A DNA stretch of 64,000 bases from contig OZ220089.1 of NCBI GenBank assembly GCA_964291625.2, forward strand, positions 1,248,001 through 1,312,000. The letters are read 5' to 3'. The notes beneath the pieces were generated by a model. The model did not search any database. It saw only the letters and a program-made list of their open reading frames with translations, and had not been told where the DNA came from. Position numbers and translations under genes: made by a program. Below are positions 1 through 64,000 of this stretch, piece after piece (position 1 is the stretch's first letter; every line of letters starts with the position of its first letter). This stretch comes from Candidatus Latescibacterota bacterium (GTDB lineage Bacteria; Latescibacterota; UBA2968; UBA8231).

Positions 1-282
1 GGTAGCCGGCGCCGCGCACCGCCTGCATCCACGTGGGCGCGTCGGCGGGCATCTGGTGTTGCATGTTGTTCCAGACGCCGGTGTTGTGGGGATACAGGCC
101 GGTGGCCAGGCTGAGGCGCTGGGGATGCAGACCGGCGAGGTGGCGACGCAGTTGGTGAAGCGCACCCCCTCCGCGGCCAAGCGGTCCAGGTTCGGCGTCC
201 GCACCCAGCCGCCGCTGCAGCCCATGGCGTCCCAGCGCTGCTGGTCGGTCATCAGGAGCAGGATGTTCGGAGCCCTGGTCAT
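1..282 (-). CDS. Sulfatase, N-terminal part (runs off the window), with a 1-bp frameshift in the CxPxR motif
   Basis: Manual translation from ATG at 282: MTRAPNILLLMTDQQRWDAMG...RTPNLDRLAAEGVRFTN...SPVCIP. After a shift at the G-run 121-124 it continues RLSLATGLYPHNTGVWNN, which is the sulfatase signature. Confidence 0.85.
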   Translation of the reverse strand, partial: MTRAPNILLLMTDQQRWDAMGCSGGWVRTPNLDRLAAEGVRFTNCVATSPVCIPSASAWPPACIPTTPASGTTCNTRCPPTRPRGCRRCAAPAT

Positions 283-291
283 GGCCCGGTC

Positions 292-332
292 AAGTTAGGG
301 CGGGTTGTCCCGCGGATCGACCGCCCTATCTT
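292..332. promoter_or_regulatory. Back-to-back sigma70-type promoters for the divergent sulfatase and lyase-like genes
   Basis: TTGTCC(305-310)-N16-TATCTT(327-332) lies 8 nt before ATG 341. TAACTT on the minus strand (297-292) lies 9 nt before ATG 282. Confidence 0.5.
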
Positions 333-340
333 GGACCCCC

Positions 341-1642
341 ATGGCACGCGGAGACATCTTCCCCTCGGAGAAGCGCGAGTTCACCCAGCCGGAGACCGGC
401 GTCCGCGCCGTCCAGCTCACCAGCGCCGCCTGCGCCAACGTCAACGCCTACTACAACTACGAGCAGTTCATCGGCGACAGCGTGGTCTTCTACTCCGACC
501 GCAGCGGCGTGCGGCAGATCTACAAGGTGGAGATCGACTCGGGGAAGATCGTCCAGCTCACCGACGCCCCGACCGACGTCGGCAACTTCGCCGCGGTGCC
601 CCACCAGGGCCGGGTCTACTACGCCTCCGGCGACGAGGTGCGGGCCCTGGACGCGGAGACCCTGGCCGACGAGCCGGTCTCCGGGCGCCTGCCGGGCTGC
701 GGACGGCCGGGGCTGGAGGACGTCTCCTCCTGCGGGCGCTTTCTCGTGATCAGCGCCCGGCCGGAGCAGGTGGCCGACGAGACCCGGCCGGACACCTCCT
801 TCCGTTACGGCAGCTGGAACCGGGTCGTCCTGTGCGACGCGGAGCGGGGCGAGCAGGCCGTGGTCTACGAGGGGCCCTCGACGGAGGTGCCGGTGGCCGC
901 CGACAGCCACCTCTTCATCAGCCGCGACGATCCCTCCTTCGTCTGGTGGGGCAGCTATACCCGCCTGCCGCCGGCGGGCTTCAAGACCGCCTGGGCCCTC
1001 GAGTGCGACACCGACGTCCTGGCGGCGCGCCGCCACCCCCGGCCCCTCTTTCGCCAGCTCCCCTGGGATTTCATCAACCACTACTACCCGGCCCCGGACG
1101 CCCACGCCGAGATGCTCCTCTACCAGTACTCCGGGTATGAACGCGACGGCATGCCCCTGGCCGACCTGTGGAAGGGATTCGTCAGCCGCAAGGGCGAGTA
1201 CCTGGGCTTCATGCTCGACGCCGATCTGCGGACGGGGACGGCGCGCCGGTGGCTGTTCCCCGGGCAGCCGCCGCTGCACTTCCAGCGCAACCGGGCCGGC
1301 GACCTGTGGGCCGGCGACACCGCCGACCCGGGGTTCCTGTGGTTTGAGGGGCGCGACGACGAGGCGCGCCGCCTCGAGGAGGTCGATCCCGAGGCCTGTC
1401 CCCCCCTCCCGGAGAACCACGACTACCACTGGCTGGGGTCGGGCGCCTGGATCGGGGTCTTCAAGAAGCGCGGCGCCTTCCTCGAGATGAGGCCACTCGT
1501 GCGCCACGACACGCAGTGGGCCCACGTCCATCCCCACCCCTCGTTCTCGCCGGACGGCCGCTGGATCGTCTACGCCTCGGGGGACCGGACCCAGTCGCAG
1601 GTCTTCGTGGCCGAGGCCGTCTGGCCCCGCTGGTTCGCCTGA
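341..1642 (+). CDS. Oligogalacturonate lyase-like / TolB-like beta-propeller protein
   Basis: N-term MARGDIFPSE...PETGVRAVQLT and C-term HPHPSFSPDGRWIVYAS resemble Ogl/PD40 propellers. Confidence 0.7.
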   Translation: MARGDIFPSEKREFTQPETGVRAVQLTSAACANVNAYYNYEQFIGDSVVFYSDRSGVRQIYKVEIDSGKIVQLTDAPTDVGNFAAVPHQGRVYYASGDEVRALDAETLADEPVSGRLPGCGRPGLEDVSSCGRFLVISARPEQVADETRPDTSFRYGSWNRVVLCDAERGEQAVVYEGPSTEVPVAADSHLFISRDDPSFVWWGSYTRLPPAGFKTAWALECDTDVLAARRHPRPLFRQLPWDFINHYYPAPDAHAEMLLYQYSGYERDGMPLADLWKGFVSRKGEYLGFMLDADLRTGTARRWLFPGQPPLHFQRNRAGDLWAGDTADPGFLWFEGRDDEARRLEEVDPEACPPLPENHDYHWLGSGAWIGVFKKRGAFLEMRPLVRHDTQWAHVHPHPSFSPDGRWIVYASGDRTQSQVFVAEAVWPRWFA

Positions 1643-1674
1643 GGCTGCCACCGCCGGCGCGGCCCGGGTGACGC

Positions 1675-2376
1675 ATGCCCTTCGAGATCGCCGCCGATCC
1701 CGACACCGACTACCGCGAGCTGGTCCGGGCCGCCTATGACCGCTGCGCCGAGGCGTATGCCGGACAGCGGCTCGCCGCGGCCGGCCCCGAGTTGGGCTGG
1801 ATCACCGGGCGCCTGACGGCGGGTTCGAGGATCCTCGACGTCGGCTGCGGCGCCGGCGTTCCCGTGGCGGCGCAGCTGGCGGCGGAGTTCCGCGTCACCG
1901 GCGTCGACATCTCCCCGAAGATGACCGCCCTGGCCAGGAGGAACGTCCCGTCCGCCAGGATCGTCACCGCCGACGCCACACAGATCGACTTCCCTCCGGG
2001 CAGCTTCGACGGGATCGTCAGCTTCTACGCCGTCTTCCACGTGCCGAGGCAGGACCACCCGGAACTCTTCCGGCGGTTCGCCCGGTGGCTGCGGCCCGGC
2101 GGGCTGCTGCTGGTCACCGTCGCCGCCAGGGACGACGGCCCCGGGTACACCGAGGACGACTTCTTCGGGCAGACCATGTACTGGAGCAACTTCGGGCCCG
2201 CGGCCTACAGGCGGTTCCTGGCCGAGGCGGGGTTCCGGATCGAGCGGGAAGGCGTGATCGGCGGCGGCTTTGCAGGCGCCGAGGCCCAGGAGGAAGTCCA
2301 CCCGATCCTGCTTGCCGTCAGGGGCGAGTCCGGGTCGCCGGGCGCGGAACCGAACTCGAGCGCCGGGCGGCCATAG
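1675..2376 (+). CDS. Class I SAM-dependent methyltransferase
   Basis: ILDVGCGAG motif I, VTGVDIS, FDGIVS, LRPGG. Confidence 0.9.
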   Translation: MPFEIAADPDTDYRELVRAAYDRCAEAYAGQRLAAAGPELGWITGRLTAGSRILDVGCGAGVPVAAQLAAEFRVTGVDISPKMTALARRNVPSARIVTADATQIDFPPGSFDGIVSFYAVFHVPRQDHPELFRRFARWLRPGGLLLVTVAARDDGPGYTEDDFFGQTMYWSNFGPAAYRRFLAEAGFRIEREGVIGGGFAGAEAQEEVHPILLAVRGESGSPGAEPNSSAGRP

Positions 2377-2405
2377 CCGGCGACTGCAACCGAGAGGAGC
2401 GATCA

Positions 2406-3341
2406 ATGGAGCGGCGACCGATGACGGGCATGCCGGAGGGAGTCTCCGTCATCACCCTGGGGACCATGCTCTTCGGCCGTCCCGTCCCCCGGCCGGACGC
2501 CATCGACCTGGTGCACGCGGCCCTCGACCTCGGCGTCAACCTCTTCGACACCGCCGACATCTACGAGGGCTACGACCGCTACCTCGGCTCGCCGGGCGGC
2601 GTGGCCGAGGCGATCCTGGGCGAGGCCCTGCGCGGGCGGCGCGACCGGGCGTTCATCACCACCAAGGTGGGCAACCCCGTCGGCAGCGGTCCGGACGGCG
2701 ACCATCCGGCGGGCGCCGACTACTTCGGCACCGGTCTGGGCCCGGCCCACGTGGAGCAGCAGATCGACGCCAGCCTGCGGCGCCTGCAGACCGACTACGT
2801 GGACTACTACCTGCTGCACATCGCCGACGCCGAGACGCCGCTGGAGGAGACCCTCGCCGCCGTCGACCGGATCGTCACCGCCGGCAAGGTGCGGCACTGG
2901 GGGTTCTCCAACTTCGACGCGGACCAGATCGAGACGATGCTCGACCTCTGCCGCGGCGGGGCGGCGCCGCCGCCGGTGATGGCCCAGCCCCAGTACAACT
3001 GGCTGGAGCGGGACCTCGAGTCCGGGTACCTGCCCGTCTGCCAGCAAGCCGGCATCGCCATCACCCCCTACCGGCCGCTGGCCGGCGGCCTGCTGAGCGG
3101 CAAGTACCGGCGCGGCAGCGCGCCCCCGGCCGGCAGCCGCGCCTCGGAGTCGGCCTGGATCGACGAGAGCGAGATCCCCTACCAGGAGTTGGAGCCGTTC
3201 CACGACGAGGCGGCCGCCGCGGGTGTCCCGCCGGCATGCTACGCGGTGCGCTGGCTCCTCGACAGGCCGGGCGTGGTCTCAGTGGTGGCCGGGGTCAAGT
3301 CGCCGGCGCAGCTGGAGGAGCTGGCCGCCTGCGTGCGGTAA
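2406..3341 (+). CDS. Aldo/keto reductase
   Basis: LGTMLFG, FDTADIY, TTKVG, SLRRLQTDYVD, GKVRHWGFSN, PLAGGLLSGKY; RBS GAGGAG. Confidence 0.92.
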   Translation: MERRPMTGMPEGVSVITLGTMLFGRPVPRPDAIDLVHAALDLGVNLFDTADIYEGYDRYLGSPGGVAEAILGEALRGRRDRAFITTKVGNPVGSGPDGDHPAGADYFGTGLGPAHVEQQIDASLRRLQTDYVDYYLLHIADAETPLEETLAAVDRIVTAGKVRHWGFSNFDADQIETMLDLCRGGAAPPPVMAQPQYNWLERDLESGYLPVCQQAGIAITPYRPLAGGLLSGKYRRGSAPPAGSRASESAWIDESEIPYQELEPFHDEAAAAGVPPACYAVRWLLDRPGVVSVVAGVKSPAQLEELAACVR

Positions 3342-3348
3342 CCCGGCC

Positions 3349-4329
3349 ATGGGCGTTCGCGTAGACTGCCAGACCCACGTGATCCCCCGGGAGTACGCGG
3401 AGGTCCTGGCGCGCAATCCCGAGTGGCCGCGGACCGTGATCGAAGGCGACCGCTACGTCCTCACCTACGGGGACGCCCAGACCTTCGTCATGGAGGGCGA
3501 GGCGTACAGCCTCGAGCGCAAGCTGCGCGACATGGACGAGGCCGGCGTCGACGTGAGCGCCCTGAGCGTGAACATGCCCGGCCCGGAGAACCTGGCGCCG
3601 GATCTGGCGGTCCCCGCCGCCCGCGCCGCCAACGACGGCCTGGCCGAAGCCGCGGCCCTGCACCCGGACCGCTTCGTCGGCCTCGCGTGCCTGCCCTGGC
3701 AGGAGACGGCGGCCGCCCTGACGGAGCTGGAGCGCGCCGTCGTCAGCCTCGGCCACCGGGGGGTGATGCTCTACTCGCACATCACCGGCGTCCCGGTCGA
3801 CGACCCGGCGCTGGATCCGCTCTACGCGCGCATCTCCGAGCTGGGTGTGCCGGTGGTGCTGCATCCGAGCGTCCCGACCTGGGGCGGTGCCATCCGGCGG
3901 CACTCCATGATCCCCATGGCGGGCCTCATGGTGCACCAGAGCTTCGCCACCCTGCAGCTGATCCTGGGCGGCGTCCTCGAGCGCCATCCCCGGCTCAAGG
4001 TGGTGCAGCCCCACTGCGGCGGCGTGCTGCCCTACCTGTGGGGCCGCGTCGTGCACCAGACCGACACCATGGGCCGCGGCCGGGAGAGCATCAGCCAACC
4101 CGTGGGCGCCTACTACGACCGGGTCTACCTCGACGTCGTCTCCCCCTCGCCGCTGGCCCTGAAGCTGGCGTACGACTTCGCCGGCAGCGGCCGCCTGCTC
4201 TTCGCCAGCGACCACCCATGGGTCCGGATCGAGGTGCTCAGCCGGCTGGTGGAGGAGCTGGACATCCCCGCCGGGGAGAAGGACCTCATCTTCGGCGGCA
4301 ACGCCTGCGCCCTGCTCGGCATCGAGTAG
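3349..4329 (+). CDS. Amidohydrolase family 2 protein (ACMSD/decarboxylase-like)
   Basis: DCQTH, MDEAGVD, VVLHP, PHCGG, LLFASDHP, IFGGNA. Confidence 0.9.
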   Translation: MGVRVDCQTHVIPREYAEVLARNPEWPRTVIEGDRYVLTYGDAQTFVMEGEAYSLERKLRDMDEAGVDVSALSVNMPGPENLAPDLAVPAARAANDGLAEAAALHPDRFVGLACLPWQETAAALTELERAVVSLGHRGVMLYSHITGVPVDDPALDPLYARISELGVPVVLHPSVPTWGGAIRRHSMIPMAGLMVHQSFATLQLILGGVLERHPRLKVVQPHCGGVLPYLWGRVVHQTDTMGRGRESISQPVGAYYDRVYLDVVSPSPLALKLAYDFAGSGRLLFASDHPWVRIEVLSRLVEELDIPAGEKDLIFGGNACALLGIE

Positions 4330-4334
4330 ATCCC

Positions 4335-6422
4335 ATGCACTACGCGCTCTTTGCACTTCTGCTCCTGGTCGCTCCACGGGGAGCGGCCGCCCTGACCTGG
4401 GAATTCGACGACGGCTCCACCTGGGGCTGGGCCGCCCGGCCAACGGTTCCTCCCATGAATCGGGAAGGCACCAACGCCCCACTGCACAGCGAGGTCGTCG
4501 ATGGCGTCTGGCGCCTGGCGCTGGTACCCGGGCAGTACCCCATGGTTCAGTTGATCTCGCCGGTGATCGGCGAAGACTCGGCCCTCTTCGACCGCCTCAC
4601 CCTGCGGATGCGCTTCATCCACCACAGCCCCATCGAGGGCCACCTCTGGATGCACTGGTCCAATGTCAAGTACAACCGCCGCACCGACTTCAGCGTGAAT
4701 GCAGCGAGATTTCGCGAGGAACGCCGTCAACTCTATCCCATCGAATGGGAAGAGATCACCGTCGATCTGCGCGCCCTGGCGGAAGCAGGTCCAGCGGTCC
4801 GGGACTATCCGGCCACCTGGGAGGATACCCTCTTCAATTTCCATCTGACCATGTGGGGCTCTCGGGACGTGGATGACTATCCCACGTTCCTGGAGATAGA
4901 CAGCATCCAGCTCACAGGAGCCGCAGAGTCGGCGCAGGGGGAACTGGTCCCCAGGGATATCGCGGTGGAGGTGGGCCCTCCCGGCACGTTGTTCGCCGCC
5001 CTCGACTTCAACTCCTTCGGAAGCCCCATCAGGCGGTGGCATGGCGGTGCGGTGGGCGACATCGACGACGATGGCGACGCGGATTTCGCAGCGGCCTGGG
5101 TACGTTACATGGACGGCGAAGCCCAGATAGGCTGGCTCATGGCCTCCAACGACGGGCTGGGCCGCTTTGAGCCCACCCGGGAGATTCCCCTCTCAGCCTC
5201 AGCCTTCTGGAATGACCCCTATGGACTCGTCAGCCTTCAGGGAGGCGACTTCGATGGCGACGGACTCCTGGATCTGGTCGTCAACAAGGGCCGGTTCGTC
5301 GAGGTATGGTACAACTGGGGAGACGAATACGATCCCACCCTCGAACTGGCCAAGGTCCGGCCAATGGGCCTGGCCGATGGGGATGGTGACGGCCATGTGG
5401 ATCTGTGGGTCGTGGGGCATGACGCGGAATCGTCCTACGTGACCCTGTGGCGCGGCGAAGCCTACGGCCTCTTCGGTAGCGATAGACTCGACTACGACAG
5501 CGAGGAGATGGCCCCCTACCTGCCCGCCGGACAACCCCTGGGCGAAGCCGCCGTCCTGGTGCGGGTCCCACCCTGCGGGCAGCGACTCTGCAACCCCCGA
5601 ATCTGGACACTGACACGGCCGTGGGCAGCCGTTCAGGAACCCCCGCTCGTTGTGGAGGTTCCGGGCTATTCCTCCGTGCTGGCCGACTTCGACGGCGACG
5701 GGATGGTGGACCTGCTCGGATTCCCCGAGAGCATTGCGACGAACTTCGGCACCCGGGGCTATGGCCTGGCCCTGTGGCTTCTGGACGCCTCGGGCGGGTT
5801 GACGCGCCACTCCCTGCTCGACTGGAAGGTGCTCCCGACAGGCATGACCACCGCTGATCTCAACGGCGATGGACTCCCGGACATTGCGATGGTCGCCGGC
5901 AACCTGCCCGTCGGTCCGGCCCTGATGGTGTGGCTCGGCCGGGCTGACGACATACCCGCTTTCGAAGGCTGGTACCCCCTGTCCGGAGAGGGTGGTCAGA
6001 TCCTCACCGGCGACGTCAACGGCGATGGCGACACCGATCTGGTCGTGCTGGGAAAGAGCGCCGGGAGCGACCTCGGCGGCGTCTTCGTCTTCATCAACCA
6101 GGGCACGGCCAGCGCCGTGGCCGGCGAGACAGCCACGCCAACGGCCTTTGCCCTGGGTGCCAACTATCCCAACCCGTTCAATCCCGGCACCACCATCCCC
6201 CTGGCCGTGCCCGATGGCGCCAGGAACGTGGACCTGGCGATCTACAACGTCCTGGGACAGCCGTTGCGCCAGGTGTGGACGGGTCCGCTGCCAGCCGGCC
6301 AACACGAGCTGACGTGGGATGGCCGGGATGGGCGGGACCGACCCGTCGCCGCCGGAGTCTACATGTACCGGTTGCAGGTGGACGAGCAGACGCGCGCCCG
6401 CAAGATGGTCAAGCTCGAGTAG
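4335..6422 (+). CDS. Secreted FG-GAP/VCBS repeat protein with C-terminal FlgD Ig-like (T9SS-type) domain
   Basis: Signal peptide. Repeated GDxDGDGxxD motifs. Tail ANYPNPFNPGTTI...WDGRD...AAGVYMYRL...KMVKLE. Confidence 0.85.
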   Translation: MHYALFALLLLVAPRGAAALTWEFDDGSTWGWAARPTVPPMNREGTNAPLHSEVVDGVWRLALVPGQYPMVQLISPVIGEDSALFDRLTLRMRFIHHSPIEGHLWMHWSNVKYNRRTDFSVNAARFREERRQLYPIEWEEITVDLRALAEAGPAVRDYPATWEDTLFNFHLTMWGSRDVDDYPTFLEIDSIQLTGAAESAQGELVPRDIAVEVGPPGTLFAALDFNSFGSPIRRWHGGAVGDIDDDGDADFAAAWVRYMDGEAQIGWLMASNDGLGRFEPTREIPLSASAFWNDPYGLVSLQGGDFDGDGLLDLVVNKGRFVEVWYNWGDEYDPTLELAKVRPMGLADGDGDGHVDLWVVGHDAESSYVTLWRGEAYGLFGSDRLDYDSEEMAPYLPAGQPLGEAAVLVRVPPCGQRLCNPRIWTLTRPWAAVQEPPLVVEVPGYSSVLADFDGDGMVDLLGFPESIATNFGTRGYGLALWLLDASGGLTRHSLLDWKVLPTGMTTADLNGDGLPDIAMVAGNLPVGPALMVWLGRADDIPAFEGWYPLSGEGGQILTGDVNGDGDTDLVVLGKSAGSDLGGVFVFINQGTASAVAGETATPTAFALGANYPNPFNPGTTIPLAVPDGARNVDLAIYNVLGQPLRQVWTGPLPAGQHELTWDGRDGRDRPVAAGVYMYRLQVDEQTRARKMVKLE

Positions 6423-6424
6423 CC

Positions 6425-7264
6425 ATGACAATCGCCATCGACGCCGACCAACGCCGGAAACTGCTGCGAGACGGGTTCTGCCTGTTCGAGCAGGTCCTCG
6501 ACGGCAGGCTGCTCGACCGGACCCGCACGATCGCCGACGCCCTCCTCGACCGGCAGCCGCCGGAGCATTTCGAGCAGCAGAAGTCGACGGGCAGCATGAT
6601 CTCCGTGTACGACGACCCGGCTTTCGCCGAGCTGGTGAGCTGCCCCGCCGCCATCGACGCCCTGGGCCGTCTCGGCTTCCCGCGGCCAAAGTGGTGGTCG
6701 GGGTTCGTCATCAGCAAGCCGGCCCACTCTCCGCCGCTGTTCTGGCACCAGGACTGGTGGGGCTGGAACCACCCCGTCAGCTACGGAGACCCGGTGCCGC
6801 AGCAGCTCTTCCTGATGTACTACACGGTCGACACCGCCCCGGGCAACGGCTGCCTGCGCCTGATCCCGGGATCGCACCTCGAGCGCCATCCATTGCACGA
6901 CGCGGCTCCCAACGCCCACACGAACGCCCTGCGGGAGATGGAGGACCCTCGCAGCCCGGTCTACCAGGCCGTGGAGGAAGCCGTCGACGTGCCGGTGCGG
7001 GCCGGCGACCTCGTGATCGGGGACTCGCGGTTGCTGCACTCGGCCCACGGCAACGACTCCGCCCAACGCCGCACCGTCATCACCCTGTGGTACTTCCCCG
7101 CCTTCGACCAGCTTCCCGAGTCGATCCGGTCCTACATCATCAGCGACCGCAAGATCGACACCTGGCCCGCCGGGACGCGCCGGCGCCTCGCCCACCTCCT
7201 TCCGGAGTACGACGGCGGCGCCCGGCCGATCGAGTGGAACCGCATCCCCGGACCCGCCCTGTGA
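6425..7264 (+). CDS. Phytanoyl-CoA dioxygenase (PhyH) family
   Basis: WHQD, NGCLRLIPGSH, AGDLVI...LLHSAHGN...RR. Confidence 0.9.
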   Translation: MTIAIDADQRRKLLRDGFCLFEQVLDGRLLDRTRTIADALLDRQPPEHFEQQKSTGSMISVYDDPAFAELVSCPAAIDALGRLGFPRPKWWSGFVISKPAHSPPLFWHQDWWGWNHPVSYGDPVPQQLFLMYYTVDTAPGNGCLRLIPGSHLERHPLHDAAPNAHTNALREMEDPRSPVYQAVEEAVDVPVRAGDLVIGDSRLLHSAHGNDSAQRRTVITLWYFPAFDQLPESIRSYIISDRKIDTWPAGTRRRLAHLLPEYDGGARPIEWNRIPGPAL

Positions 7265-8334
7265 ACTCGATCTCAGAACGCGCCCGCCGCTTCCACCGCG
7301 ACCACCCGATCGCCGACCTCCTCGCCCTCAACCTCTCCCATCCCCGTTTCACCATCGCCGACATCGACCTCGGCCGGAGGGACGAGACCTCCTGCCGCGG
7401 CGACTTCCCCAAGTTCCGGGACTGGGGCCTGAAGGTGGCGATGTGCAAGGGAGGGGCTGCGGTGCCGGAGATGAACTTCGCCCCCAAGTGGCTGGAGGAT
7501 CCCACCTTCCGGCCCGGCCGCCCCGACAGCGAGCCGATGTACCTCAGCCTCGCCATCAACAGCCCGACCCTGCTCTGCCTCGCGGTGCTCGACCGCTTCT
7601 TGTGCAACGTCGAGGAGAACCCCGACAAGGTGATCCTTGTGCGCACCGTGGCCGACCTCGACCGCGCCCTGAGCGACCCCGAGCGCATCGCCGTGCTCAT
7701 GGGGGCCAACCGCAGCGACTGGTTCGGCGACAGCCCGGGGGCCCTGCGCCAGTTCGCCCGCCTCGGCCTGCGCATGGTCACCATCGGCCAGGCGACGCGC
7801 GAGCTGGGCTGGGACGTCTCGGGCGAGCTGCGCTCCGGCGGCCGCATGACCGCCCTCGGGGTGCGCATGATCGAGGAGATGAACCGCCGCGGCATCCTCA
7901 TCGACCTGGCCCACACCAACGACCCCTGCGCCCTCGACGCCATCGAAGTCTCGGAGAGGCCGGTGATCGACACCCACTCGGGCCCGCGCGCCCTCGAGAA
8001 GGACCCGAGTCCGCGCAGCACTTCCGACGAGGTCATGAAGGCCCTGGCGGAGAAGGGGGGTCTCCTCGGCATCATGCCGCCCATCGCGCGGCCCCACGGC
8101 GACGCCCCGTACGAGTCGATCGACGACGGAGAGATGGAGCAGACCCTGAAGCAGATCCGCTACGCCGTCGACCTGATGGGAGCCGACCACGTCGGCATCG
8201 GCACCCACTTCAATTCGGCGGTCCTGCCCTGGATCACCGAGGCACTGCTCGAGGACGGCTTTTCCGAGGAGGACACGGCGAAGATCATGGGGGGCAACTA
8301 CCTGCGGGTGCTTCGCCAGGTGCTGCCGGCCTGA
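7261..8334 (+). CDS. Membrane dipeptidase (peptidase M19)-like
   Basis: GMTALGVRMIEEMNRRGILIDLAH, DTHS, ADHVGIG, KIMGGNYLRVL; GTG start overlaps the upstream TGA. Confidence 0.8.
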   Translation: MNSISERARRFHRDHPIADLLALNLSHPRFTIADIDLGRRDETSCRGDFPKFRDWGLKVAMCKGGAAVPEMNFAPKWLEDPTFRPGRPDSEPMYLSLAINSPTLLCLAVLDRFLCNVEENPDKVILVRTVADLDRALSDPERIAVLMGANRSDWFGDSPGALRQFARLGLRMVTIGQATRELGWDVSGELRSGGRMTALGVRMIEEMNRRGILIDLAHTNDPCALDAIEVSERPVIDTHSGPRALEKDPSPRSTSDEVMKALAEKGGLLGIMPPIARPHGDAPYESIDDGEMEQTLKQIRYAVDLMGADHVGIGTHFNSAVLPWITEALLEDGFSEEDTAKIMGGNYLRVLRQVLPA

Positions 8335-8335
8335 G

Positions 8336-9079
8336 ATGCATCGATCGGTGAGGAGAGACTGGCGAGCCGAGGAGTTCCGCTGTCTCGTCGCCCTCGGCGA
8401 GAGCACCACCGCGGGCGGCTGGAGCACCTCGCCCGAGCGCTGCTGGGTCGCCGTCCTCGGCGCCCTGATCAACGACTTCCAGGAGAGGCCGGCCCGAGTG
8501 GTGAACTCCGGGATCGGCGCCAACGTCATCTCCACCCGCAGTCCGTCCTACGACGCCAGCGGCAAGCCGGCCGCCTCCGAGCGCCTGGAGAAGCACGTCC
8601 TCGCCCACGACCCCGACCTGCTGGTCATCTCCTACGGCCTCAACGACGCCCGCGGCGGCACGCCGCTGCCGCAGTTTCTCGAGGACCTCGTCCTGCTGGT
8701 GGAGCGAGTGCGCGAGCGCATGGACCCGCTCATCGTGCTCCCCGGCCCCTACTTCATGACCGACTTCACCGTCGGGGGGCGGGACTGGAGCCACGCCGAC
8801 CTGCCGCTGTTCAAGAGCTTCAACGCCGCCACCGCCCAACTGGCCGAGGAGCTGGGCTGTCTCCACGTCGACCTGCTGCAAGCCAGCGGCGAGGCGCCCT
8901 GGACGGTCCACCACGACGGCGTGCACCAGAACGACCTCGGCCACCGCCTCGTGGCCAACCGCATCTTCGAGGTCCTGGCGCAGAGCTGCTCCTGCCTGGC
9001 GAGGAAGACCCGGGAGGCGGAGCAACACAGCCCGAGGTGGCGGGACGAGTCGACCCTGCAGTCGGACTACGGGCACTGA
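8336..9079 (+). CDS. SGNH/GDSL hydrolase
   Basis: ALGESTTAG, NSGIG, YGLND, DGVHQNDLGH. Confidence 0.88.
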   Translation: MHRSVRRDWRAEEFRCLVALGESTTAGGWSTSPERCWVAVLGALINDFQERPARVVNSGIGANVISTRSPSYDASGKPAASERLEKHVLAHDPDLLVISYGLNDARGGTPLPQFLEDLVLLVERVRERMDPLIVLPGPYFMTDFTVGGRDWSHADLPLFKSFNAATAQLAEELGCLHVDLLQASGEAPWTVHHDGVHQNDLGHRLVANRIFEVLAQSCSCLARKTREAEQHSPRWRDESTLQSDYGH

Positions 9080-9084
9080 TACCC

Positions 9085-10590
9085 ATGCACCGGATCCTGG
9101 TGGCCGAGTGCATGCAGGAGGTCTCCTCCTTCAATCCGGTGGAGACCCGGTACGAGCACTTCCGCGTGCGCCGGGGGGAGGAGCTGTTCGCCCGCCACCG
9201 CGGCGTCGAGTCCTACGTGAGCGGGGCCCTCCAGGTCTTCGAGGCGCGGCCCGACGTGGACGCGGTGCCGCTGTGGGGCGCCGACGCCTGCTCCTCCGGC
9301 CTGCTGGTGCAGGAGGACTTCGAGCGGCTGGCCGCGGAGTTCCTCGAGACCGTGGAGCGCCACCGCCACGGCGCCGACGGCTTCTACTTCGTCCTCCACG
9401 GCGCCATGGGCGCCACCGGCGACCTCGACCCGGAGGGGTTCCTGCTGCAGGAGGTGCGGCGCCTCGTTGCACCGGACCTGCCCCTCGTCATCTCCCTCGA
9501 CCTCCACGGCATCCTCACGCGGCGCATGCTGGAGCACTGCGACGCCCTCACCCTGCTGCACACCTATCCCCACGTCGACTTCGTCGACACCGGAGCCCGC
9601 GCCGCCCGCCTGCTGCTGCGCATCCTCGACGAGGGTTTGCGCCCCGTGGTTGGGCGCGTCGTCGTGCCGGCGCTGGTCCGCGGCGACGAGCTGATCACCG
9701 AGACCGGCATCTACGGCGAGTCGATCCGCCGGGCGCAGGAGCTGGAACGCTCGGGGACGGCCCTGGCCGCGGGCATGATGATCGGCAACCCTTTCACCGA
9801 CGTGCCCGAGCTGTGCTCGCAGAGCGTGGTGATCACCGACGGCGACCCCGAGGCCGCGGAGCGGGAGGCGCTGGAGCTGGCGCTCGGCTTCTGGCCCCAC
9901 CGGGCCCGCATGCAGGCGCCGCTCGTCAGCGTAGAGGAAGCGATCGCGCAGGCACGGGACCTGGAGGGCACGGCGATCTTCGCCGACGCCGCGGACGCCA
10001 CCAGCTCCGGGGCCAGCGGCGACAGCAACTTCATCCTCGCCGCACTGCTGGAGGCGGGATACGGAGGCCGCGTGCTCGCCCCCCTCGTCGATCCGCCGGC
10101 GGTCCGGCGCGCCTTCGAGGTCGGCGTCGGCAACTCCGGCCGCTTCTCCCTGGGCGGCGCACTGGATCCCCGCTTCACACCGCTGCAACTCCAGGCGAGG
10201 GTCACCATGCTGCGCACCGGCGACTACCCCTTCGAGTCGTGGGGCACCCGGCAGGACGCCGGCGACACGGCCCTGCTCCAGTCCGGCGGCATGACCATCG
10301 TCGTCACCTCGCTGCCGGTCTACCTCTTCGACCGGTCCCTCTTCCTCGCCCACGGCTGCGATCCGCGGCTCTTCGACATCGTGGTGGTGAAGTCCCCGCA
10401 CTGCCAGGAGCGCTTCTTCACCGCCTGGGCCGCGGCGAACTTCAACATCGACGCCCCCGGGTCGACGAGCGCCAACCTTCCAAGCCTGGGGCACACGGTC
10501 TGCCGGCGCCCCATGTATCCGCTCGACGAGGATGTCGGTTTCGAGCCGCGAGCGGAGGTGTTCTCGCGCCGGGGCCGGGAACCCACATGA
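9085..10590 (+). CDS. M81 family metallopeptidase (MlrC-like)
   Basis: QEVSSFNP, LHGAM, DPEG, SLDLH, TYPHVD, VVVKS, RRPMYPLD. Confidence 0.9.
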   Translation: MHRILVAECMQEVSSFNPVETRYEHFRVRRGEELFARHRGVESYVSGALQVFEARPDVDAVPLWGADACSSGLLVQEDFERLAAEFLETVERHRHGADGFYFVLHGAMGATGDLDPEGFLLQEVRRLVAPDLPLVISLDLHGILTRRMLEHCDALTLLHTYPHVDFVDTGARAARLLLRILDEGLRPVVGRVVVPALVRGDELITETGIYGESIRRAQELERSGTALAAGMMIGNPFTDVPELCSQSVVITDGDPEAAEREALELALGFWPHRARMQAPLVSVEEAIAQARDLEGTAIFADAADATSSGASGDSNFILAALLEAGYGGRVLAPLVDPPAVRRAFEVGVGNSGRFSLGGALDPRFTPLQLQARVTMLRTGDYPFESWGTRQDAGDTALLQSGGMTIVVTSLPVYLFDRSLFLAHGCDPRLFDIVVVKSPHCQERFFTAWAAANFNIDAPGSTSANLPSLGHTVCRRPMYPLDEDVGFEPRAEVFSRRGREPT

Positions 10591-10724
10591 TGCTCAGGTG
10601 CGCCACAGGCAACCTCGCCCCACGTCAGGGCCGGAGCCAGACATGAACCTCGGGTGCCTCACACGTAGCCTCACGCCGAGGTCCGAGCCGGATGCAGGCC
10701 GCCCGGCCAGGGGAGGATAGTCCC

Positions 10725-11744
10725 ATGCTTCGCGTCGCCATCGTTGGCTGCCACCGGCAGCTCCTCCGCAATCCGGGGAGCCACAACTTCGCCTCCGCCT
10801 TCCGCGACAACCCCGAGACCGCCGTCGCCGGGGTCTTCGACTACGGCGCGGAGGAACGGGCCGGGTTCGTCGAGTGCTGGCGGGACATCTGGGGCGAGGT
10901 GCCGGCCTTCGACGACTACGGGCGGATGCTCGACGAGGTGAGACCCGACATCGTCTGCATCGCCACGCGGCAGACCATGCACGCCGACCAGGTCGAGCAG
11001 GCGGTGGCCGCCGGCGTGCGCGGGATCCTGTGCGACAAGCCGCTGGTGACCCGCCTCGCCGAGCTGGACCGCGTCGCCGCCGCCTGCGAGAGCACGCCCC
11101 TGGCCTTCGCCCTCGACCGGCGCTGGAACCCCGCCTACCACGCCCTCCGCTCGGCCCTTGAGGCCAAGCCGGTCGGCGAGATCACCAGCATCACGGCGTA
11201 CGGCCTCTCCAACACGATCAACCACGGCTGTCACGCGTACGACGCCCTGCTCATGCTCCTCGGCGATCCCGAGCCCGCGTGGGTCAGCGGCTTCCTCGAC
11301 CCGGGCGACCCGGAGGACGAGCGCCGCCGCAGCGATCCGCCCTGCCGCGCCCAGATCGGCCTGGCCGACGGCGTCCACGCATACGTCACCTGCGACGGGC
11401 CGAGGGGCCTCGCCTTCGAGATCGCCGGCGAGGACGGGCGGATCTCCGTGTACTCGGACGCAACAGCCGTACGCATCCATGGGGACGAATCCGAAGAGCC
11501 GATCCCCCTGCCGCCGAAGGCCGAGGGCTGGCCCGCCGGCGCGGGCATGGTCGCCGACCTCGTGCGGGCCGTGAAGGATGGGGGACGCACCGCCTGCGAC
11601 GTCCCGCAGGCCCGGCGCGCCACCGAGATCGGCTTCGCCATCTGGTCCTCGTCGCAGCGGGACGGGGCGCGGGTGCGGCTGCCCGCGGACGACCGCGACT
11701 TGCGCGTGGAGTCGTATCCGTGGGGGAACGAGGCGCCGGCGTAG
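10725..11744 (+). CDS. Gfo/Idh/MocA oxidoreductase
   Basis: RVAIVGC, PDIVCIAT, ILCDKPL, NHGCHAYD; RBS GGAGG. Confidence 0.85.
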   Translation: MLRVAIVGCHRQLLRNPGSHNFASAFRDNPETAVAGVFDYGAEERAGFVECWRDIWGEVPAFDDYGRMLDEVRPDIVCIATRQTMHADQVEQAVAAGVRGILCDKPLVTRLAELDRVAAACESTPLAFALDRRWNPAYHALRSALEAKPVGEITSITAYGLSNTINHGCHAYDALLMLLGDPEPAWVSGFLDPGDPEDERRRSDPPCRAQIGLADGVHAYVTCDGPRGLAFEIAGEDGRISVYSDATAVRIHGDESEEPIPLPPKAEGWPAGAGMVADLVRAVKDGGRTACDVPQARRATEIGFAIWSSSQRDGARVRLPADDRDLRVESYPWGNEAPA

Positions 11745-11754
11745 GAGGCGAGGT

Positions 11755-12639
11755 ATGACCGAGATCGCACCGCTCGATCGCTTCCATCTCCCCCAGGCTC
11801 TGGAACTCGTCAACAGTCATCTCGGCGCGGCGATACCCGGGTGGAGCCTGACGCCGGACTACCTCTGGGGGCGCCTGCACAGGGAGCCCCAGGAAAGCGT
11901 GACCGATCCCTGGGTTGTCGAGAGAAGGTCGATCGTCGGGATCGTCAAGGACCGCGTCTGCGCCGCGGCGCACCTCCGCCGATACGGCGAAGAGACGCGC
12001 TGGAAGGGAGTCGGCGAGATCGGCTGGATCCTGTTCTGGCCGGAAGAGCGCGAGCCGGGGGAAGCGGTCATGACCGAGTGCCGGCGCCAGATGAAGGCCT
12101 GGCGGGTAACGGAGGAGCGAGTCGGTTCCCTGCCGGGTCCTGGTCTGGCGGGAATACCGGACGTCTGGCCGCACATAAGCGGTCTGATGGAGCAATTCGG
12201 CTATTCGGCGAAGGAGGAATTCGACGAGTCGCTTTATGCCGGCACGCTGGATGGTATCCCTGCGCCTGGTGAGGCGCCGACGGAAGGTGTGACGATCCAC
12301 CGCGCCATGGGCACGTTCGGCGCGCGGTTCGTCGCCCGCCTCGATGGAGAGGAGATCGCGGAGTGTGAGTGTATTGCAGACCTCACCGAAGGCGGCCAGT
12401 TGCCTTCCCTGGCCGGATGGGCCGAGCTCTTCGAGATCCAGACGAACGAAGCGATGAGGAATCGGGGAGTCGGTTCGTGGGTCGTCCGCCACGCCGTGGA
12501 GTGGCTGAGGCTGGGCCGGTACGATCGTATTGTGGTGCCGGTTGCGCGTGACGACGAACAGGCTGGCGCCGGCAGGTTCCACAGGCGGTTCGGATGGACG
12601 CCCCTGGTTCGGCAGAGGCGGGGCTGGAGACGAGCATGA
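11755..12639 (+). CDS. GNAT family N-acetyltransferase
   Basis: C-terminal motif A MRNRGVGSW and FHRRFGW. Confidence 0.75.
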   Translation: MTEIAPLDRFHLPQALELVNSHLGAAIPGWSLTPDYLWGRLHREPQESVTDPWVVERRSIVGIVKDRVCAAAHLRRYGEETRWKGVGEIGWILFWPEEREPGEAVMTECRRQMKAWRVTEERVGSLPGPGLAGIPDVWPHISGLMEQFGYSAKEEFDESLYAGTLDGIPAPGEAPTEGVTIHRAMGTFGARFVARLDGEEIAECECIADLTEGGQLPSLAGWAELFEIQTNEAMRNRGVGSWVVRHAVEWLRLGRYDRIVVPVARDDEQAGAGRFHRRFGWTPLVRQRRGWRRA

Positions 12640-12670
12640 GACTCGACGGCTGTGAGGAGACCGTCGGCAC

Positions 12671-13378
12671 ATGACACCCAACTTCGACGACTACGCGGAC
12701 AAGATACGCTCCCTGCCTTCCGTCCCCGAAGAGAGCGACGTGCTCACCAGCCGCTTCCTGTTGGACCGCGAGGACCGCCTGGAGGTCTACTACGCACCCC
12801 TCCATGGCATCACCACCGGTGCGCGAGTGGTCATCGTCGGCCTCACGCCCGGCAAATCGCAAGTGCTGAAGGCACTCCAGGCCGCCAGGACGCTGCTCTC
12901 CGAGGGGTGGCGTCCACCGCGGATATTCGACGAGATCCGACGGCGTATGGCATTCGCAGGCCCGATGAGGAGGAATCTCATCACAATGCTCGACAAGATC
13001 GGCGTGGCCGAACGTCTCGATCTCCCGACTACGGCCGCGCTGTTCGACGATGCATCCGGGTACCTTCACTCCACGTCCGCACTACGCTACCCCGTGCTCA
13101 AGAGCGGGCGGAACTACAGCGGCTCGCCGAACATCGACAGCTCGCGGCTTCTCTCGGACCTCACCAGCGCCAACCTGCTGCCTGAGCTTCAACAGCATCC
13201 CAATGCACTGATTGTCCCCCTTGGGCGCGCCGTGGAAAGGGCCCTCGCCCATCTCGGCCTCGACTGCTCTCGCAGGACGCTCTGGGGCTTCCCGCACCCT
13301 TCCGCCGGCAACGGCCATCGCGTCGCCCAGTTCACGTCGGAATACCGCCAACTCCGCAGGGCGGTGAGCGATTGGTAG
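12671..13378 (+). CDS. Uracil-DNA glycosylase superfamily protein
   Basis: Motif A-like VVIVGLTPG, IVPLGR, motif B GFPHPS. Confidence 0.6.
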   Translation: MTPNFDDYADKIRSLPSVPEESDVLTSRFLLDREDRLEVYYAPLHGITTGARVVIVGLTPGKSQVLKALQAARTLLSEGWRPPRIFDEIRRRMAFAGPMRRNLITMLDKIGVAERLDLPTTAALFDDASGYLHSTSALRYPVLKSGRNYSGSPNIDSSRLLSDLTSANLLPELQQHPNALIVPLGRAVERALAHLGLDCSRRTLWGFPHPSAGNGHRVAQFTSEYRQLRRAVSDW

Positions 13379-13418
13379 ACGCAGACCCGCTCCTACGCGC
13401 TCTGGACAATGGCGGAAG

Positions 13419-14321
13419 ATGCCGTTGGATCAGCTACCGCGACCGGAGACGAGCATGAGAACCCACAGGCTCACGGAGCACATCGGCGCCGAGGTCCGCG
13501 GCGTTGACATCGCCTCCCCCCTCGACGGCGGAACCTCCTCCCTCCTTCGCGACGCCTTCCACCGGCACTCGGTCCTCGTCTTCCGCGGCCAGGAGATCAC
13601 CGACGAGCAGCAGGTCGCCTTCAGCGAGGGCTTCGGCCCCCTGGAGATGACCATCCCCAGCGATCCCATCGGCAACGGCGGGCCGGTCGGGGTGATCAGC
13701 AACGTCGACGACAAGGGGAAGGTGATCCCCCTCGACGACAGGCGCATGCTCTACCAGAAGGGGAACGGCCTGTGGCACTCGGACGGCGCCTTCCGCAAGG
13801 CGCCGCTGCGGGGATCGCTGCTGTCGGCCAGGGAGGTGCCTCCCGCTGGCGGCGAGACCGAGTACGCCAGCCTGCGGGTGGCGTGGGAGACCCTGCCGGA
13901 GGAGCGCAAGGCCCTCATCGAGGACCTGGTGGCCGAGCACAGCATCGCCTGGTCGCGGCAGCAGATCGCCCCCGGCCTGATGGACGACGAGTTCCTCAGG
14001 GACACGCCGCCGGCGCCCCATCCGCTGGTGCGGACCATCCCCGAGACCGGGGAGAAGGCCCTCCTCGTCGGCTCCTACGCCACCCACATCGTCGGCTGGC
14101 CGTTGGAGAAGGGCCGCGCCCTGCTGGCGGAGCTGCTCGAATGGGCGACGCAGCCGCGCTTCGTCTACCGCCACGAGTGGCGCCGGCACGACCTGGTCAT
14201 GTGGGACAACGTCGGCTGCCCGCACCGCGGCCGGCCCTGGGACGGCCGCCATCGCCGGGTCATGCACCGGACCACCCTGTCGGGGGCCGGCCTGGCCGAA
14301 CAACACGGGAGAGACTCATGA
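13419..14321 (+). CDS. TauD/TfdA alpha-ketoglutarate dioxygenase
   Basis: IGAEVRGVD, WHSD, GGETEYA, HPLVR, DLVMWDN...HR, RVMHRTT. Confidence 0.92.
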   Translation: MPLDQLPRPETSMRTHRLTEHIGAEVRGVDIASPLDGGTSSLLRDAFHRHSVLVFRGQEITDEQQVAFSEGFGPLEMTIPSDPIGNGGPVGVISNVDDKGKVIPLDDRRMLYQKGNGLWHSDGAFRKAPLRGSLLSAREVPPAGGETEYASLRVAWETLPEERKALIEDLVAEHSIAWSRQQIAPGLMDDEFLRDTPPAPHPLVRTIPETGEKALLVGSYATHIVGWPLEKGRALLAELLEWATQPRFVYRHEWRRHDLVMWDNVGCPHRGRPWDGRHRRVMHRTTLSGAGLAEQHGRDS

Positions 14322-15811
14322 TCGAGGTACAGAACGGCCTTCCCCATCCGCGGGTGAACGAAGCGGTCCTGTTCCCCTTCGACAGGGAGAGCATCCCCTT
14401 CGCGTCGGGGCTGCGGCTGCACATGGTGAGCGGCAAGGCCCGGGGGCCCGAGGCGCTGGTCGTGCAGCCGGGGCCCGAGGGGGCCCACGACGACATGCGG
14501 GTCCGGTTCTACGGATCGGTGATCCCCTTCGGCGACGAGCTGCGCATGTGGTACCTGGGCAGCGGCCGCCGCGACGGGTTCCGCTCCCACCGCGTCTGCT
14601 ACGCCGTCAGCCGCGACGGACTCCACTGGGAGAAGCCGGACCTCGGCCTGGTGGACTACCACGGCAGCACGAATAACAACATGGTGGACCTGCGGGGCGG
14701 CGCCCCCGACGTGCTCGCCATGCCCGTGCTCCACGACCCGCACGACCCGGACCCGGAGCGGCGCTTCAAGCTCGCCTTCGAGTGCCGCGGCTACGAGAAC
14801 AAGAGCCTCGCCGTGGCCTTCAGTCCCGACGGTCTGCGCTGGACCGAATCGCCCCGCAACCCGGTGGGACCGATGCTCGAGCTGAGCGGCATCATCCGCT
14901 TCAACGGCTGCTACTACGTCAACGGCCACGGCGGCTTCCACTTCGGCACGGCCCGCGATCTCGTGACCTGCGCCTCGTACGACTTCGAGCACTGGACCGA
15001 GGCCACCGCCCTCGGCTTCCAGCGCGACCGTCTGCCCCTGCTCGACATGGCCGGCGTCGCCACCGGCGGCAACTCGGGCGAGCAGGTCCACCTGGGCGCC
15101 GGCCTGTGGGACCGCGGCAACGTGATCCTCGGCGTCTACGACCTCTGGCACGGCCACCCGTCGGGGGACCGCAAGCTGGTGGCCATGGACCTCGGCCTGG
15201 TGATCAGCCACAACGCCATGCACTACCACGAGCCCGCCCCCGACTTCCGGCTGGTCCCGGCCGCCGAGGAGCAGGGCGGCGACGGGGCGCTCTTCCCGCA
15301 GGAAGGCATGCCGCCGATCATCGGCGGACCGGCCATCACCCACGGCCAGGGGATGTGCAACTGGGGCGACGAGACGTTCCTCTACTACAGCGTCTGGACC
15401 ACCGGCGGCGTGCGCCTGGCCCGCTGGCCGCGCGACCGCCTGGGCTGCTTCCGCGCCTTCGAGCCCGAGGAGCTGGGCCGGCGCCCCCCGGCGCGCTGGG
15501 AGAACGCCGCCCGCCACTGCATCACCTGTCCCATACGGGCCGGCGACGCACCGGCCCGGGTGTATGCCAACGTCGACGGCGTGGGCGAGCATGCCGCGAT
15601 CGCGGTGGAGGTGCTGGACGAGGGGTTCCGGCCGCTGCCCGGCTGGTCCGGCGACGCCTGCGTCCCCCTGCGGGAGCCGGGCCTGCGGCAGCCGGTGCTC
15701 TGGAAGGACCGGGACTCCGTGAGCGGGATCGACGGCCCCTTCCGCCTGCGGGTGAGCTTCGACGGGCTGCGGCGCCACGACGGGCGGCTCTACGCGCTCT
15801 ACGTGGGCTGA
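14318..15811 (+). CDS. Five-bladed beta-propeller glycoside hydrolase-like protein with C-terminal beta-sandwich
   Basis: YAVSRDGLHWEKPDLG, SPDGLRW, SYDFEHW repeats, RDRLG, LYALYV. Confidence 0.65.
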   Translation: MIEVQNGLPHPRVNEAVLFPFDRESIPFASGLRLHMVSGKARGPEALVVQPGPEGAHDDMRVRFYGSVIPFGDELRMWYLGSGRRDGFRSHRVCYAVSRDGLHWEKPDLGLVDYHGSTNNNMVDLRGGAPDVLAMPVLHDPHDPDPERRFKLAFECRGYENKSLAVAFSPDGLRWTESPRNPVGPMLELSGIIRFNGCYYVNGHGGFHFGTARDLVTCASYDFEHWTEATALGFQRDRLPLLDMAGVATGGNSGEQVHLGAGLWDRGNVILGVYDLWHGHPSGDRKLVAMDLGLVISHNAMHYHEPAPDFRLVPAAEEQGGDGALFPQEGMPPIIGGPAITHGQGMCNWGDETFLYYSVWTTGGVRLARWPRDRLGCFRAFEPEELGRRPPARWENAARHCITCPIRAGDAPARVYANVDGVGEHAAIAVEVLDEGFRPLPGWSGDACVPLREPGLRQPVLWKDRDSVSGIDGPFRLRVSFDGLRRHDGRLYALYVG

Positions 15812-15948
15812 GGGAGCCCCGACTGCTCCTTCCTCAGGCCTGCGGTCTGCGCCTTGACATGGAACCGACGAAAGGGGACTCTGTTCTACCTTCTACCCCT
15901 CACCGAACTACCGCCTCACCGAAGCACTGTAGCACAGGAACTTCCGCC

Positions 15949-16920
15949 ATGCCCGACCGAGCCCCCCGCAACCGAACGCTCTCCTGCACGACAGAGGAAC
16001 GAGCCCGATTGAGCCGCGACATCATGCGCCTTGAAGAGCCGGCGCGCTGTCGTGACCTCGAAGGCCGGCTTGTGGGGGGCGACTTCTTTGAGGTCGCAGA
16101 GTACTTCCCGCGCGAGTTCGTCGATCTGCTTGTTCTGGATCCTCCGTACAATCTGACCAAGAGCTACAATGGCACTCGATTCCGAAAGAGGAACGGCGAC
16201 GAGTATGGCCGCTGGTTCGCCGATCTCATTGACCGACTCCTGCCGATGATGAAGCCGCAGGGCACGGTGTACGTATGCTCGGACTGGGCAACATCGGCGC
16301 TTGTGTTCCCGATTCTGGAGTCGAGACTGCAGGTTCGGAATCGGATAACCTGGGAACGCGAGAAGGGCCGGGGAGCGAAACGCAACTGGAAGAACAATAC
16401 CGAGGACATCTGGTTCTGCACGATCTCGGACGAGTACTACTTCGATGTCGATGCCGTGAAGCTGAAACGCAGAGTAGTTGCCCCCTACCGTGCGAACGGC
16501 GCGCCCAAAGACTGGACCCGGGACTCGGAAGGCAGATACCGGATGACCCATCCGTCGAACATCTGGACCGATATCACCGTGCCGTTCTGGTCGATGCCGG
16601 AGAACACCGATCATCCTACCCAAAAACCTGAGAAACTGATTGCAAAGCTGATACTCGCCAGCTCGAAGCAAGGCGACTACGTCTTCGATCCATTCGTTGG
16701 CAGCGGGACTACCGCGGTGGTGGCCGAAAAGCTGGCGCGCCGATGGTGTGGAGTCGAGGTAGAACCCGAGTACCTGTGCTGGGGGCTCAAGCGGCTGGCC
16801 GCGGCGCGCACTGATCCTGCGATTCAGGGATACGACGATGGTGTGTTCCTGGAGAGGAACACCAAGCTGGGCCAACGCCGCAAGAGGGGATCCGGCAGCC
16901 AGGCTGACATGTTCCCATGA
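15949..16920 (+). CDS. Type II DNA methyltransferase, beta class (N6-A/N4-C)
   Basis: DPPY precedes HPTQKP and DPFVGSGTT, the beta-class motif order. Confidence 0.93.
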   Translation: MPDRAPRNRTLSCTTEERARLSRDIMRLEEPARCRDLEGRLVGGDFFEVAEYFPREFVDLLVLDPPYNLTKSYNGTRFRKRNGDEYGRWFADLIDRLLPMMKPQGTVYVCSDWATSALVFPILESRLQVRNRITWEREKGRGAKRNWKNNTEDIWFCTISDEYYFDVDAVKLKRRVVAPYRANGAPKDWTRDSEGRYRMTHPSNIWTDITVPFWSMPENTDHPTQKPEKLIAKLILASSKQGDYVFDPFVGSGTTAVVAEKLARRWCGVEVEPEYLCWGLKRLAAARTDPAIQGYDDGVFLERNTKLGQRRKRGSGSQADMFP

Positions 16921-17585
16921 AGTCGGCTTTCTACTACGATGGTCACCATCGGCAGGTCGCATCCAGTATCCGGAAGCACCTGAATTCCACTCCGGACTTC
17001 CTTACTCCCCAGACGGCTCGCAGTCCCAGGGCGGTTGGCGATGCGATAGAGTCACTCGTAGCGGAGCACTTCCACACCTTTCTTGGTAGCTGGTGTCATG
17101 AGTACTCCAGCGACTTCGCACGCCGTGCAATGGCCGACCTGGCGTTCACCGACAAGGAAGGGATCTACTCCGTGGTGGACGTGAAGACACACCGAGAAGA
17201 GACGCGATTCAATATGCCGAACCTCACATCGGTAGAGCGGCTCGCTCGATTCTACGAGTGTGATACCAACGTCTTCTCAGTCATGCTGATCAGATACTCC
17301 ATCGAAGAGATCCGCCTTACCGTATCGGAGGTCATCTTCTCGCCGATCGAATTCCTGGACTGGGACTGTCTCACCGTGGGCGCGCTGGGCTGGGGCCAGA
17401 TCCAGATCGCGGATGCAAAAGAGATTCGAGTCAGGGAGCAGTACTCGCGAAAGCGATGGATGCTGCAACTGTGCGAAGTGATGATGGAGTTCTATCCGCG
17501 GGAGATCGCCAAGATCCGGGACAGGATGGATCGATTCGACCGGGTGAAGGCGTACTGGGAAACACGAGAGGACGTCTGGGACTGA
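16917..17585 (+). CDS. Putative type II restriction endonuclease (PD-(D/E)xK)
   Basis: ATGA overlap with the MTase; MADLAF...VVDVKT catalytic-like motif. Confidence 0.7.
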   Translation: MKSAFYYDGHHRQVASSIRKHLNSTPDFLTPQTARSPRAVGDAIESLVAEHFHTFLGSWCHEYSSDFARRAMADLAFTDKEGIYSVVDVKTHREETRFNMPNLTSVERLARFYECDTNVFSVMLIRYSIEEIRLTVSEVIFSPIEFLDWDCLTVGALGWGQIQIADAKEIRVREQYSRKRWMLQLCEVMMEFYPREIAKIRDRMDRFDRVKAYWETREDVWD

Positions 17586-17631
17586 GGGGAACGCACGTGT
17601 AGCGGAATCCCCGTCCGCGGGACGACCTCCC

Positions 17632-19416
17632 TCAGTCGGCTGACGCCCCGAAGCGCCGTTCCGCCACCGCCCGCGCCAGATCCCCCCGAGTCACCGGATC
17701 AGCCCGGTCGGCGCTCAGGCCGGCCTCCCTCAACATGGCGTTCGCCTCGTCCGCCCTCAGCAACTGGTCCGGCTCGAAGTGCAGATGGTCCCCGGCGCCC
17801 GGCCACAGGCCCTCCAGGGCCAGCAGCTGACCGGCCGCGAAAGCGGGATGGCCCTGGGGCAGGTCATCGTACCAGTAGAGCGGCACCCCCACCTCCAGCA
17901 GTTGCCTCTGGAAGGCCCGCAGCAGACCGGCGTCGTCGAGAACCGACCCCGGCCTGACGGCGCGGCCCAGGCAGAAGGCGGCCAGGGCGCCGGCGGCCTC
18001 GCCGATGTTCCATTCGATCGGGTGCAGGCGGTAGCAGCCGTTGGTCATGTGGGTGACGCCGAGGTTCTTGCAGGCGGGCAGCAGGTTGTCGGCGTCGGCC
18101 GGCAGCAGGGCGCCGAGGGGGACCTGGAAGGGCAGGGTCGGCCCGGTGGCGGCCACGTCGCCCGGCACGCCGTGGATGTCCATGGGATAGTGGCCGATGC
18201 CGACGCTGTCGGCGAACGGCTCGGCGCGGGCGCCGAGCCGCAGGCGGGCGAGCACGTCCTGCTCGCGTACCGTCCGCCGGGCGATGATGCGGCGGGACTC
18301 GCGGATGTATGGGTACTGCGACAGCCCGTCGGCGGTGCCCATGACGTCGGGGCGCAGGCGCATCTCCGGGTAGCCGCGGCCCTGGCCGTCGTCCCGCGGC
18401 ACCTCGGTCTGCAGCCAGTAGAGCAGCCCCAGGCTCAGATCCTTCGCCCTCCGCAGCAGACCGGCCCTCTCCGCGGGGGCCGCGTCGATGATGTTGCCGC
18501 CCTTGAAGTCGTTGCCCGCCCAGTTGATCATGGCCAGGTCCCCCTCCACTTGGCCGGGGGCGAACTGGTCGGCGGCCACCAGGCGCCGGTAGGTCCAGAA
18601 GGAGCCGGGCAGGTCGTCCACGCCCTCGAAAACCTTGTAGGTCAGGTCGCGCTCGCCGTAGCGGAGGGTCAGGGTGTAGGGCTGGTGGTCGCGGTTGTGC
18701 TCGTACCCGGGCGGCTTGGGGATGGTGTGGTTCTCGCCGGCGCGGAAGTCGACGGCGAAGGGGAAGGTGAAGGTCTGCACGAGGGCGGGGTCGGCACCAT
18801 CGGCGCGGGCGTCGGGCTCGCCGGTCTGGTCGCGCGACTCGGCGCCGCTGGCGTAGGGCAGGCCGAGCAGGGGCAGCAGGTCGCCCAGCTCGGTGGCGTC
18901 GAGGTAGTACGAGGCGCGGAAGCGGAGGTGGCGTTGGCGGCCGGGCTGGGCGACGGTGACGGAGCCGATGGTCGAGCCCTCGCGGCTGGCGCCGATGGTC
19001 CAGGCGTTGGGGTAGATCCGCAGGCGGCCGGCCTCGACCTGGGGCTTGAGCATGCCGCGGAGGGCGGACAGGCCGGCCCGCGGCTCGAAGCAGAGGCGGC
19101 TCACCCAGCCGTCGCCGGGATTGAAGAAGGGGGCCGTCTCGGCCTTGGGGGAGAGCGGCCAGCGGTTCCGGTAGTGGTCGCGGATGCTCTCGCGGAACTC
19201 GTAGTAGAGGGAGGTGGCCCCGCAGCTCTCGATGTACTGATGCTCGTCGAGGGCCGAGACGCCCTGGGAGGTGCACTGGCCGCCGAGCCAGGGGTTCTCC
19301 TCGGTGAGGCAGACCCGGTACCCGAGACGGGCGGCGCGGAGGGCGGCCGCGCAGCCGCCCAGACCCCCGCCGACGACGAGGATGTCACATTCGACTTCTT
19401 GCGTTGGCAGGTGCAT
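17632..19416 (-). CDS. FAD-dependent oxidoreductase (PF12831-like)
   Basis: VVGGGLGG, LGGQ, DATELGDL, YIRESRR, YPMDIH, YRLHPIEWNIGEAAG. Confidence 0.9.
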   Translation of the reverse strand: MHLPTQEVECDILVVGGGLGGCAAALRAARLGYRVCLTEENPWLGGQCTSQGVSALDEHQYIESCGATSLYYEFRESIRDHYRNRWPLSPKAETAPFFNPGDGWVSRLCFEPRAGLSALRGMLKPQVEAGRLRIYPNAWTIGASREGSTIGSVTVAQPGRQRHLRFRASYYLDATELGDLLPLLGLPYASGAESRDQTGEPDARADGADPALVQTFTFPFAVDFRAGENHTIPKPPGYEHNRDHQPYTLTLRYGERDLTYKVFEGVDDLPGSFWTYRRLVAADQFAPGQVEGDLAMINWAGNDFKGGNIIDAAPAERAGLLRRAKDLSLGLLYWLQTEVPRDDGQGRGYPEMRLRPDVMGTADGLSQYPYIRESRRIIARRTVREQDVLARLRLGARAEPFADSVGIGHYPMDIHGVPGDVAATGPTLPFQVPLGALLPADADNLLPACKNLGVTHMTNGCYRLHPIEWNIGEAAGALAAFCLGRAVRPGSVLDDAGLLRAFQRQLLEVGVPLYWYDDLPQGHPAFAAGQLLALEGLWPGAGDHLHFEPDQLLRADEANAMLREAGLSADRADPVTRGDLARAVAERRFGASAD

Positions 19417-19463
19417 AGGCAGCTAGTTTGCCCCCGGACTGAATATCGACGAAGGAGACGCCG

Positions 19464-20258
19464 ATGCCCCTGACTTCAGAACAGAAGACCCATTTCGAGG
19501 AAAACGGGTTCCTGCCCTATCACCGCGTCCTCTCCGACGACGAGCTCGAGGCCCTGCGCCGGCGCAGCGAGGAGATCGTCCGGGGCGAGGCCCCCCACGT
19601 CCCCGCGGAGTACGTGCAGCTGGAAATCGCTTTCCGCAACGGGGAGACCGAGGTCGACCGTCTCGACCAGGTGCGCAAGATGACTCACCTGTGCTACTTC
19701 GATCCCTTGTTCGAGGCGGTGGCCCGCAAGGCGGAGATCGTCGACGTCGTCGAGGAGCTGCTGGGGCCGGACATCAAGCTCTACTGCGACCAGCTGATGA
19801 TGAAGGCCCGCCATCACGGCACGGTCACCGACTGGCACCAGGACTCGGTGGCCTGGCCCCAGTTCGCGCCCCAGGACCACGTCTCGTGCTGGGTCGCCAT
19901 CGACGACGCCACCGTGGCCAACGGCTGCATGACCATGCTGCCGGGGAGCCACAAGTGGGGACCGATCGGGAAGGAGCAGAGAGCCCTTTTCGTGGACAAC
20001 CCCCTGGTCGCCGATCCCGTACCGGTGGAGCTGCCCGCCGGCTCCTGCCTCTTCCACCACGGGCTGAACTTCCACCGCACCGGCGCCAACCCCACCCCCC
20101 ACCGGCGGCGAGGCTTGGCCCTTCACTACCTCAGCTCCGAGACGATGTACCTCGGCATCGAGAACGAGGAGCACCGTCTGAAGATGGAGTGCGGCAAGCG
20201 GCGCGGGGAGTTCCGCTTCATGCTGATCCGGGGCCGCGAGTTCGAGGGGCGCGTCTAG
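19464..20258 (+). CDS. PhyH family dioxygenase
   Basis: WHQD, WVAIDDATVANGCM...PGSH, FHHGLNFHRTGAN...RR. Confidence 0.92.
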   Translation: MPLTSEQKTHFEENGFLPYHRVLSDDELEALRRRSEEIVRGEAPHVPAEYVQLEIAFRNGETEVDRLDQVRKMTHLCYFDPLFEAVARKAEIVDVVEELLGPDIKLYCDQLMMKARHHGTVTDWHQDSVAWPQFAPQDHVSCWVAIDDATVANGCMTMLPGSHKWGPIGKEQRALFVDNPLVADPVPVELPAGSCLFHHGLNFHRTGANPTPHRRRGLALHYLSSETMYLGIENEEHRLKMECGKRRGEFRFMLIRGREFEGRV

Positions 20259-21417
20259 CGGATTCCCAGGGCCTCGTCGATCTCGGCCTGGTACCCCTCC
20301 AGGTCGCCGCGCTCGATCTCGGCCATGGTGACCGGCCGCCGGAACCACTCCGACTCGAAGACGGCCATGCAGATCGCCTGCGAGCGGTAGCCCTCCAGGC
20401 CGTCGACCTCCGGCACCCCCTCGCCCCTCGCCGCGTCGGCGAACTCCTTCAGCTCCGTGGCCACGGAGTTCTCCACGCCGCCGGGGAAGAGCCGCTCCTC
20501 CTCCTCTTCCGACAGGCTCTGCCGGTACTCGGCCACCAACGCCTCGTTGGGCACGTTCTGCCCGTCCCGGGTCCACAGCCCACTCCCCCAGTCGATGCAG
20601 CCCTCGCTGCCGTAGATCGTCCGCCGGCCGAACCCCTGGCCCGGCGCCGAGCCCTGCCAGGTCCACTGCACCACGGCGCCGCCGTCGAAGTCGATCAGGG
20701 CCATGGCGCTGTCCTCCACGTCCCCGGCCAGGCGCCCTCGCGCTCCACCGGTTTGTCGTAGCGGTAGGGCTCGAACTCGCGGACCCGCGCCATCACCTGC
20801 TGCGCCTCGGCGCCCAGGCTGTAGCGGAAGAGGTCGGTGAAGTGGACGCCCCCGTCGAGGAGCCACCCGCCCCCGGCCTCGCGCCGGAAGTTGCGCCAGC
20901 CCCACTTGCCCATCTGCAGTCCCGCCTCGACCCAGTAGAAGGTGCGCGGCCGGCCGATGCGCCCCTCGGCCACCGCCCACGAGCGGGCCCGCTCCCCCGG
21001 GGAGCGGCGGTAGTTCTCGGCCACGGCGAGCTGGCAGCGGCTGTCGACCGCCGCTTCGAGGATCCGGCGGCCGGCGCGCAGGGTGATGGCCAGGGGCTTC
21101 TCGATGCTCACGTGCCTGCCCTCCTCCAGGCAGGGCACGGCGAGGACGTGGTGCTGCGAGTGGGGGGCGCAGATGTCCACCGCGTCGAGCCCGTCGACGC
21201 GCATGAGCATCTCCTCCACGTCCGTGTGGACCGCCGGCTTGCCCCTCTGGAATCCGGCGAGCTCGGCGGCCTTCTGCTGCGCCGCCTCCTCCACCTGATC
21301 GCAGCAGGCGACGACCTCGATGTCGTCGATCCCGGCCTTGCGCAGCTCCTGCAGGCCCTGCACGTGGGCCCCGGCCATGCTGCCGCATCCCACGAGGGCC
21401 AACCGCAACTGTTCCAC
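20255..21417 (-). pseudogene. Gfo/Idh/MocA oxidoreductase split by a 1-bp frameshift (possibly a sequencing error)
   Basis: N-part LALVGCG/IEKPL/AENYR/DGGVH (20695-21417). C-part DVEDSAMALIDFDGG...IYGSEG is in another frame. The shift is at the C-run 20722-20725. Confidence 0.8.
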
Positions 21418-21433
21418 TATATCTCTCTCCGTT

Positions 21434-22588
21434 TCAGGGATCGATGATGTAGCGGGCCACGGCCTCCTCGTCCAGCTCGATGCCCAACCCGGGGCCGTCG
21501 GGGACGCTGGCGAAGCCGTCGGCCACGACTACCGGCGAGCTGGCCAGCTCGGTCATCATCGGGCTCGGGCCGTGGTGCCAGTCCTCCATGCTTCCCCGGG
21601 GGGTGATGGGGTACTCGCACAGGAATCCCCGCGGCATGGCCGCCACGAGGTGGATGCTGGCGGCGAAGTTGACCGCCGTCCCCCAGTTGTGGGGCACCAC
21701 CGGGATGTTCGCCAGTCTCGCCATCTCGGCGATGCGGCGCGCCTCGGTCAGCCCTCCGACCCACGACAGGTCGGGCTGCAGCAGGTCGACGGCGCGGCGC
21801 TCGATCAGGTCCCGGAAGGCGAAGGCGGTCATGTCCGATTCGCCGGCGGCGATGCGCACCTCGGTGCGGGCGGTGAGCTCGGCCATGTTGGCGGCGTGGT
21901 CGGCGCTCGAGAGCGGCTCCTCCCACCAGTAGACGCCGGCGCCCGAGTCCTCGATCATGCGCGCCGTCCGCAGGGCCTCGGCGAGGCTGGCGGGGCGGCC
22001 GAGGTCGAGCATGAGATCGACGTCCTCCCCGGCGCGGGCGCGGATCTCCCGCAGGATGGCCGTGTCCCGCGAGGGGCGGTGGCCGAAGTCGGGCCAGCCC
22101 CAGTACTTGATCGCCCCGTACCCCTGGTGGACGTACTCCTCCGTGGAGGCGTAGGCCCCCTCCGGACTGGAGCTGTCGACCCAGATGCTGCTCACGTAGA
22201 CCTTGACCCGCTCCCGGAAGCGGCCCCCCAGCAGATCGCACAGGGGGACGTTCAGGGTGCGCGCCGCGGCGTCGTGGACGGCCATGTCGATGCCGCTCAT
22301 GGCGTGGACCATCATGCCGCGGCGGTCGTAGAGCCGCTCGCAGGCGTCGTACATGCGCTCCCAGACGACGGCGGTGGCCAGCACCTCCTGGCCGACGGCC
22401 TCCTGCGCCAGGCGGCGGTCGATCAGTTCCTTGGCGGCGAAGACGCCGCTGCCGTCGCTGTCGGGGACGAAGCACTCCCCCAGGCCTTCGACCCCCTCGT
22501 CGGTGCGCACCCGCACCAGCACCCAGCCGCCGTTGGGGTACTCGTAGGACTTCAGGACGTGAGCGCCGACTTCCGTGATTCGGGACAT
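21434..22588 (-). CDS. Mandelate racemase/muconate lactonizing enzyme family
   Basis: GVEGLGE, SGIDMAVHD, LLGG, WWEEP, IAAGES, LQPD, GPGLGIE. Confidence 0.92.
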   Translation of the reverse strand: MSRITEVGAHVLKSYEYPNGGWVLVRVRTDEGVEGLGECFVPDSDGSGVFAAKELIDRRLAQEAVGQEVLATAVVWERMYDACERLYDRRGMMVHAMSGIDMAVHDAAARTLNVPLCDLLGGRFRERVKVYVSSIWVDSSSPEGAYASTEEYVHQGYGAIKYWGWPDFGHRPSRDTAILREIRARAGEDVDLMLDLGRPASLAEALRTARMIEDSGAGVYWWEEPLSSADHAANMAELTARTEVRIAAGESDMTAFAFRDLIERRAVDLLQPDLSWVGGLTEARRIAEMARLANIPVVPHNWGTAVNFAASIHLVAAMPRGFLCEYPITPRGSMEDWHHGPSPMMTELASSPVVVADGFASVPDGPGLGIELDEEAVARYIIDP

Positions 22589-22661
22589 CCATTCCTCCGA
22601 TTGACAGCGGTCCGGCCCCCGGTCCACCTTCACGGCCCCGCCAACCAACCTGGAGGCCGCC

Positions 22662-22958
22662 ATGCCGGAACGAACCGTCTCCGACGACGTCGGGTCGAAG
22701 CTGCTCTTCGAGAACGATCGCGTGCGTGTCTGGGACCTGCGCCTCGAGCCGGGCCAGAGCACCGGTCTCCACCGCCACACCAGGGACTACCTCTACGTCG
22801 TGATCGGCGGCGGCGCCCTGAGAGGGTCCGACGGCGAGCCCAGGGAGATGGCCGACGGCCACGTCGTCTTCCGGGAGATCCCGGGAGAGGATGTCCACGA
22901 GGCCGTCAACGCCGGGGACGAGCCCTGGCGGAACATCATCGTCGAGCTGAAGGACTGA
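22662..22958 (+). CDS. Cupin domain protein
   Basis: FENDRVRVW, HRH, HEAVN, IVELK. Confidence 0.85.
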   Translation: MPERTVSDDVGSKLLFENDRVRVWDLRLEPGQSTGLHRHTRDYLYVVIGGGALRGSDGEPREMADGHVVFREIPGEDVHEAVNAGDEPWRNIIVELKD

Positions 22959-23240
22959 CCGGCGCCGCTCCCTCCGGCGGGAAAGATAGTCGGCCGGCGG
23001 AGGATGCCGCCACCTGGCTCAGCCGCCCGGGTAACCGTTCACCTTGTGACCGGGAAAGCCCCCGCCGCCGTCCGGAAGTGTGTACACATCCAGGCGACAG
23101 CCGCTGGTCTTCAGGTGGTTGGGTCGGCCGAGTCAGCGAAGGTCTCGAGGTCTCATCCTCTCAGTCGGTTGAGTGGGTGGGTTGGTTCCTCCTTCACGGG
23201 GGGGTTGCTCGGCCGGCATCGGCCATTCCGTGAGATCTGA

Positions 23241-23285
23241 TTGACCAGCCATGCCCCGGGGTATATACTCAGGTATATACCCCGG
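23241..23285 (+). promoter_or_regulatory. vapBC sigma70 promoter overlapped by a palindromic operator
   Basis: TTGACC(23241)-N17-TATACT(23264). Perfect 13-bp inverted repeat CCGGGGTATATAC-tcag-GTATATACCCCGG (23256-23285). Confidence 0.85.
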
Positions 23286-23322
23286 TTTCTGTACCAGCCA
23301 TCATGCTGCAGGAGGTACACCC

Positions 23323-23550
23323 ATGCAGACAGCGAAGCTGTTCAACAACGGCCGCAGCCAGGCCGTGAGACTCCCGAAGGAGTTTCGCTTCAGCGGAGGT
23401 GATGTCTATATCAAGAAGTACCAGGGCATCGTCATGCTCTTGCCCAGGGACTCCCCCTGGACCTCGCTCGTGGACAGCCTGGACCGCTTTTCCAGTGATT
23501 TCATGGACGAGAGGAACCAGCCCGACCAGCAGCAGAGAGCATCCCTGTGA
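23323..23550 (+). CDS. vapB: VapB/VagC AbrB-type antitoxin
   Basis: MQTAKLFNNGRSQAVRLPKEFRF; RBS AGGAGG. Confidence 0.93.
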   Translation: MQTAKLFNNGRSQAVRLPKEFRFSGGDVYIKKYQGIVMLLPRDSPWTSLVDSLDRFSSDFMDERNQPDQQQRASL

Positions 23551-23951
23551 TCGATTTCCTGCTCGACACCGACACCTGCATCTACCTCATCAAGAGACAA
23601 CCGCCGCAAGCTTTGGCGAGACTACAAGCCTTGGATGTCTCGCAAGTCGGAATCTCCACGATCACGCTCAGCGAATTGGAGTACGGAGTTTCGAGGAGTT
23701 CGAAACCAGAGCACAACAAGCTGGCTCTGGCCGAATTCGCCGCTCCCCTGGAGATCATCCCGTACGGCGACGCGGCAGCAGCACATTACGGCCGCATCAG
23801 AACCTTTCTTGAGCGCCAAGGTACCCCGATTGGCCCGCTGGACACCCTGATCGCAGCACACGCATTGGCCCTCGCCTGTACCCTCGTGACGAACAACGAC
23901 AGGGAGTTTTCTCGCATTCCCAGCCTCGTGGTCGAGAACTGGACCTGTTGA
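23547..23951 (+). CDS. vapC: VapC PIN-domain toxin
   Basis: LLDTDTCIY, ELEYG, IGPLDTLIAAHA, LVTNN..EF; GTGA overlap with vapB. Confidence 0.93.
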   Translation: MIDFLLDTDTCIYLIKRQPPQALARLQALDVSQVGISTITLSELEYGVSRSSKPEHNKLALAEFAAPLEIIPYGDAAAAHYGRIRTFLERQGTPIGPLDTLIAAHALALACTLVTNNDREFSRIPSLVVENWTC

Positions 23952-24126
23952 TGCGCACTCTTGACCACCCCCGGCAGGTCGCGCTGGTAGTCCGCACCCC
24001 GAGTCGAGCGCGAAGGGGGAGTCCTCCCGGCCGCTTGAACGGGCGGGGTCACTGGGAGATTCCAGACCGCAGTTTGCCGCTCAGGTTCTCGCTGGATTGC
24101 AGCAAGATGGCCGGTGTGTAGCCTGC

Positions 24127-24990
24127 CTACAGGATCCCCCGGTCCCGCGACCGCCCGTCCCTCACCAGCCGGCCGCTGTGGAGCACCCCCCGCATGCAGC
24201 GGTCCCGCCAGTCGGCGGAGGCGTCGTAGAGCTTCTTCGCCGTGTCGATCTCGGTGATCAGCACCGCGGGCCGGTGGGACGGCGCCTTGTTGACGATCAG
24301 GCCCTCGGCGTTGACGACGAAGCTCGGCCAGGCGTAGCGGCGGGTGCCGTTGTTGGCGCTCACGGCGTAGTAGTTGCTGGCCGCCGCGGCCTGCAGGGTG
24401 GCCGGCACGGTGACCCGGTACTTGTCGCGGGCCTCCTTGGGGCCGCCGGCGTTGTGGAAGGAGACCAGCATCAGGTCGACGCCCTGCCGCTTGTACTCGC
24501 GGAACAGCTCGGGATAGCGGAAGTCGTGGCAGATCAGCAGCCCGCAGGTGAGGCCCCGCGCCCGGAAGGTGATCAGCGCCTCGCCGGGGCTGTAGTTGGC
24601 GAGGTCCCCGTCCTTCCCGCCGGCGCCGCCGGTGCAGAACATCTTGTCGTAGCGCGTGACGATCCGCCCCCGGGTGTCGATGACGTAGAGGGAGTTGTGG
24701 GGCTTGTGTCTCCCCGAGAGGCGGTGGTTGCAGCCGACGACGACCCAGACCCGGTGCCGCCGGGCCGCGGCCATCACCCCTTCCATGGCCGCCGTGATCC
24801 GCTCCCAGTCGGCGGCGTCGTGGGCGGTCACCTCGACACCGAGATAGGCGGAGATGCAGGCCTCGGAGAAGTGCACGAGGTGGGCGCCCCGGGCCCGGGC
24901 GGAGGCGATCTGACGGGCCGCGAACCTCAGGTTGCGGCGGGGGTCCTCGTCGACGGGGAACTGGCAGGTCGCCAGGACGAGCTTGGCCAA
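24127..24990 (-). CDS. Carbon-nitrogen hydrolase (nitrilase family)
   Basis: E-K-C triad: FSE, YDK, LICHDFRYPEL. Confidence 0.9.
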   Translation of the reverse strand: MAKLVLATCQFPVDEDPRRNLRFAARQIASARARGAHLVHFSEACISAYLGVEVTAHDAADWERITAAMEGVMAAARRHRVWVVVGCNHRLSGRHKPHNSLYVIDTRGRIVTRYDKMFCTGGAGGKDGDLANYSPGEALITFRARGLTCGLLICHDFRYPELFREYKRQGVDLMLVSFHNAGGPKEARDKYRVTVPATLQAAAASNYYAVSANNGTRRYAWPSFVVNAEGLIVNKAPSHRPAVLITEIDTAKKLYDASADWRDRCMRGVLHSGRLVRDGRSRDRGIL

Positions 24991-25079
24991 GGGAGCCTCC
25001 TCCGGGTCGGTCGGTGCGCGGGTTGAGAATTGCCGTATTATAGGCTGTGGCGCCCGCCCGGGCGGCTGCCGCTCCCTCC

Positions 25080-25358
25080 ATGCCGAGAGTCGAGATCTAC
25101 CTGAGCCCGTTCTGCGCCTTCTGCTGGAAGGCGCGGCTCATGCTGCGGCGCGAGGGGATCCGCTACCGGAAGATCCCCATCCGCTTCTACTTCGGGATCA
25201 AGCTGCCCACGGCCCGCTTCAGGGAGATGGTGCGGCGCACCGGCGGGGACTCCACCATCCCCCAGATCTTCGTCGACGGCGAGTACCTGGGCACCGAGGA
25301 AACCCTCGAGGAGCTGCAGCGCCGCGGCGAGCTGAAGAGACGCCTCGGAGACGGCTGA
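25080..25358 (+). CDS. Glutaredoxin
   Basis: CAFC, TIPQIFVDGEYLG. Confidence 0.85.
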   Translation: MPRVEIYLSPFCAFCWKARLMLRREGIRYRKIPIRFYFGIKLPTARFREMVRRTGGDSTIPQIFVDGEYLGTEETLEELQRRGELKRRLGDG

Positions 25359-25376
25359 AACAAGGACGAACTCACG

Positions 25377-26756
25377 ATGTCGATATCAAGGCGGCTGGAA
25401 TCCTGCTCTCTCGAACGCATCACCCGCATGAAGGAGGTGGTGGAGCAGGAGATCGGCCGCATCGACGGCCAGGTGGCCGAGGTCGAAGCCGAGCTGGACG
25501 AGATGACCGCCAAGGCGGACACGGTCAGCCTGAGCATGAGGCACGGCCAGTACGAGCTGGGCCTGGACAAGGCCGAAGCCCAGGTCGGCAAGCTGAACGC
25601 CGCCCGGGAGAAGCTGCAGGACAAGCTCCGGCTCATCGAGCAGGCCAGACAGAAGCGGCATCTCTTCGACGAGCAGGCCCGGGTGCTGGGCGGCACCGCC
25701 CGAGTGAGGATCAAGGACCTGCTGATCTTCTTCCTCATCCTGGGCCTGGTGACCATCCTCGTCGTCGACCTGATGGGCATCGGGGCCACGGGAGGAGGCG
25801 CCCTGGCCAGCGCGGAAGTGGTGGAGGGAAGCATCGATCGGATCACCATTCTGGAGGGCGGTGAAGGCTACGAGCGGGTGATCCTCCACATAGCCGACGC
25901 CCACGGCTCGGGCGGCCTCGCCATTGGGGAGGTCACCGGAGGCAAGCTGACGCAGGTGGACATCATCCACCGCGGCGAGAGCTACGTCGACCCCGTGGTG
26001 GAGGTCCTCCCCCATTTCTCCGTGGCCAAGCTGTGGATCTTCTGGATCATCGACGTCATCTGCTGTGCCCTGTTCATGGCCAACTTCATCTTCGAGCACA
26101 AGCTGGCCGCCTCCAAGAAGTGGTACTGGAAGAACAACTGGATCGACTTCATCACCTCCATCCCCCTGCCCCCGTTCCAGATCATCGCAGCCGCCGGCGG
26201 CGACTTCGGCGTCATCCGCCTGGGGCGCCTGCTCCGGGCGGTGCGCATCCTGCGGGCCCTGCGGTTGTTCCGCATCGCCCTGTTCTTCTGGCGGGGGATG
26301 GACCACCTGAGCACAACCCTCGACGTGAGGCTACTCAAGCGGTCGCTGCTCTACGGCCTGCTCTCCCTCGTCTTCGGCGCCATCATCTTCATGGGCGTGG
26401 AGCGCATGGAGTCCGGCTCGGGCTTCGGGCCGAGCCTCTGGTGGAGCTTCACGACGCTGGTCACCGGGGGCTACCCCGACATCCACAACCCCGAGACCGC
26501 CCCCGGAAAGATCCTCACCGTCTTCCTGGTGATCACCGGCATGGTGCTGGTGGGTGTCTTCACCGCCACCCTGACCAGCATCCTCGTGAGCGACGAGGAC
26601 TCGCTGAAGGCCGAGGAGCTGGAGGAGCAGGTGGGGATCGTCACCAAGATCCAGCAGGAGATCCAGGACACCAACGAGCGCCTGGCTCGACTGGAGGGCG
26701 CCGTCCGCGACATCGGCGACTCGGTCAGGGGGCGGGGAAACGACTCCGGGACGTAG
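25377..26756 (+). CDS. Voltage-gated K+-channel-like ion transporter with atypical filter
   Basis: NWIDFITSIP, S4 RLGRLLRAVRILRALRLFR, pore WWSFTTLVTGGYPDIHNP; N- and C-terminal coiled-coil-like stretches. Confidence 0.85.
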   Translation: MSISRRLESCSLERITRMKEVVEQEIGRIDGQVAEVEAELDEMTAKADTVSLSMRHGQYELGLDKAEAQVGKLNAAREKLQDKLRLIEQARQKRHLFDEQARVLGGTARVRIKDLLIFFLILGLVTILVVDLMGIGATGGGALASAEVVEGSIDRITILEGGEGYERVILHIADAHGSGGLAIGEVTGGKLTQVDIIHRGESYVDPVVEVLPHFSVAKLWIFWIIDVICCALFMANFIFEHKLAASKKWYWKNNWIDFITSIPLPPFQIIAAAGGDFGVIRLGRLLRAVRILRALRLFRIALFFWRGMDHLSTTLDVRLLKRSLLYGLLSLVFGAIIFMGVERMESGSGFGPSLWWSFTTLVTGGYPDIHNPETAPGKILTVFLVITGMVLVGVFTATLTSILVSDEDSLKAEELEEQVGIVTKIQQEIQDTNERLARLEGAVRDIGDSVRGRGNDSGT

Positions 26757-26923
26757 AGGCAGTGCGCGATGAGGCCCCGCGGATCGAGCGCGAGGTCCAC
26801 GACATCCGACTCCGGCCCATACAGGCTGTGCGCCCCTGCGCGCAAGGCCGGGGGCCGCACAGCGCCTGCCCGGCGCGGGGCCGGCTCACCCGCCCGGATG
26901 GAGGCGCGGAACCCGGGGTCGGC

Positions 26924-27709
26924 TCACCCCCAGCGGTACTCCGGCGGATCGAAGACGAAGCCGTGGAAGAACCGGCGCTGCGCCGGCGACAGCCCCTGCA
27001 GGAAGTCGCGGCCGTAGCGCCACTGCTCGGCGCAGGCCAGCATCCACGGGTGCTCGTACCCGTAGTAGAGCATCACCCGCTTTCCCCCGGGGCGGGTGAA
27101 GGGGCCGGCCGAGTGCCACAGGGCGTTGTGGAAGAGCACCGCCGTCCCCGGCCCGCCGCATACCTGCACCGCCCCCGGCAGCGCACCCTCCGCCTCCGGC
27201 TCCAGCAGCGCCTTGTGACTCCCCGGGACCACGGTCAGGTTGCCCTGGTCGGGGGCGCTCATGTCGCTCAGGTAGTAGCCGACCTTGAACTGCAGCAGCG
27301 GGATGTGGGGCTTGAGGTTGCGGAAGCCGTCCTGGATCCCGTCGATGTGCCAGCCCCGCCCGTGGTGCTCGCCGGGCTCGACCTCGTAGAAGGCGTCGGT
27401 CGAGTGCAGGTGCGGCATCTCGTTGAAGAGGCCGTGGACGTAGGACATCATCGGTCCGTGGTCGAGCATCTCCAGAAAGAGCGGGTCCTCGTCGAGCAGG
27501 TGCATGACCCGCGCGTTGGGCCCGTCGAGCCGGTCGGCGAAGGCCGGATCGTGCTCCCGCCGGAACCCCGGCGAGCGCCGGCGCTCGATGGTCCGCTCCA
27601 GGGCCGCGAAGAGGGCCTCGACCCGGTCCGGGGCGAGGAACTCCTCCAGCACGAGGTAGCCGTCGACATCGAAGGAGAAGCGCTCGGCGGCGGTGGGATG
27701 ATCGGTCAT
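26924..27709 (-). CDS. PhyH family dioxygenase
   Basis: FDVDGYLVL, WHIDG, GNLTVVPGSH, FHNALWHS. Confidence 0.88.
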   Translation of the reverse strand: MTDHPTAAERFSFDVDGYLVLEEFLAPDRVEALFAALERTIERRRSPGFRREHDPAFADRLDGPNARVMHLLDEDPLFLEMLDHGPMMSYVHGLFNEMPHLHSTDAFYEVEPGEHHGRGWHIDGIQDGFRNLKPHIPLLQFKVGYYLSDMSAPDQGNLTVVPGSHKALLEPEAEGALPGAVQVCGGPGTAVLFHNALWHSAGPFTRPGGKRVMLYYGYEHPWMLACAEQWRYGRDFLQGLSPAQRRFFHGFVFDPPEYRWG

Positions 27710-27992
27710 GGGGGCAGCGGTTCCTTGCGCGGGACACCCGTGGGGTTCTCTTCCCCGGGCCGGCAATATAGGCGGGAGCGGGCGCAGGCAGGGCGCCGCC
27801 CCCTGTCGCTGAGGATCCGGCCAGGACCGGCGCGGCGCTCGGGGGGGCTTCCGCCTCCCGGCCTCCGAGTCCGCCAAGCCGCCCACCTGGCAGAGATAGA
27901 GACCGGGGGGCGCCAGGCCCGACACCGGTTGGCCGCGGCATGCCCCCCCTCTATCTTGCCGATCCTCGCAAACGCCACCGGAGAGACCTCCG

Positions 27993-28808
27993 ATGCTGAC
28001 GCAAGAACAACTGCAGCACTTCGACGTCTTCGGCTTCCTCTGCCTGCGCCAGATCTTCTCCCCGGAGGAGATGCAGGAGATCACCGAGGCCGCCGACCAG
28101 CTGTGGCTCGAGGACCGTGGCGGAGAGCCCGACGACGGGCGGCCCCAGAGCCTGGGGAAGTTCGCCGAGCACAGCCCCCGGCTCCTGGACCTGGCGGAGG
28201 ACGACCGCATCTTCGGCGTCGCCTCCGACCTGCTGGGCCCCGGCTTCCTGTGGTCGGGATCGGAGGGCAACAAGGACGGAGCCGACGACGGGGAGCACAA
28301 CTGGCACGCCGACCGCCCCGGGGCCGCCGAGACCGAGTACCGTCGGCTCAAGATGATGGTCTACCTGGCGCCCACCACCCGGGACCGGGGCGCGCTGCGG
28401 GTGATCCCCGGCTCCCACCGCATGCCCTTCCACGAGTGGCTGTGGCCCCTGCAGGCCAACCACTTCAAGGACGGCACCGTGGGCGACAGCTTCGGCCTGG
28501 ACGGGGGCGAGGAGGTCCCCTGCTGCCCCCTGGAGACGATGCCCGGCGACGTGGTCTACTTCCACCACAGCCTCTTCCACTCCGCCTACGGCAAGTTCCC
28601 CGAGCGCCGCTACGTCGCCTTCAAGTTCGTCACCCCGCCCGACACCGAGGCCAAGCTGCGCTCGATGAAGCACTACGCGGGCCACGCCTTCGACGTCGAC
28701 CCCGCCCTCCTGGCCCGGCCGCGCCTGCGGACGATCACGGAAGGCCTGCTGGAGCTGGGAGAGAAGGCGGCGGCTCTCACCGACGGCGAGGGCTCCCAAG
28801 ATCGATGA
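27993..28808 (+). CDS. PhyH family dioxygenase
   Basis: FDVFGFL, WHAD, GALRVIPGSH, PGDVVYFHHSLFHS. Confidence 0.9.
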   Translation: MLTQEQLQHFDVFGFLCLRQIFSPEEMQEITEAADQLWLEDRGGEPDDGRPQSLGKFAEHSPRLLDLAEDDRIFGVASDLLGPGFLWSGSEGNKDGADDGEHNWHADRPGAAETEYRRLKMMVYLAPTTRDRGALRVIPGSHRMPFHEWLWPLQANHFKDGTVGDSFGLDGGEEVPCCPLETMPGDVVYFHHSLFHSAYGKFPERRYVAFKFVTPPDTEAKLRSMKHYAGHAFDVDPALLARPRLRTITEGLLELGEKAAALTDGEGSQDR

Positions 28809-28857
28809 CGGGGCCGCGGCATCCGGCGGGCGCTGGCAGGCCGACACGCTTCCGGGA

Positions 28858-30165
28858 ATGATGGCCGGGCGACGCGCCTCGAATCGTATGGCAGAGTGTG
28901 GCCCGACCGTCGAGCCATGGCACGTGCCCCGCATCCTCGCGGTCGATCCCACCGGTCCGAGGGTATCGGCGCGAGTCGGCGAAGCCGTGGCGCTGCGGCT
29001 GGAGCTGGAGCCCTTGCAGCGTCTGCCCACCAGGCAGGAGTGGCGGCGCCTCCCCGGGCCGATCCTCTCGGCCGCCGCCACGCGCCAGCACTGGTGCCGG
29101 GTGATCCTCTACATGCCCTGCGTGGTCCGGGCCGACGGCCTCTTCAAAATGTGGTACGTGGGCAGCTCCGATCACGCCCGCGCGCCTTCGTACATACACC
29201 TGGGATATGCCGAGTCCACGGACGGACTGCGCTGGGAGGAAGACCCGCACAACCCCATCGTCACCGACGACGCCATCCCCTGGGGGCACAGGTTCCAGGC
29301 GCCCCACGTCCTCTACGACCTGCAGGACCGGGTCTACAAGATGTGGTTCACGGCCGTGGACCAGGCCGACACCGAAGGCGCCCCGTACCTGAACCAGCGC
29401 GTCGGCTACGGCGAGAGCCCGGACGGGCTCTCCTGGACCTTCCATCCCGGGCCGGTGCTGAGGACGGGGAGACGACCCTGCGTGCTGAAGCTGGACGACG
29501 GGACGTACCGCATGTGGGTGAACGCGCCGTCGAAGGAGGACCCCGATCTGAAGATGACCCTGAACATCGCCTCCTTCCGCTCCGCCGACGGTCTGCACTG
29601 GGAGCCGGAAGGGGACGCCGTCCGCTACGGCGGCATGTACCGCTCCTGCGTCTATCCCTTCGTGATGCCGGACCGGGGCGGGCTGGCCATGTGGTTCGGC
29701 GGCCACCGGGACGGCGGGTACTTCGACATCTCCTTCGGTCGCGCCCACGACGGCCGCACCTGGTACTACCAGAACGACATGCCCATCTTCCCGCCGAGCC
29801 CCGACCGGCAGGCCTTCGACGCCCGCTACACTTCCACCCCCCACGTGGTCAAGCTGCCGGGCCGCTACCTGATGTACTACTCGGCCCGCGACCTCGATGA
29901 TTGGTGGACCGCCCCCGACGGCTCCCGCCAGCGGGACCCGGACGGCGTCTACCGCCACATCGGGTGCGCGGAGCTGCCCGTCTCCGAGGCTGAGGACCCG
30001 GATCTGCAGCTCTCCTGGTCCGCCGACGGCGAGGCGATCCCCGGGGAGGGAGGGTCCCGGCGCTTCCTGGCGGAGACGGCCGGACTCTACCGGGTCACGT
30101 GCCGCGCTGAGAACGTCAACGGTTCCGCCGAGTACACCTGGGACGTGGAGGTGACCGATGGATAG
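28858..30165 (+). CDS. Five-bladed beta-propeller glycosidase-like protein (GH32/43/130-like) with Ig-like parts; start uncertain
   Basis: Repeated KMWY/F...YAES.DGL.W blades; C-terminal SW..DG...GLYRVTC...WDVEV. Confidence 0.65.
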   Translation: MMAGRRASNRMAECGPTVEPWHVPRILAVDPTGPRVSARVGEAVALRLELEPLQRLPTRQEWRRLPGPILSAAATRQHWCRVILYMPCVVRADGLFKMWYVGSSDHARAPSYIHLGYAESTDGLRWEEDPHNPIVTDDAIPWGHRFQAPHVLYDLQDRVYKMWFTAVDQADTEGAPYLNQRVGYGESPDGLSWTFHPGPVLRTGRRPCVLKLDDGTYRMWVNAPSKEDPDLKMTLNIASFRSADGLHWEPEGDAVRYGGMYRSCVYPFVMPDRGGLAMWFGGHRDGGYFDISFGRAHDGRTWYYQNDMPIFPPSPDRQAFDARYTSTPHVVKLPGRYLMYYSARDLDDWWTAPDGSRQRDPDGVYRHIGCAELPVSEAEDPDLQLSWSADGEAIPGEGGSRRFLAETAGLYRVTCRAENVNGSAEYTWDVEVTDG

Positions 30166-30988
30166 GCCGGAGGATCAACAGCAGGTCAACGTCTATGCCC
30201 CCACCTGTCTCGACATCTGGCTGAACGAACCCCGAAACGCTCCCGAGAGCAGGGCGCCCGCCAACCTGCTGCGCCTGTGGTTTCCCGAGTCGATCCTGGC
30301 CCATGACTCCAAGGACAATCTCCTTTGGGAGTACACCTTCGAGAGGCGAAGCGCCTCGTGGAAATACGTGAACGAGTCGATGGGCGACATGAAGAGGGGA
30401 CAGGCGGTCCGCAAGGTCCTCCACAGCGTCGATGCGTTCGACGGACTGGCCCTCATCGACTGCAGCGCCCGGTGGCGAGAGACCGATATCGACCTCGCCC
30501 TGAGAATCACCAACATCGGCCGCACGCCATGGTCGCGTCTGCAGACCAGCATCTGCCTGCAGCGGCCGGCGGCCCCGGACTACCTGGACGAAGACGACAC
30601 CCGGACCTACCTGGTCAGCGACGAGGGATTCGTCGCCAGCGCCGACCTCGTCTTCCCTCCGCGCCGCAGGTTGGTCTATGCCTGGATGGGTGAAGAGCTG
30701 CCGATGAAGGAGGGCGCGAGGCGCCGATTGGCGGCGCCAGCCCTGTTCGTGGTCTCGAGAGACGAGCGCTATGTCCTCGGGTATGCCTGGCAGCAGGCGC
30801 GGCGGCTCTTCCTCAACCGGGCCGGATGCGTCAGGTGCCTTCATTCCGACCCTGAGTTCGGCCCTTGCGAGCCTCAGCACCAGCAGCAGCGACAGGGTAT
30901 CATCTTCGTGAACGAGGGGACCCTCGAGGACGCGTACCACCGCTACTGCGCCTGGAACGACATGAACGACCCGTCCGACAATGGATAG
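30158..30988 (+). CDS. Hypothetical protein
   Basis: Coupled overlaps on both sides; C-terminal CLHSDP motif; coding-like composition. Confidence 0.6.
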   Translation: MDRPEDQQQVNVYAPTCLDIWLNEPRNAPESRAPANLLRLWFPESILAHDSKDNLLWEYTFERRSASWKYVNESMGDMKRGQAVRKVLHSVDAFDGLALIDCSARWRETDIDLALRITNIGRTPWSRLQTSICLQRPAAPDYLDEDDTRTYLVSDEGFVASADLVFPPRRRLVYAWMGEELPMKEGARRRLAAPALFVVSRDERYVLGYAWQQARRLFLNRAGCVRCLHSDPEFGPCEPQHQQQRQGIIFVNEGTLEDAYHRYCAWNDMNDPSDNG

Positions 30989-31892
30989 GCCGGTGGTCCT
31001 GGCCGCCGGCGGCCGGGCGCGCTGCTCGGTGGAGGTGGCGGCGGACCCGACGCCGGGGGAGGAGACGGCCGCCCGGGAGCTGGCGTGCTCGCCCCACGGG
31101 TTCGCCGCCTTCAACCGGCCCCTCGAGGACCCCGCGGGGAACCACTGGGTCTTCCAGCGGGCCATCGAGGGCTGGGCGGAGCTTGGAGTGCCCCTGGCCT
31201 ACTACGGGTACAACCCGCACAGCACCTTCGCCCACGCCCCGTTCCCGGCGGGGCGGCGGTTCCACCAGGACATCCGCTGGCTGCACCGCCGCGGCTTCGT
31301 GGGCGCCCAGTTCCAGAGCGAGGGCACCCTGTGGGGCTTCTACGGACTGAACCACCTGGTGCAGTCCCGGACGATGTGGGACGTGGACGTCGACTTCGAC
31401 GCCCTCCAGCAGGACTACTTCCGCTGCCTGTACGGCGCGGCGGCCGAGCCGGTGCGGGACCTCCACGAAGCCTTCGAGCAGGCCCTCGTGGAGCACGAGC
31501 CGATGATGAAGGGTCTCGGCGCCTTCCTGTCGCCGGAGGTGATCGCCCGGGGGAAGGAACTGATCCGCGAGGGCCGGGAGGCGAAAGGCTCGGACCAGGT
31601 CCGGGTCCGCCTGGACGTGCTGGCGGCCCAGGTGGAGTACGGCGACCGGCTCATGGGCGCCCGGCGGGCGGCCGAGACCTGGAACCGCACGAAGGACCCC
31701 GCCCACCTGGAGGCCCTGCTCCGCACACGGGACTCCGTGGTGAGCCACGTCGAGGACAACCCCGTGGACGGCGCCTACCACCTGGGCGGCGTCGGCGGCC
31801 AGCGGGGCAACATCAACAACTACCTGTCGGGGAACCTCTGGGGGGTGGAGGAGATCAAGGACCACCCCTTCAGGATGTTGCAGAAAAGGTGA
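30981..31892 (+). CDS. DUF4838-like glycoside-hydrolase-related protein, apparently internally deleted
   Basis: N-term ETAAREL (GH20b-like start) jumps directly to C-terminal motifs FHQDIRW, GLNHLVQSRTMWD, DYFRCLYGAAAEPV. Confidence 0.5.
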   Translation: MDRPVVLAAGGRARCSVEVAADPTPGEETAARELACSPHGFAAFNRPLEDPAGNHWVFQRAIEGWAELGVPLAYYGYNPHSTFAHAPFPAGRRFHQDIRWLHRRGFVGAQFQSEGTLWGFYGLNHLVQSRTMWDVDVDFDALQQDYFRCLYGAAAEPVRDLHEAFEQALVEHEPMMKGLGAFLSPEVIARGKELIREGREAKGSDQVRVRLDVLAAQVEYGDRLMGARRAAETWNRTKDPAHLEALLRTRDSVVSHVEDNPVDGAYHLGGVGGQRGNINNYLSGNLWGVEEIKDHPFRMLQKR

Positions 31893-31896
31893 GCGT

Positions 31897-32979
31897 ATGT
31901 TCAGTGATGTGCACGTCTTTGAAGTCGAGGCTCCGTATTTCACCAGGGGGATGAACGGAGACATCGCGGAGCTTCGGGACGGCCGGCTGTTGTATGCCTT
32001 TTCCGATTTGCCCGACGGGAGATCCGGCATCTACGCCTGCTCTTCCGGCGACCGGGGGCAGACCTGGAGCGAGCCGCAACAGCGGCTTTCAGGACCGGAT
32101 GCGCGATTCTCGGCACCCGCCGGCGAATGGGTGGGAATAGCCAGCTTCATGCGACGGGAGAACGGCCAGCTGATGATGGCCTATGTATGGAGTGTGGGTC
32201 GTCCCGACCCATGCGGACACTCGTATTACCGGTTCTCGGATGATGAGGGAGAGACCTGGAGCGAGGCGAGAGTGTTGACGCCCGGCAGAGAACGGATCTG
32301 CCAGATGCACAACGCGAAGCTGCTGCGCCTCTCCACCGGTCGCATCCTCGCTCCGGCCGAGTTGAGGGTCGATATCGGGCTGGACAGCGATCACCGCGGA
32401 TTCGTGAGTACGGCCTGGTACTCCGATGACGATGGTCATACCTGGCATCGTAGTGACAACGACGTCAGCATGTTGGAGCAGGGCATAGAAGCCCAGGAGC
32501 CTCACCTCGTCGAGCTGCGGGACGGGCGAGTGATGATGCTGTTCCGGACTTACAGTGGGTATGTGGGGCGGGCCGATTCACGGGATCGGGGCCAGACCTG
32601 GTCGAAAGGTGAGATCATGGAGGAACTGGAGCTTCCCATGAACAGCTCTGCGCTCCACGTGAGTCGTATCCCGTCGACCGGCGATCTACTGCTGGTGCGT
32701 TCTACCGGGAACGGCGGCGAGGAGGCCGGGGAGAGGCCTCGCGTGTACAACAGAGCAGATGGAAACAGGTATCACATTCGCACGCCGCTCACCTCCGTCA
32801 TCAGCCGCGATGAGGGGGAAACATGGGAGAACGAGAGAGTCATCGCGGGCGATCCTTACGGGGATTTCGGTTATCCCAGCGTCCTGCACCTGGATGACCT
32901 CACGCTCGTGAGCTACCACGCCCTGGACGGCCTGCATGTCGCCCGCATCCAGCCCGGTTGGTTCTACGAGCAGCGTTGA
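31897..32979 (+). CDS. Exo-alpha-sialidase (BNR/Asp-box) family
   Basis: Five SxDxGxTW boxes, QEPHLVELRDG, RTPL, GYPS. Confidence 0.88.
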   Translation: MFSDVHVFEVEAPYFTRGMNGDIAELRDGRLLYAFSDLPDGRSGIYACSSGDRGQTWSEPQQRLSGPDARFSAPAGEWVGIASFMRRENGQLMMAYVWSVGRPDPCGHSYYRFSDDEGETWSEARVLTPGRERICQMHNAKLLRLSTGRILAPAELRVDIGLDSDHRGFVSTAWYSDDDGHTWHRSDNDVSMLEQGIEAQEPHLVELRDGRVMMLFRTYSGYVGRADSRDRGQTWSKGEIMEELELPMNSSALHVSRIPSTGDLLLVRSTGNGGEEAGERPRVYNRADGNRYHIRTPLTSVISRDEGETWENERVIAGDPYGDFGYPSVLHLDDLTLVSYHALDGLHVARIQPGWFYEQR

Positions 32980-33235
32980 GAGGGCAACCGCCCGCCTCGC
33001 CCCGGTTCCGGCCTGCGCTCGCCCCGGGCGAGGGAGCGCACCAGCTCCCTCCCCTCCCGGAACGGGGAACTCCGGCCCAGCGCCCGGCGTCGTCCCTCCG
33101 AAGCACAGCCGCACCCACTGTGTAGTTTCCGCCTGGCTTGCCTTCTCGACCCGCCTCCGGCGCCGGAACGGGATGCGAAGGCAATCTCAAGAACCGTCAT
33201 CTCAACAGAGGATCAGCATGGACAGGAGGAGATAG

Positions 33236-33898
33236 ATGAGCAGCGGACTGAACGGAGGAACGGTACGCTTCCAGGACAATGAGTTCGACAGCTTCCACGA
33301 AGCCACCTGTGCTGCCCTGTTCAACAAGTACGGCTGGCAATGGGAGCAGCCGAGGCGTCCGCTGAACGGATGGCGGCCGGATTTCGCTCTCAAGGGCGAC
33401 ACCCCCGTATACGTTGAGTGCAAGGGTGGTCTTAGATGGGAAGACGTTCCCTGTTTCCAGGAACTAGTGAGATATGAGGATGCGGTTGTCGGAACTTCTG
33501 GCGAGGTCCTACTGATTCCTGAATCCCCACGGCAGGTACAGAATCCCAGAGGATACGATGTCAGCGTTCTGGGCTTTCTCTATGACGGAGAGAAGTGGTC
33601 ATACGCGGAAGTCGGGAGGTGGTCGGGAAGGGTAGGTTTCTGCCACAGCGCCAATAGCTGGAAAGATCGAATGTCAGGTGAGGATGTCGGAAAGTCATCA
33701 GGAGATGGCAGGTATCCCGACATCCATTCGGACTGGCAACTTGCTCAGCACATAGCCAGGGGCAAGAGGGTTTCCCTCTTCCAGGGGTTCAGCAATTCAG
33801 AGACAGAGACCTGGGAATCCTTAGAAGCCCAACCCCGTAGGCAGCGCCTCACCTCCGCGGCCCTGGTGGAGAACGGGGCAACACCAACGGCTTCCTGA
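33236..33898 (+). CDS. PD-(D/E)xK nuclease-like hypothetical protein (intact copy)
   Basis: WRPDFALKGDTPVYVECKG. Confidence 0.65.
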   Translation: MSSGLNGGTVRFQDNEFDSFHEATCAALFNKYGWQWEQPRRPLNGWRPDFALKGDTPVYVECKGGLRWEDVPCFQELVRYEDAVVGTSGEVLLIPESPRQVQNPRGYDVSVLGFLYDGEKWSYAEVGRWSGRVGFCHSANSWKDRMSGEDVGKSSGDGRYPDIHSDWQLAQHIARGKRVSLFQGFSNSETETWESLEAQPRRQRLTSAALVENGATPTAS

Positions 33899-33943
33899 CG
33901 GGAACCTCAGAGTCCTCCAACCTCAACCAGAAGAAGGTAGTCG

Positions 33944-34384
33944 ATGGGCTTGTTGGTCAGTGATGAGCTGACGGACGGACAGTTGGAGGAACTGATGGAA
34001 CTGTACAAGGGCGAGTGGTGGTCCAGTTCACGTACACGGCCTGATGTCCAACGGATGCTTCACAGCAGCGACGTACTCTTCGTAGTCACGGAGGAAAGCG
34101 CCGGGAATCTACTGGGGTTCGCCCGTGTTCTGACCGATGACGTGTACTATGCTCTCGTTCTCGATGTGATTGTCGACAGGGGGCACCGTGGTAAGGGTGT
34201 CGGGAGATTCTTGATGGATGCGGTCGTCTCTCACCCGCGTCTCCTTGCCGTTCGGAGTATCGAACTCGTCTGTCAGCCGGAACTCGTCCAGTTCTATCAG
34301 AAGTGGAAGTTCACTGATGCCGTTGGTCGATCTCTGCTGATGAGACGGACTGACGACAGCCTGCTTGCCAGCCCCGGACGTTGA
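33944..34384 (+). CDS. GNAT family N-acetyltransferase (intact copy)
   Basis: GFARVLTD, DVIVD...HRGKGVG, FYQKWKF. Confidence 0.9.
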   Translation: MGLLVSDELTDGQLEELMELYKGEWWSSSRTRPDVQRMLHSSDVLFVVTEESAGNLLGFARVLTDDVYYALVLDVIVDRGHRGKGVGRFLMDAVVSHPRLLAVRSIELVCQPELVQFYQKWKFTDAVGRSLLMRRTDDSLLASPGR

Positions 34385-34405
34385 CAGCCAGGGACGATCC
34401 GCTTC

Positions 34406-34954
34406 TCAGAGGAAGATATCCCGCACCGGAAGGGTCCAGTCAGGCACGACCTCCCCGCCTTCGAGTACGTCGTCGATGGTCAGGACTCGGACGTCCTCGT
34501 GCGAGCGGTACAGGGTTACCGTCTGGTCTTCCGGATCGACCACCAGGACCAGGCGGGTTCCGGCGTCGAGCCAGTCGGCGATCTTTTCCTCTACCTCCCC
34601 GGAGGTCTCACCGGGTGAGAGGACCTCGGCCGCAAGGTCGGGTGCACCCGGCCAGAAGCCTCCGGTCTCGCCCACAGCATCCACCCGTTCCCGCCGGACG
34701 AAGGCAACGTCCGGGGCCCGCACCACGTCGGGGTCCGAGGCCAGCTTGAAGCCGGTTTCAGCAGCGTATACGGCACCGAGTTGATTCGCCCGGACGAACT
34801 GGTCCAGGGGGGTGGTGAGATTGAGCGCGATTCTGCCGTGTCGGTGGCCGGCGGGGCTCATCTTTCTCAACTCTCCCCGGACGAGTTCGTAGCGAAAGCC
34901 ATCGTCCTTCATCAGCAACAACTCGTCGGCGGTGACCAAGGCGGCGGTCGTCAT
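34406..34954 (-). CDS. Uma2 family endonuclease (intact copy)
   Basis: RYELVRGEL, VRAPDVAFV, GAPDLAAEVLSP, WLDAGTRLV. Confidence 0.9.
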   Translation of the reverse strand: MTTAALVTADELLLMKDDGFRYELVRGELRKMSPAGHRHGRIALNLTTPLDQFVRANQLGAVYAAETGFKLASDPDVVRAPDVAFVRRERVDAVGETGGFWPGAPDLAAEVLSPGETSGEVEEKIADWLDAGTRLVLVVDPEDQTVTLYRSHEDVRVLTIDDVLEGGEVVPDWTLPVRDIFL

Positions 34955-35004
34955 GGGAACCTCCATATGGGGCAGGCAGGGGACCTCTCTCCCTGAACTC
35001 CTAC

Positions 35005-35658
35005 TCAGGGAGTATACACGGATGAGTCCTGCCGGGATACCCGGCGGTGCCGTCTTGCAGCTCCAGCGAGGCACCCCACCAACTCCCGCCCCTCTCGGAA
35101 CAGGTCGTGGAGATGCAGGTACCGGAACAGGGAACTCCGCCCCGCCAGGTGCAGGTTCTCGAAGCTCCGGAAGTAGTCGACGAGCAGCTCCACGCGGCCG
35201 GCGAGCTCCGCCTCCAGCACGGGATAGGCGAAGGGCAGCTTGAGCACCGCGAAGCTCAGGACCTCTCCCTCCTCGATCGGCTGCACCCTCTGCAGGGCCC
35301 GCCAGGCCCGGCGGCGCAGCTCCCCGTCGGGCAGGCTCCACAGCGGGTCCTCCGGGAAGCAGGGCATCTCGAGGACGATCGCCGTCCGGCCCTCGGGGGC
35401 CATGTGCCGGCTGCGGTTCCTGGGCTCGTAGAGGCGGGTGAAGGGGAACTCCTCCCCCGGGAAGTAGAGGGAGGCGTTCGGCGTGAAGGAGGGCCGGTCC
35501 AAGGCGAAGACGCACAGCACCAGGTGCCGGTAGCGCACGGCCTCGGCCGCGGCCAGCACCTCGGGAGGCGGCGGCGGATCGAGGATCGTCGCCGAGAGCG
35601 TCAGGGGCAGGGTGTTGACCACGGTGGAGACCTCGACCTCCTCGCGGCTGTTGATCAG
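35005..35658 (-). pseudogene. 3' fragment of FAD-dependent oxidoreductase (5'-truncated by IS481 remnant)
   Basis: Near-identical to the C-terminal half of 57034-58422. Confidence 0.88.
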
Positions 35659-35986
35659 GATGCCGGCGCCGCGCCCGGAGAATCAGCTCGGCGATCACCG
35701 GTTCCAGGCGGTGGGGGGCATGGCTGCGGTCTTCAGCCTGGGCCGCCCCTGCTCGGGGTGTCGTCGAAGCCACTTGTAGCCCGTCTTCGGCTGCCGTCGT
35801 CGGCACAGCTCCGTCATCGTCAAGGGACTGGCTCGATGATCGGCAATGAATCCCTCTCCCTGCTCCACGGGTGCGGTTCCCCACCACGGCATCGACCAAC
35901 CTCCCGCTTGGGGGTCGGTCCAAGATACCGGGGCGTGTCACCCATCGACCCGGTCAGAAGTGTTACCAATCAACCCGGATTATACC
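35659..35986 (-). mobile_element. IS481-family remnant (left end plus degraded transposase N-terminus)
   Basis: MPW...EQ...FIADH...TMTELCRR...KTGYKWLRR...EDRSHAPH...ILRARRRHP. Two related TGT(C/T)ACC(C/A)ATC(G/A)ACCCGG sub-repeats at 35936-35980. Confidence 0.75.
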
Positions 35987-36049
35987 GCAGATGCCCCCTA
36001 ACAGCCAAGACCGGTGGTATCCTCACACACGGCTCTCCATCTCCTTTGT

Positions 36050-39000
36050 CTACCGGAGCATCACCATCTTCCCGACGCGGACCTGCGATCCCCCGATCAG
36101 GCGGTACAGATAGATCCCTGAGCCCGAAAAACGTCCCTGCTCGTCCCTCCCTCTCCACCGAATGGTATGCACCCCGGCCTTTAGCATCTCGCTCTCGTGG
36201 AGCTTGGCGATCATCTGTCCCGTGATGCTGTGGACCGTGAGGGTCACCGCCATCTCCTCCGGGAGGGACAGGGTGATCATGGTCTCGGCGTTGAACGGGT
36301 TGGGTGCGGCCATGACTCCGAATCCCACCGAGTCGGCCCAGTCGGCGACGGGCTTGCTGCCCGCGGATCGCTCTTCCGCGGGCACCGTGTACTCAGACAT
36401 CGAGCTTTCCCCGACGGGGTTCTTGGCTCTGAACCCATATCTGTGCGACCGGGTATTCAGGGAATTGTCGTCGGTGAACTCAGTGTGGGTCACCCAGATC
36501 GGAGCGCTCCACATAGGCCCCTGCCGCTTGTACCAGAAGTATCCAGTGATGTCCGCCCCGTTGTCCTCTGGCTCGTCCCAAGAGACGGTGACGCTGGTTG
36601 CGGAGGAGCGGCCGTGGGAGAATCCGCTTGGAGCGTCTGGTACACCCGCGGGGGTTGCGGTGTCGGTAACGTAGCCACTCGTGCCGACCGGGTTGCGAGC
36701 TCGGACCCGGAAGTGGTACAGGGACCCGTTGGTCAGCCCGGTGATGGTGACGGACGTGGAAGAGGTGTTCTCATCTGTGCTGAGCCAGGAACCTCCATCG
36801 ATCTTGTAGTTGTAGTCGTACCCCGTGATCTTGGATCCCCGGTCGTCCCCCGGAGCTTCCCATCCAAGGGTCACCTCTTCATCGCCGCGCGAGGCGTCTA
36901 CACTCCGGGGGACGGTCGGCACACCGGCGACGACGACATTGGACAGGACGCTGGCATATTGGCCTGGGCCGAAGGCGTCGGTGTAGTCTACAAACCCCTT
37001 GATTCTCTTGCCCACAGCCAGAGTCGGCGTGGAGAAGTCCAAGGAGGAGGAATTGCTTCGCTCGGACTGTGCCCGGGATGAACTCTCCGTGTCAGAAGCG
37101 TCAACGTCGTTCCATCCGAAGCTGGTCAATGACACACCATCGGGATCCGTCACCGTCAGGGTGAACCCCGTTCCGGCCTGAGGTGTGCGAGGATCAATCG
37201 TCAGGGTGCCGGGAGTGTTGACAGGCTCTATGGTGGTTGCGGATGTGCTCGCGCTGGATCCAAACCCGTCGTTGTTGTGCGCCCTGACGCTGACGTCGTA
37301 ATCCGTGTCATCGTCGAGACCGGTCAAGGTGACTGATCGGTTTGTGGTGGTATCCCTCACCCACTCGGTCTCCGAGTCCTTCTTGTAACTGTATTGGTAG
37401 TAGTCGATGGTCTCCCCGCAGTTGTCCGGGGCTTTCCATGACAACGCAATGGTGCCGCGCTCATCATCGCTGCTGTCCGCTGTAAAGCCAGGGGGCCGCT
37501 TGGGCACGTCGGAGCGGACGCCCACAGAGCGGGCTTCCGCCTCATTGCGATCAGAGTAGTTGTCTCCGTACTTCGCCGTCACACGGATCCTCTTCCCCGC
37601 CCATGTGCCATCCAAGTCCTTCGATCCAGCAAGGGTCTGACCGGAAGGCTGTGACACCGACGCGGCTTGACTGGCGCTCTCTTTCTCCCAGAAGAACCCA
37701 TACTCGAAATCATCCGGCTCGTCCTCTCCCCTCATGGTAATGCCCCCGTCCTCATCCGTAAGGATCGCGGTAACGTTACGACAGGCTTGGGGAGAGGCGG
37801 GGGAGAAACTGATGGAACCAGGGTCTGGTCCGTTCAGGACGTTGACCGTGCGTTCGATCGTGTCGGACAACTGCTCGGAGGTGACCTCGGTGATCTTGAT
37901 GTCTACATCGTATGTACTCTTGACTTCATAGTTCGGGGTGGTCCTGAACTCCAACCGACGCCGATCCGAATGCCCTTCCACGTCTGCCAGGTCGAACGAG
38001 CTTCGATCCTCCCCGAGGAGCGACCACGTGATGGCATCGCCATTGGCATCGGTGCCTCTGTAGACTCCGGCGATCACCTCGGTCGCCTCTCTCACGTCTC
38101 GCCTGGTGACCTCTGTCAGTACGGGACCCACGTTGGCCTCCGGTGGGGTCGTCGCCGACACGGAAGTCCTTGCGCCATATCCCTCGTCGTCATCGGAGCG
38201 GTTGCTGGCCCTCAACTCGAAATCATACGTCGTCTCGTGCGCCAAGCCGGTGACGGTCAAGGAGGTGGCGGAGCCGTTACGCAGGAGCTTGGTCGTCCAT
38301 GAGGACGTGCCCTGCCGACGGTATCGATACTCGTATCGGGTGAGAGCCTTCCCGCAATCATCCGCAGCCGTCCATGACAGCCGAACCCGGTTCTGTCCGG
38401 TCGTCGCCGTCAGTGCCGTCGGCTTTCTCGGCACGTTGGCCTCGATGGTGATGGATGAGCCAGCAGCCGTCTTCAACGGCCCTTGCGCGTCTTCATATTT
38501 TGCGGTCACATGGAGAGTCTTCCCAGCGTCCCGATTCTTCGGTTCGTAGACTTCCTCGACCGACACCGGAGCGGGAGCATCGCCCCCTTCCGGCGGCGAA
38601 TCTTGGATCCTCCACTGCCATCCATAGGTCTTGTCGGGCGGGGGATCGGCGAAGGAGATCCCTCCGTCCGGGTCCGTGAGAGTCGCCCTGATTCCATCGA
38701 CACAGGTCTTCGGGATGTCCGGGAAACGGATGCTCCCTGCCTCGTCCAGGTTGTTCAGATGGACAGTGACCGCCTTGGTGTCTCTGGCGTCGTGACGGTC
38801 CGAGACTCGCAGCTTCACGTTGTAGGTGGCCTTGTGCTCGAAGTCCGGGGCCGAGTCGAAGGAGAGGGTCCGGGAAACCCGCCGATCCGTATCGTCATCG
38901 TCGTCGGGGTCGGCGAGATCGAACAAGGCCGCGTCAGTGCCCGTCATCACGAGCCAGGAGACCTCGTCTCCGAGGTCTTCATCCGACCCGATGTAGGTAT

Positions 39001-42000
39001 CCAGGATTCCCGTGAATCCTTCGTCCACACGCACAGATGAATCTCCACTGATGTGGGGATCCGTGTTGCTTGGCTCCGGCGGTGAAATCGCCGCCTGCAC
39101 CACCTCGGTCTCCTTGGTCAAGGAGATCCCCGTGGAGTGCTTGTCGTCGTAGAGAGCTGTCACCCGGATCTTCTTGCCCACATCGTTGCTCCCCGGAGTG
39201 AAGGTCGGCCCATGATTCGGGTCGTCAGCCTGCCTCGCGGTCCCGTCCTCCGTGGGTGGGGTGAACACCACCCAGGTCCAGTTGACGTTGCGTACTCCGT
39301 CCTCGTCTTCCACCTCCGCGGCAATCTCCTGATCGGCTCGGGGCGGGTCTACGTTTGTCAGATTGATGGAGCCGTTTGGGGGACCGGGACGGTTGTCTGG
39401 GACCACAGGAACATCCGTAGTGGCCGAGGCGGTCTCGCCTGGGGCATGCAAGTCGGTGTACGTGACCTCGGCCCGGATCCGGTATCCGATATCCTCAACC
39501 TTGGGGGTGTAATGCATGCCTCCTCTCTTCACGGTCTTCACAAAGACCCCGGCCACGGTGACTCGTTCCCATGTCCAATCGTGATCACTGAGCGGCACAT
39601 CGGGATCCTCCAGTTCAGCGTTGATCCTGAAATTGACGCGGGGCAGCTCCGTGCCCTCGGCCAGAGACAGCGTCAAGGTGCCGTCCGTGGGATCGGTCCT
39701 GGCCGCCTCTACAGCCACCGTGACGAGCTCTGCCTCAACGCCGGTGCTGTGGTCATCGTCGTAATGAGCCGTAACCCGGATCTTGTGGCCGACATCACTC
39801 AGTCCGGGAGTGTGCGTGGCCTTGAGGGTGGCTCCCTCGGCCTCTCCGTCGTGGATCACTTCAACATCGGCGTCGTCGTCTGCATCAATCCTGTGCCATG
39901 ACCACTTCAGATTTCGGTAAGGGTCTCCTTCGGTGAGGCCGGCCGTCATCTCCGTGCTCATCCTTGGGGGCTTGGAGAAGGTAAGAGAGACCGTCCCGGT
40001 GGAATTCCGGCGATACGAAAAGCTGGCGTCCAACTTGCTGGTGGTGTGTATGCGACTGGATGCGACGGCTCGAAACTGGTAGGACTCCCAGGCCTGGCCA
40101 ACGGAAGGCGGCCCACTGCTCCATGTCAGCACCCCGCTCCTGCTGATCTTGAGATGCTGGGCTACATCCCTCTCCGTGCGATTCTCGATGGACCACTTCA
40201 CCGAAGTGACAGCGTCCCCATCGCTGTCGCTAGCAGAGTAGGTGCCGATGGTGCGATCCTCCCAGTCGCTGTAGTAGAACGGCTCGGTCGTCCCCGAAAC
40301 CGTAATGGCGATGGGGGGACCGGTCGTCCTCCGATACGTGAAGGGATCGCTGTACATGTCAGGATCCCTGACCCGGCCTTCGACCCCATAGGTTCTGCTC
40401 GGGTACAGATCCCAATCGATGAGACGCCCGAGATCTCTGAAGGCGCTATACAGGCTGGCCGGGATACTCTGGCTCCTCCACCGGCCATTGGCGAATCCCG
40501 GATTCCACACCTTCAATCCATCCGAGTCCAGATAGTAGATCCTCCACTCAATGGAGGCGATGTCCGTCTCCGGGCCAATCTTCAGGCGCACAGCGCCCTT
40601 CAGATCTGTCCATGCCTCGGCATCCGGTTCGATGGTAGGAGCTGTCGGGGCCGTCGGCTCAGGGTAATCCGTGACGGTGACCAATACATCTTGAGACCAC
40701 TTCACGAGCAGGGTCCGAGTCTCAACCGCATACAGCACCCTGACTTCGTAAATGTTGTCGCATCGGGAATCGCCAGGGGGGCGGTTGCTCACGCAATTCG
40801 ACTCTCCTTCTGAATTCCGGTCCGTGGGCTTCTCGTAGTCGGGGGCGTCATCGAACGACAGGACTCGGCTGCCACTGAGGACGAAGTCATCGGCATCCTT
40901 TCCCTCCAAACTCCACGTTCCAGTAGTGGGCGTCTGGGAGTACCTGTTGTACGTGCCGATTTGGAGAACGCTATCGTCATCCTCCCTCAGGCTCTTTGCG
41001 TTCGGCCCCGTCACCATGCCGCAGTTTTCGAAGGAGACGGTGCCGTTGTACAGTACCTTTCCGCCACTCTTGAACATGCACAGAGAGCCGGACTTGAAGG
41101 TAGCCCCGTTGACGAACTTCAAGTTGCCCTTGACGACCAGGCCTCTCCACACCGCCTCGTTGGTTGGGCTCTCAGGGCCCATGGTGGTCCCATTGAGGGT
41201 CATGGAAGACCCGTTCTGCACGAAGACCTCCACGCGGTCGGTATGACTTCCGGAGTTGCTCGCGTCCGACTTGGAGGCAACGACCCACTCGGAGCCAGGG
41301 TCCACCACCAGGGTGGCAGCCGGCCGGTCCGCATCAACGGTGATCGAGCCGTCCCCAACAGAGATGTCTCCGTTGATCTCTATCTCGCCCTTCATGGTGT
41401 GCGTACCCTCGTAGAGGGTCAGGCCATCAATCGTGGCCCGGCCACCAGCCTTCACGATCAGGCCATGACTCTCGATGCCGCCCTTGACTCGGTCTCCATC
41501 ATCATTCGTGTACTCCTCCTGGGTAGATCGGAAGGTCACACCCTGACCGATTGCCAGGCGCCCTTCATCCTCGACGACGAAGTCAGACCGGGAGTTGGTG
41601 TCAGGACTCTTGGGATTCAGAAAGTAGACGGTCGAATTGTCAGCGATCGTCAGCACCTCGTCGGCCCCGATGACCACGTCATCCCCGACGTAGATGTCCC
41701 CCGATAACTCGACGCTCGCCACCAGATCGCCACCGAGGTAATTCTTGTAGACGTTGGCTACCGCATGGCCGGACTCTTCGACTCTCACGATGTGGATGTT
41801 GCGTACCGCCAGATATGTGGGGGCGTCCTCGGTGGTGGTTGAGCCGATGTTCCTCTTCAGGAAATGCGAGGCATCCGATGCCCAGTCGGGAGTTCTCCGG
41901 TGAGCTGGATCCCTCAGAGAGAGGTTCGTCGGCAGACTGCCGGGGTTGTCTTGGTAGTACTTCATGGTGGCAATGGTCGTTCTCAGTCCGTTCGGATTGC

Positions 42001-43324
42001 TCGTGTGCATGTCCGCTCCGAAGGGATCCGAGATCAAGTCCAGCCATGGGAACAGCGTGGAGTTGGTGACCTGTATGGACGTAGCCCCACCGGACGTCTG
42101 GGTCAGGGCGTTGGCGATGGACCGTTGGTCTGCCGGGATCAACCTTCTATGCCGGTTGATGTGGGGGTCGCTGCCATTGTAGTCCTCCTTCCACAGGAGG
42201 AGGCCCGGGGGTTCATCCCACTTGAACCATTGGATGTACTTGCCGAAGGAAGTGACAGGGCGGAACTCAAGATACAGCGTTGTGGCCCCGTGACCATAGA
42301 TGTAGTGGTAGTTTCCGGGGGAAGGCAGGATGATCTGGCTTTGGGTCGAGGAGGTGATCTCGGTATGGGTGCCCCACCCAAGTTCCTTCATGTAGAACGG
42401 GTTGAACGGATTCGGGCAGGATTGGGACTGGTACATGTAGGCCAAGGTAGCGTCAGACGGGCTGCCGCCTTGCACCACGGGGCCGTCGGCGCCGGACTGC
42501 ATGGAGCACCAGAACATGAAGTTGGCGCTCTGGAGTTGGTCAATGGGGTCGCTGGTATACGGGTTGGTGTCTTGCGATGTTCCCAGTCCATGATTCAGGC
42601 CAAGAAGGTGTCCCACTTCGTGGACGTTAGTGCCGATACCCGCAAAGCGGCCAGCATCATCATCACTCCCAAGGCGTTCCCCCATCATGTATTGGGCATA
42701 GGACCGAAGATCCGCACGAGGATGAAGGCCCGTATCCACAGAGGTATATCCTGCATAGATGAAACCCAGTTTGTTGGCGGATCTAATGGCTGCTGTAGAC
42801 TCGTCGTTGGGGAGGTCGTAGTCTTCATGGGTGTCTGGGTACCAAGACGCCGTAGACATGGCAGCTGTCAGCGCAGCGTATGCGTCGTCATACAGTTCGG
42901 TGTGGGATTCATCTTCATAGTGGCTCTTGGTGTTTTGGAGTTCGAGCCACACCGGATATCCATCCTCATCTGAAGGATTCAACACGTCGACTTCCACAGT
43001 GAATCTGTTGCCGGCCAAATAGTGGAAGTAGTCCTTGACGCTGCCGTACAGACTTGGCAGTTCCTCGTCGTCGGCTACCGTATGGTCATCCGTCGGACCA
43101 AATCCCTCGCTGCCCTCGCCGAAGAGACGCTCGAAGTCTTCCATCGTGTAGGCGTCATTCCCAGGTTCAGCAGGATTTCCCGACCAACCATGTGGAGGTG
43201 TGTCACTGAACCGGACCAGCGCGATATAGAGATTGGTGTTGGCATCGAAGTAGTCCGACTGTGCATCAGGCGGGATGGGCAAGAGACAGGAGACGACGGC
43301 GAAGAACCTTGAGACTCGGATCAT
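36050..43324 (-). CDS. Giant secreted M6-like (immune inhibitor A-like) zinc metalloprotease with cadherin-like, Ig-like and FN3 repeats and FlgD/T9SS-like tail
   Basis: Signal peptide. ALVRFSD, GSVKDYF, HEVGHLLGLNH, Met-turn WCSMQSG, KELGW. Cadherin PDYE/PDFE/PNYE motifs, several FN3 domains, tail APNPFNAET...SGIYLYRL...GKMVMLR. Confidence 0.88.
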   Translation of the reverse strand: MIRVSRFFAVVSCLLPIPPDAQSDYFDANTNLYIALVRFSDTPPHGWSGNPAEPGNDAYTMEDFERLFGEGSEGFGPTDDHTVADDEELPSLYGSVKDYFHYLAGNRFTVEVDVLNPSDEDGYPVWLELQNTKSHYEDESHTELYDDAYAALTAAMSTASWYPDTHEDYDLPNDESTAAIRSANKLGFIYAGYTSVDTGLHPRADLRSYAQYMMGERLGSDDDAGRFAGIGTNVHEVGHLLGLNHGLGTSQDTNPYTSDPIDQLQSANFMFWCSMQSGADGPVVQGGSPSDATLAYMYQSQSCPNPFNPFYMKELGWGTHTEITSSTQSQIILPSPGNYHYIYGHGATTLYLEFRPVTSFGKYIQWFKWDEPPGLLLWKEDYNGSDPHINRHRRLIPADQRSIANALTQTSGGATSIQVTNSTLFPWLDLISDPFGADMHTSNPNGLRTTIATMKYYQDNPGSLPTNLSLRDPAHRRTPDWASDASHFLKRNIGSTTTEDAPTYLAVRNIHIVRVEESGHAVANVYKNYLGGDLVASVELSGDIYVGDDVVIGADEVLTIADNSTVYFLNPKSPDTNSRSDFVVEDEGRLAIGQGVTFRSTQEEYTNDDGDRVKGGIESHGLIVKAGGRATIDGLTLYEGTHTMKGEIEINGDISVGDGSITVDADRPAATLVVDPGSEWVVASKSDASNSGSHTDRVEVFVQNGSSMTLNGTTMGPESPTNEAVWRGLVVKGNLKFVNGATFKSGSLCMFKSGGKVLYNGTVSFENCGMVTGPNAKSLREDDDSVLQIGTYNRYSQTPTTGTWSLEGKDADDFVLSGSRVLSFDDAPDYEKPTDRNSEGESNCVSNRPPGDSRCDNIYEVRVLYAVETRTLLVKWSQDVLVTVTDYPEPTAPTAPTIEPDAEAWTDLKGAVRLKIGPETDIASIEWRIYYLDSDGLKVWNPGFANGRWRSQSIPASLYSAFRDLGRLIDWDLYPSRTYGVEGRVRDPDMYSDPFTYRRTTGPPIAITVSGTTEPFYYSDWEDRTIGTYSASDSDGDAVTSVKWSIENRTERDVAQHLKISRSGVLTWSSGPPSVGQAWESYQFRAVASSRIHTTSKLDASFSYRRNSTGTVSLTFSKPPRMSTEMTAGLTEGDPYRNLKWSWHRIDADDDADVEVIHDGEAEGATLKATHTPGLSDVGHKIRVTAHYDDDHSTGVEAELVTVAVEAARTDPTDGTLTLSLAEGTELPRVNFRINAELEDPDVPLSDHDWTWERVTVAGVFVKTVKRGGMHYTPKVEDIGYRIRAEVTYTDLHAPGETASATTDVPVVPDNRPGPPNGSINLTNVDPPRADQEIAAEVEDEDGVRNVNWTWVVFTPPTEDGTARQADDPNHGPTFTPGSNDVGKKIRVTALYDDKHSTGISLTKETEVVQAAISPPEPSNTDPHISGDSSVRVDEGFTGILDTYIGSDEDLGDEVSWLVMTGTDAALFDLADPDDDDDTDRRVSRTLSFDSAPDFEHKATYNVKLRVSDRHDARDTKAVTVHLNNLDEAGSIRFPDIPKTCVDGIRATLTDPDGGISFADPPPDKTYGWQWRIQDSPPEGGDAPAPVSVEEVYEPKNRDAGKTLHVTAKYEDAQGPLKTAAGSSITIEANVPRKPTALTATTGQNRVRLSWTAADDCGKALTRYEYRYRRQGTSSWTTKLLRNGSATSLTVTGLAHETTYDFELRASNRSDDDEGYGARTSVSATTPPEANVGPVLTEVTRRDVREATEVIAGVYRGTDANGDAITWSLLGEDRSSFDLADVEGHSDRRRLEFRTTPNYEVKSTYDVDIKITEVTSEQLSDTIERTVNVLNGPDPGSISFSPASPQACRNVTAILTDEDGGITMRGEDEPDDFEYGFFWEKESASQAASVSQPSGQTLAGSKDLDGTWAGKRIRVTAKYGDNYSDRNEAEARSVGVRSDVPKRPPGFTADSSDDERGTIALSWKAPDNCGETIDYYQYSYKKDSETEWVRDTTTNRSVTLTGLDDDTDYDVSVRAHNNDGFGSSASTSATTIEPVNTPGTLTIDPRTPQAGTGFTLTVTDPDGVSLTSFGWNDVDASDTESSSRAQSERSNSSSLDFSTPTLAVGKRIKGFVDYTDAFGPGQYASVLSNVVVAGVPTVPRSVDASRGDEEVTLGWEAPGDDRGSKITGYDYNYKIDGGSWLSTDENTSSTSVTITGLTNGSLYHFRVRARNPVGTSGYVTDTATPAGVPDAPSGFSHGRSSATSVTVSWDEPEDNGADITGYFWYKRQGPMWSAPIWVTHTEFTDDNSLNTRSHRYGFRAKNPVGESSMSEYTVPAEERSAGSKPVADWADSVGFGVMAAPNPFNAETMITLSLPEEMAVTLTVHSITGQMIAKLHESEMLKAGVHTIRWRGRDEQGRFSGSGIYLYRLIGGSQVRVGKMVMLR

Positions 43325-44151
43325 CGGTAGGTGCCTCCTTTTACCTGACCCCATGAAGATTTGTTGGTGGCACCTGTGCCGTGGTCGTGCCGCATCAGGC
43401 CTTCGTTGTTATTGGCTTCATTGCGACTTATCTCTCTATACGCATCTCCGGAGTCGGAAGATCTTGATTCACTTCCTCTTCCGTCCCTACTAGTGGGGGG
43501 CTCAAGCAACCGTGCTTCTTCAGAACTAAGGTTGTTGATGAACGACGAGTAATCAGATTCGAGGTCAACGGTCTCGAGAACAGTCCACATGCCATATCCG
43601 CGGAGGAAGGATACATAGCGAGAGTACTCGGGATTGGATATATCCTGCATTGAGGATCCATAGAAGCGGAAAGAGGATTTGTACACTGCCTTCGTAGAAA
43701 GCCAATCCGTGCGAGTCACTTCCGTGTCGCCCTCGGCGTTCGATGGATCGACCGCATATGTTTCCTTCACGCCTTCATCTACTACCGATATCTCCTCAAA
43801 CCTGAATAGCGGATACTCCGAGGTACCGTCATATACCATGAGGGAGTCCCCGTCCCACCGGACCTTCCTGCCAAAGAGGGAGTGAGGGGGAGCAGGGTTC
43901 GGATCCGGGTAGAAGTCGTTGAAGACGTAGTACGTCTTTCCCTCAATCACTTGGGTGCTCGTGATGCGAAGGGTCACAGTTCGGTTTTCTCGGACTGCTT
44001 CCGATGCTGCTCGATGGTCGAGATTCTCATGGTATGAGTATCTGTACTTCCATGAGTTGCCGACGTTCAGAGGCAAGTAGTCCGAGAGATCGGAGTACGC
44101 GGGAGCCGCGACGGCGCATGCGGTGAGCACTGCCAGGACAAGGTGAGTCAT
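43321..44151 (-). CDS. Secreted LPLNVGNSW protein, paralog 1
   Basis: Signal peptide, DYLPLNVGNSW, C-term SSWGQVKGGTYR; ATGA overlap with the protease. Confidence 0.8.
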   Translation of the reverse strand: MTHLVLAVLTACAVAAPAYSDLSDYLPLNVGNSWKYRYSYHENLDHRAASEAVRENRTVTLRITSTQVIEGKTYYVFNDFYPDPNPAPPHSLFGRKVRWDGDSLMVYDGTSEYPLFRFEEISVVDEGVKETYAVDPSNAEGDTEVTRTDWLSTKAVYKSSFRFYGSSMQDISNPEYSRYVSFLRGYGMWTVLETVDLESDYSSFINNLSSEEARLLEPPTSRDGRGSESRSSDSGDAYREISRNEANNNEGLMRHDHGTGATNKSSWGQVKGGTYR

Positions 44152-44200
44152 GGTTGGTCTCCTTCCAATGGGATGAGTCTGCACAGCGGGATATCGGGAT

Positions 44201-45561
44201 GTAACCGTTCAGTCCCCTACGGTTGCGTCCACATGTTGAAAAGTCGCTGTTCTGATTTGGCCTTTGTGGGTATCTTGGGACCGGTTGTTGGCACAGCGTC
44301 CTCCTCCGGGCAAAGCCGTGGAGAGTCCCCCTCAGATTTCGGTGTCCGACCGCGATGGCAGCGCACGCCGCGGGCCGTGCAGGAGTTGGTGGTCCGCTTG
44401 GGGGAGCGGGTGGCGCACCTGGAGCAGGTCGTGGAGCAACAGGCCGCCCGCCTCTCGGCCCTGGAGCAGGAACTGGCCCGCCGCCAGGGCCGAGGCCGCC
44501 GCGGCGCCCAGGCCTCGGCCTCCTCGGACCCCAGCGACCGCCCCCGCCGGCGGCGATCCTCGGGACGTTCGCCGGGCGGCCAGCCGGGGCACGAAGGCCA
44601 GGGCCGATCGTTGATGCCGGCCGAGCGCGTGGATCAGTGGATCCCGGTCAAGCCCCGCGCCTGCCACCGATGCGGGCAGGGGCTCACGGGCGAGGTCCCC
44701 CATCCGCGGCGTCACCAGCAGGTCGTAATCCCGCCGGTGCGAGCCGAGGTCCTCGAGTATCAGTTGCACACGCTGCGTTGTCCGGCCTGCGACGGGCTGA
44801 CCGAAGCCGACGGGCCCGCGGGGGTGTCCCGGCGCACCTTCGGGCCCAGCGTGCAGGCCTGGGTCAGCCTGTTGGCCGGCGCGTATCGCTTGAGTCATCG
44901 CAACATCGTGGCCCTGTTGGCCGACGCCTTTGGCGTCGAGCTGTCGGTGGGCACGGTCAGCTCGTTGCAGCAAGAGGTGTCGGCGGCGCTGGCCGCGCCG
45001 GTGCAAGAAGCCGGCGCCTACGTTCGCCAACAGCCCCGAGTCAACATGGACGAGACGGGCTGGCGGCAGCGCCGCGCCCGGGCCTGGTTGTGGACCGCGG
45101 TGACAGAGGGCGTCTCGGTCTTCGCCATTCGCCCCAGCCGCGGCCGGGAGGTGGTCGAGGAGTTGCTCGGCGCCGACAGCCCGACGGTGGTCGGCTCGGA
45201 TCGCTACTCGGCCTACGGGCATCGGCCGCCGACGCGCCGGCAAGTGTGCTGGGCCCACCTGCGACGCACCTTCGAGGACTTCTCGGCCCGCGCCGGCCCG
45301 GCCGCCGACGTCGGCCAGCAGTTGCTGGAATCCACCGATCAGATGTTTGCCGGGTGGCATCGAGTGCGCGACGGCACCCTGCAACGCTCCAGCTTCCAGG
45401 TCTATGTCAGCACTCTGCGTGGGCGCGTTCGTCTGGCCTTGTGGTTTGGGCAGCAGTTCGCCGATGCCTCGACCGCGGCCACCTGCGCCAACCTCCTCGA
45501 CTTGGAGCCGGCGCTGTGGACCTTCGCCCGCCGGGAAGGCGTGGAGCCGACGAACAACGAG
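44201..45561 (+). mobile_element. IS66-family (single-ORF ISBst12-like) element, frameshifted and 3'-truncated
   Basis: Left end GTAACCGTTCAG. GGQPGHEG, CxxC zinc fingers, MDETGW, SDRYSAY, QVCWAHL, EPTNNE, then an abrupt end. 1-bp shift near 44356. Confidence 0.9.
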
Positions 45562-45657
45562 GTTGGTGTTAGCGGCGTAGGTCTCATTCAACTGGGCACC
45601 CGCGGGAATACACCAAAGTGCGATACTGGCGACAAGGAAACCTGGCCATCGACTCAC
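45562..45657 (-). pseudogene. N-terminal stub of M6 protease paralog 2
   Basis: MSRWPGFLVASIALWCIPAGAQLNETYAANTNL matches DANTNLY of the intact protease; GTGA overlap with paralog 2. Confidence 0.75.
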
Positions 45658-46493
45658 CGGTAGGCTCCTCTCTCCTTAATGAGGCCCCACGAAGAGGAGG
45701 AAGTTCCTGTCGTGTGGTTGTGCAACATCAAGCCTTCTGTTCCTGCGTCATACCTGCGACCGTAGTCTATTTCCAGGTAAGCGTCCTCCTCATCAGAAGG
45801 CCCCGACGAGTGAGATGTGTCCTCCTCCTGTTCAGACGAGGGGTATCGAAGACGCGCTGCCTCCGGGTACAAGGAGTGAGTAAACGATTCATAGTCGTTC
45901 CCACTGTACTCAACCCACTCTCCGGATATGGCCATTCCGAATCCGCGAAGAAAGGTGACATGGCGCGTGTATTCAGGATTGTGTATGTCCCTAAAGGACG
46001 AACCAAGAAACCAGAAGACGTTGGTATGGAATCCCGTAGGCCCACTAAGCCGGGCATGTCGGTTCACTGACGTGTCGTCATCGACTGACGGATCAAGAGA
46101 GTACGTCTCCCAAACCGATTGTTCTGGTACCGATGCCTCCGTGAATCTGTATAGCGGGTACTCGGAGGTGCCGGCGTGCACCATGAGGGAGTCACCTTGC
46201 CAGCGAACCTTCTTTCCGAATAGCGTGTGAGCAGGAGCGGGGCGGGTCCCTGACATTTCGTTAAAGACAAAGTATGTCTTCCCGTCGATTTCCCGCGTAC
46301 GGGAGATGCCGAGAGTCACGGTCTGGACTTCATGGACTGCCTCTGATGCGCTTCGGCTGCCGAGTTTTTCGTAGTAGAGATGCGTATACGTCCACCGGTT
46401 GCCGACATTCAGCGGCAAGAAGTCGGACAGGTCCGAGAGCACGGGAGCCATGGTGGTCCCTACGATCAGCAACGCAAAGATGATGCGAGCCAT
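45654..46493 (-). CDS. Secreted LPLNVGNRW protein, paralog 2
   Basis: DFLPLNVGNRW, HTLFGKKVRW, FLRGFGM, SSWGLIKERGAYR. Confidence 0.8.
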   Translation of the reverse strand: MARIIFALLIVGTTMAPVLSDLSDFLPLNVGNRWTYTHLYYEKLGSRSASEAVHEVQTVTLGISRTREIDGKTYFVFNEMSGTRPAPAHTLFGKKVRWQGDSLMVHAGTSEYPLYRFTEASVPEQSVWETYSLDPSVDDDTSVNRHARLSGPTGFHTNVFWFLGSSFRDIHNPEYTRHVTFLRGFGMAISGEWVEYSGNDYESFTHSLYPEAARLRYPSSEQEEDTSHSSGPSDEEDAYLEIDYGRRYDAGTEGLMLHNHTTGTSSSSWGLIKERGAYR

Positions 46494-46605
46494 GGTTGGT
46501 CTCCTTCCAATGGCACGAGTGTGCAGGACGGGATGTCGGGGGTATCGGCTCAGTAGGCTCACTTCGGATTCAGGCCCACCACAGATCACACAGAGCCCTG
46601 CTCCT
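46490..46605 (-). pseudogene. Degenerate 3' tail of leishmanolysin-like peptidase paralog 2
   Basis: Shares CTGTGGTGGGCCT..ATCCGAAG..AGCCTAC...CCATTGGAAGGAGACCAACCATG with 48219-48335. Confidence 0.75.
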
Positions 46606-46642
46606 GGAATCATCGATGAGGTTCCCTTTCCTTTTTTCCGGG

Positions 46643-47112
46643 GTAGAGTCGGGATGTGGCGCGGTAGTGTAGGCCCGGCCTATCTGTTTCCAGCCCTTTC
46701 GTCCGCCGGTGCCTCAATAGCCGGACGCTGCCCCGTTTCCACACCCCGCTCATCGAACCGGACGTGCGGATTGCCCGCATCCGGCTCTCGGACGAGATCA
46801 TGCCTTCGCCCACGGAAAACCGGTCGTGCGCGGTACAAGGCGGGTGAGCCCACAGTCGTGCCAGAGACGCTCGTCCGAGAATCGCACGTGGTTTCCGGTC
46901 CTCACCTTGTGCTTCCGACACAGCCACTGGCGCAACCGTCGGGTCCCGTGCCGGTCCACGGCGGCATAGGCCGGGCTGACCTGACCCAGAATGAAGTAGT
47001 TCGTCCACCCGGCCAAGAGCCGGTTGAGGCGGCCTACGAGCATCTCCGGGGACAGCCATCCGGACCTCCGCGCGGTCAGCTCCCTGAGCCGGCGGCAGAG
47101 GCTTTGGACGCT
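46643..47112 (-). mobile_element. Group II intron 3' remnant (maturase domain X, domains V and VI)
   Basis: LNRLLAGWTNYF...RLRQWLCRKHK...PWAKA stop. DV GAGCCGGATGCGGGCAATCCGCACGTCCGGTTC (46787-46755). 3' end CGACTCTAC. Confidence 0.92.
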
Positions 47113-47397
47113 CGTACCGTACAGATTCGGCAGTTCCTCGTCGTCGGCGACCGTATGATCATCTGTCGGCCCAAAGCCCTCCGTACCCTCTCCAAAGAGC
47201 CGCTCGAAGTCCTCCATCGTGTAGGCATCGTCTCCGGCCTCGGCAGGAGTGCCGGACCATCCGTGAGGCGATGATCCAGCGAAGTCGATCAGTGCGATGT
47301 AAAGGTTGGTGTTGGCCGCGTAGGTTCGGTCCAACTGTGAACTGGCAGAGGTGCAAGCAGACAAGACGAGGAGGGAGACGGCCGCGAAGCGGATCAT
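47113..47397 (-). pseudogene. N-terminal fragment of M6 protease paralog 3, fused in frame to the intron maturase remnant
   Basis: ANTNLYIAL...AYTMEDFERLFGEG.EGFGPTDDHTVADDEELP.LYG is shared with the intact protease. Confidence 0.85.
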
Positions 47398-48222
47398 CAG
47401 TTCATCTCCCTTTCCTTTATCCGGCCCCAGGAAGACGAGGACGTATCTGTGGTGTGTTCGTGCAACATCAACCCCTCACCGTCGGGCGTCATAGTATTCG
47501 ATCTCCCTGTAGGTGCCCGACTCGGAAGACCCGGATGAAGATCTCGACTCTTCATCCTCATGGGAGGAAGGCTCAAGCAACCGGGCCGCCTTAGGTTCCA
47601 GTATATTGATGAACGACGAGTAGTCATCCCCTGGGTCAACGAACTCTCCAGACAGGGCCATGCCGTATCCGCGAAGGAATTTTACATACCGGCGGTATTC
47701 GGGATTCTCTACGTCCATCATGGATGAACCGTAGAATCGGAAGGTGACATGGTAAGTGCCATTGTAGCCGGAGAGCCAATCGCTGCGGGCCACTTCTGTG
47801 TCGCCTTCGGCCTTCAATGGATCAACGGAGTACCTTTCCTCGATCCATTCATCTACTTCGGAGATCTCCGCAAACCTGAACAGCGGATAGTCAGAGGTGC
47901 CGTCATGCACCATGAGGGAGTCCCCCTCCCACCGTACTTTCTTGCCGAACAAGGTGTGCGGAGGAGCGTCACGCGTTCCTGGGAAGTCGGTGAAGACGTA
48001 GTAGGTTTCTCCGTCGATGACCTGCGTACGGGAGATCCGAAGGGTGACGGGTTGGGATTCCTGCACTGCGTCCGTTGGCGCTCGGCGGTTGAGGTTTTCA
48101 TAGTACCCATGGGAGTACGTCCATGAGTTGCCGACGTTCAGAGGCAAGTAGTCCGAGAGATCGGAGTACGCGGGAGCCGCGACGGCGCATGCGGTGAGCA
48201 CTGCCAGGATAAGGTGAGTCAT
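47397..48222 (-). CDS. Secreted LPLNVGNSW protein, paralog 3 (frameshift near 47485 detaches the SSWGRIK tail)
   Basis: DYLPLNVGNSW...REIEYYDAR in one frame; GEGLMLHEH...SSWGRIKEREMN in another. Confidence 0.75.
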
Positions 48223-49463
48223 GGTTGGTCTCCTTCCAATGGTATGAGTCTGCACAGCGGGATATCGAACTGGAGAGGCGCGGTAGGCTTGCTTCGGATG
48301 TAGGCCCACCACAGGGTATAGGGCTCTGCTTGTGAGTAGTCCACCTCGTACCCGATGTCCTCCAAGGCGCCGAGGCTGACAACGCTGATCTTCGTCTTGC
48401 GCCCATAGTTGGCCGAGGACATGACCTCAGGTCCGAAGACGTCGGATCTCCAGTGTCGGCTCGTTGGGCCTTGCAAGGGCACCTTCTTGCCGGGGTAGGG
48501 ACCTCCCCCTACTTCATCGAAACGCTTGATCGCCTCGGGGCCGGTGAAGTGCGGATCGTCGTCCATCACAGAGAGTCTTCGGAACTTGCGGCCGTAGGAG
48601 ACACCGATCACATGGCCCATCTCGTGCAGAAAACACCCGAGACAGCCATTCGCTTCGGTCCTCCCAGGTCTCCTTGTTCCTCGATACGCTCAGGGCGTAG
48701 GTGCTGATCAGTATCTTTCCCACCAGCGGGAAGTCATCCGGTCTGTACTTGGTGTGCCCGCCGCTCCCCAGGCCTTGATTTGTCTGTACGGGACACTCTC
48801 CACAATGACGACGATATCGTCTACGACGCCGTCCAGACGAACGCCATCCAGGACGAGGGGGTCTCCCGACAAGTCGAAATCAGGGAGGTCGCTTGTCACC
48901 ATCTTCTCCCACCTGGCGGTATCCCTTCGGAAGAGTTCGATCTCCTCTTCCGTGAACCCATGGCCCTCCTTGAAGATCAACTCGATCTGAAACCGCTCCT
49001 TGGCGTAGTCGATGCGCTCCCCGATCCGGTAGGGATTGTGCTCCCGTACTCCGGCGACGTAGAGGTATTCCCCGAGGTGCCGGAGATCCACCCAGTCGGT
49101 GTCTCCGTCCCGGTCGATGTCGAGGATGTCCATGTCGTAGTAACTGGCCATGAAGTCGTATCGCGTCAGGTAGTGCCACAGGACCGTCAGGTCCCATGAG
49201 GTGACCCGGCCGTTCCGGGTCACGTCCCCGAGCAGGATCTCCTCCTCGTCGTCCTGAGCCGCCTTGGGGGCGGGCTCCGGCGCGAATTGCTCCGCCGGCA
49301 GGACGATCCCCCGCTGCGCGAACCAGGCCACCAGGGCGGCGTAGGAGGAAGCCCTGTCATCTGGCTCCGTCGGCTGGGCGGGAGGATCCGTGCAGGAGGA
49401 GGAGAGGAGAGTCATCGCGAGGAGAAGGACGGACCGGGTCCGGGAGAGCACGGAGCGCACCAT
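48219..49463 (-). pseudogene. Lipoprotein with dockerin-like EF-hand pair and leishmanolysin-like (M8-related) zinc peptidase; two compensating indels
   Basis: Lipobox-like SSSC; GDVTRNGRVTSWDL / DIDRDGDTDWVDL; FQIELIF...ARWEKMVTSDLPD; LHEMGHVIG; HFTGPEA; HWRSDVFGPEVMS; SLGALEDIGYEVD. Indels near 48755 and 48630. Confidence 0.78.
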
Positions 49464-49945
49464 CGAGCGGGCTGTAGATCGCCTGGGGGCGAGCCAGGGC
49501 CCCATGGTCATGCCCCTGACCGATCCTCCCGAGGCTGAGGTGGTGCGCAGACCGTCCCGCGATCTCGAACGCCGTTGGGACGAGGTCAGGCCGTCGTAGG
49601 AGCGGTGGTGTGACTGGGGCCGGGGGGTGCCTGGCTCTTTTCTGGACGCCAAGGTTGGCTCTCTTCCGTTGTTGCTGTGGCCTGGTGGCTCGGTCGCGAG
49701 CGCGAACTCGGGACCAGATCTGGCGTTCACCCCCCTCGTACTACTGGGCAGGACGGCCATGCCGGGGGATCCGCGCCACCGGGTTCAGGACCTCACTTTC
49801 CAGCGATCCCGTGTGTTGCTAATATACCCTCTGGTTCGTGACCCGTGGGTGACATCTGGGGAATTCTTTGCGACTTCTTCGTGACTCCCCGCCGGTGGAT
49901 CCGATCGGTTTCCGCGACTGAGCGCCAAGCCAGGGAGCACCCGAC

Positions 49946-52345
49946 TTGAAGAGAGCCGATCCGTGCTATCAGGAGTTGGAGGCTCTGCAGGAGCGCCTGT
50001 CCCGCCTGAGCCAGGCCAGCCTGCGCCTCAACGAGAGCCTCGACTTCAACACCGTCTTGCAGGAGATCCTGGACTCGGCCCGGTCCCTTGCCGGAGCCCG
50101 TTACGGGGTGGTGACGCTGTTCGACGATTCGGGTGCTTTGGAGGACTCTCTGTCGTCCGGGTTGACCCCTGAGGAGGCGGAGCAACTCTGGAACCTGCCC
50201 GACGGGATGGGGTTCTTCGAGTACCTGGGCAGCATCAGGGCGCCCCTGCGGGTTCGGGACCTGCCCGGCCATCTCCGGTCGAGGGGCCTGCCGGAGCTCC
50301 GTCCCCCTGTAGAAGTGGGTTCCCTCGTCTCCTTTCTTGCGGCTCCGGTTCTCCACGGAGAGGAGCGGGTCGGGGGCCTGTTCCTGGCGGGGAAGGAAGG
50401 GGCCGAGGAGTTCACCCGGGAGGACGAGGCAATCCTTGTCCTGTGCGCCTCGCAGGCCGCCCTGGTCATCTCCAACGCCCGCCGACGAAGGGACGAACGG
50501 CGGGCCCGGGCCGACCTGGAGGCCCTGATCGACACCTGCCCGATCGGCGTGGTGGTCTTCGACGCGAGGACGGGATCCCTGATTTCCTTCAACCGGGAGG
50601 CGAGCCGGATCGTCGACGGCCTGCGCAAGCCGGACCAGCCGCCGGAGCAATTGCTGCGGAGCCTGACCTTCCGGCGCGGCGACGGGCGGGAGATTTCCCT
50701 GGAAGAGGTCCCCCTCGCGGCGGCGCTGAACACCGGGGAGACCGTTCGAGCCGAGCAGATCGTCATGCAAGTGCCCGACGGGCGGTCGGTCACCACGTTG
50801 ATCAACGCCACGCCCATCCCTGCGAAGGAGGGAGGCGTCGAGTCCTATGTCGTGACCCTTCAGGACCTGACTCCACTGAAGGATCTCGAGCGACTGCAGG
50901 CCGAGTTCCTGAGCATGGTCAGCCACGATCTGCGGGTGCCGCTGACCTCGATCAGAGGTTCGGCGACCGCCCTGCTGGACGCCCCCGGCGACCTGGAACC
51001 GGCGGTGATGGAACAGTTCCACCGGATCATCGTCGAGCAGTCGGACCGAATGCTCGAATTGATCGGCGCCCTGCTCGATGTGACGCGCATCCGGGCCGGT
51101 ACGCTGCCGATAGTGCCCGAGCCTGTCGAGATCGCCGGCTTGGTGGACCAGGCCCGGAACACTTTCCTGGGCGGAGGCGGGAGAGAGACTCTCGACCTCG
51201 ACCTGGAGCCAGATCTCCCCCTGGTGATGGCGGACCGGCGGCGCATCGTTCAGGTCATCGGCAACCTGCTGTCCAACGCGGCCCGGCACTCGCCGGAGTC
51301 GTCGGCCATCCGGGTGACCGCCGCGAGGGAGGATGTCCACGTCGCCGTCGCCGTCGCCGACGAGGGCCGCGGCATCGAGGCCGAGCGGTTGCCGAACCTG
51401 TTCGGGAAGTTCGCCCTGACCGAGGGAGGGGAGGGGGCCCGGGAGATCGGAGGATCGGGTCTCGGCCTGGCCATCTGCCAAGGGATCGTCGAGGCCCACG
51501 GAGGCCGCATCCGGGCCGAGAGCGGAGGGCCCGGCCTGGGAGCGCGATTCACCTTCACGATCCCGGTGGTCGAGGCCGCCGGTAGAGACGCCGGGCCGCC
51601 CTCCACAACGCCCTCGCGACAGGAGGAGAGAGGGGAAGATCGCATCCTCGTCGTCGACGACGACCCACAAGCGCTCACCTACGTCAGGCAAGTGCTCTCC
51701 GAGGCCGGATTCAAGCCGATCGTGACCGCCGACCCGAGTCAGGCGATGGTCCTCACCAAGGAGAGCCGGCCCCACCTGGTCCTGCTCGACCTGGTATGGC
51801 CCGATACCGATGGCATCGAGCTGATGACGGACCTCCTCGGTGTCGCCGACGTGCCCGTCATCTTCCTGTCGGGCTACGGCAGGGATCAGGTCATCGCGCG
51901 GGCCTTCGAGAAGGGAGCCGCCGATTACGTGGCCAAGCCCTTCTCGTCGACGGAGCTGGTGGCCAGGGTCCGGTCGGCCCTGCGCAGGTCGCGTACCGGA
52001 ACCTGGGCTGAACCCGGCGAACCGTATGTCCTGGGCGAGCTGACCGTCGACTACGGCGAACGCCGCGTTACCCTGGCCGAACGTACGCTGGAGCTGACCC
52101 CAGCCGAGTACGGCCTGCTCCGCGAGCTGTCGGTCCACGCCGGACGGACGGTCACCTACGACCGGCTGTTGCGAAGGCTGGGGGGCGGCTCGAACCCCTC
52201 CGGCGATCTGCGCAGAATCCGCACCGTCGCCAAGAGGCTCCGCCGCAAGCTCAACGACGCTGCGGACAACCCCACCTACCTCTTTACCCAGCGGGGCGTC
52301 GGCTACCGGTTGCCGAAGGGACAGCAACCTGAGGAGGCAGTTTGA
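49946..52345 (+). CDS. Cytoplasmic hybrid regulator GAF-PAS-HisKA-HATPase-REC-OmpR wHTH
   Basis: SHDLRVPL, NLLSNA, DEGRGI, GSGLGLAIC, VVDDDP, LLDL, KPFS, LTPAEY...LRRKL...RGVGY; no TM helix. Confidence 0.92.
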   Translation: MKRADPCYQELEALQERLSRLSQASLRLNESLDFNTVLQEILDSARSLAGARYGVVTLFDDSGALEDSLSSGLTPEEAEQLWNLPDGMGFFEYLGSIRAPLRVRDLPGHLRSRGLPELRPPVEVGSLVSFLAAPVLHGEERVGGLFLAGKEGAEEFTREDEAILVLCASQAALVISNARRRRDERRARADLEALIDTCPIGVVVFDARTGSLISFNREASRIVDGLRKPDQPPEQLLRSLTFRRGDGREISLEEVPLAAALNTGETVRAEQIVMQVPDGRSVTTLINATPIPAKEGGVESYVVTLQDLTPLKDLERLQAEFLSMVSHDLRVPLTSIRGSATALLDAPGDLEPAVMEQFHRIIVEQSDRMLELIGALLDVTRIRAGTLPIVPEPVEIAGLVDQARNTFLGGGGRETLDLDLEPDLPLVMADRRRIVQVIGNLLSNAARHSPESSAIRVTAAREDVHVAVAVADEGRGIEAERLPNLFGKFALTEGGEGAREIGGSGLGLAICQGIVEAHGGRIRAESGGPGLGARFTFTIPVVEAAGRDAGPPSTTPSRQEERGEDRILVVDDDPQALTYVRQVLSEAGFKPIVTADPSQAMVLTKESRPHLVLLDLVWPDTDGIELMTDLLGVADVPVIFLSGYGRDQVIARAFEKGAADYVAKPFSSTELVARVRSALRRSRTGTWAEPGEPYVLGELTVDYGERRVTLAERTLELTPAEYGLLRELSVHAGRTVTYDRLLRRLGGGSNPSGDLRRIRTVAKRLRRKLNDAADNPTYLFTQRGVGYRLPKGQQPEEAV

Positions 52346-52484
52346 TTTCTTATGCTGCCTTAGGCGGGATTCTCGGGGCCGAACAGACAGGTGGGGGAGT
52401 GAGGATGGCGTCGCCCGCTTGGAGGGAGCCTATGAGGACTTGGTAAGACGAAGGCGGAAACTGCTGCTTTGCGAGGATGGCTAA

Positions 52485-52593
52485 GCCATTGTCACGAATT
52501 TAACTACAGCTCCTCCCGGTGGCGTTCCCTCTTGGGTTACACCGACGGTGTTGGGTTACACCGACGGTGACTCAGTTATTTCGTCGCAATGCC
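52485..52593. mobile_element. 109-bp MITE with TAA target duplication (ISAzo13/IS5-like ends)
   Basis: TAA-GCCATTGTCACGAATTTAACT...AGTTATTTCGTCGCAATGCC-TAA; internal 19-bp tandem repeat. Confidence 0.75.
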
Positions 52594-52905
52594 TAAGCAT
52601 GGTGGACCCAAAGCGGAGGAGCATATGACGATGCTCCGTTTGACAACCCTGGTCGCCATTGCCCTCGCAAAGTCGCGACGGGGCCATCCGTCCTGGCCCA
52701 TGGCGAGCCGGCCCTACCGGAACACATCGAGCTTGAAGTCCTCCAGCATGTCAGCATCCCCTGCACCTCGACAAATGGCGATGCTTGGGCTCAAGAGGAA
52801 CGACCTGCTGCACGAAGACTGTCAAGTCAAGTATATGACTGCCTCTTCATGAGACGGAGATCTCGGTTCTTCTGAGAACGCACTCAGGCCAAGGAGGATG
52901 TCCAC

Positions 52906-53697
52906 ATGGACGAAACCGCAATCAAGTATCATCTGCAAAAAGCATGTAGGCTTGCAGATTGCTTCCTATGGGAATCCTTCTCTCGATCTTGGCCAAGCGC
53001 TTGGCCCGGCGACTGGCGAGGAGGAGGTGGACGGCTTGTCTTCCCGCTGAAGCATGACAAAGACGAATTGTGGAGACGGGTGAGCGAACAAGAAGCGCGA
53101 TTCTGCTTTGTCGAAGCCTTGGCGCAAAGCCCCTTTTACTACTCCGTAGAGACTCCCACCCAGAATCCGATCTATCCCAAAGCTGGACTGATGGATCTGT
53201 CCCTCTATTCTGACCCAAAAGGAATCGACCGAAGGTGGAACATAGAGTTCAAGCAGAGCGCCAGCACCAGCTTCTGGCCGGAAGCTGACATGAACAAACT
53301 ACTCGCCGAAAACTGCCAAGGCTTAGGCTTCTACCTCTTTGACATCGACAGCATGAGGGAGGGTCTTGAGTTCTGTCCTCATAGGTATACGACACCCATA
53401 AAGCGGGACATTCTGAACACGAAGACCAAATACGGGGAGAAGTGCAAACTCGGTCCAACGATCACCATCCACATGTGCTTCCTGTACCAGGGGTTTTCCC
53501 TGCACAGAGAGGTCCCCGTCGATACCCAATCCGACCTCGAAGCGTCTCTTGCCATCGACATGAGATCCCGCCAGTCTGGAGATGACAACCGATGCGTGGA
53601 TCTCGAGATCAAGGATCTCAACGGATGGTTGCTCCATCACCAAGAGCCCCTCGGATGGACTCATCCAAGGGGCCGGGGTGCACTAGCAGGCCGCTGA
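52906..53697 (+). CDS. Hypothetical PD-(D/E)xK nuclease-like protein
   Basis: SEQEARFCF, SVETPT, MDLSLY...NIEFK; RBS AGGAGG; last codons come from the adjacent IS end. Confidence 0.55.
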   Translation: MDETAIKYHLQKACRLADCFLWESFSRSWPSAWPGDWRGGGGRLVFPLKHDKDELWRRVSEQEARFCFVEALAQSPFYYSVETPTQNPIYPKAGLMDLSLYSDPKGIDRRWNIEFKQSASTSFWPEADMNKLLAENCQGLGFYLFDIDSMREGLEFCPHRYTTPIKRDILNTKTKYGEKCKLGPTITIHMCFLYQGFSLHREVPVDTQSDLEASLAIDMRSRQSGDDNRCVDLEIKDLNGWLLHHQEPLGWTHPRGRGALAGR

Positions 53698-54098
53698 TAA
53701 TGGCCCGTTTTGGAACACGTCCGGTCGATCTGGGTGGGGGAGGCGGCAAAGGATGAGACATCGCCGACCCCGGACCCCAGTGAGGAAGCGGCCGCTGGCG
53801 CGACCCGAGAGGGCCCGAGCGACTGGCCACCACGCCTGGAAGAGCCCAAGAACCGCCCCCAGCGCCCGCAGACCCCTCGGGGTCCCGCCGCCGATGCGCT
53901 TCCGCATGGCCAAGCCCAGATTGAAGGCGCTGGCTTGAAGGCTCAGCCGCTTGGAGATGGGGTGGCCCCGAAGATGAGTCCGTCGCAGACCCCCGCTTTC
54001 GTAGGTGTGAGCGAAACTGCGCTCCGCGCATTCGGCTCGACGCCGTTGCAGGGCGCGGCCCCGGTTCCCTCGAATCCGGCGTCGATTGGCATACACGG
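53687..54098 (-). mobile_element. IS1182/IS5-like transposase 3' remnant with right end
   Basis: NRRRIRG.RG...ERSFAH.YE.GGLRRTHLRG...AFNLGL; ends TTATCAGCGGCCTG-CTAG. Confidence 0.75.
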
Positions 54099-55441
54099 TG
54101 TAAGGAATCCACCGATTTTCGCCCTTAAGGGACATCTACTTTCGCGCACCCCGCGATCCGTCGCTCGGCGCCATCCTTGGAGGAGTCGTTCCTCAGCCAA
54201 GGGGGCCGGGCATGACCAAGTTGCGGGAGGAAGATCTGGTGTGTGCGCAAGTCTTGACCGCCGAGTGCGGTCGCAGCGTTCGCTCGGCGGCCCAGGAGTT
54301 GGGGGTCGCCGAGAGCACCCTTCGCTACCGGCTCAAGCGTCGAGCCGAGGGGGTGGAGGACGGTCGCCGGGGCAAGCCGGAGGCCTGTTCGGCCCATGAC
54401 GGGGTGATTCAGGCGTGGATCCAGGGACAGCAAGAGCGTGTGCAAGAGGGCCAGCGGCCGGAGCCGGTGCGGGCCCTCTACGACACCCTGGTCCGCGAGC
54501 ACGGCTACCGGGGGACCTACAAGGCGGTGGCCCGCTATGTGCGGCGACGCCGGCCGCCGCCGAAGGTGCGCCCGCTGCGTCGGGTGGAGGTGCGGCCGGG
54601 CAGCCAGGCGCAGGTGGACTGGGTCGAGCCCTGGGTGCAGGTGCGCGAGCTGGGTGGTCGCACGCGGCTGAGCGCCTTCAGCCTGTCGCTCAGCTTTTCG
54701 CGCATGTGGTCGGTGCAGTGGCGGCTCGACCAGGGCCAGCTGTCCTGGCAGGAGGCGCACAATCGCGCCTTCGAGGCGGTACAGGGGGTGCCCTGGAGCG
54801 TGCGCTTCGACAACTGCAAGACCGCCGTGGTCCGCCGCGGCGGGCCGTGGGCGATCCTCAACGACGACTACGCCGCCTACGCCCGGCAGCTGGGCTTCGT
54901 GCCGGACGCCTGCCGGATCCGCCGGCCCACCGACAAGGGCCAGGTCGAGCGGCGGGTGCGCGATGTGCGCTGGAATCTGATCCGGCGCAACGAGCGCTTC
55001 GAGACCCTGGCCGAGTTGCAGACGGCGTCCGATCTGCGGGTGCTCGAGTCGGCCGAGCGCCTGCGCTGTCCGCTGACCGGCCAGTCGGTGGCCGAGTCCT
55101 GGCAGGTGGAGCGGCCTCACCTGGCGCCGCTGCCGGAAACCTTGCCCACCCCCTTCGACACGCAGGTGCAGCGAGACGTGGGCCGCGACGGCCTGGTGCG
55201 CTTCGACGGCCGCGAATACGGCGTGCCCTTCGCCTGGGTGGGCCGCGCCGTGCAGGTGCGCGGCTGCGCCGCCACGGTCGAGATCTACGTCGAGGACCGC
55301 TGTGTGATGAGCTATCCGCGCCATACGGCCTGTCGCCGTCTCATCGATCAACGCTGTTACGAGGGGGCGCCGCCGGATCATCTCGAGGCGCCCACGCCCC
55401 TGGGGCGCTTGGCCCAGCAGATCGTGCTGCCGAAAAGCTGA
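54099..55441 (+). mobile_element. istA: IS21-family element: left end plus istA (54212-55441), 3'-truncated, no istB
   Basis: Starts TGTAAGGAATCC. EVRPGSQAQVDW, LSFSR, FDNCKTAV, DKGQVER, VGRDGLVRFDGREYGVP. Confidence 0.9.
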
Positions 55442-55864
55442 GGTCCTGCTGATCCGGACTCCCCCCGGCAAGTACAGAATCCCAGAGGATACGATGTCAG
55501 CGTTCTGGGCTTTCTCTATGACGGAGAGAAGTGGTCATACGCTGAAATCGGGAGGTGGTCGGGAAGGGTAGGTTTCTGCCATAGCGCCAATAGCTGGAGA
55601 GACCGAGTGTCAGGTGAGGATGTGGCAAAGTCATCAGGAGATGGAAGGTATCCCGATATCCATCCGGACTGGCAACTTGCTCAGCATATAGCCAGGGGCA
55701 AGAGGGTGTCCTTCCTCCAGGGGTTCAACAACTCAGAGATGGAGACCTGGGACTCATTGGAAGCCCAACCCCGTGGGCGGCGCCTCACCTCGGCTGCCCT
55801 GGTGGGGAACGGGGCGACAAAACAACTCGCCGCGTCATCCAACACGCGTCGAGTCCGACCTTGA
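55440..55864 (+). pseudogene. 3' half of PD-(D/E)xK-like gene (5' replaced by IS21)
   Basis: SGEDVAKSSGDGRYPDIH matches 33236-33898. Confidence 0.85.
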
Positions 55865-55880
55865 CCAGAAGAGGTAGTCG

Positions 55881-56413
55881 ATGGGCCTCTTGGTGAGTGA
55901 TGAGCTGACGGACGGGCAGTTGGAGCAGCTGATGGAACTGTACAAGGGCGAGTGGTGGTCCAGTTCACGTACACGGCCTGATGTCCAACGGATGCTTCAC
56001 AGCAGCGACGTACTCTTCGTAGTCACGGAGGAAAGCGCCGGGAATCTACTGGGGTTCGCCCGTGTTCTGACCGATGACGTGTACTATGCTCTCGTTCTCG
56101 ATGTGATTGTCGACAGGGGGAAGCGCGGTAAGGCTTTGTCACGAATCAACTGAACTACTGCGGCGGCGGTCGTCCCCGGCAACACCTTTACTGCTGACTC
56201 ATCTATTTCTGCGCGGTGCCTAAGGGTGTCGGGAGATTCCTGATGGATGCGGTCGTTTCCCACCCACGTCTCCTTGCCGTTCGGAGTATCGAACTCGTCT
56301 GTCAGCCGGAACTCGTCCAGTTCTATCAGAAGTGGGAGTTCACTGATGCCGTTGGTCGATCTCTGCTGATGAGACGGACTGACGACAGCCTGCTTGCCAG
56401 CCCCGGACGTTGA
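55881..56413 (+). pseudogene. GNAT copy interrupted by a MITE
   Basis: Same protein as 33944-34384, split at GK|GVG. Confidence 0.9.
56132..56220. mobile_element. 89-bp MITE with TAA target duplication
   Basis: The empty site GGTAAGGGTGTC is present in copy 1. The filled site reads TAA-GGCTTTGTCACGAAT...ATTTCTGCGCGGTGCC-TAA. Confidence 0.9.
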
Positions 56414-56434
56414 CAGCCAGAGACGATCCGCTTC

Positions 56435-56983
56435 TCAGAGGAAGATATCCCGCACCGGAAGGGTCCAGTCGGGCACGACCTCCCCGCCTTCGAGCACGTC
56501 GTCGATGGTCAGGACTCGGACGTCCTCGTGCGAGCGGTACAGGGTTGCCGTCTGGTCTTCCGGATCGACCACCACGACCAGGCGGGTCCCGGCGTCGAGC
56601 CAGTCGGCGATCTTGTCCTCCACCTCCCCGGAGGTTTCGCCGGGTGAGAGGACCTCGGCTGCAAGGTCGGGTGCACCCGGCCAGAAGCCTCCGGTCTCGC
56701 CCACCGCCTCGACCCGTTCCCGACGGACGAAGGCAACGTCCGGGGCCCCCACCACGTCGGGGTCCGAGGCCAGCTAGAAGCCGGTTCCACCAGCATAGAC
56801 GGCACCGAGTTGATTCGCCCGGACGAACTGGTCCAGGGGGGTGGTGAGATTGAGCGCGATTCTGTCGTGTCGGTGGCCGGCGGGACTCGTCTTCCTCAAC
56901 TCTCCCCGGACGAGTTCGTAGGGAAAACCATCGTCCTTCATCAGCAACAACTCGTCGGCGGTGACCCCTGCGGCGGTCGTCAT
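56435..56983 (-). pseudogene. Uma2 endonuclease copy with premature TAG
   Basis: AAG(K) in copy 1 is TAG at 56776-56774; the rest stays in frame. Confidence 0.88.
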
Positions 56984-57033
56984 GGGAACCTCCATATGGG
57001 GCAGGCAGGGAACCTCTATCCCTGAACTCTTAC

Positions 57034-58422
57034 TCAGGAAGTGTACACGGATGATTCCTGCCGGGATACCCGGCGGTGCCCTCTCGCAGCTCCAGAGAGG
57101 CACCGCACCAGTTCCCGCCCCTCTCTGAACAGATCGTGGAGATGCAGGTACCGGAAGAGGGAGCTCCGCCCCGCCAGGTGCAGGTTCTCGAAGCCGCGGA
57201 AGTAGTCGACGAGCAGCTCCACCCGGCCGGCCAGCTCCGCCTCGAGCACGGGATAGGCGAAGGGCAGCTTGAGCGCGGCGAAGCGCAGGACCTCTCCCTC
57301 CTCGATCGGCTGCACCCTCTGCAGGGCCCGCCAGGCCCGGCGGCGCAGCTCCCCGTCCGGCAGGCTCCACAGCGGGTCCTCCGGGAAGCAGGGCATCTCG
57401 AGGACGATCGCCGTCCGGCCCTCGGGGGCCATGTGCCGGCTGCGGTTCCGGGGCTCGTAGAGGCGGGTGAAGGGGAACTCCTCCCCCGGGAAGTAGAGGG
57501 AGGCGTTCGGCGTGAAGGAGGGCCGGTCCAAGGCGAAGACGCACAGCACCAGGTGCCGGTAGCGCACGGCCTCGGCCGCGGCCAGCACCTCGGGGGGCGG
57601 CGGCGGGTCGAGGATCTTCGCCGAGAGCGTCAGGGGCAGGGTGTTGATCACGGTGGAGACCTCCACCTCCTCGCGGCCGTTGAGGACGACGCGGTGGAGC
57701 CGCCCTCTTGAGTGCGCGAGGCGGGTCACGCGGCTGTCGAGCCAGATCCGCTCCTCGCCGATGGCCTCGCACATCCGGTCGACGACGGCGCCGATCCCGT
57801 GCCGGGGGTAGAGGAAGGACCCGTCCAGGTGCCCCGGAGGGCGGGTCCTGCCGAGGAAGGTCTCGCGCAGGAAGCCGGCCAGGTCCAGCCCCTTCAGCCG
57901 CCCGCCCGACACCTCCGTGGAGAGCCGGAAGGGGTCCGTTCCCCACAGCTTCTTCGAGTAGTTGAGCAGGAAGAGGCCGGCGAGGGTCCGGCCGTAGCGG
58001 TCGAGGGCGAGCTGCCCGAAGCTCTCCGCTGGCCTTCGGGGGCGGGGGGACATGTTTTCCAGGACGATCCTGCAAAGGGTCCCGAGGTCGAGCCCCCGCA
58101 CCAAGCTGCCGGGCTGCAGGGGGAAGTCGAACAGCCGGCCTTCGGAGAAGATCTGGCTCGGCGCCCGGACCTCGAGCAGCTCCCCGTCGAGGAGCGCCCT
58201 GAACTCGGCCGTGACCTCCGGGTCCTTGTCGTGGAGGCGGTGGGCGCCGGTGTCGAAGAGGAACTCGCCCAGGCGCAGGGTGCGGCAGTTGCCGCCCGGC
58301 CGGGACCCGGCCTCGAAGACCTCAAAGTCCAGCCCGCCTCTGGCGGCGTGGTAGGCCGCGGCCAGGCCGGCCGGGCCCCCGCCGAGGATGTGGATCTCCG
58401 CGCCGGGGGACTCAGTACTCAT
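57034..58422 (-). CDS. FAD-dependent oxidoreductase (protoporphyrinogen oxidase / UDP-galactopyranose mutase-like)
   Basis: ILGGGPAGLAAA, PGGNCRT, FDTGAH, FLYPRHG, AYPV, AGRSSLFRY. Confidence 0.88.
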   Translation of the reverse strand: MSTESPGAEIHILGGGPAGLAAAYHAARGGLDFEVFEAGSRPGGNCRTLRLGEFLFDTGAHRLHDKDPEVTAEFRALLDGELLEVRAPSQIFSEGRLFDFPLQPGSLVRGLDLGTLCRIVLENMSPRPRRPAESFGQLALDRYGRTLAGLFLLNYSKKLWGTDPFRLSTEVSGGRLKGLDLAGFLRETFLGRTRPPGHLDGSFLYPRHGIGAVVDRMCEAIGEERIWLDSRVTRLAHSRGRLHRVVLNGREEVEVSTVINTLPLTLSAKILDPPPPPEVLAAAEAVRYRHLVLCVFALDRPSFTPNASLYFPGEEFPFTRLYEPRNRSRHMAPEGRTAIVLEMPCFPEDPLWSLPDGELRRRAWRALQRVQPIEEGEVLRFAALKLPFAYPVLEAELAGRVELLVDYFRGFENLHLAGRSSLFRYLHLHDLFREGRELVRCLSGAARGHRRVSRQESSVYTS

Positions 58423-59800
58423 AGAGCGTGAGCTCCGGCCACAGGCGGTTCACGTAGGGGTTGTGGTAGAAGGTCCTGACCGCCTTGGGCTCCCGGTCCG
58501 GCAGCGGGCTGCCGATGACGACGAGGTCGCCGGCGGCGGCCGGGTCGATGACGCGCAGGTCCTCCGGGCTCTCGACGGGGATATACTCAGCCTCCAGGGC
58601 CTGCGAGGCCAGGTAGTACTCGATGAGCGGCACCGAGGCGATGCGCAGGCCCCCGGTCTCCTGTGCCGCCAGGTGCCGGTGGACCTGGGCGATGGCGGTC
58701 GGGCCCCGGTGCTGGACCATTAGATGCAGGGTCACGGCGCCGTAGCAGCAGAGGAAGACGGCGAGGACCAGTCGCGGCCACCTGGCGCCCTGCCGGAGGA
58801 TCCAATCGCCCGCATAGGCCGGGACGAGCGCCAGGAAGGGCAGCAGGGGCAGCACGTGCCGGCTCTTGTGGAGGACGTTCTGGAAGAGGAAGATCCAGCC
58901 CAGGTAGAGGAGGCACGCGACCAGGGGCGCGCCGAGCAGGACCCGGCTGTCGACGCGCCGGGCGATGCCGCGCCAGCCGGCGCCCAGCAAGGCGAGGAGG
59001 GCCGCGGTGGTGCACGCCGTCAGCAGGTGCCGCCCCGGCCAGTAGAGGCCGAAGCCGTCGGCCCACAGGCTCCGGAAGATCACCGCCCAACGCTGAAGCA
59101 CCCCGGGGTCGGTGGAGAGGGTGCCGCCGAAGTCGGTGAAGTGGCCCCGGGTCTGCGCCAGCGCCGCCTGCACCAGCTCCGGCCAGCCGGTGACGGCGAT
59201 CAGCGGGACCAGCCAGAGGGCCGCGCCCGCCGTGCCGGCGCCGATGAGATGCAGCCGGCGCCCCGGTTCCTTCAGCCGGAGGAGCAGGGGCACCAGCAAC
59301 AGGGGAGCGTACGAGAGCCGCACCCCGAGGGAGAGGCCAGCGATGCAAATCCCCCAGACCGCCTTCCCGCGCTCCGGCCGGGCCAGGCACCACAGGGAGG
59401 CCAGGACGAAGGCGACGCCCATGGCGTCGGGCATCCAGCGGTTGCTCATCAGCCACAGCAGCGGGTTGAAGAGCAGGAGGAAGGCGGCGGTCAGGCCCTG
59501 GGGCGAGGCGACCCGGATGCGGGCCAGCCCCAGGGTGAAGAAGAGGGTGGCGAAGGTTGACAGGCCCCCCAGCACGGCGAAGGCCGGGGCGTAGCGGCCC
59601 GTCAGGGTGTACAACATCTTGGCGGCGAAGCAGAAGACCGGGTAGGCCGGGAAGTGGGGCTGCAGCCGGGGGACGTCGTAGTCGACGACCGCCAGGGCGA
59701 AGCGCAGGCTGTCCAGGTCCTCGACGTAGTGGATGGCGCCGAGCAGCCGCGATGCGATGCACAGGACCAGCAGTGCGCCCCATGCCCTGCCCTCGCTCAC
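58412..59800 (-). CDS. Polytopic membrane protein, GT-C (ArnT/PMT-like) glycosyltransferase-like
   Basis: Many TM helices; EDLDS...PHFPAYPV first loop; RHVLPLLP. Confidence 0.6.
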   Translation of the reverse strand: MSEGRAWGALLVLCIASRLLGAIHYVEDLDSLRFALAVVDYDVPRLQPHFPAYPVFCFAAKMLYTLTGRYAPAFAVLGGLSTFATLFFTLGLARIRVASPQGLTAAFLLLFNPLLWLMSNRWMPDAMGVAFVLASLWCLARPERGKAVWGICIAGLSLGVRLSYAPLLLVPLLLRLKEPGRRLHLIGAGTAGAALWLVPLIAVTGWPELVQAALAQTRGHFTDFGGTLSTDPGVLQRWAVIFRSLWADGFGLYWPGRHLLTACTTAALLALLGAGWRGIARRVDSRVLLGAPLVACLLYLGWIFLFQNVLHKSRHVLPLLPFLALVPAYAGDWILRQGARWPRLVLAVFLCCYGAVTLHLMVQHRGPTAIAQVHRHLAAQETGGLRIASVPLIEYYLASQALEAEYIPVESPEDLRVIDPAAAGDLVVIGSPLPDREPKAVRTFYHNPYVNRLWPELTLYEY

Positions 59801-59836
59801 GGGGGGTGCCCGGCGCCATCCGGCGACGAAGCCGCC

Positions 59837-61138
59837 CTACCAGTTGGCCATGTTGGCGTCGGAGAACCCGTAGGCCGCCCGGAAGACCTCCTTGGCGCGC
59901 CCGTAGTTGCGGACGGTCTCGTCATACCCGGCGGATCCCGGCGCATCGTACGAAGGCGCCTGTCCCATGATCCCGTGCAGCTCCTCGAGCTGGCCCTGGC
60001 TGATCAGGGCGAAGGGATTGTACTGCAGGGCCACGGTGAAGCCCTTCATCTCGGCCCAGTGCTTGTTCAGGTCGACCCTGCTCTCGTCGCCCGTGCCGAG
60101 GGCGGCCATGTCGCTCAGGGTGTCGTTGATGTAGTGGACGACGGTGGCGGCGATGACCTTCTCCATGCCGTTGGCCGCGGCCTGCCGCCGGGCGGCGATC
60201 TCCCCTTCCGATCCCTGGTTGACGATCAGGGTCCGCCCGGCCAGGAAGGCGGCGAAGATGTCGCCGCTGAGGTCGACGCCGGTGCCGCCCTTGTCGCGCT
60301 TCCCCGCGTTCCTCGACAGGCCGAAGTTGTACTCCGACTTGAAGTCGATGCGGCCGTCGCCGTTGGAGTCGAAGGTGTAGTCGCCCACCGAGCCGGCGAG
60401 CGCCGCGTCGGTGTAGCGGGAGTAGTCCCGGGCGGCGCCGAAGTAGCCGAAGGCCTCGTCCCAGCCGTGCTCCATGGAGGTGTAGGCCTTGCCCTCGCCG
60501 TGGGGCTCGCCGTTGCCGCGGTCCAGCAGTCCCGCCAGGTAGACGCCGGTGGCCTGGTAGTAGGGCACGGCGCCGATGAGGACCTTGTTGATCATCTGCG
60601 TCAGGTCGACCCCGTTCTCGTCGGTGTAGACCGCCGGGGTGCCTATCTTGTCGGCGTCCTGCGCGTTGGCGGCGATCACCTCGAACCACCCGCGCACCAT
60701 CTCGTCCGCCGTCTGCCCGTAGCCGATGACCACGTCCCCCGAGATCTTGCCCGACAGGTTCTTCCCCGTGGAGATGGCGGAGTACCGGCTCTCCATGGCG
60801 GGGCGGTCCCCGGTGGTGGTCAGGGACTCCAGGTCGAGGGCGTCGTCGTAGTCGTAGAGATCGAGCATCTCCTGCACCGAGACCGGCCGGGCGCCGTCCT
60901 TGCCCATGCTGTCGATGAGGATCTTCAGGTCCTGCAGCAGCAGGTTGCGCACCGTCTGGCCCGAATAGGCGACGCTGCTCTCGCCCTCGCTGAAGCGGCT
61001 GTCGAAGACGTAGGCCGAGGGGACGTCGATCGCCCCGGGGGTCTCGCCGCCGTTGCCGTCGACGGGGTTCTTGTCGTCGCCGCCGCAGGCGACGAGCAGG
61101 ACGGCGGCGAGGAACGGGATGGGAGTGGGTGCTCTCAT
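59837..61138 (-). CDS. DUF4856-like lipoprotein
   Basis: Lipobox LVAC, SSVAYSGQTVR, DLTQMINK.LIGA, YTSMEHGWDEAFGYFGA, WAEMKGF. Confidence 0.75.
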   Translation of the reverse strand: MRAPTPIPFLAAVLLVACGGDDKNPVDGNGGETPGAIDVPSAYVFDSRFSEGESSVAYSGQTVRNLLLQDLKILIDSMGKDGARPVSVQEMLDLYDYDDALDLESLTTTGDRPAMESRYSAISTGKNLSGKISGDVVIGYGQTADEMVRGWFEVIAANAQDADKIGTPAVYTDENGVDLTQMINKVLIGAVPYYQATGVYLAGLLDRGNGEPHGEGKAYTSMEHGWDEAFGYFGAARDYSRYTDAALAGSVGDYTFDSNGDGRIDFKSEYNFGLSRNAGKRDKGGTGVDLSGDIFAAFLAGRTLIVNQGSEGEIAARRQAAANGMEKVIAATVVHYINDTLSDMAALGTGDESRVDLNKHWAEMKGFTVALQYNPFALISQGQLEELHGIMGQAPSYDAPGSAGYDETVRNYGRAKEVFRAAYGFSDANMANW

Positions 61139-61169
61139 TTCCAGACTCCTTTGTGCGTAGGGTTGTCGA

Positions 61170-63683
61170 TCACAGGCCGCGCCGGAAGCCGGCCGTCACC
61201 TGCCGCCGCGGGCCCACGAGGATGCCCGAGCTGAGGTGGGCCTGGGGCTGGCCGGCGTTGGAGTGCAGCCTCGATCCGATGTAGACCTCGTCGAGCAGGT
61301 TCTTGGCGGTGACGAAGGCGCTCCACCGCGAGGCGAAGGCGTAGTCGGCGCTGGCGTTGACGATGGAGTAGGCGGGGATCGGGCCGGTGTCGCCGCGGTT
61401 GAAGGTGCCCTCGATGTTCTCGAAGTCGGTGAAGACCTCGCCGACGAAGCGCACGTCGGTCCGCAAGCGCAGGCCCCGCGTCTCCTTCACCAGGCTGACG
61501 GTGAGGGTGTGGGGCGGCGCGTAGGGCAGCTCGTTGCCGGCGATGTCCACCTCCACGTCGCCGGCCCGGGTGGCCGAGGTCACGAGGCCGCTGGCGATCC
61601 GGGTCCGCAGCCAGGTATGGGCGAGGTGGAGGTCGGGCAGGACCGGGCCCAGGCGGGAAGTGGACAGGGCCAGGGCGGTCTCGAGGCCGTAGGTCTCCAC
61701 CTCGCCCAGGTTCCGGAAGGCGGTGCCCCGGCCGGCGGCCACGAGGTCCTCGATCCGCAGCAGGAAGGCGCAGGCCTCCAGGGACAGGGCCGGCCCCCGG
61801 GAGCGCACGCCGGCCTCCAGGTTCCAGCTCTTCTCCGGTGCCAGGTCGAGCCCGCCGGCGCCGGCGTCCTGCCCGAAGTTGGTGATCTTCAGGGCCCCGC
61901 TCGACGGCGGGGTGTAGCCGCGGTGGACGCCGGCGAAGAGGTTGACGCGTCCGCGCTGGTAGTTGACGCCGAGGCCGGGCAGCAGCACCCACGACAGCTT
62001 GTCGGCGAGGATGGCGCCGCGTAGCCGGTCGACCCGCTCCTGCTCGAAGATCTCGAAGCGCGCTCCCGGGGAGAGGGTCCACCGCCCCCACTCGACCCGC
62101 TCCTTGGCGTAGAGGGCGAGGGCGGCGGTCTCGTAGTGGTGGCTCTGGCCGACGATCTTCACGGGGTCGCCGGGATCGCCCGGGGTGCCGCTGTAGTAGA
62201 CGCCCTCCCGGGCGTCGGGGGCGTCGCCGATCTTGCGGTCGTCGACGAAGCGCTCCCAGTGGGCGCGGGCCCCGGCCTCGGCCCGGGCCGCGTGACCGGC
62301 CACGGTGTGCCGGAGGGTGTAGTCCTGGGCGGCGCCGCCGACGAAGAAGGTCCGCAGGATGCCGAAGTTGCCGGCGCCGCCGCCGAGCCGCACAAGGTCC
62401 CCGCCCTGGTAGTACGGCACCGGCGTGAGATCGCCCGTCTCCAGGGCCGAAGCGCGCACGAAGATGTCGTCCTCGCGCCACCAGCGGCGGTCGAAGACGT
62501 TCAGGTAGAGGGTGGTGTTGGCCGCCAGATCCGGGGTGATCCGGCTGGCGTACATCAGGTCGAGGGAGGCCCGCCGGACGTCGAAGAGGTCGTGCTCCTT
62601 GGGATTGAAGGCGGGGTCGTTGCGGAAGGAGTACTCCGTCAGGCCCGTGTAGGTGGCGCTGGATCTCTCGAGGTTCCCGTTGAGCTTCAGGTAGAGCACC
62701 TTGCGGCCGCTCAGGCGGACCTGGGTCTTCACCGTGCCGTTGAGCTGGTCGAAGGTGTTGTTGTCGCGGAAGCCGTCTCCGTGCTTGTAGAGGAGCTGCG
62801 CGTCGGAGGCGATCCTCCCGCCGCCGACGCCGCGCCACTCGGAGTAGAGGCTGTAGTAGCCGTTGCCGCCGGCGGCGAGCTGGTTGACCATCCCCCGGGT
62901 GCCGTCGGGCCTCCGGGTGGTGTAGTTGATGACCCCGCCCATGGTCTGGGGGCCGAAACGGACGGCCGAGCTGCCCTTGACCACCTCCATGGCGTCGATG
63001 CGCTCCGAGGGCGGGTTGTAGTAGGCGTTGGGGTAGACGTAGACCGCCGGCTGGATCGGCACGCCGTCCTCGAGGATCAGCACCCGCGAGCTGCGGCGGG
63101 GGTTGAGGCCGCGGATGCCGATGCTCAGCCGCGAGTTGCCGAAGCCGTCGTCGGCGTAGCCGTTGATGCCGGGCAGCAGCTCGAGCAGTTCCTGGGTGCC
63201 CACCGGCCGGATCAGCTCCACCGTCTTCGGTCTGAGCTTCGAGACCGTGCCCGTGCGCTTCCGGTTCACCAGGGGCGACTCGCCGATGATCTCCACCGGG
63301 GCCAGCTGGATCGGATCGCTCCGCAGGGCGATCTCCAGATCGAGGGCCGCTCCGGGCGCCAGGCTGATCTCCTCGACGTGGGAGGAGTAGCCGATGAGGC
63401 TCACGGTGAGGCGCAGGCCGCCGGGGGAGAGTTCGTCGAGGCAGAAGGCGCCGGTCCGGCCGGTGACGGCCCTGCGGATCCTCGCGCCCTCCCGCTCGAT
63501 GCCTACCAGACCCCCCGGGACCGGTTGCCCGGTCTCCCTGTCCGTCACCGCTCCGCAGATCTGCCCCGTCTCCGCGTCGATCACTCGCCCCACGATCTCC
63601 GCCGGCGCACCGGGGGCCGGCTCTGCGGCGGGGACGCCCGCCAGCAGGCCCGCCATGACCATCCACCTCGGAATCCCGCGCAT
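61170..63683 (-). CDS. TonB-dependent receptor (FecA-like)
   Basis: IGIRGLNPRRSSRVLILEDGVP, EVVKGSSAVRFGPQTMGGVINY, GNELPYAP, KNLLDE.Y. Confidence 0.92.
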   Translation of the reverse strand: MRGIPRWMVMAGLLAGVPAAEPAPGAPAEIVGRVIDAETGQICGAVTDRETGQPVPGGLVGIEREGARIRRAVTGRTGAFCLDELSPGGLRLTVSLIGYSSHVEEISLAPGAALDLEIALRSDPIQLAPVEIIGESPLVNRKRTGTVSKLRPKTVELIRPVGTQELLELLPGINGYADDGFGNSRLSIGIRGLNPRRSSRVLILEDGVPIQPAVYVYPNAYYNPPSERIDAMEVVKGSSAVRFGPQTMGGVINYTTRRPDGTRGMVNQLAAGGNGYYSLYSEWRGVGGGRIASDAQLLYKHGDGFRDNNTFDQLNGTVKTQVRLSGRKVLYLKLNGNLERSSATYTGLTEYSFRNDPAFNPKEHDLFDVRRASLDLMYASRITPDLAANTTLYLNVFDRRWWREDDIFVRASALETGDLTPVPYYQGGDLVRLGGGAGNFGILRTFFVGGAAQDYTLRHTVAGHAARAEAGARAHWERFVDDRKIGDAPDAREGVYYSGTPGDPGDPVKIVGQSHHYETAALALYAKERVEWGRWTLSPGARFEIFEQERVDRLRGAILADKLSWVLLPGLGVNYQRGRVNLFAGVHRGYTPPSSGALKITNFGQDAGAGGLDLAPEKSWNLEAGVRSRGPALSLEACAFLLRIEDLVAAGRGTAFRNLGEVETYGLETALALSTSRLGPVLPDLHLAHTWLRTRIASGLVTSATRAGDVEVDIAGNELPYAPPHTLTVSLVKETRGLRLRTDVRFVGEVFTDFENIEGTFNRGDTGPIPAYSIVNASADYAFASRWSAFVTAKNLLDEVYIGSRLHSNAGQPQAHLSSGILVGPRRQVTAGFRRGL

Positions 63684-63892
63684 CAGAACACCGTCGGATT
63701 GGGCGCCCGGGCGCCCGGATCTTCGGCTTCGCCGGTGGTGAGGACGCTGCGGCCGTAGCTGCCCTCCTCCTCCTCGTCGGGTTGCGGCGACAGCACGGGG
63801 TCGCTCTCGCAGCCGGCCAACACGATCCAGCACAGGGCGCTGACGGCGCACAGCCATACCGCCAGGCCGGCGGGGAAGACGGATCTCCTCAT
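63683..63892 (-). CDS. Small lipoprotein
   Basis: Lipobox LAGC; TGATG overlap with the receptor; ends NPTVF. Confidence 0.6.
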   Translation of the reverse strand: MRRSVFPAGLAVWLCAVSALCWIVLAGCESDPVLSPQPDEEEEGSYGRSVLTTGEAEDPGARAPNPTVF

Positions 63893-63902
63893 CCTGCCAT
63901 CC

Positions 63903-64000
63903 TCAGTTGAGGTCGTGCATCTGCTGGGGCTTGACCCGCGGGCCCGAGAACACCTCCAGGCGGGCGCCGCGAGGCGGGCACACCCCCTCGGGAGACGGTC
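63903..64000 (-). CDS. C-terminus of an upstream gene (partial)
   Basis: Open frame ...LEVFSGPRVKPQQMHDLN-TGA directly before the lipoprotein RBS. Confidence 0.35.
   Translation of the reverse strand, partial: PSPEGVCPPRGARLEVFSGPRVKPQQMHDLN

Follow-up and report, generated by a model that had tools for sequence, protein, structure and literature searches.

We found that the conserved unit at a repeated locus of secreted-protease genes in a Candidatus Latescibacterota bacterium is the bicistron B–C, in which a small exported protein (B) is encoded directly upstream of a giant secreted protease-adhesin (C), and not the three-gene order A–B–C that gives the locus its appearance. B belongs to an uncharacterised family without a match to any known inhibitor, chaperone or other family. 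The DNA studied was a window of 64,000 nt (assembly GCA_964291625.2, contig OZ220089.1, positions 1,248,001 to 1,312,000 of the forward strand), and all coordinates below refer to this window unless otherwise indicated.

Layout of the array and its genes

The order A–B–C occurs three times, with every element on the minus strand except an IS66-type segment, and the stubs, tails and start/stop overlaps reported in the preliminary description are all present in the sequence. The elements and the divergently placed neighbour of the array are as follows.

49946–52345, plus strand: hybrid sensor kinase/response regulator with a DNA-binding output (GAF-PAS-HisKA-HATPase-REC-Trans_reg_C), placed divergently
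49463–48219, minus strand: A3, leishmanolysin-like (M8-like) lipoprotein peptidase that includes a dockerin-like repeat; its frame is broken by single-base changes at two places, near 48770 and near 48640
48222–47397, minus strand: B3, frameshifted by a one-base insertion near 47490; tag SSSSWGRIKEREMN
47397–47113, minus strand: C3 stub, the first 95 codons, without a stop or frame change
about 47112–46620, minus strand: group II intron remnant, truncated on the 5΄ side (GIIM and domains V–VI)
about 46640–46491, minus strand: A2 tail, a degenerate 3΄ remnant with one stop and one frame change, its own stop lost
46493–45654, minus strand: B2, intact, 279 aa; tag ...SSSWGLIKERGAYR
45657–45564, minus strand: C2 stub, 31 codons from the beginning of a C gene, covering the signal peptide and the first strand; GTG start overlapping the B2 stop
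44201–45562, plus strand: IS66-family remnant (DDE_Tnp_IS66, 99.9 bits, and zf-IS66)
about 44200–44148, minus strand: A1 tail, all that is left of an A gene: its final codons (...DIPLCRLIPLEGDQP) and the stop, which overlaps the start of B1 at ATGA
44151–43321, minus strand: B1, intact, secreted, 276 aa; tag ...SSWGQVKGGTYR; stop overlapping the C1 start at ATGA
43324–36050, minus strand: C1, giant secreted protease-adhesin, intact; 2424 aa when counted from the ATG overlapping the stop of B1

The sole intact pair in the array is B1–C1. The repeat is not a product of chance, because the B proteins are 53–66% identical (B1/B3, 66%; B1/B2, 53%) and a DNA alignment of the three units spans ~1.2 kb; the tract common to units 1 and 3, which contains the A1 tail, is 97–100% identical. 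As read from the sequence, B and C overlap at ATGA, GTGA and TGATG in units 1, 2 and 3, respectively, and the A3/B3 and A1-tail/B1 junctions are both ATGA overlaps. The same A C-terminus (...DIPLCRLIPLEGDQP) precedes B3 and B1, and a diverged version precedes B2. Although A3 and B3 lie where they had been placed, neither is an intact gene. The listed B3 open reading frame ends 26 codons early because of the insertion; its SWGRIK ending and the TGATG that it shares with C3 are read in a different frame.

The G+C contents of the B genes (53–56%) and of C1 (60%) differ from that of the genome (69.5%), and mobile-element remnants flank this locus as well as other B loci. A scan for promoters and terminators returned counts no higher than those in shuffled sequences. 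The hybrid sensor-regulator is a candidate regulator of the locus: three of its six genome copies (that of the window and five others) sit 0.7–2.5 kb from a B locus. Among foreign B loci, it was a neighbour at only 1 of 41.

A3 itself matched no peptidase family and gave a Dockerin_1 match of 24.2 bits; its intact paralogue L069 matched Peptidase_M8 (PF01457) at 27.8 bits (cut-off, 21), over profile positions 160–241 only. C1 consists of a signal peptide, a metalloprotease domain with the motif HExxHxxGxxH, long repeat and fibronectin-III regions (fn3 match, E = 1.8e-34) and a type IX secretion C-terminal domain, in that order; the metalloprotease domain is N-terminal, and no prodomain is visible. 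The zinc-binding motif is intact (HEVGHLLGLNH), and residues H235, E236, H239 and H245 are invariant across seven sequences of C relatives. Against TIGR03296 (M6 domain), C1 scored 31.2 bits over model positions 28–250 and its relatives scored 28–90.8 bits, all under the curated cut-off of 110.8. As judged from these profile scores, C is a distant relative of peptidase family M6 and not a member by NCBI's rule. C resembles M6/TIGR04183 cargo in having an HExxH within a TIGR03296-matching domain and a type A sorting domain (TIGR04183) above the cut-off (25 and 31.1 bits; cut-off, 23), but differs from curated M6 peptidases in its score, in its extended motif and in its matches to solved structures (PDB), which are weak and are metzincins only. 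Profile searches found no toxin domain in C1, the KLIKK ending is absent, and a BLASTP self-comparison listed no internal repeats. The genome contains two PorU genes above the cut-off.

The IS66 element and the group II intron reported between the units are present; however, both are remnants and not complete elements, and each occurs only once in the genome. The C-terminal end of the IS66 transposase is missing (profile positions 4–259 of 284 matched), the transposase frame runs into the C2 stub, and the G+C content of the element (70.6%) is like that of the genome. Likeness of the IS-like segment to relatives in sequencing run X5 ends at 44201 and 45562. Runs X1, X2 and X5, which cover only small parts of the window, were used for the limits of this segment; a close relative of A and B was also noted in them. 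The GIIM match of the intron remnant (58.4 bits) falls in an open reading frame at 47397–46798, where the maturase domain continues the frame of the C3 stub, and RF00029 was matched at 46789–46711 (41.2 bits; gathering score, 40). Neither a reverse-transcriptase domain nor 5΄ RNA domains were found in this remnant.

Coupling of B and C across genomes

At 9 of the 14 B copies in this genome, B is immediately followed by a C-like gene or stub. At foreign B loci, a C-like match was found on the same strand and beyond at least one B copy in 24 of 41 cases, and A-like genes were found at none; likewise, no A-like gene stands beside any of the other 11 B copies of the genome. The synteny comparison proposed for A–B–C thus recovered B–C and left A aside. 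Of the co-translated, co-exported system suggested in the preliminary description, the coupled pair B–C stands, and A does not belong to it as a conserved member.

The start of C was located –4 to +18 nt from the B stop in 22 of the 56 foreign B matches. Among these 22 junctions, 16 have a 4-nt overlap and 3 have a 1-nt overlap. A GGAG-type run occurs in the 22 nt before the C start at 21 of the 22 foreign junctions and at all three junctions of the window; this Shine-Dalgarno-like run sits in the last B codons and is kept across genomes. Both the overlap and the internal ribosome-binding site persist between pairs whose proteins are only 30–40% identical. Of the 168 genomes searched from the phylum, 33 contain B and 16 matched the C profile; each of these 16 is also one of the 33.

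A C-like match was missing at 5 of the 14 B copies in the genome and at 17 of the 41 foreign loci, and 17 of the 33 B-holding genomes had no C at E ≤ 1e-20; therefore, B is not tied to C alone. Matches to B outnumber those to C in this genome (14 versus 8) and in genomes G159 (14 versus 4) and G157 (9 versus 1). B also precedes further large secreted proteases, among them S8 subtilases with a type IX domain (loci L017 and L046) and an M6-domain protein scoring 90.8 bits (L035), as well as a leucine-rich-repeat protein, and most partners found downstream of B are proteases. Arrays of B with C stubs recur in two other genomes (L011 and L014/L021); taken together with those of the window, the stubs are N-terminal and of varied length (31 to ~340 codons). 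A weak search among the longer proteins revealed no fused B–C protein.

The B proteins have 250–280 residues and a Sec signal peptide, and the family comprises at least 318 sequence clusters, none of them annotated. B1 matched nothing in Pfam or NCBIfam; when 54 members were compared with Pfam at E ≤ 10, no family was matched by more than one of them; and the best match to PDB sequences was at chance level (E = 0.12). The ESM Atlas had no entry for B1, P0038 or P0008, and the feature matches of P0047 were unnamed clusters only (≤0.88). A crude propensity count for B1 (83 E versus 25 H among 276 residues) suggests that B is probably mostly β. No conserved cysteine, as in a lipobox, was found at the end of the signal peptide among the 54 homologues. 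The possibility that B is a detached piece of C was rejected, because profile comparison with C1 and with an M6-type partner displayed no likeness. Two small genes that precede proteases at 3.06 Mb were doubtfully B-like (hhalign probability, 46%) and were left out of the B counts.

Although B had been defined as an SWGxxK protein, endings of this type occur at 53 ORF ends genome-wide, on unrelated exported proteins; SWGxIK is a general C-terminal tag of many exported proteins in the lineage. The strict tag ends 109 of 141 B homologues (those of at least 200 aa). In place of the tag, a type IX C-terminal domain accompanies the B domain of P0061, P0080 and L025, and longer B relatives have an additional domain or propellers of the WD40 or YWTD type. 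Tagged genes outside the B family mostly lie kilobases from the nearest type IX cargo gene, with one exception at 32 nt, and none adjoins either PorU gene, the nearest being ~94 and 59 kb away. A literature search found no description of an SWGxIK-type tag motif.

History of the array and possible roles of B

We compared substitution rates among the copies. The dN/dS values were 0.24–0.33 for the B pairs and 0.149 for the C3 stub against C1 (dN = 0.228, dS = 1.53; 73% identity over 91 aligned codons). This purifying selection on the C3 stub indicates that the array long held full genes and was trimmed recently. In the tree, B1 and B3 grouped with three proteins encoded on other contigs, and B2 fell outside this group (supports 90/84 and 96/96). 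C1 retains an open frame of 7.3 kb, compared with three single-base frame changes in the 2.1 kb of unit 3 (A3 and B3), all of which recur in the contigs of a second assembler. The B genes escaped both deletions, which took out nearly everything that lay between these genes.

These three copies, on which the history is built, are consistent with the wreck of an old tandem A–B–C array that is now decaying. The three units would first have diverged as working genes; later, deletions with end points inside the IS66 copy and inside the group II intron would have taken most of C3 with A2 and of C2 with A1, and the frameshifts in A3 and B3 would have followed. Alternatively, segmental duplication may have occurred, with selection or gene conversion acting on the stub. 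Three kept modules, as claimed previously, are at odds with the frameshifts in A3 and B3 and with a C3 stub marked as a recently truncated working gene. The claim that three B genes were retained beside one C holds insofar as B outnumbers C in several genomes; however, the array is decaying and includes a frameshifted B3. The decayed array illustrates a turnover of duplication, long divergence under selection and loss via deletions ending in mobile elements.

By analogy with the potempins, B is probably a secreted cognate partner of a type IX-secreted protease, acting as a latency factor or inhibitor; taken as a whole, together with the decay of the array, we regard this reading as evenly poised between right and wrong. 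C is exported in two steps, first by Sec and next, via its C-terminal domain, by the type IX secretion system. B is translated in step with C through the stop/start overlap and the ribosome-binding site within the last B codons. It would bind the protease domain of its own, prodomain-less C and keep C latent, or off the cell's own envelope proteins, until release, as the outer-membrane potempins do for KLIKK peptidases. The catalytic domain of C lies directly behind the signal peptide, so any latency must come from elsewhere. We infer that B binds C, that B inhibits C and where the tag directs B. Several points count against a guardian: a single family that guards both metallo- and serine proteases would be unusual, B matches no known inhibitor and occurs at loci and in genomes where no C-like match was found, the weak search for a B–C fusion revealed none, and B, roughly double a potempin in size, lacks a conserved lipobox.

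Instead, B might be a surface adaptor, anchor or substrate-binding subunit, which is exported with large type IX cargo and holds or aims this cargo at the surface. B has its own export tag, or a type IX C-terminal domain in a few relatives, and therefore probably ends outside the periplasm. The partners encoded downstream of the family include metalloproteases, S8 subtilases and also a leucine-rich-repeat protein, and propellers or extra domains such as those of the longer relatives are often found in binding proteins. However, proteases form the majority of the partners found, and the strict 4-nt coupling and the absence of C without B suit a stoichiometric guardian at least equally well. We consider an adaptor possible but unlikely.

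Another explanation is that B and C are only operon-mates, kept together by joint regulation or joint horizontal transfer, without physical interplay. The foreign composition of both genes and the mobile-element remnants at this and other B loci are consistent with a pair that may travel together. However, pairs as divergent as those described above still share the 4-nt overlap and the internal ribosome-binding site, and C never occurs without B in 168 genomes; together, this exceeds what hitch-hiking would keep and renders this explanation improbable.

We hold as distinctly doubtful the view that A, B and C form a three-gene surface proteolysis system, with extra divergent B genes kept like orphan immunity genes. 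The ATGA overlaps between A and B are real in units 3 and 1, an A tail stands before each B, B copies are in surplus here and in G159 and G157, the B genes survived both deletions, and arrays of B with C stubs occur in two further genomes. Nevertheless, A was found at none of the other B loci, frameshifts break both A3 and B3, the stubs are N-terminal fragments of varied length instead of complete variable cassettes, and C has no toxin domain and follows B, the reverse of the toxin–immunity order.

Finally, we checked the assembly against contigs made by another assembler from run X8 (98% of words; probably the source sample). One contig each spanned 44142–46671, 46905–48149, 48213–49800 and 43000–44078; every novel junction was spanned with zero differences or gaps at an even depth of ~16. 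The only piece left unbridged was a 123-nt stretch (44049–44171) at double depth, corresponding to the near-identical tract of units 1 and 3; therefore, the basis for the order of the units is the long assembly, and an alternative path, a single A–B–C locus plus a circle, is formally possible. That the triplication is an artefact of assembling a repeated region, which had been named as a ground for refutation, is hardly credible given these confirmed junctions, units that are 53–66% identical and hence not collapsed copies, and a genome in two contigs.

Beyond the proposed guardian role, a broader set of ideas can be formulated, which as a whole we consider improbable. B could represent a new guardian class sorted by SWGxIK, this tag being a second type IX address label; surplus B genes and C stubs could form an immunity-like repertoire against the type IX proteases of neighbours; the giant surface proteases could act in contact-dependent competition; and B–C cassettes could move horizontally between Latescibacterota.

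Comparison with known systems

In polymorphic toxin loci such as those of Rhs and CdiA, a variable C-terminal toxin domain is followed by an immunity gene, and orphan modules consist of a toxin tip and an immunity gene. The array resembles such orphan modules in that partner genes and stubs pile up beside one full-length gene and partners outnumber the large genes. We rejected a polymorphic toxin locus with orphan immunity genes, because the stubs of the window are N-terminal and of haphazard length, B lies upstream and C1 is free of a toxin domain; in addition, one orphan partner is frameshifted.

Proteases and their inhibitors share operons in the staphopain/staphostatin system and in that of serralysin and its periplasmic inhibitor. 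B–C resembles these operons, and that of the C10 proteases of Bacteroides fragilis, in that one transcript encodes a protease together with a small partner by which the producing cell is protected. They differ from B–C in that their proteases belong to other classes, the inhibitor is often downstream and is cytoplasmic or periplasmic, and there is no export tag. The C10 proteases of B. fragilis are reported to be accompanied by staphostatin-like genes, and such pairs also move on mobile elements (PMC2873492).

The preliminary description knew of no described system of this composition. However, the potempin/KLIKK pairs of Tannerella forsythia share its gene grammar (PMC9890683); a literature search on Latescibacter type IX secretion and peptidases brought up no description of such a pair. 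The peptidases of those pairs are secreted by the type IX system and come from five families; each peptidase gene starts where the potempin gene stops or no more than 5 bp away, and potempins are co-transcribed with, and inhibit, the downstream peptidase (PMC9890683). Features common to B–C and those pairs are a small exported protein encoded directly upstream of a type IX-secreted peptidase, a stop codon that overlaps or falls just short of the start of the peptidase gene, joint production of the two proteins, a single arrangement for peptidases of different catalytic classes, and the presence in one genome of several pairs and of 'orphan' small genes (PMC9890683). The signal-peptide region of potempin paralogues is also unusually conserved, as is the B1/B3 tract (PMC9890683).

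The partner itself differs, since B is not a small lipoprotein. [quoted passage not shown] KLIKK peptidases are zymogens, unlike the C proteases with no visible prodomain, and inhibition has been demonstrated for potempins and is proposed here for B (PMC9890683).

If B guards or steers C, the potempin principle, in which a type IX-secreted protease travels with a genetically coupled keeper, is not confined to one oral pathogen; it would be a recurrent solution in the Fibrobacterota–Chlorobiota–Bacteroidota group, reached from an unrelated family and with a different anchoring device. An unannotated family would thereby gain a testable function and, if B binds C, would offer new protease-binding scaffolds. 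B proteins that end in the tag and those that end in a type IX domain provide a natural test case for the role of the widespread SWGxIK tag.

Layout, assembly and decay of the array

The frames and translations that we listed for the minus strand of 36050–49463, together with junctions read base by base, place three kinds of gene in succession: A (leishmanolysin-like, M8-like lipoprotein peptidase), B (small secreted protein) and C (giant secreted M6-like protease-adhesin). In units 3, 2 and 1 they are arranged, with two mobile-element remnants between them, as follows.

Minus strand: A3, lipoprotein (dockerin-like repeat, HEMGH motif)
Minus strand: B3, then the C3 stub (first 95 codons of a C gene), in in-frame fusion with a group II intron maturase remnant
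46798–47397, minus strand: the chimeric open frame of 199 codons in which C3 codons 1–95 are joined in frame to the group II maturase domain
Minus strand: A2 tail, short and degenerate, then B2, then the C2 stub (first 31 codons of C)
Plus strand: IS66-type transposase (remnant)
Minus strand: A1 tail (53 nt), then B1, then C1, intact, 2424 residues

This threefold A-B-C order, with its stubs, tails and start/stop overlaps, had been proposed in the preliminary description and was borne out by the frames and junctions; the overlaps read ATGA (B1/C1), GTGA (B2/C2), TGATG (B3/C3) and again ATGA at A3/B3 and at A1 tail/B1. The array is real and beyond chance. Its three units can be aligned over approximately 1.2 kb of DNA at 40–85% identity, and B3 and B2 are 66% and 53% identical to B1, respectively. 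Units 1 and 3 differ by 15–45%, except in one tract of approximately 140 nt (48270–48130 compared with 44200–44060) that takes in the last part of A and the B signal peptide and is 97–100% identical; such near-identity points to recent gene conversion between the two units.

A3 had been described as a gene at 49463–48219, and its place and strand hold, but it is not a single open frame: two frame changes, a missing base near 48770 and a surplus T within the T run near 48640, split it across three frames. In B3, an extra C near 47490 shifts the C-terminal tag SSSSWGRIKEREMN and the C3 overlap into another frame. The IS66 transposase matches positions 4–259 of a 284-position DDE domain before its frame enters the C2 stub, and the intron is reduced to the maturase domain and RNA domains V–VI (RF00029, 41.2 bits); each of these remnants has a single copy in the genome. 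The G+C contents of B1–B3 (53–56%), C1 (60%) and A3 (61%) are all below those of the genome (69.5%) and the IS66 remnant (70.6%), and this foreign composition suggests that the A-B-C array may have entered from outside. A Uma2-type endonuclease domain lies in the long frame immediately 3΄ of C1 (34406–35941, minus strand); elsewhere in the window, a DNA methylase (14782–16917, plus strand) and an FG-GAP protein with a type IX-type tail (3423–6419, plus strand) are encoded.

The genome around the window comprises 5.9 Mb in two contigs, and we compared it with contigs built by a different assembler from metagenome run X8, which probably derives from the source sample (98% of sampled words present). 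These cover 43000–44078, 44142–46671, 46905–48149 and 48213–49800 with zero differing letters, zero gaps and an even depth of approximately 16, and thus contain every novel junction and each of the three frame changes. A 123-nt tract common to units 1 and 3 (44049–44171) has double depth in X8 and is unbridged, so that the unit order is taken from the long assembly; that the triplication itself is an assembly artefact is hardly credible given this agreement between assemblers. Because the 7.3 kb open frame of C1 contains no frame changes, compared with three in the 2.1 kb of A3 and B3 in unit 3, we infer that these changes represent real decay rather than sequencing noise. A 211-letter contig from another run, X1, lies on 48604–48810, which includes both A3 frame changes, with 6 differing letters and 2 gaps, and the A gene of this relative may be intact. 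Another X1 contig, with 17 differences from B1 over 620 letters, stops at 44190, just short of the IS66 remnant.

Pairwise dN/dS values of the B genes range from 0.24 to 0.33. Over the 91 codons of the C3 stub alignable with C1, dN is 0.228 and dS 1.53; this ratio of 0.149 is unlike that of a piece dead since duplication, and points to C3 as a gene that probably stayed functional through most of the period after the units diverged, its truncation being recent. In the tree, B1 and B3 group with three proteins of other metagenome contigs to the exclusion of B2 (supports 90/84 and 96/96), which places the duplication before the split from those relatives. The simplest course would start from an old array of full A-B-C units, continue with a pair of deletions, both with one end in the 5΄ portion of a C gene and the other in a mobile element lodged in the 3΄ portion of the following A gene, and end with frameshifts in the by-then useless A3 and in B3. 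Both deletions left the B genes untouched, which may reflect chance or selection. Two other genomes (loci L011, L014 and L021) also have arrays of B genes with N-terminal C stubs, of other lengths (approximately 105 to 340 codons), and in one of them an ISL3 transposase lies inside a C gene.

Pairing of B and C across genomes

The conserved unit is B-C. Fourteen B copies are present in this genome, and in nine cases a C-like gene or stub follows directly. These nine are the window's three, those at 0.71, 1.57, 3.06 and 3.63 Mb (two at the last), and one on contig 2. Among 41 B loci from other genomes, nearly all labelled Latescibacterota, 24 have a C-like match on the same strand as B, beyond at least one B copy. 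Across the 168 genomes of the phylum, B was found in 33 (29 of the 75 in its own family) and C in at least 16, a count based on the best 8 candidates per genome, from which weak C copies may have escaped; all 16 genomes also contain B. The coupling of B and C that had been noted in the window extends past it. The proposed three-gene module does not: A-like genes adjoin none of the 11 other B copies in this genome, and A-like matches were absent from all 41 foreign loci. The earlier reading of a three-gene system with B genes resembling orphan immunity genes has the window's own A-B-C order in its favor, and we consider it quite improbable in view of these counts.

The spacing of the two genes is also conserved. 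For 22 of the 56 B matches at foreign loci, C starts between –4 and +18 nt from the B stop, with a 4-nt overlap in 16 cases and a 1-nt overlap in three. The last 22 nt of B contain a GGAG-type run at 21 of these 22 foreign junctions and at all three in the window, where a rough estimate gives about one in five by chance. At L014 (G118:C11:681119-693709), in another Latescibacterota genome, four tandem B-C units occur with a 4-nt overlap at every junction; one C is shortened to 183 codons and one is interrupted by the ISL3 transposase. At C1:3053826-3068206 (contig 1 of this genome), three small genes in succession are each paired with an HExxH protease; the middle small gene is clearly B, and the outer two, which end in …FGxxKEW…, are doubtfully B-like (hhalign probability approximately 46%).

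At some loci without a C-like match, B is followed by other large secreted proteases, namely S8 subtilases carrying a type IX domain (L017 and L046) and an M6-domain protein of 90.8 bits (L035). At L010, a leucine-rich-repeat protein takes the place of the protease.

Beside the array lies a sensor-regulator gene that belongs to a set of six in the genome.

49946–52345 of the window, plus strand: hybrid sensor kinase/receiver/DNA-binding protein, one of six genome copies at 55–62% identity
C1:3619412-3621799, C1:708628-710949, C1:3806781-3808999, C2:963000-965354 and C1:3092353-3094701: the other copies (C1 and C2, genome contigs 1 and 2)

Three of the six sit divergently beside B-C loci; the copy at 3.81 Mb is approximately 330 nt from an A-like peptidase gene, and that on contig 2 lies 2–9 kb from a cluster of tagged leucine-rich-repeat genes. 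Only one of the 41 foreign B loci has such a neighbor.

The proteins and the SWGxIK tag

C1 matches the M6 domain TIGR03296 weakly but significantly (31.2 bits, E 1.9e-7, cut-off 110.8). Three or more fibronectin-III domains are also present, and the type A C-terminal domain for type IX secretion scores above its cut-off. Its HExxHxxGxxH motif is invariant across seven relatives, and its matches among PDB sequences are weak metzincin ones only. A3 matches the dockerin repeat alone, and an intact A3 paralogue matches Peptidase_M8 (27.8 bits, cut-off 21). For B, we obtained no match in Pfam, NCBIfam or PDB sequences; clustering at 90% identity gives 58 clusters for its family, each of them nameless or called "hypothetical", and clustering at 50% gives 318 representatives. 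A crude propensity count on the alignment gives a weak hint of mostly beta structure. The genome encodes two PorU genes above cut-off and approximately 100 type A sorting domains.

The SWGxxK ending had been taken as a mark of B, and proved instead to be a tag of general occurrence. A count over every stop-to-stop frame of 100 codons or longer in this genome gives 55 occurrences of [ST]WG.[IVLM]K, 53 of them within 12 residues of the stop; the fuller pattern, T.V....[ST]WGx[IV]K followed by 2–10 residues and the stop, ends 53 exported proteins. In the window it lies at:

43330–43365: end of B1
45665–45700: end of B2

Proteins that carry the tag have a signal peptide, and their domains are unrelated (Cache, CBM9-like, PD40 propellers, leucine-rich repeats); many belong to no family. 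Tagged genes outside the B family do not, as a rule, stand beside type IX cargo genes. A 22-position profile run over the 168 genomes of the phylum found many copies in each of the other 75 genomes of this genome's family, and also in several further families. The tag is nearly absent from families f2 (2/31) and f4 (2/22), with single weak matches there. Every tag-rich family has full-length PorU, and among the matches listed for f2 and f4 the PorU-like ones are all partial and below cut-off; families f10 and f14 are PorU-rich yet have few or no tags. A literature search on the motif found no paper, and the putative sorting tag is still undescribed.

The strict tag terminates 109 of the 141 B homologues of at least 200 residues. 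In P0061, P0080 and L025 (6001–7161; the same place as L084), a type IX C-terminal domain stands at the end of the B domain where the tag would otherwise be, and the two look like interchangeable endings on one same domain. A different tail, …SYWDxxFPD…, replaces the tag at C2:1106501-1107256, at C1:1567906-1568868 and in the foreign homologue P0012; in the two copies from this genome, a protease gene follows approximately 80–90 nt downstream without overlap.

A candidate partner of the protease

B and C are both exported, encoded by overlapping frames and inherited together. On the model of the potempins and KLIKK peptidases of Tannerella forsythia, B would be a partner that binds the protease domain of its own C, a proposal to which we give about even chances. 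The catalytic domain of C1 starts immediately after the signal peptide, and since C has no prodomain, a trans-acting partner is a plausible source of latency. It is possible, but rather unlikely, that B is instead a surface adaptor or substrate-binding protein. That B and C are merely co-transferred and make no contact seems improbable to us.

For B as a partner of its own protease, the closest precedent is described in PMC9890683. There, the stops of potempin genes overlap, or lie within 5 bp of, the starts of genes for type IX-secreted peptidases (five families), and the potempins, which are co-transcribed and located at the outer membrane, are reported to inhibit the peptidase encoded beside them, which protects the surface proteins of the producing cell. 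A single potempin fold serves both metallo- and serine peptidases (PMC9890683), and the S8 partners of some B genes are thus no argument against the model. B differs from the potempins in that it is twice as large, in that the B proteins constitute a single sequence family, and in that it has no conserved lipobox and ends instead in the C-terminal tag, through which it may be anchored or exported. The arrangement would then follow a known principle, in which a protease and its partner are genetically coupled, here realized with an unannotated protein family and a putative sorting tag that is still undescribed.
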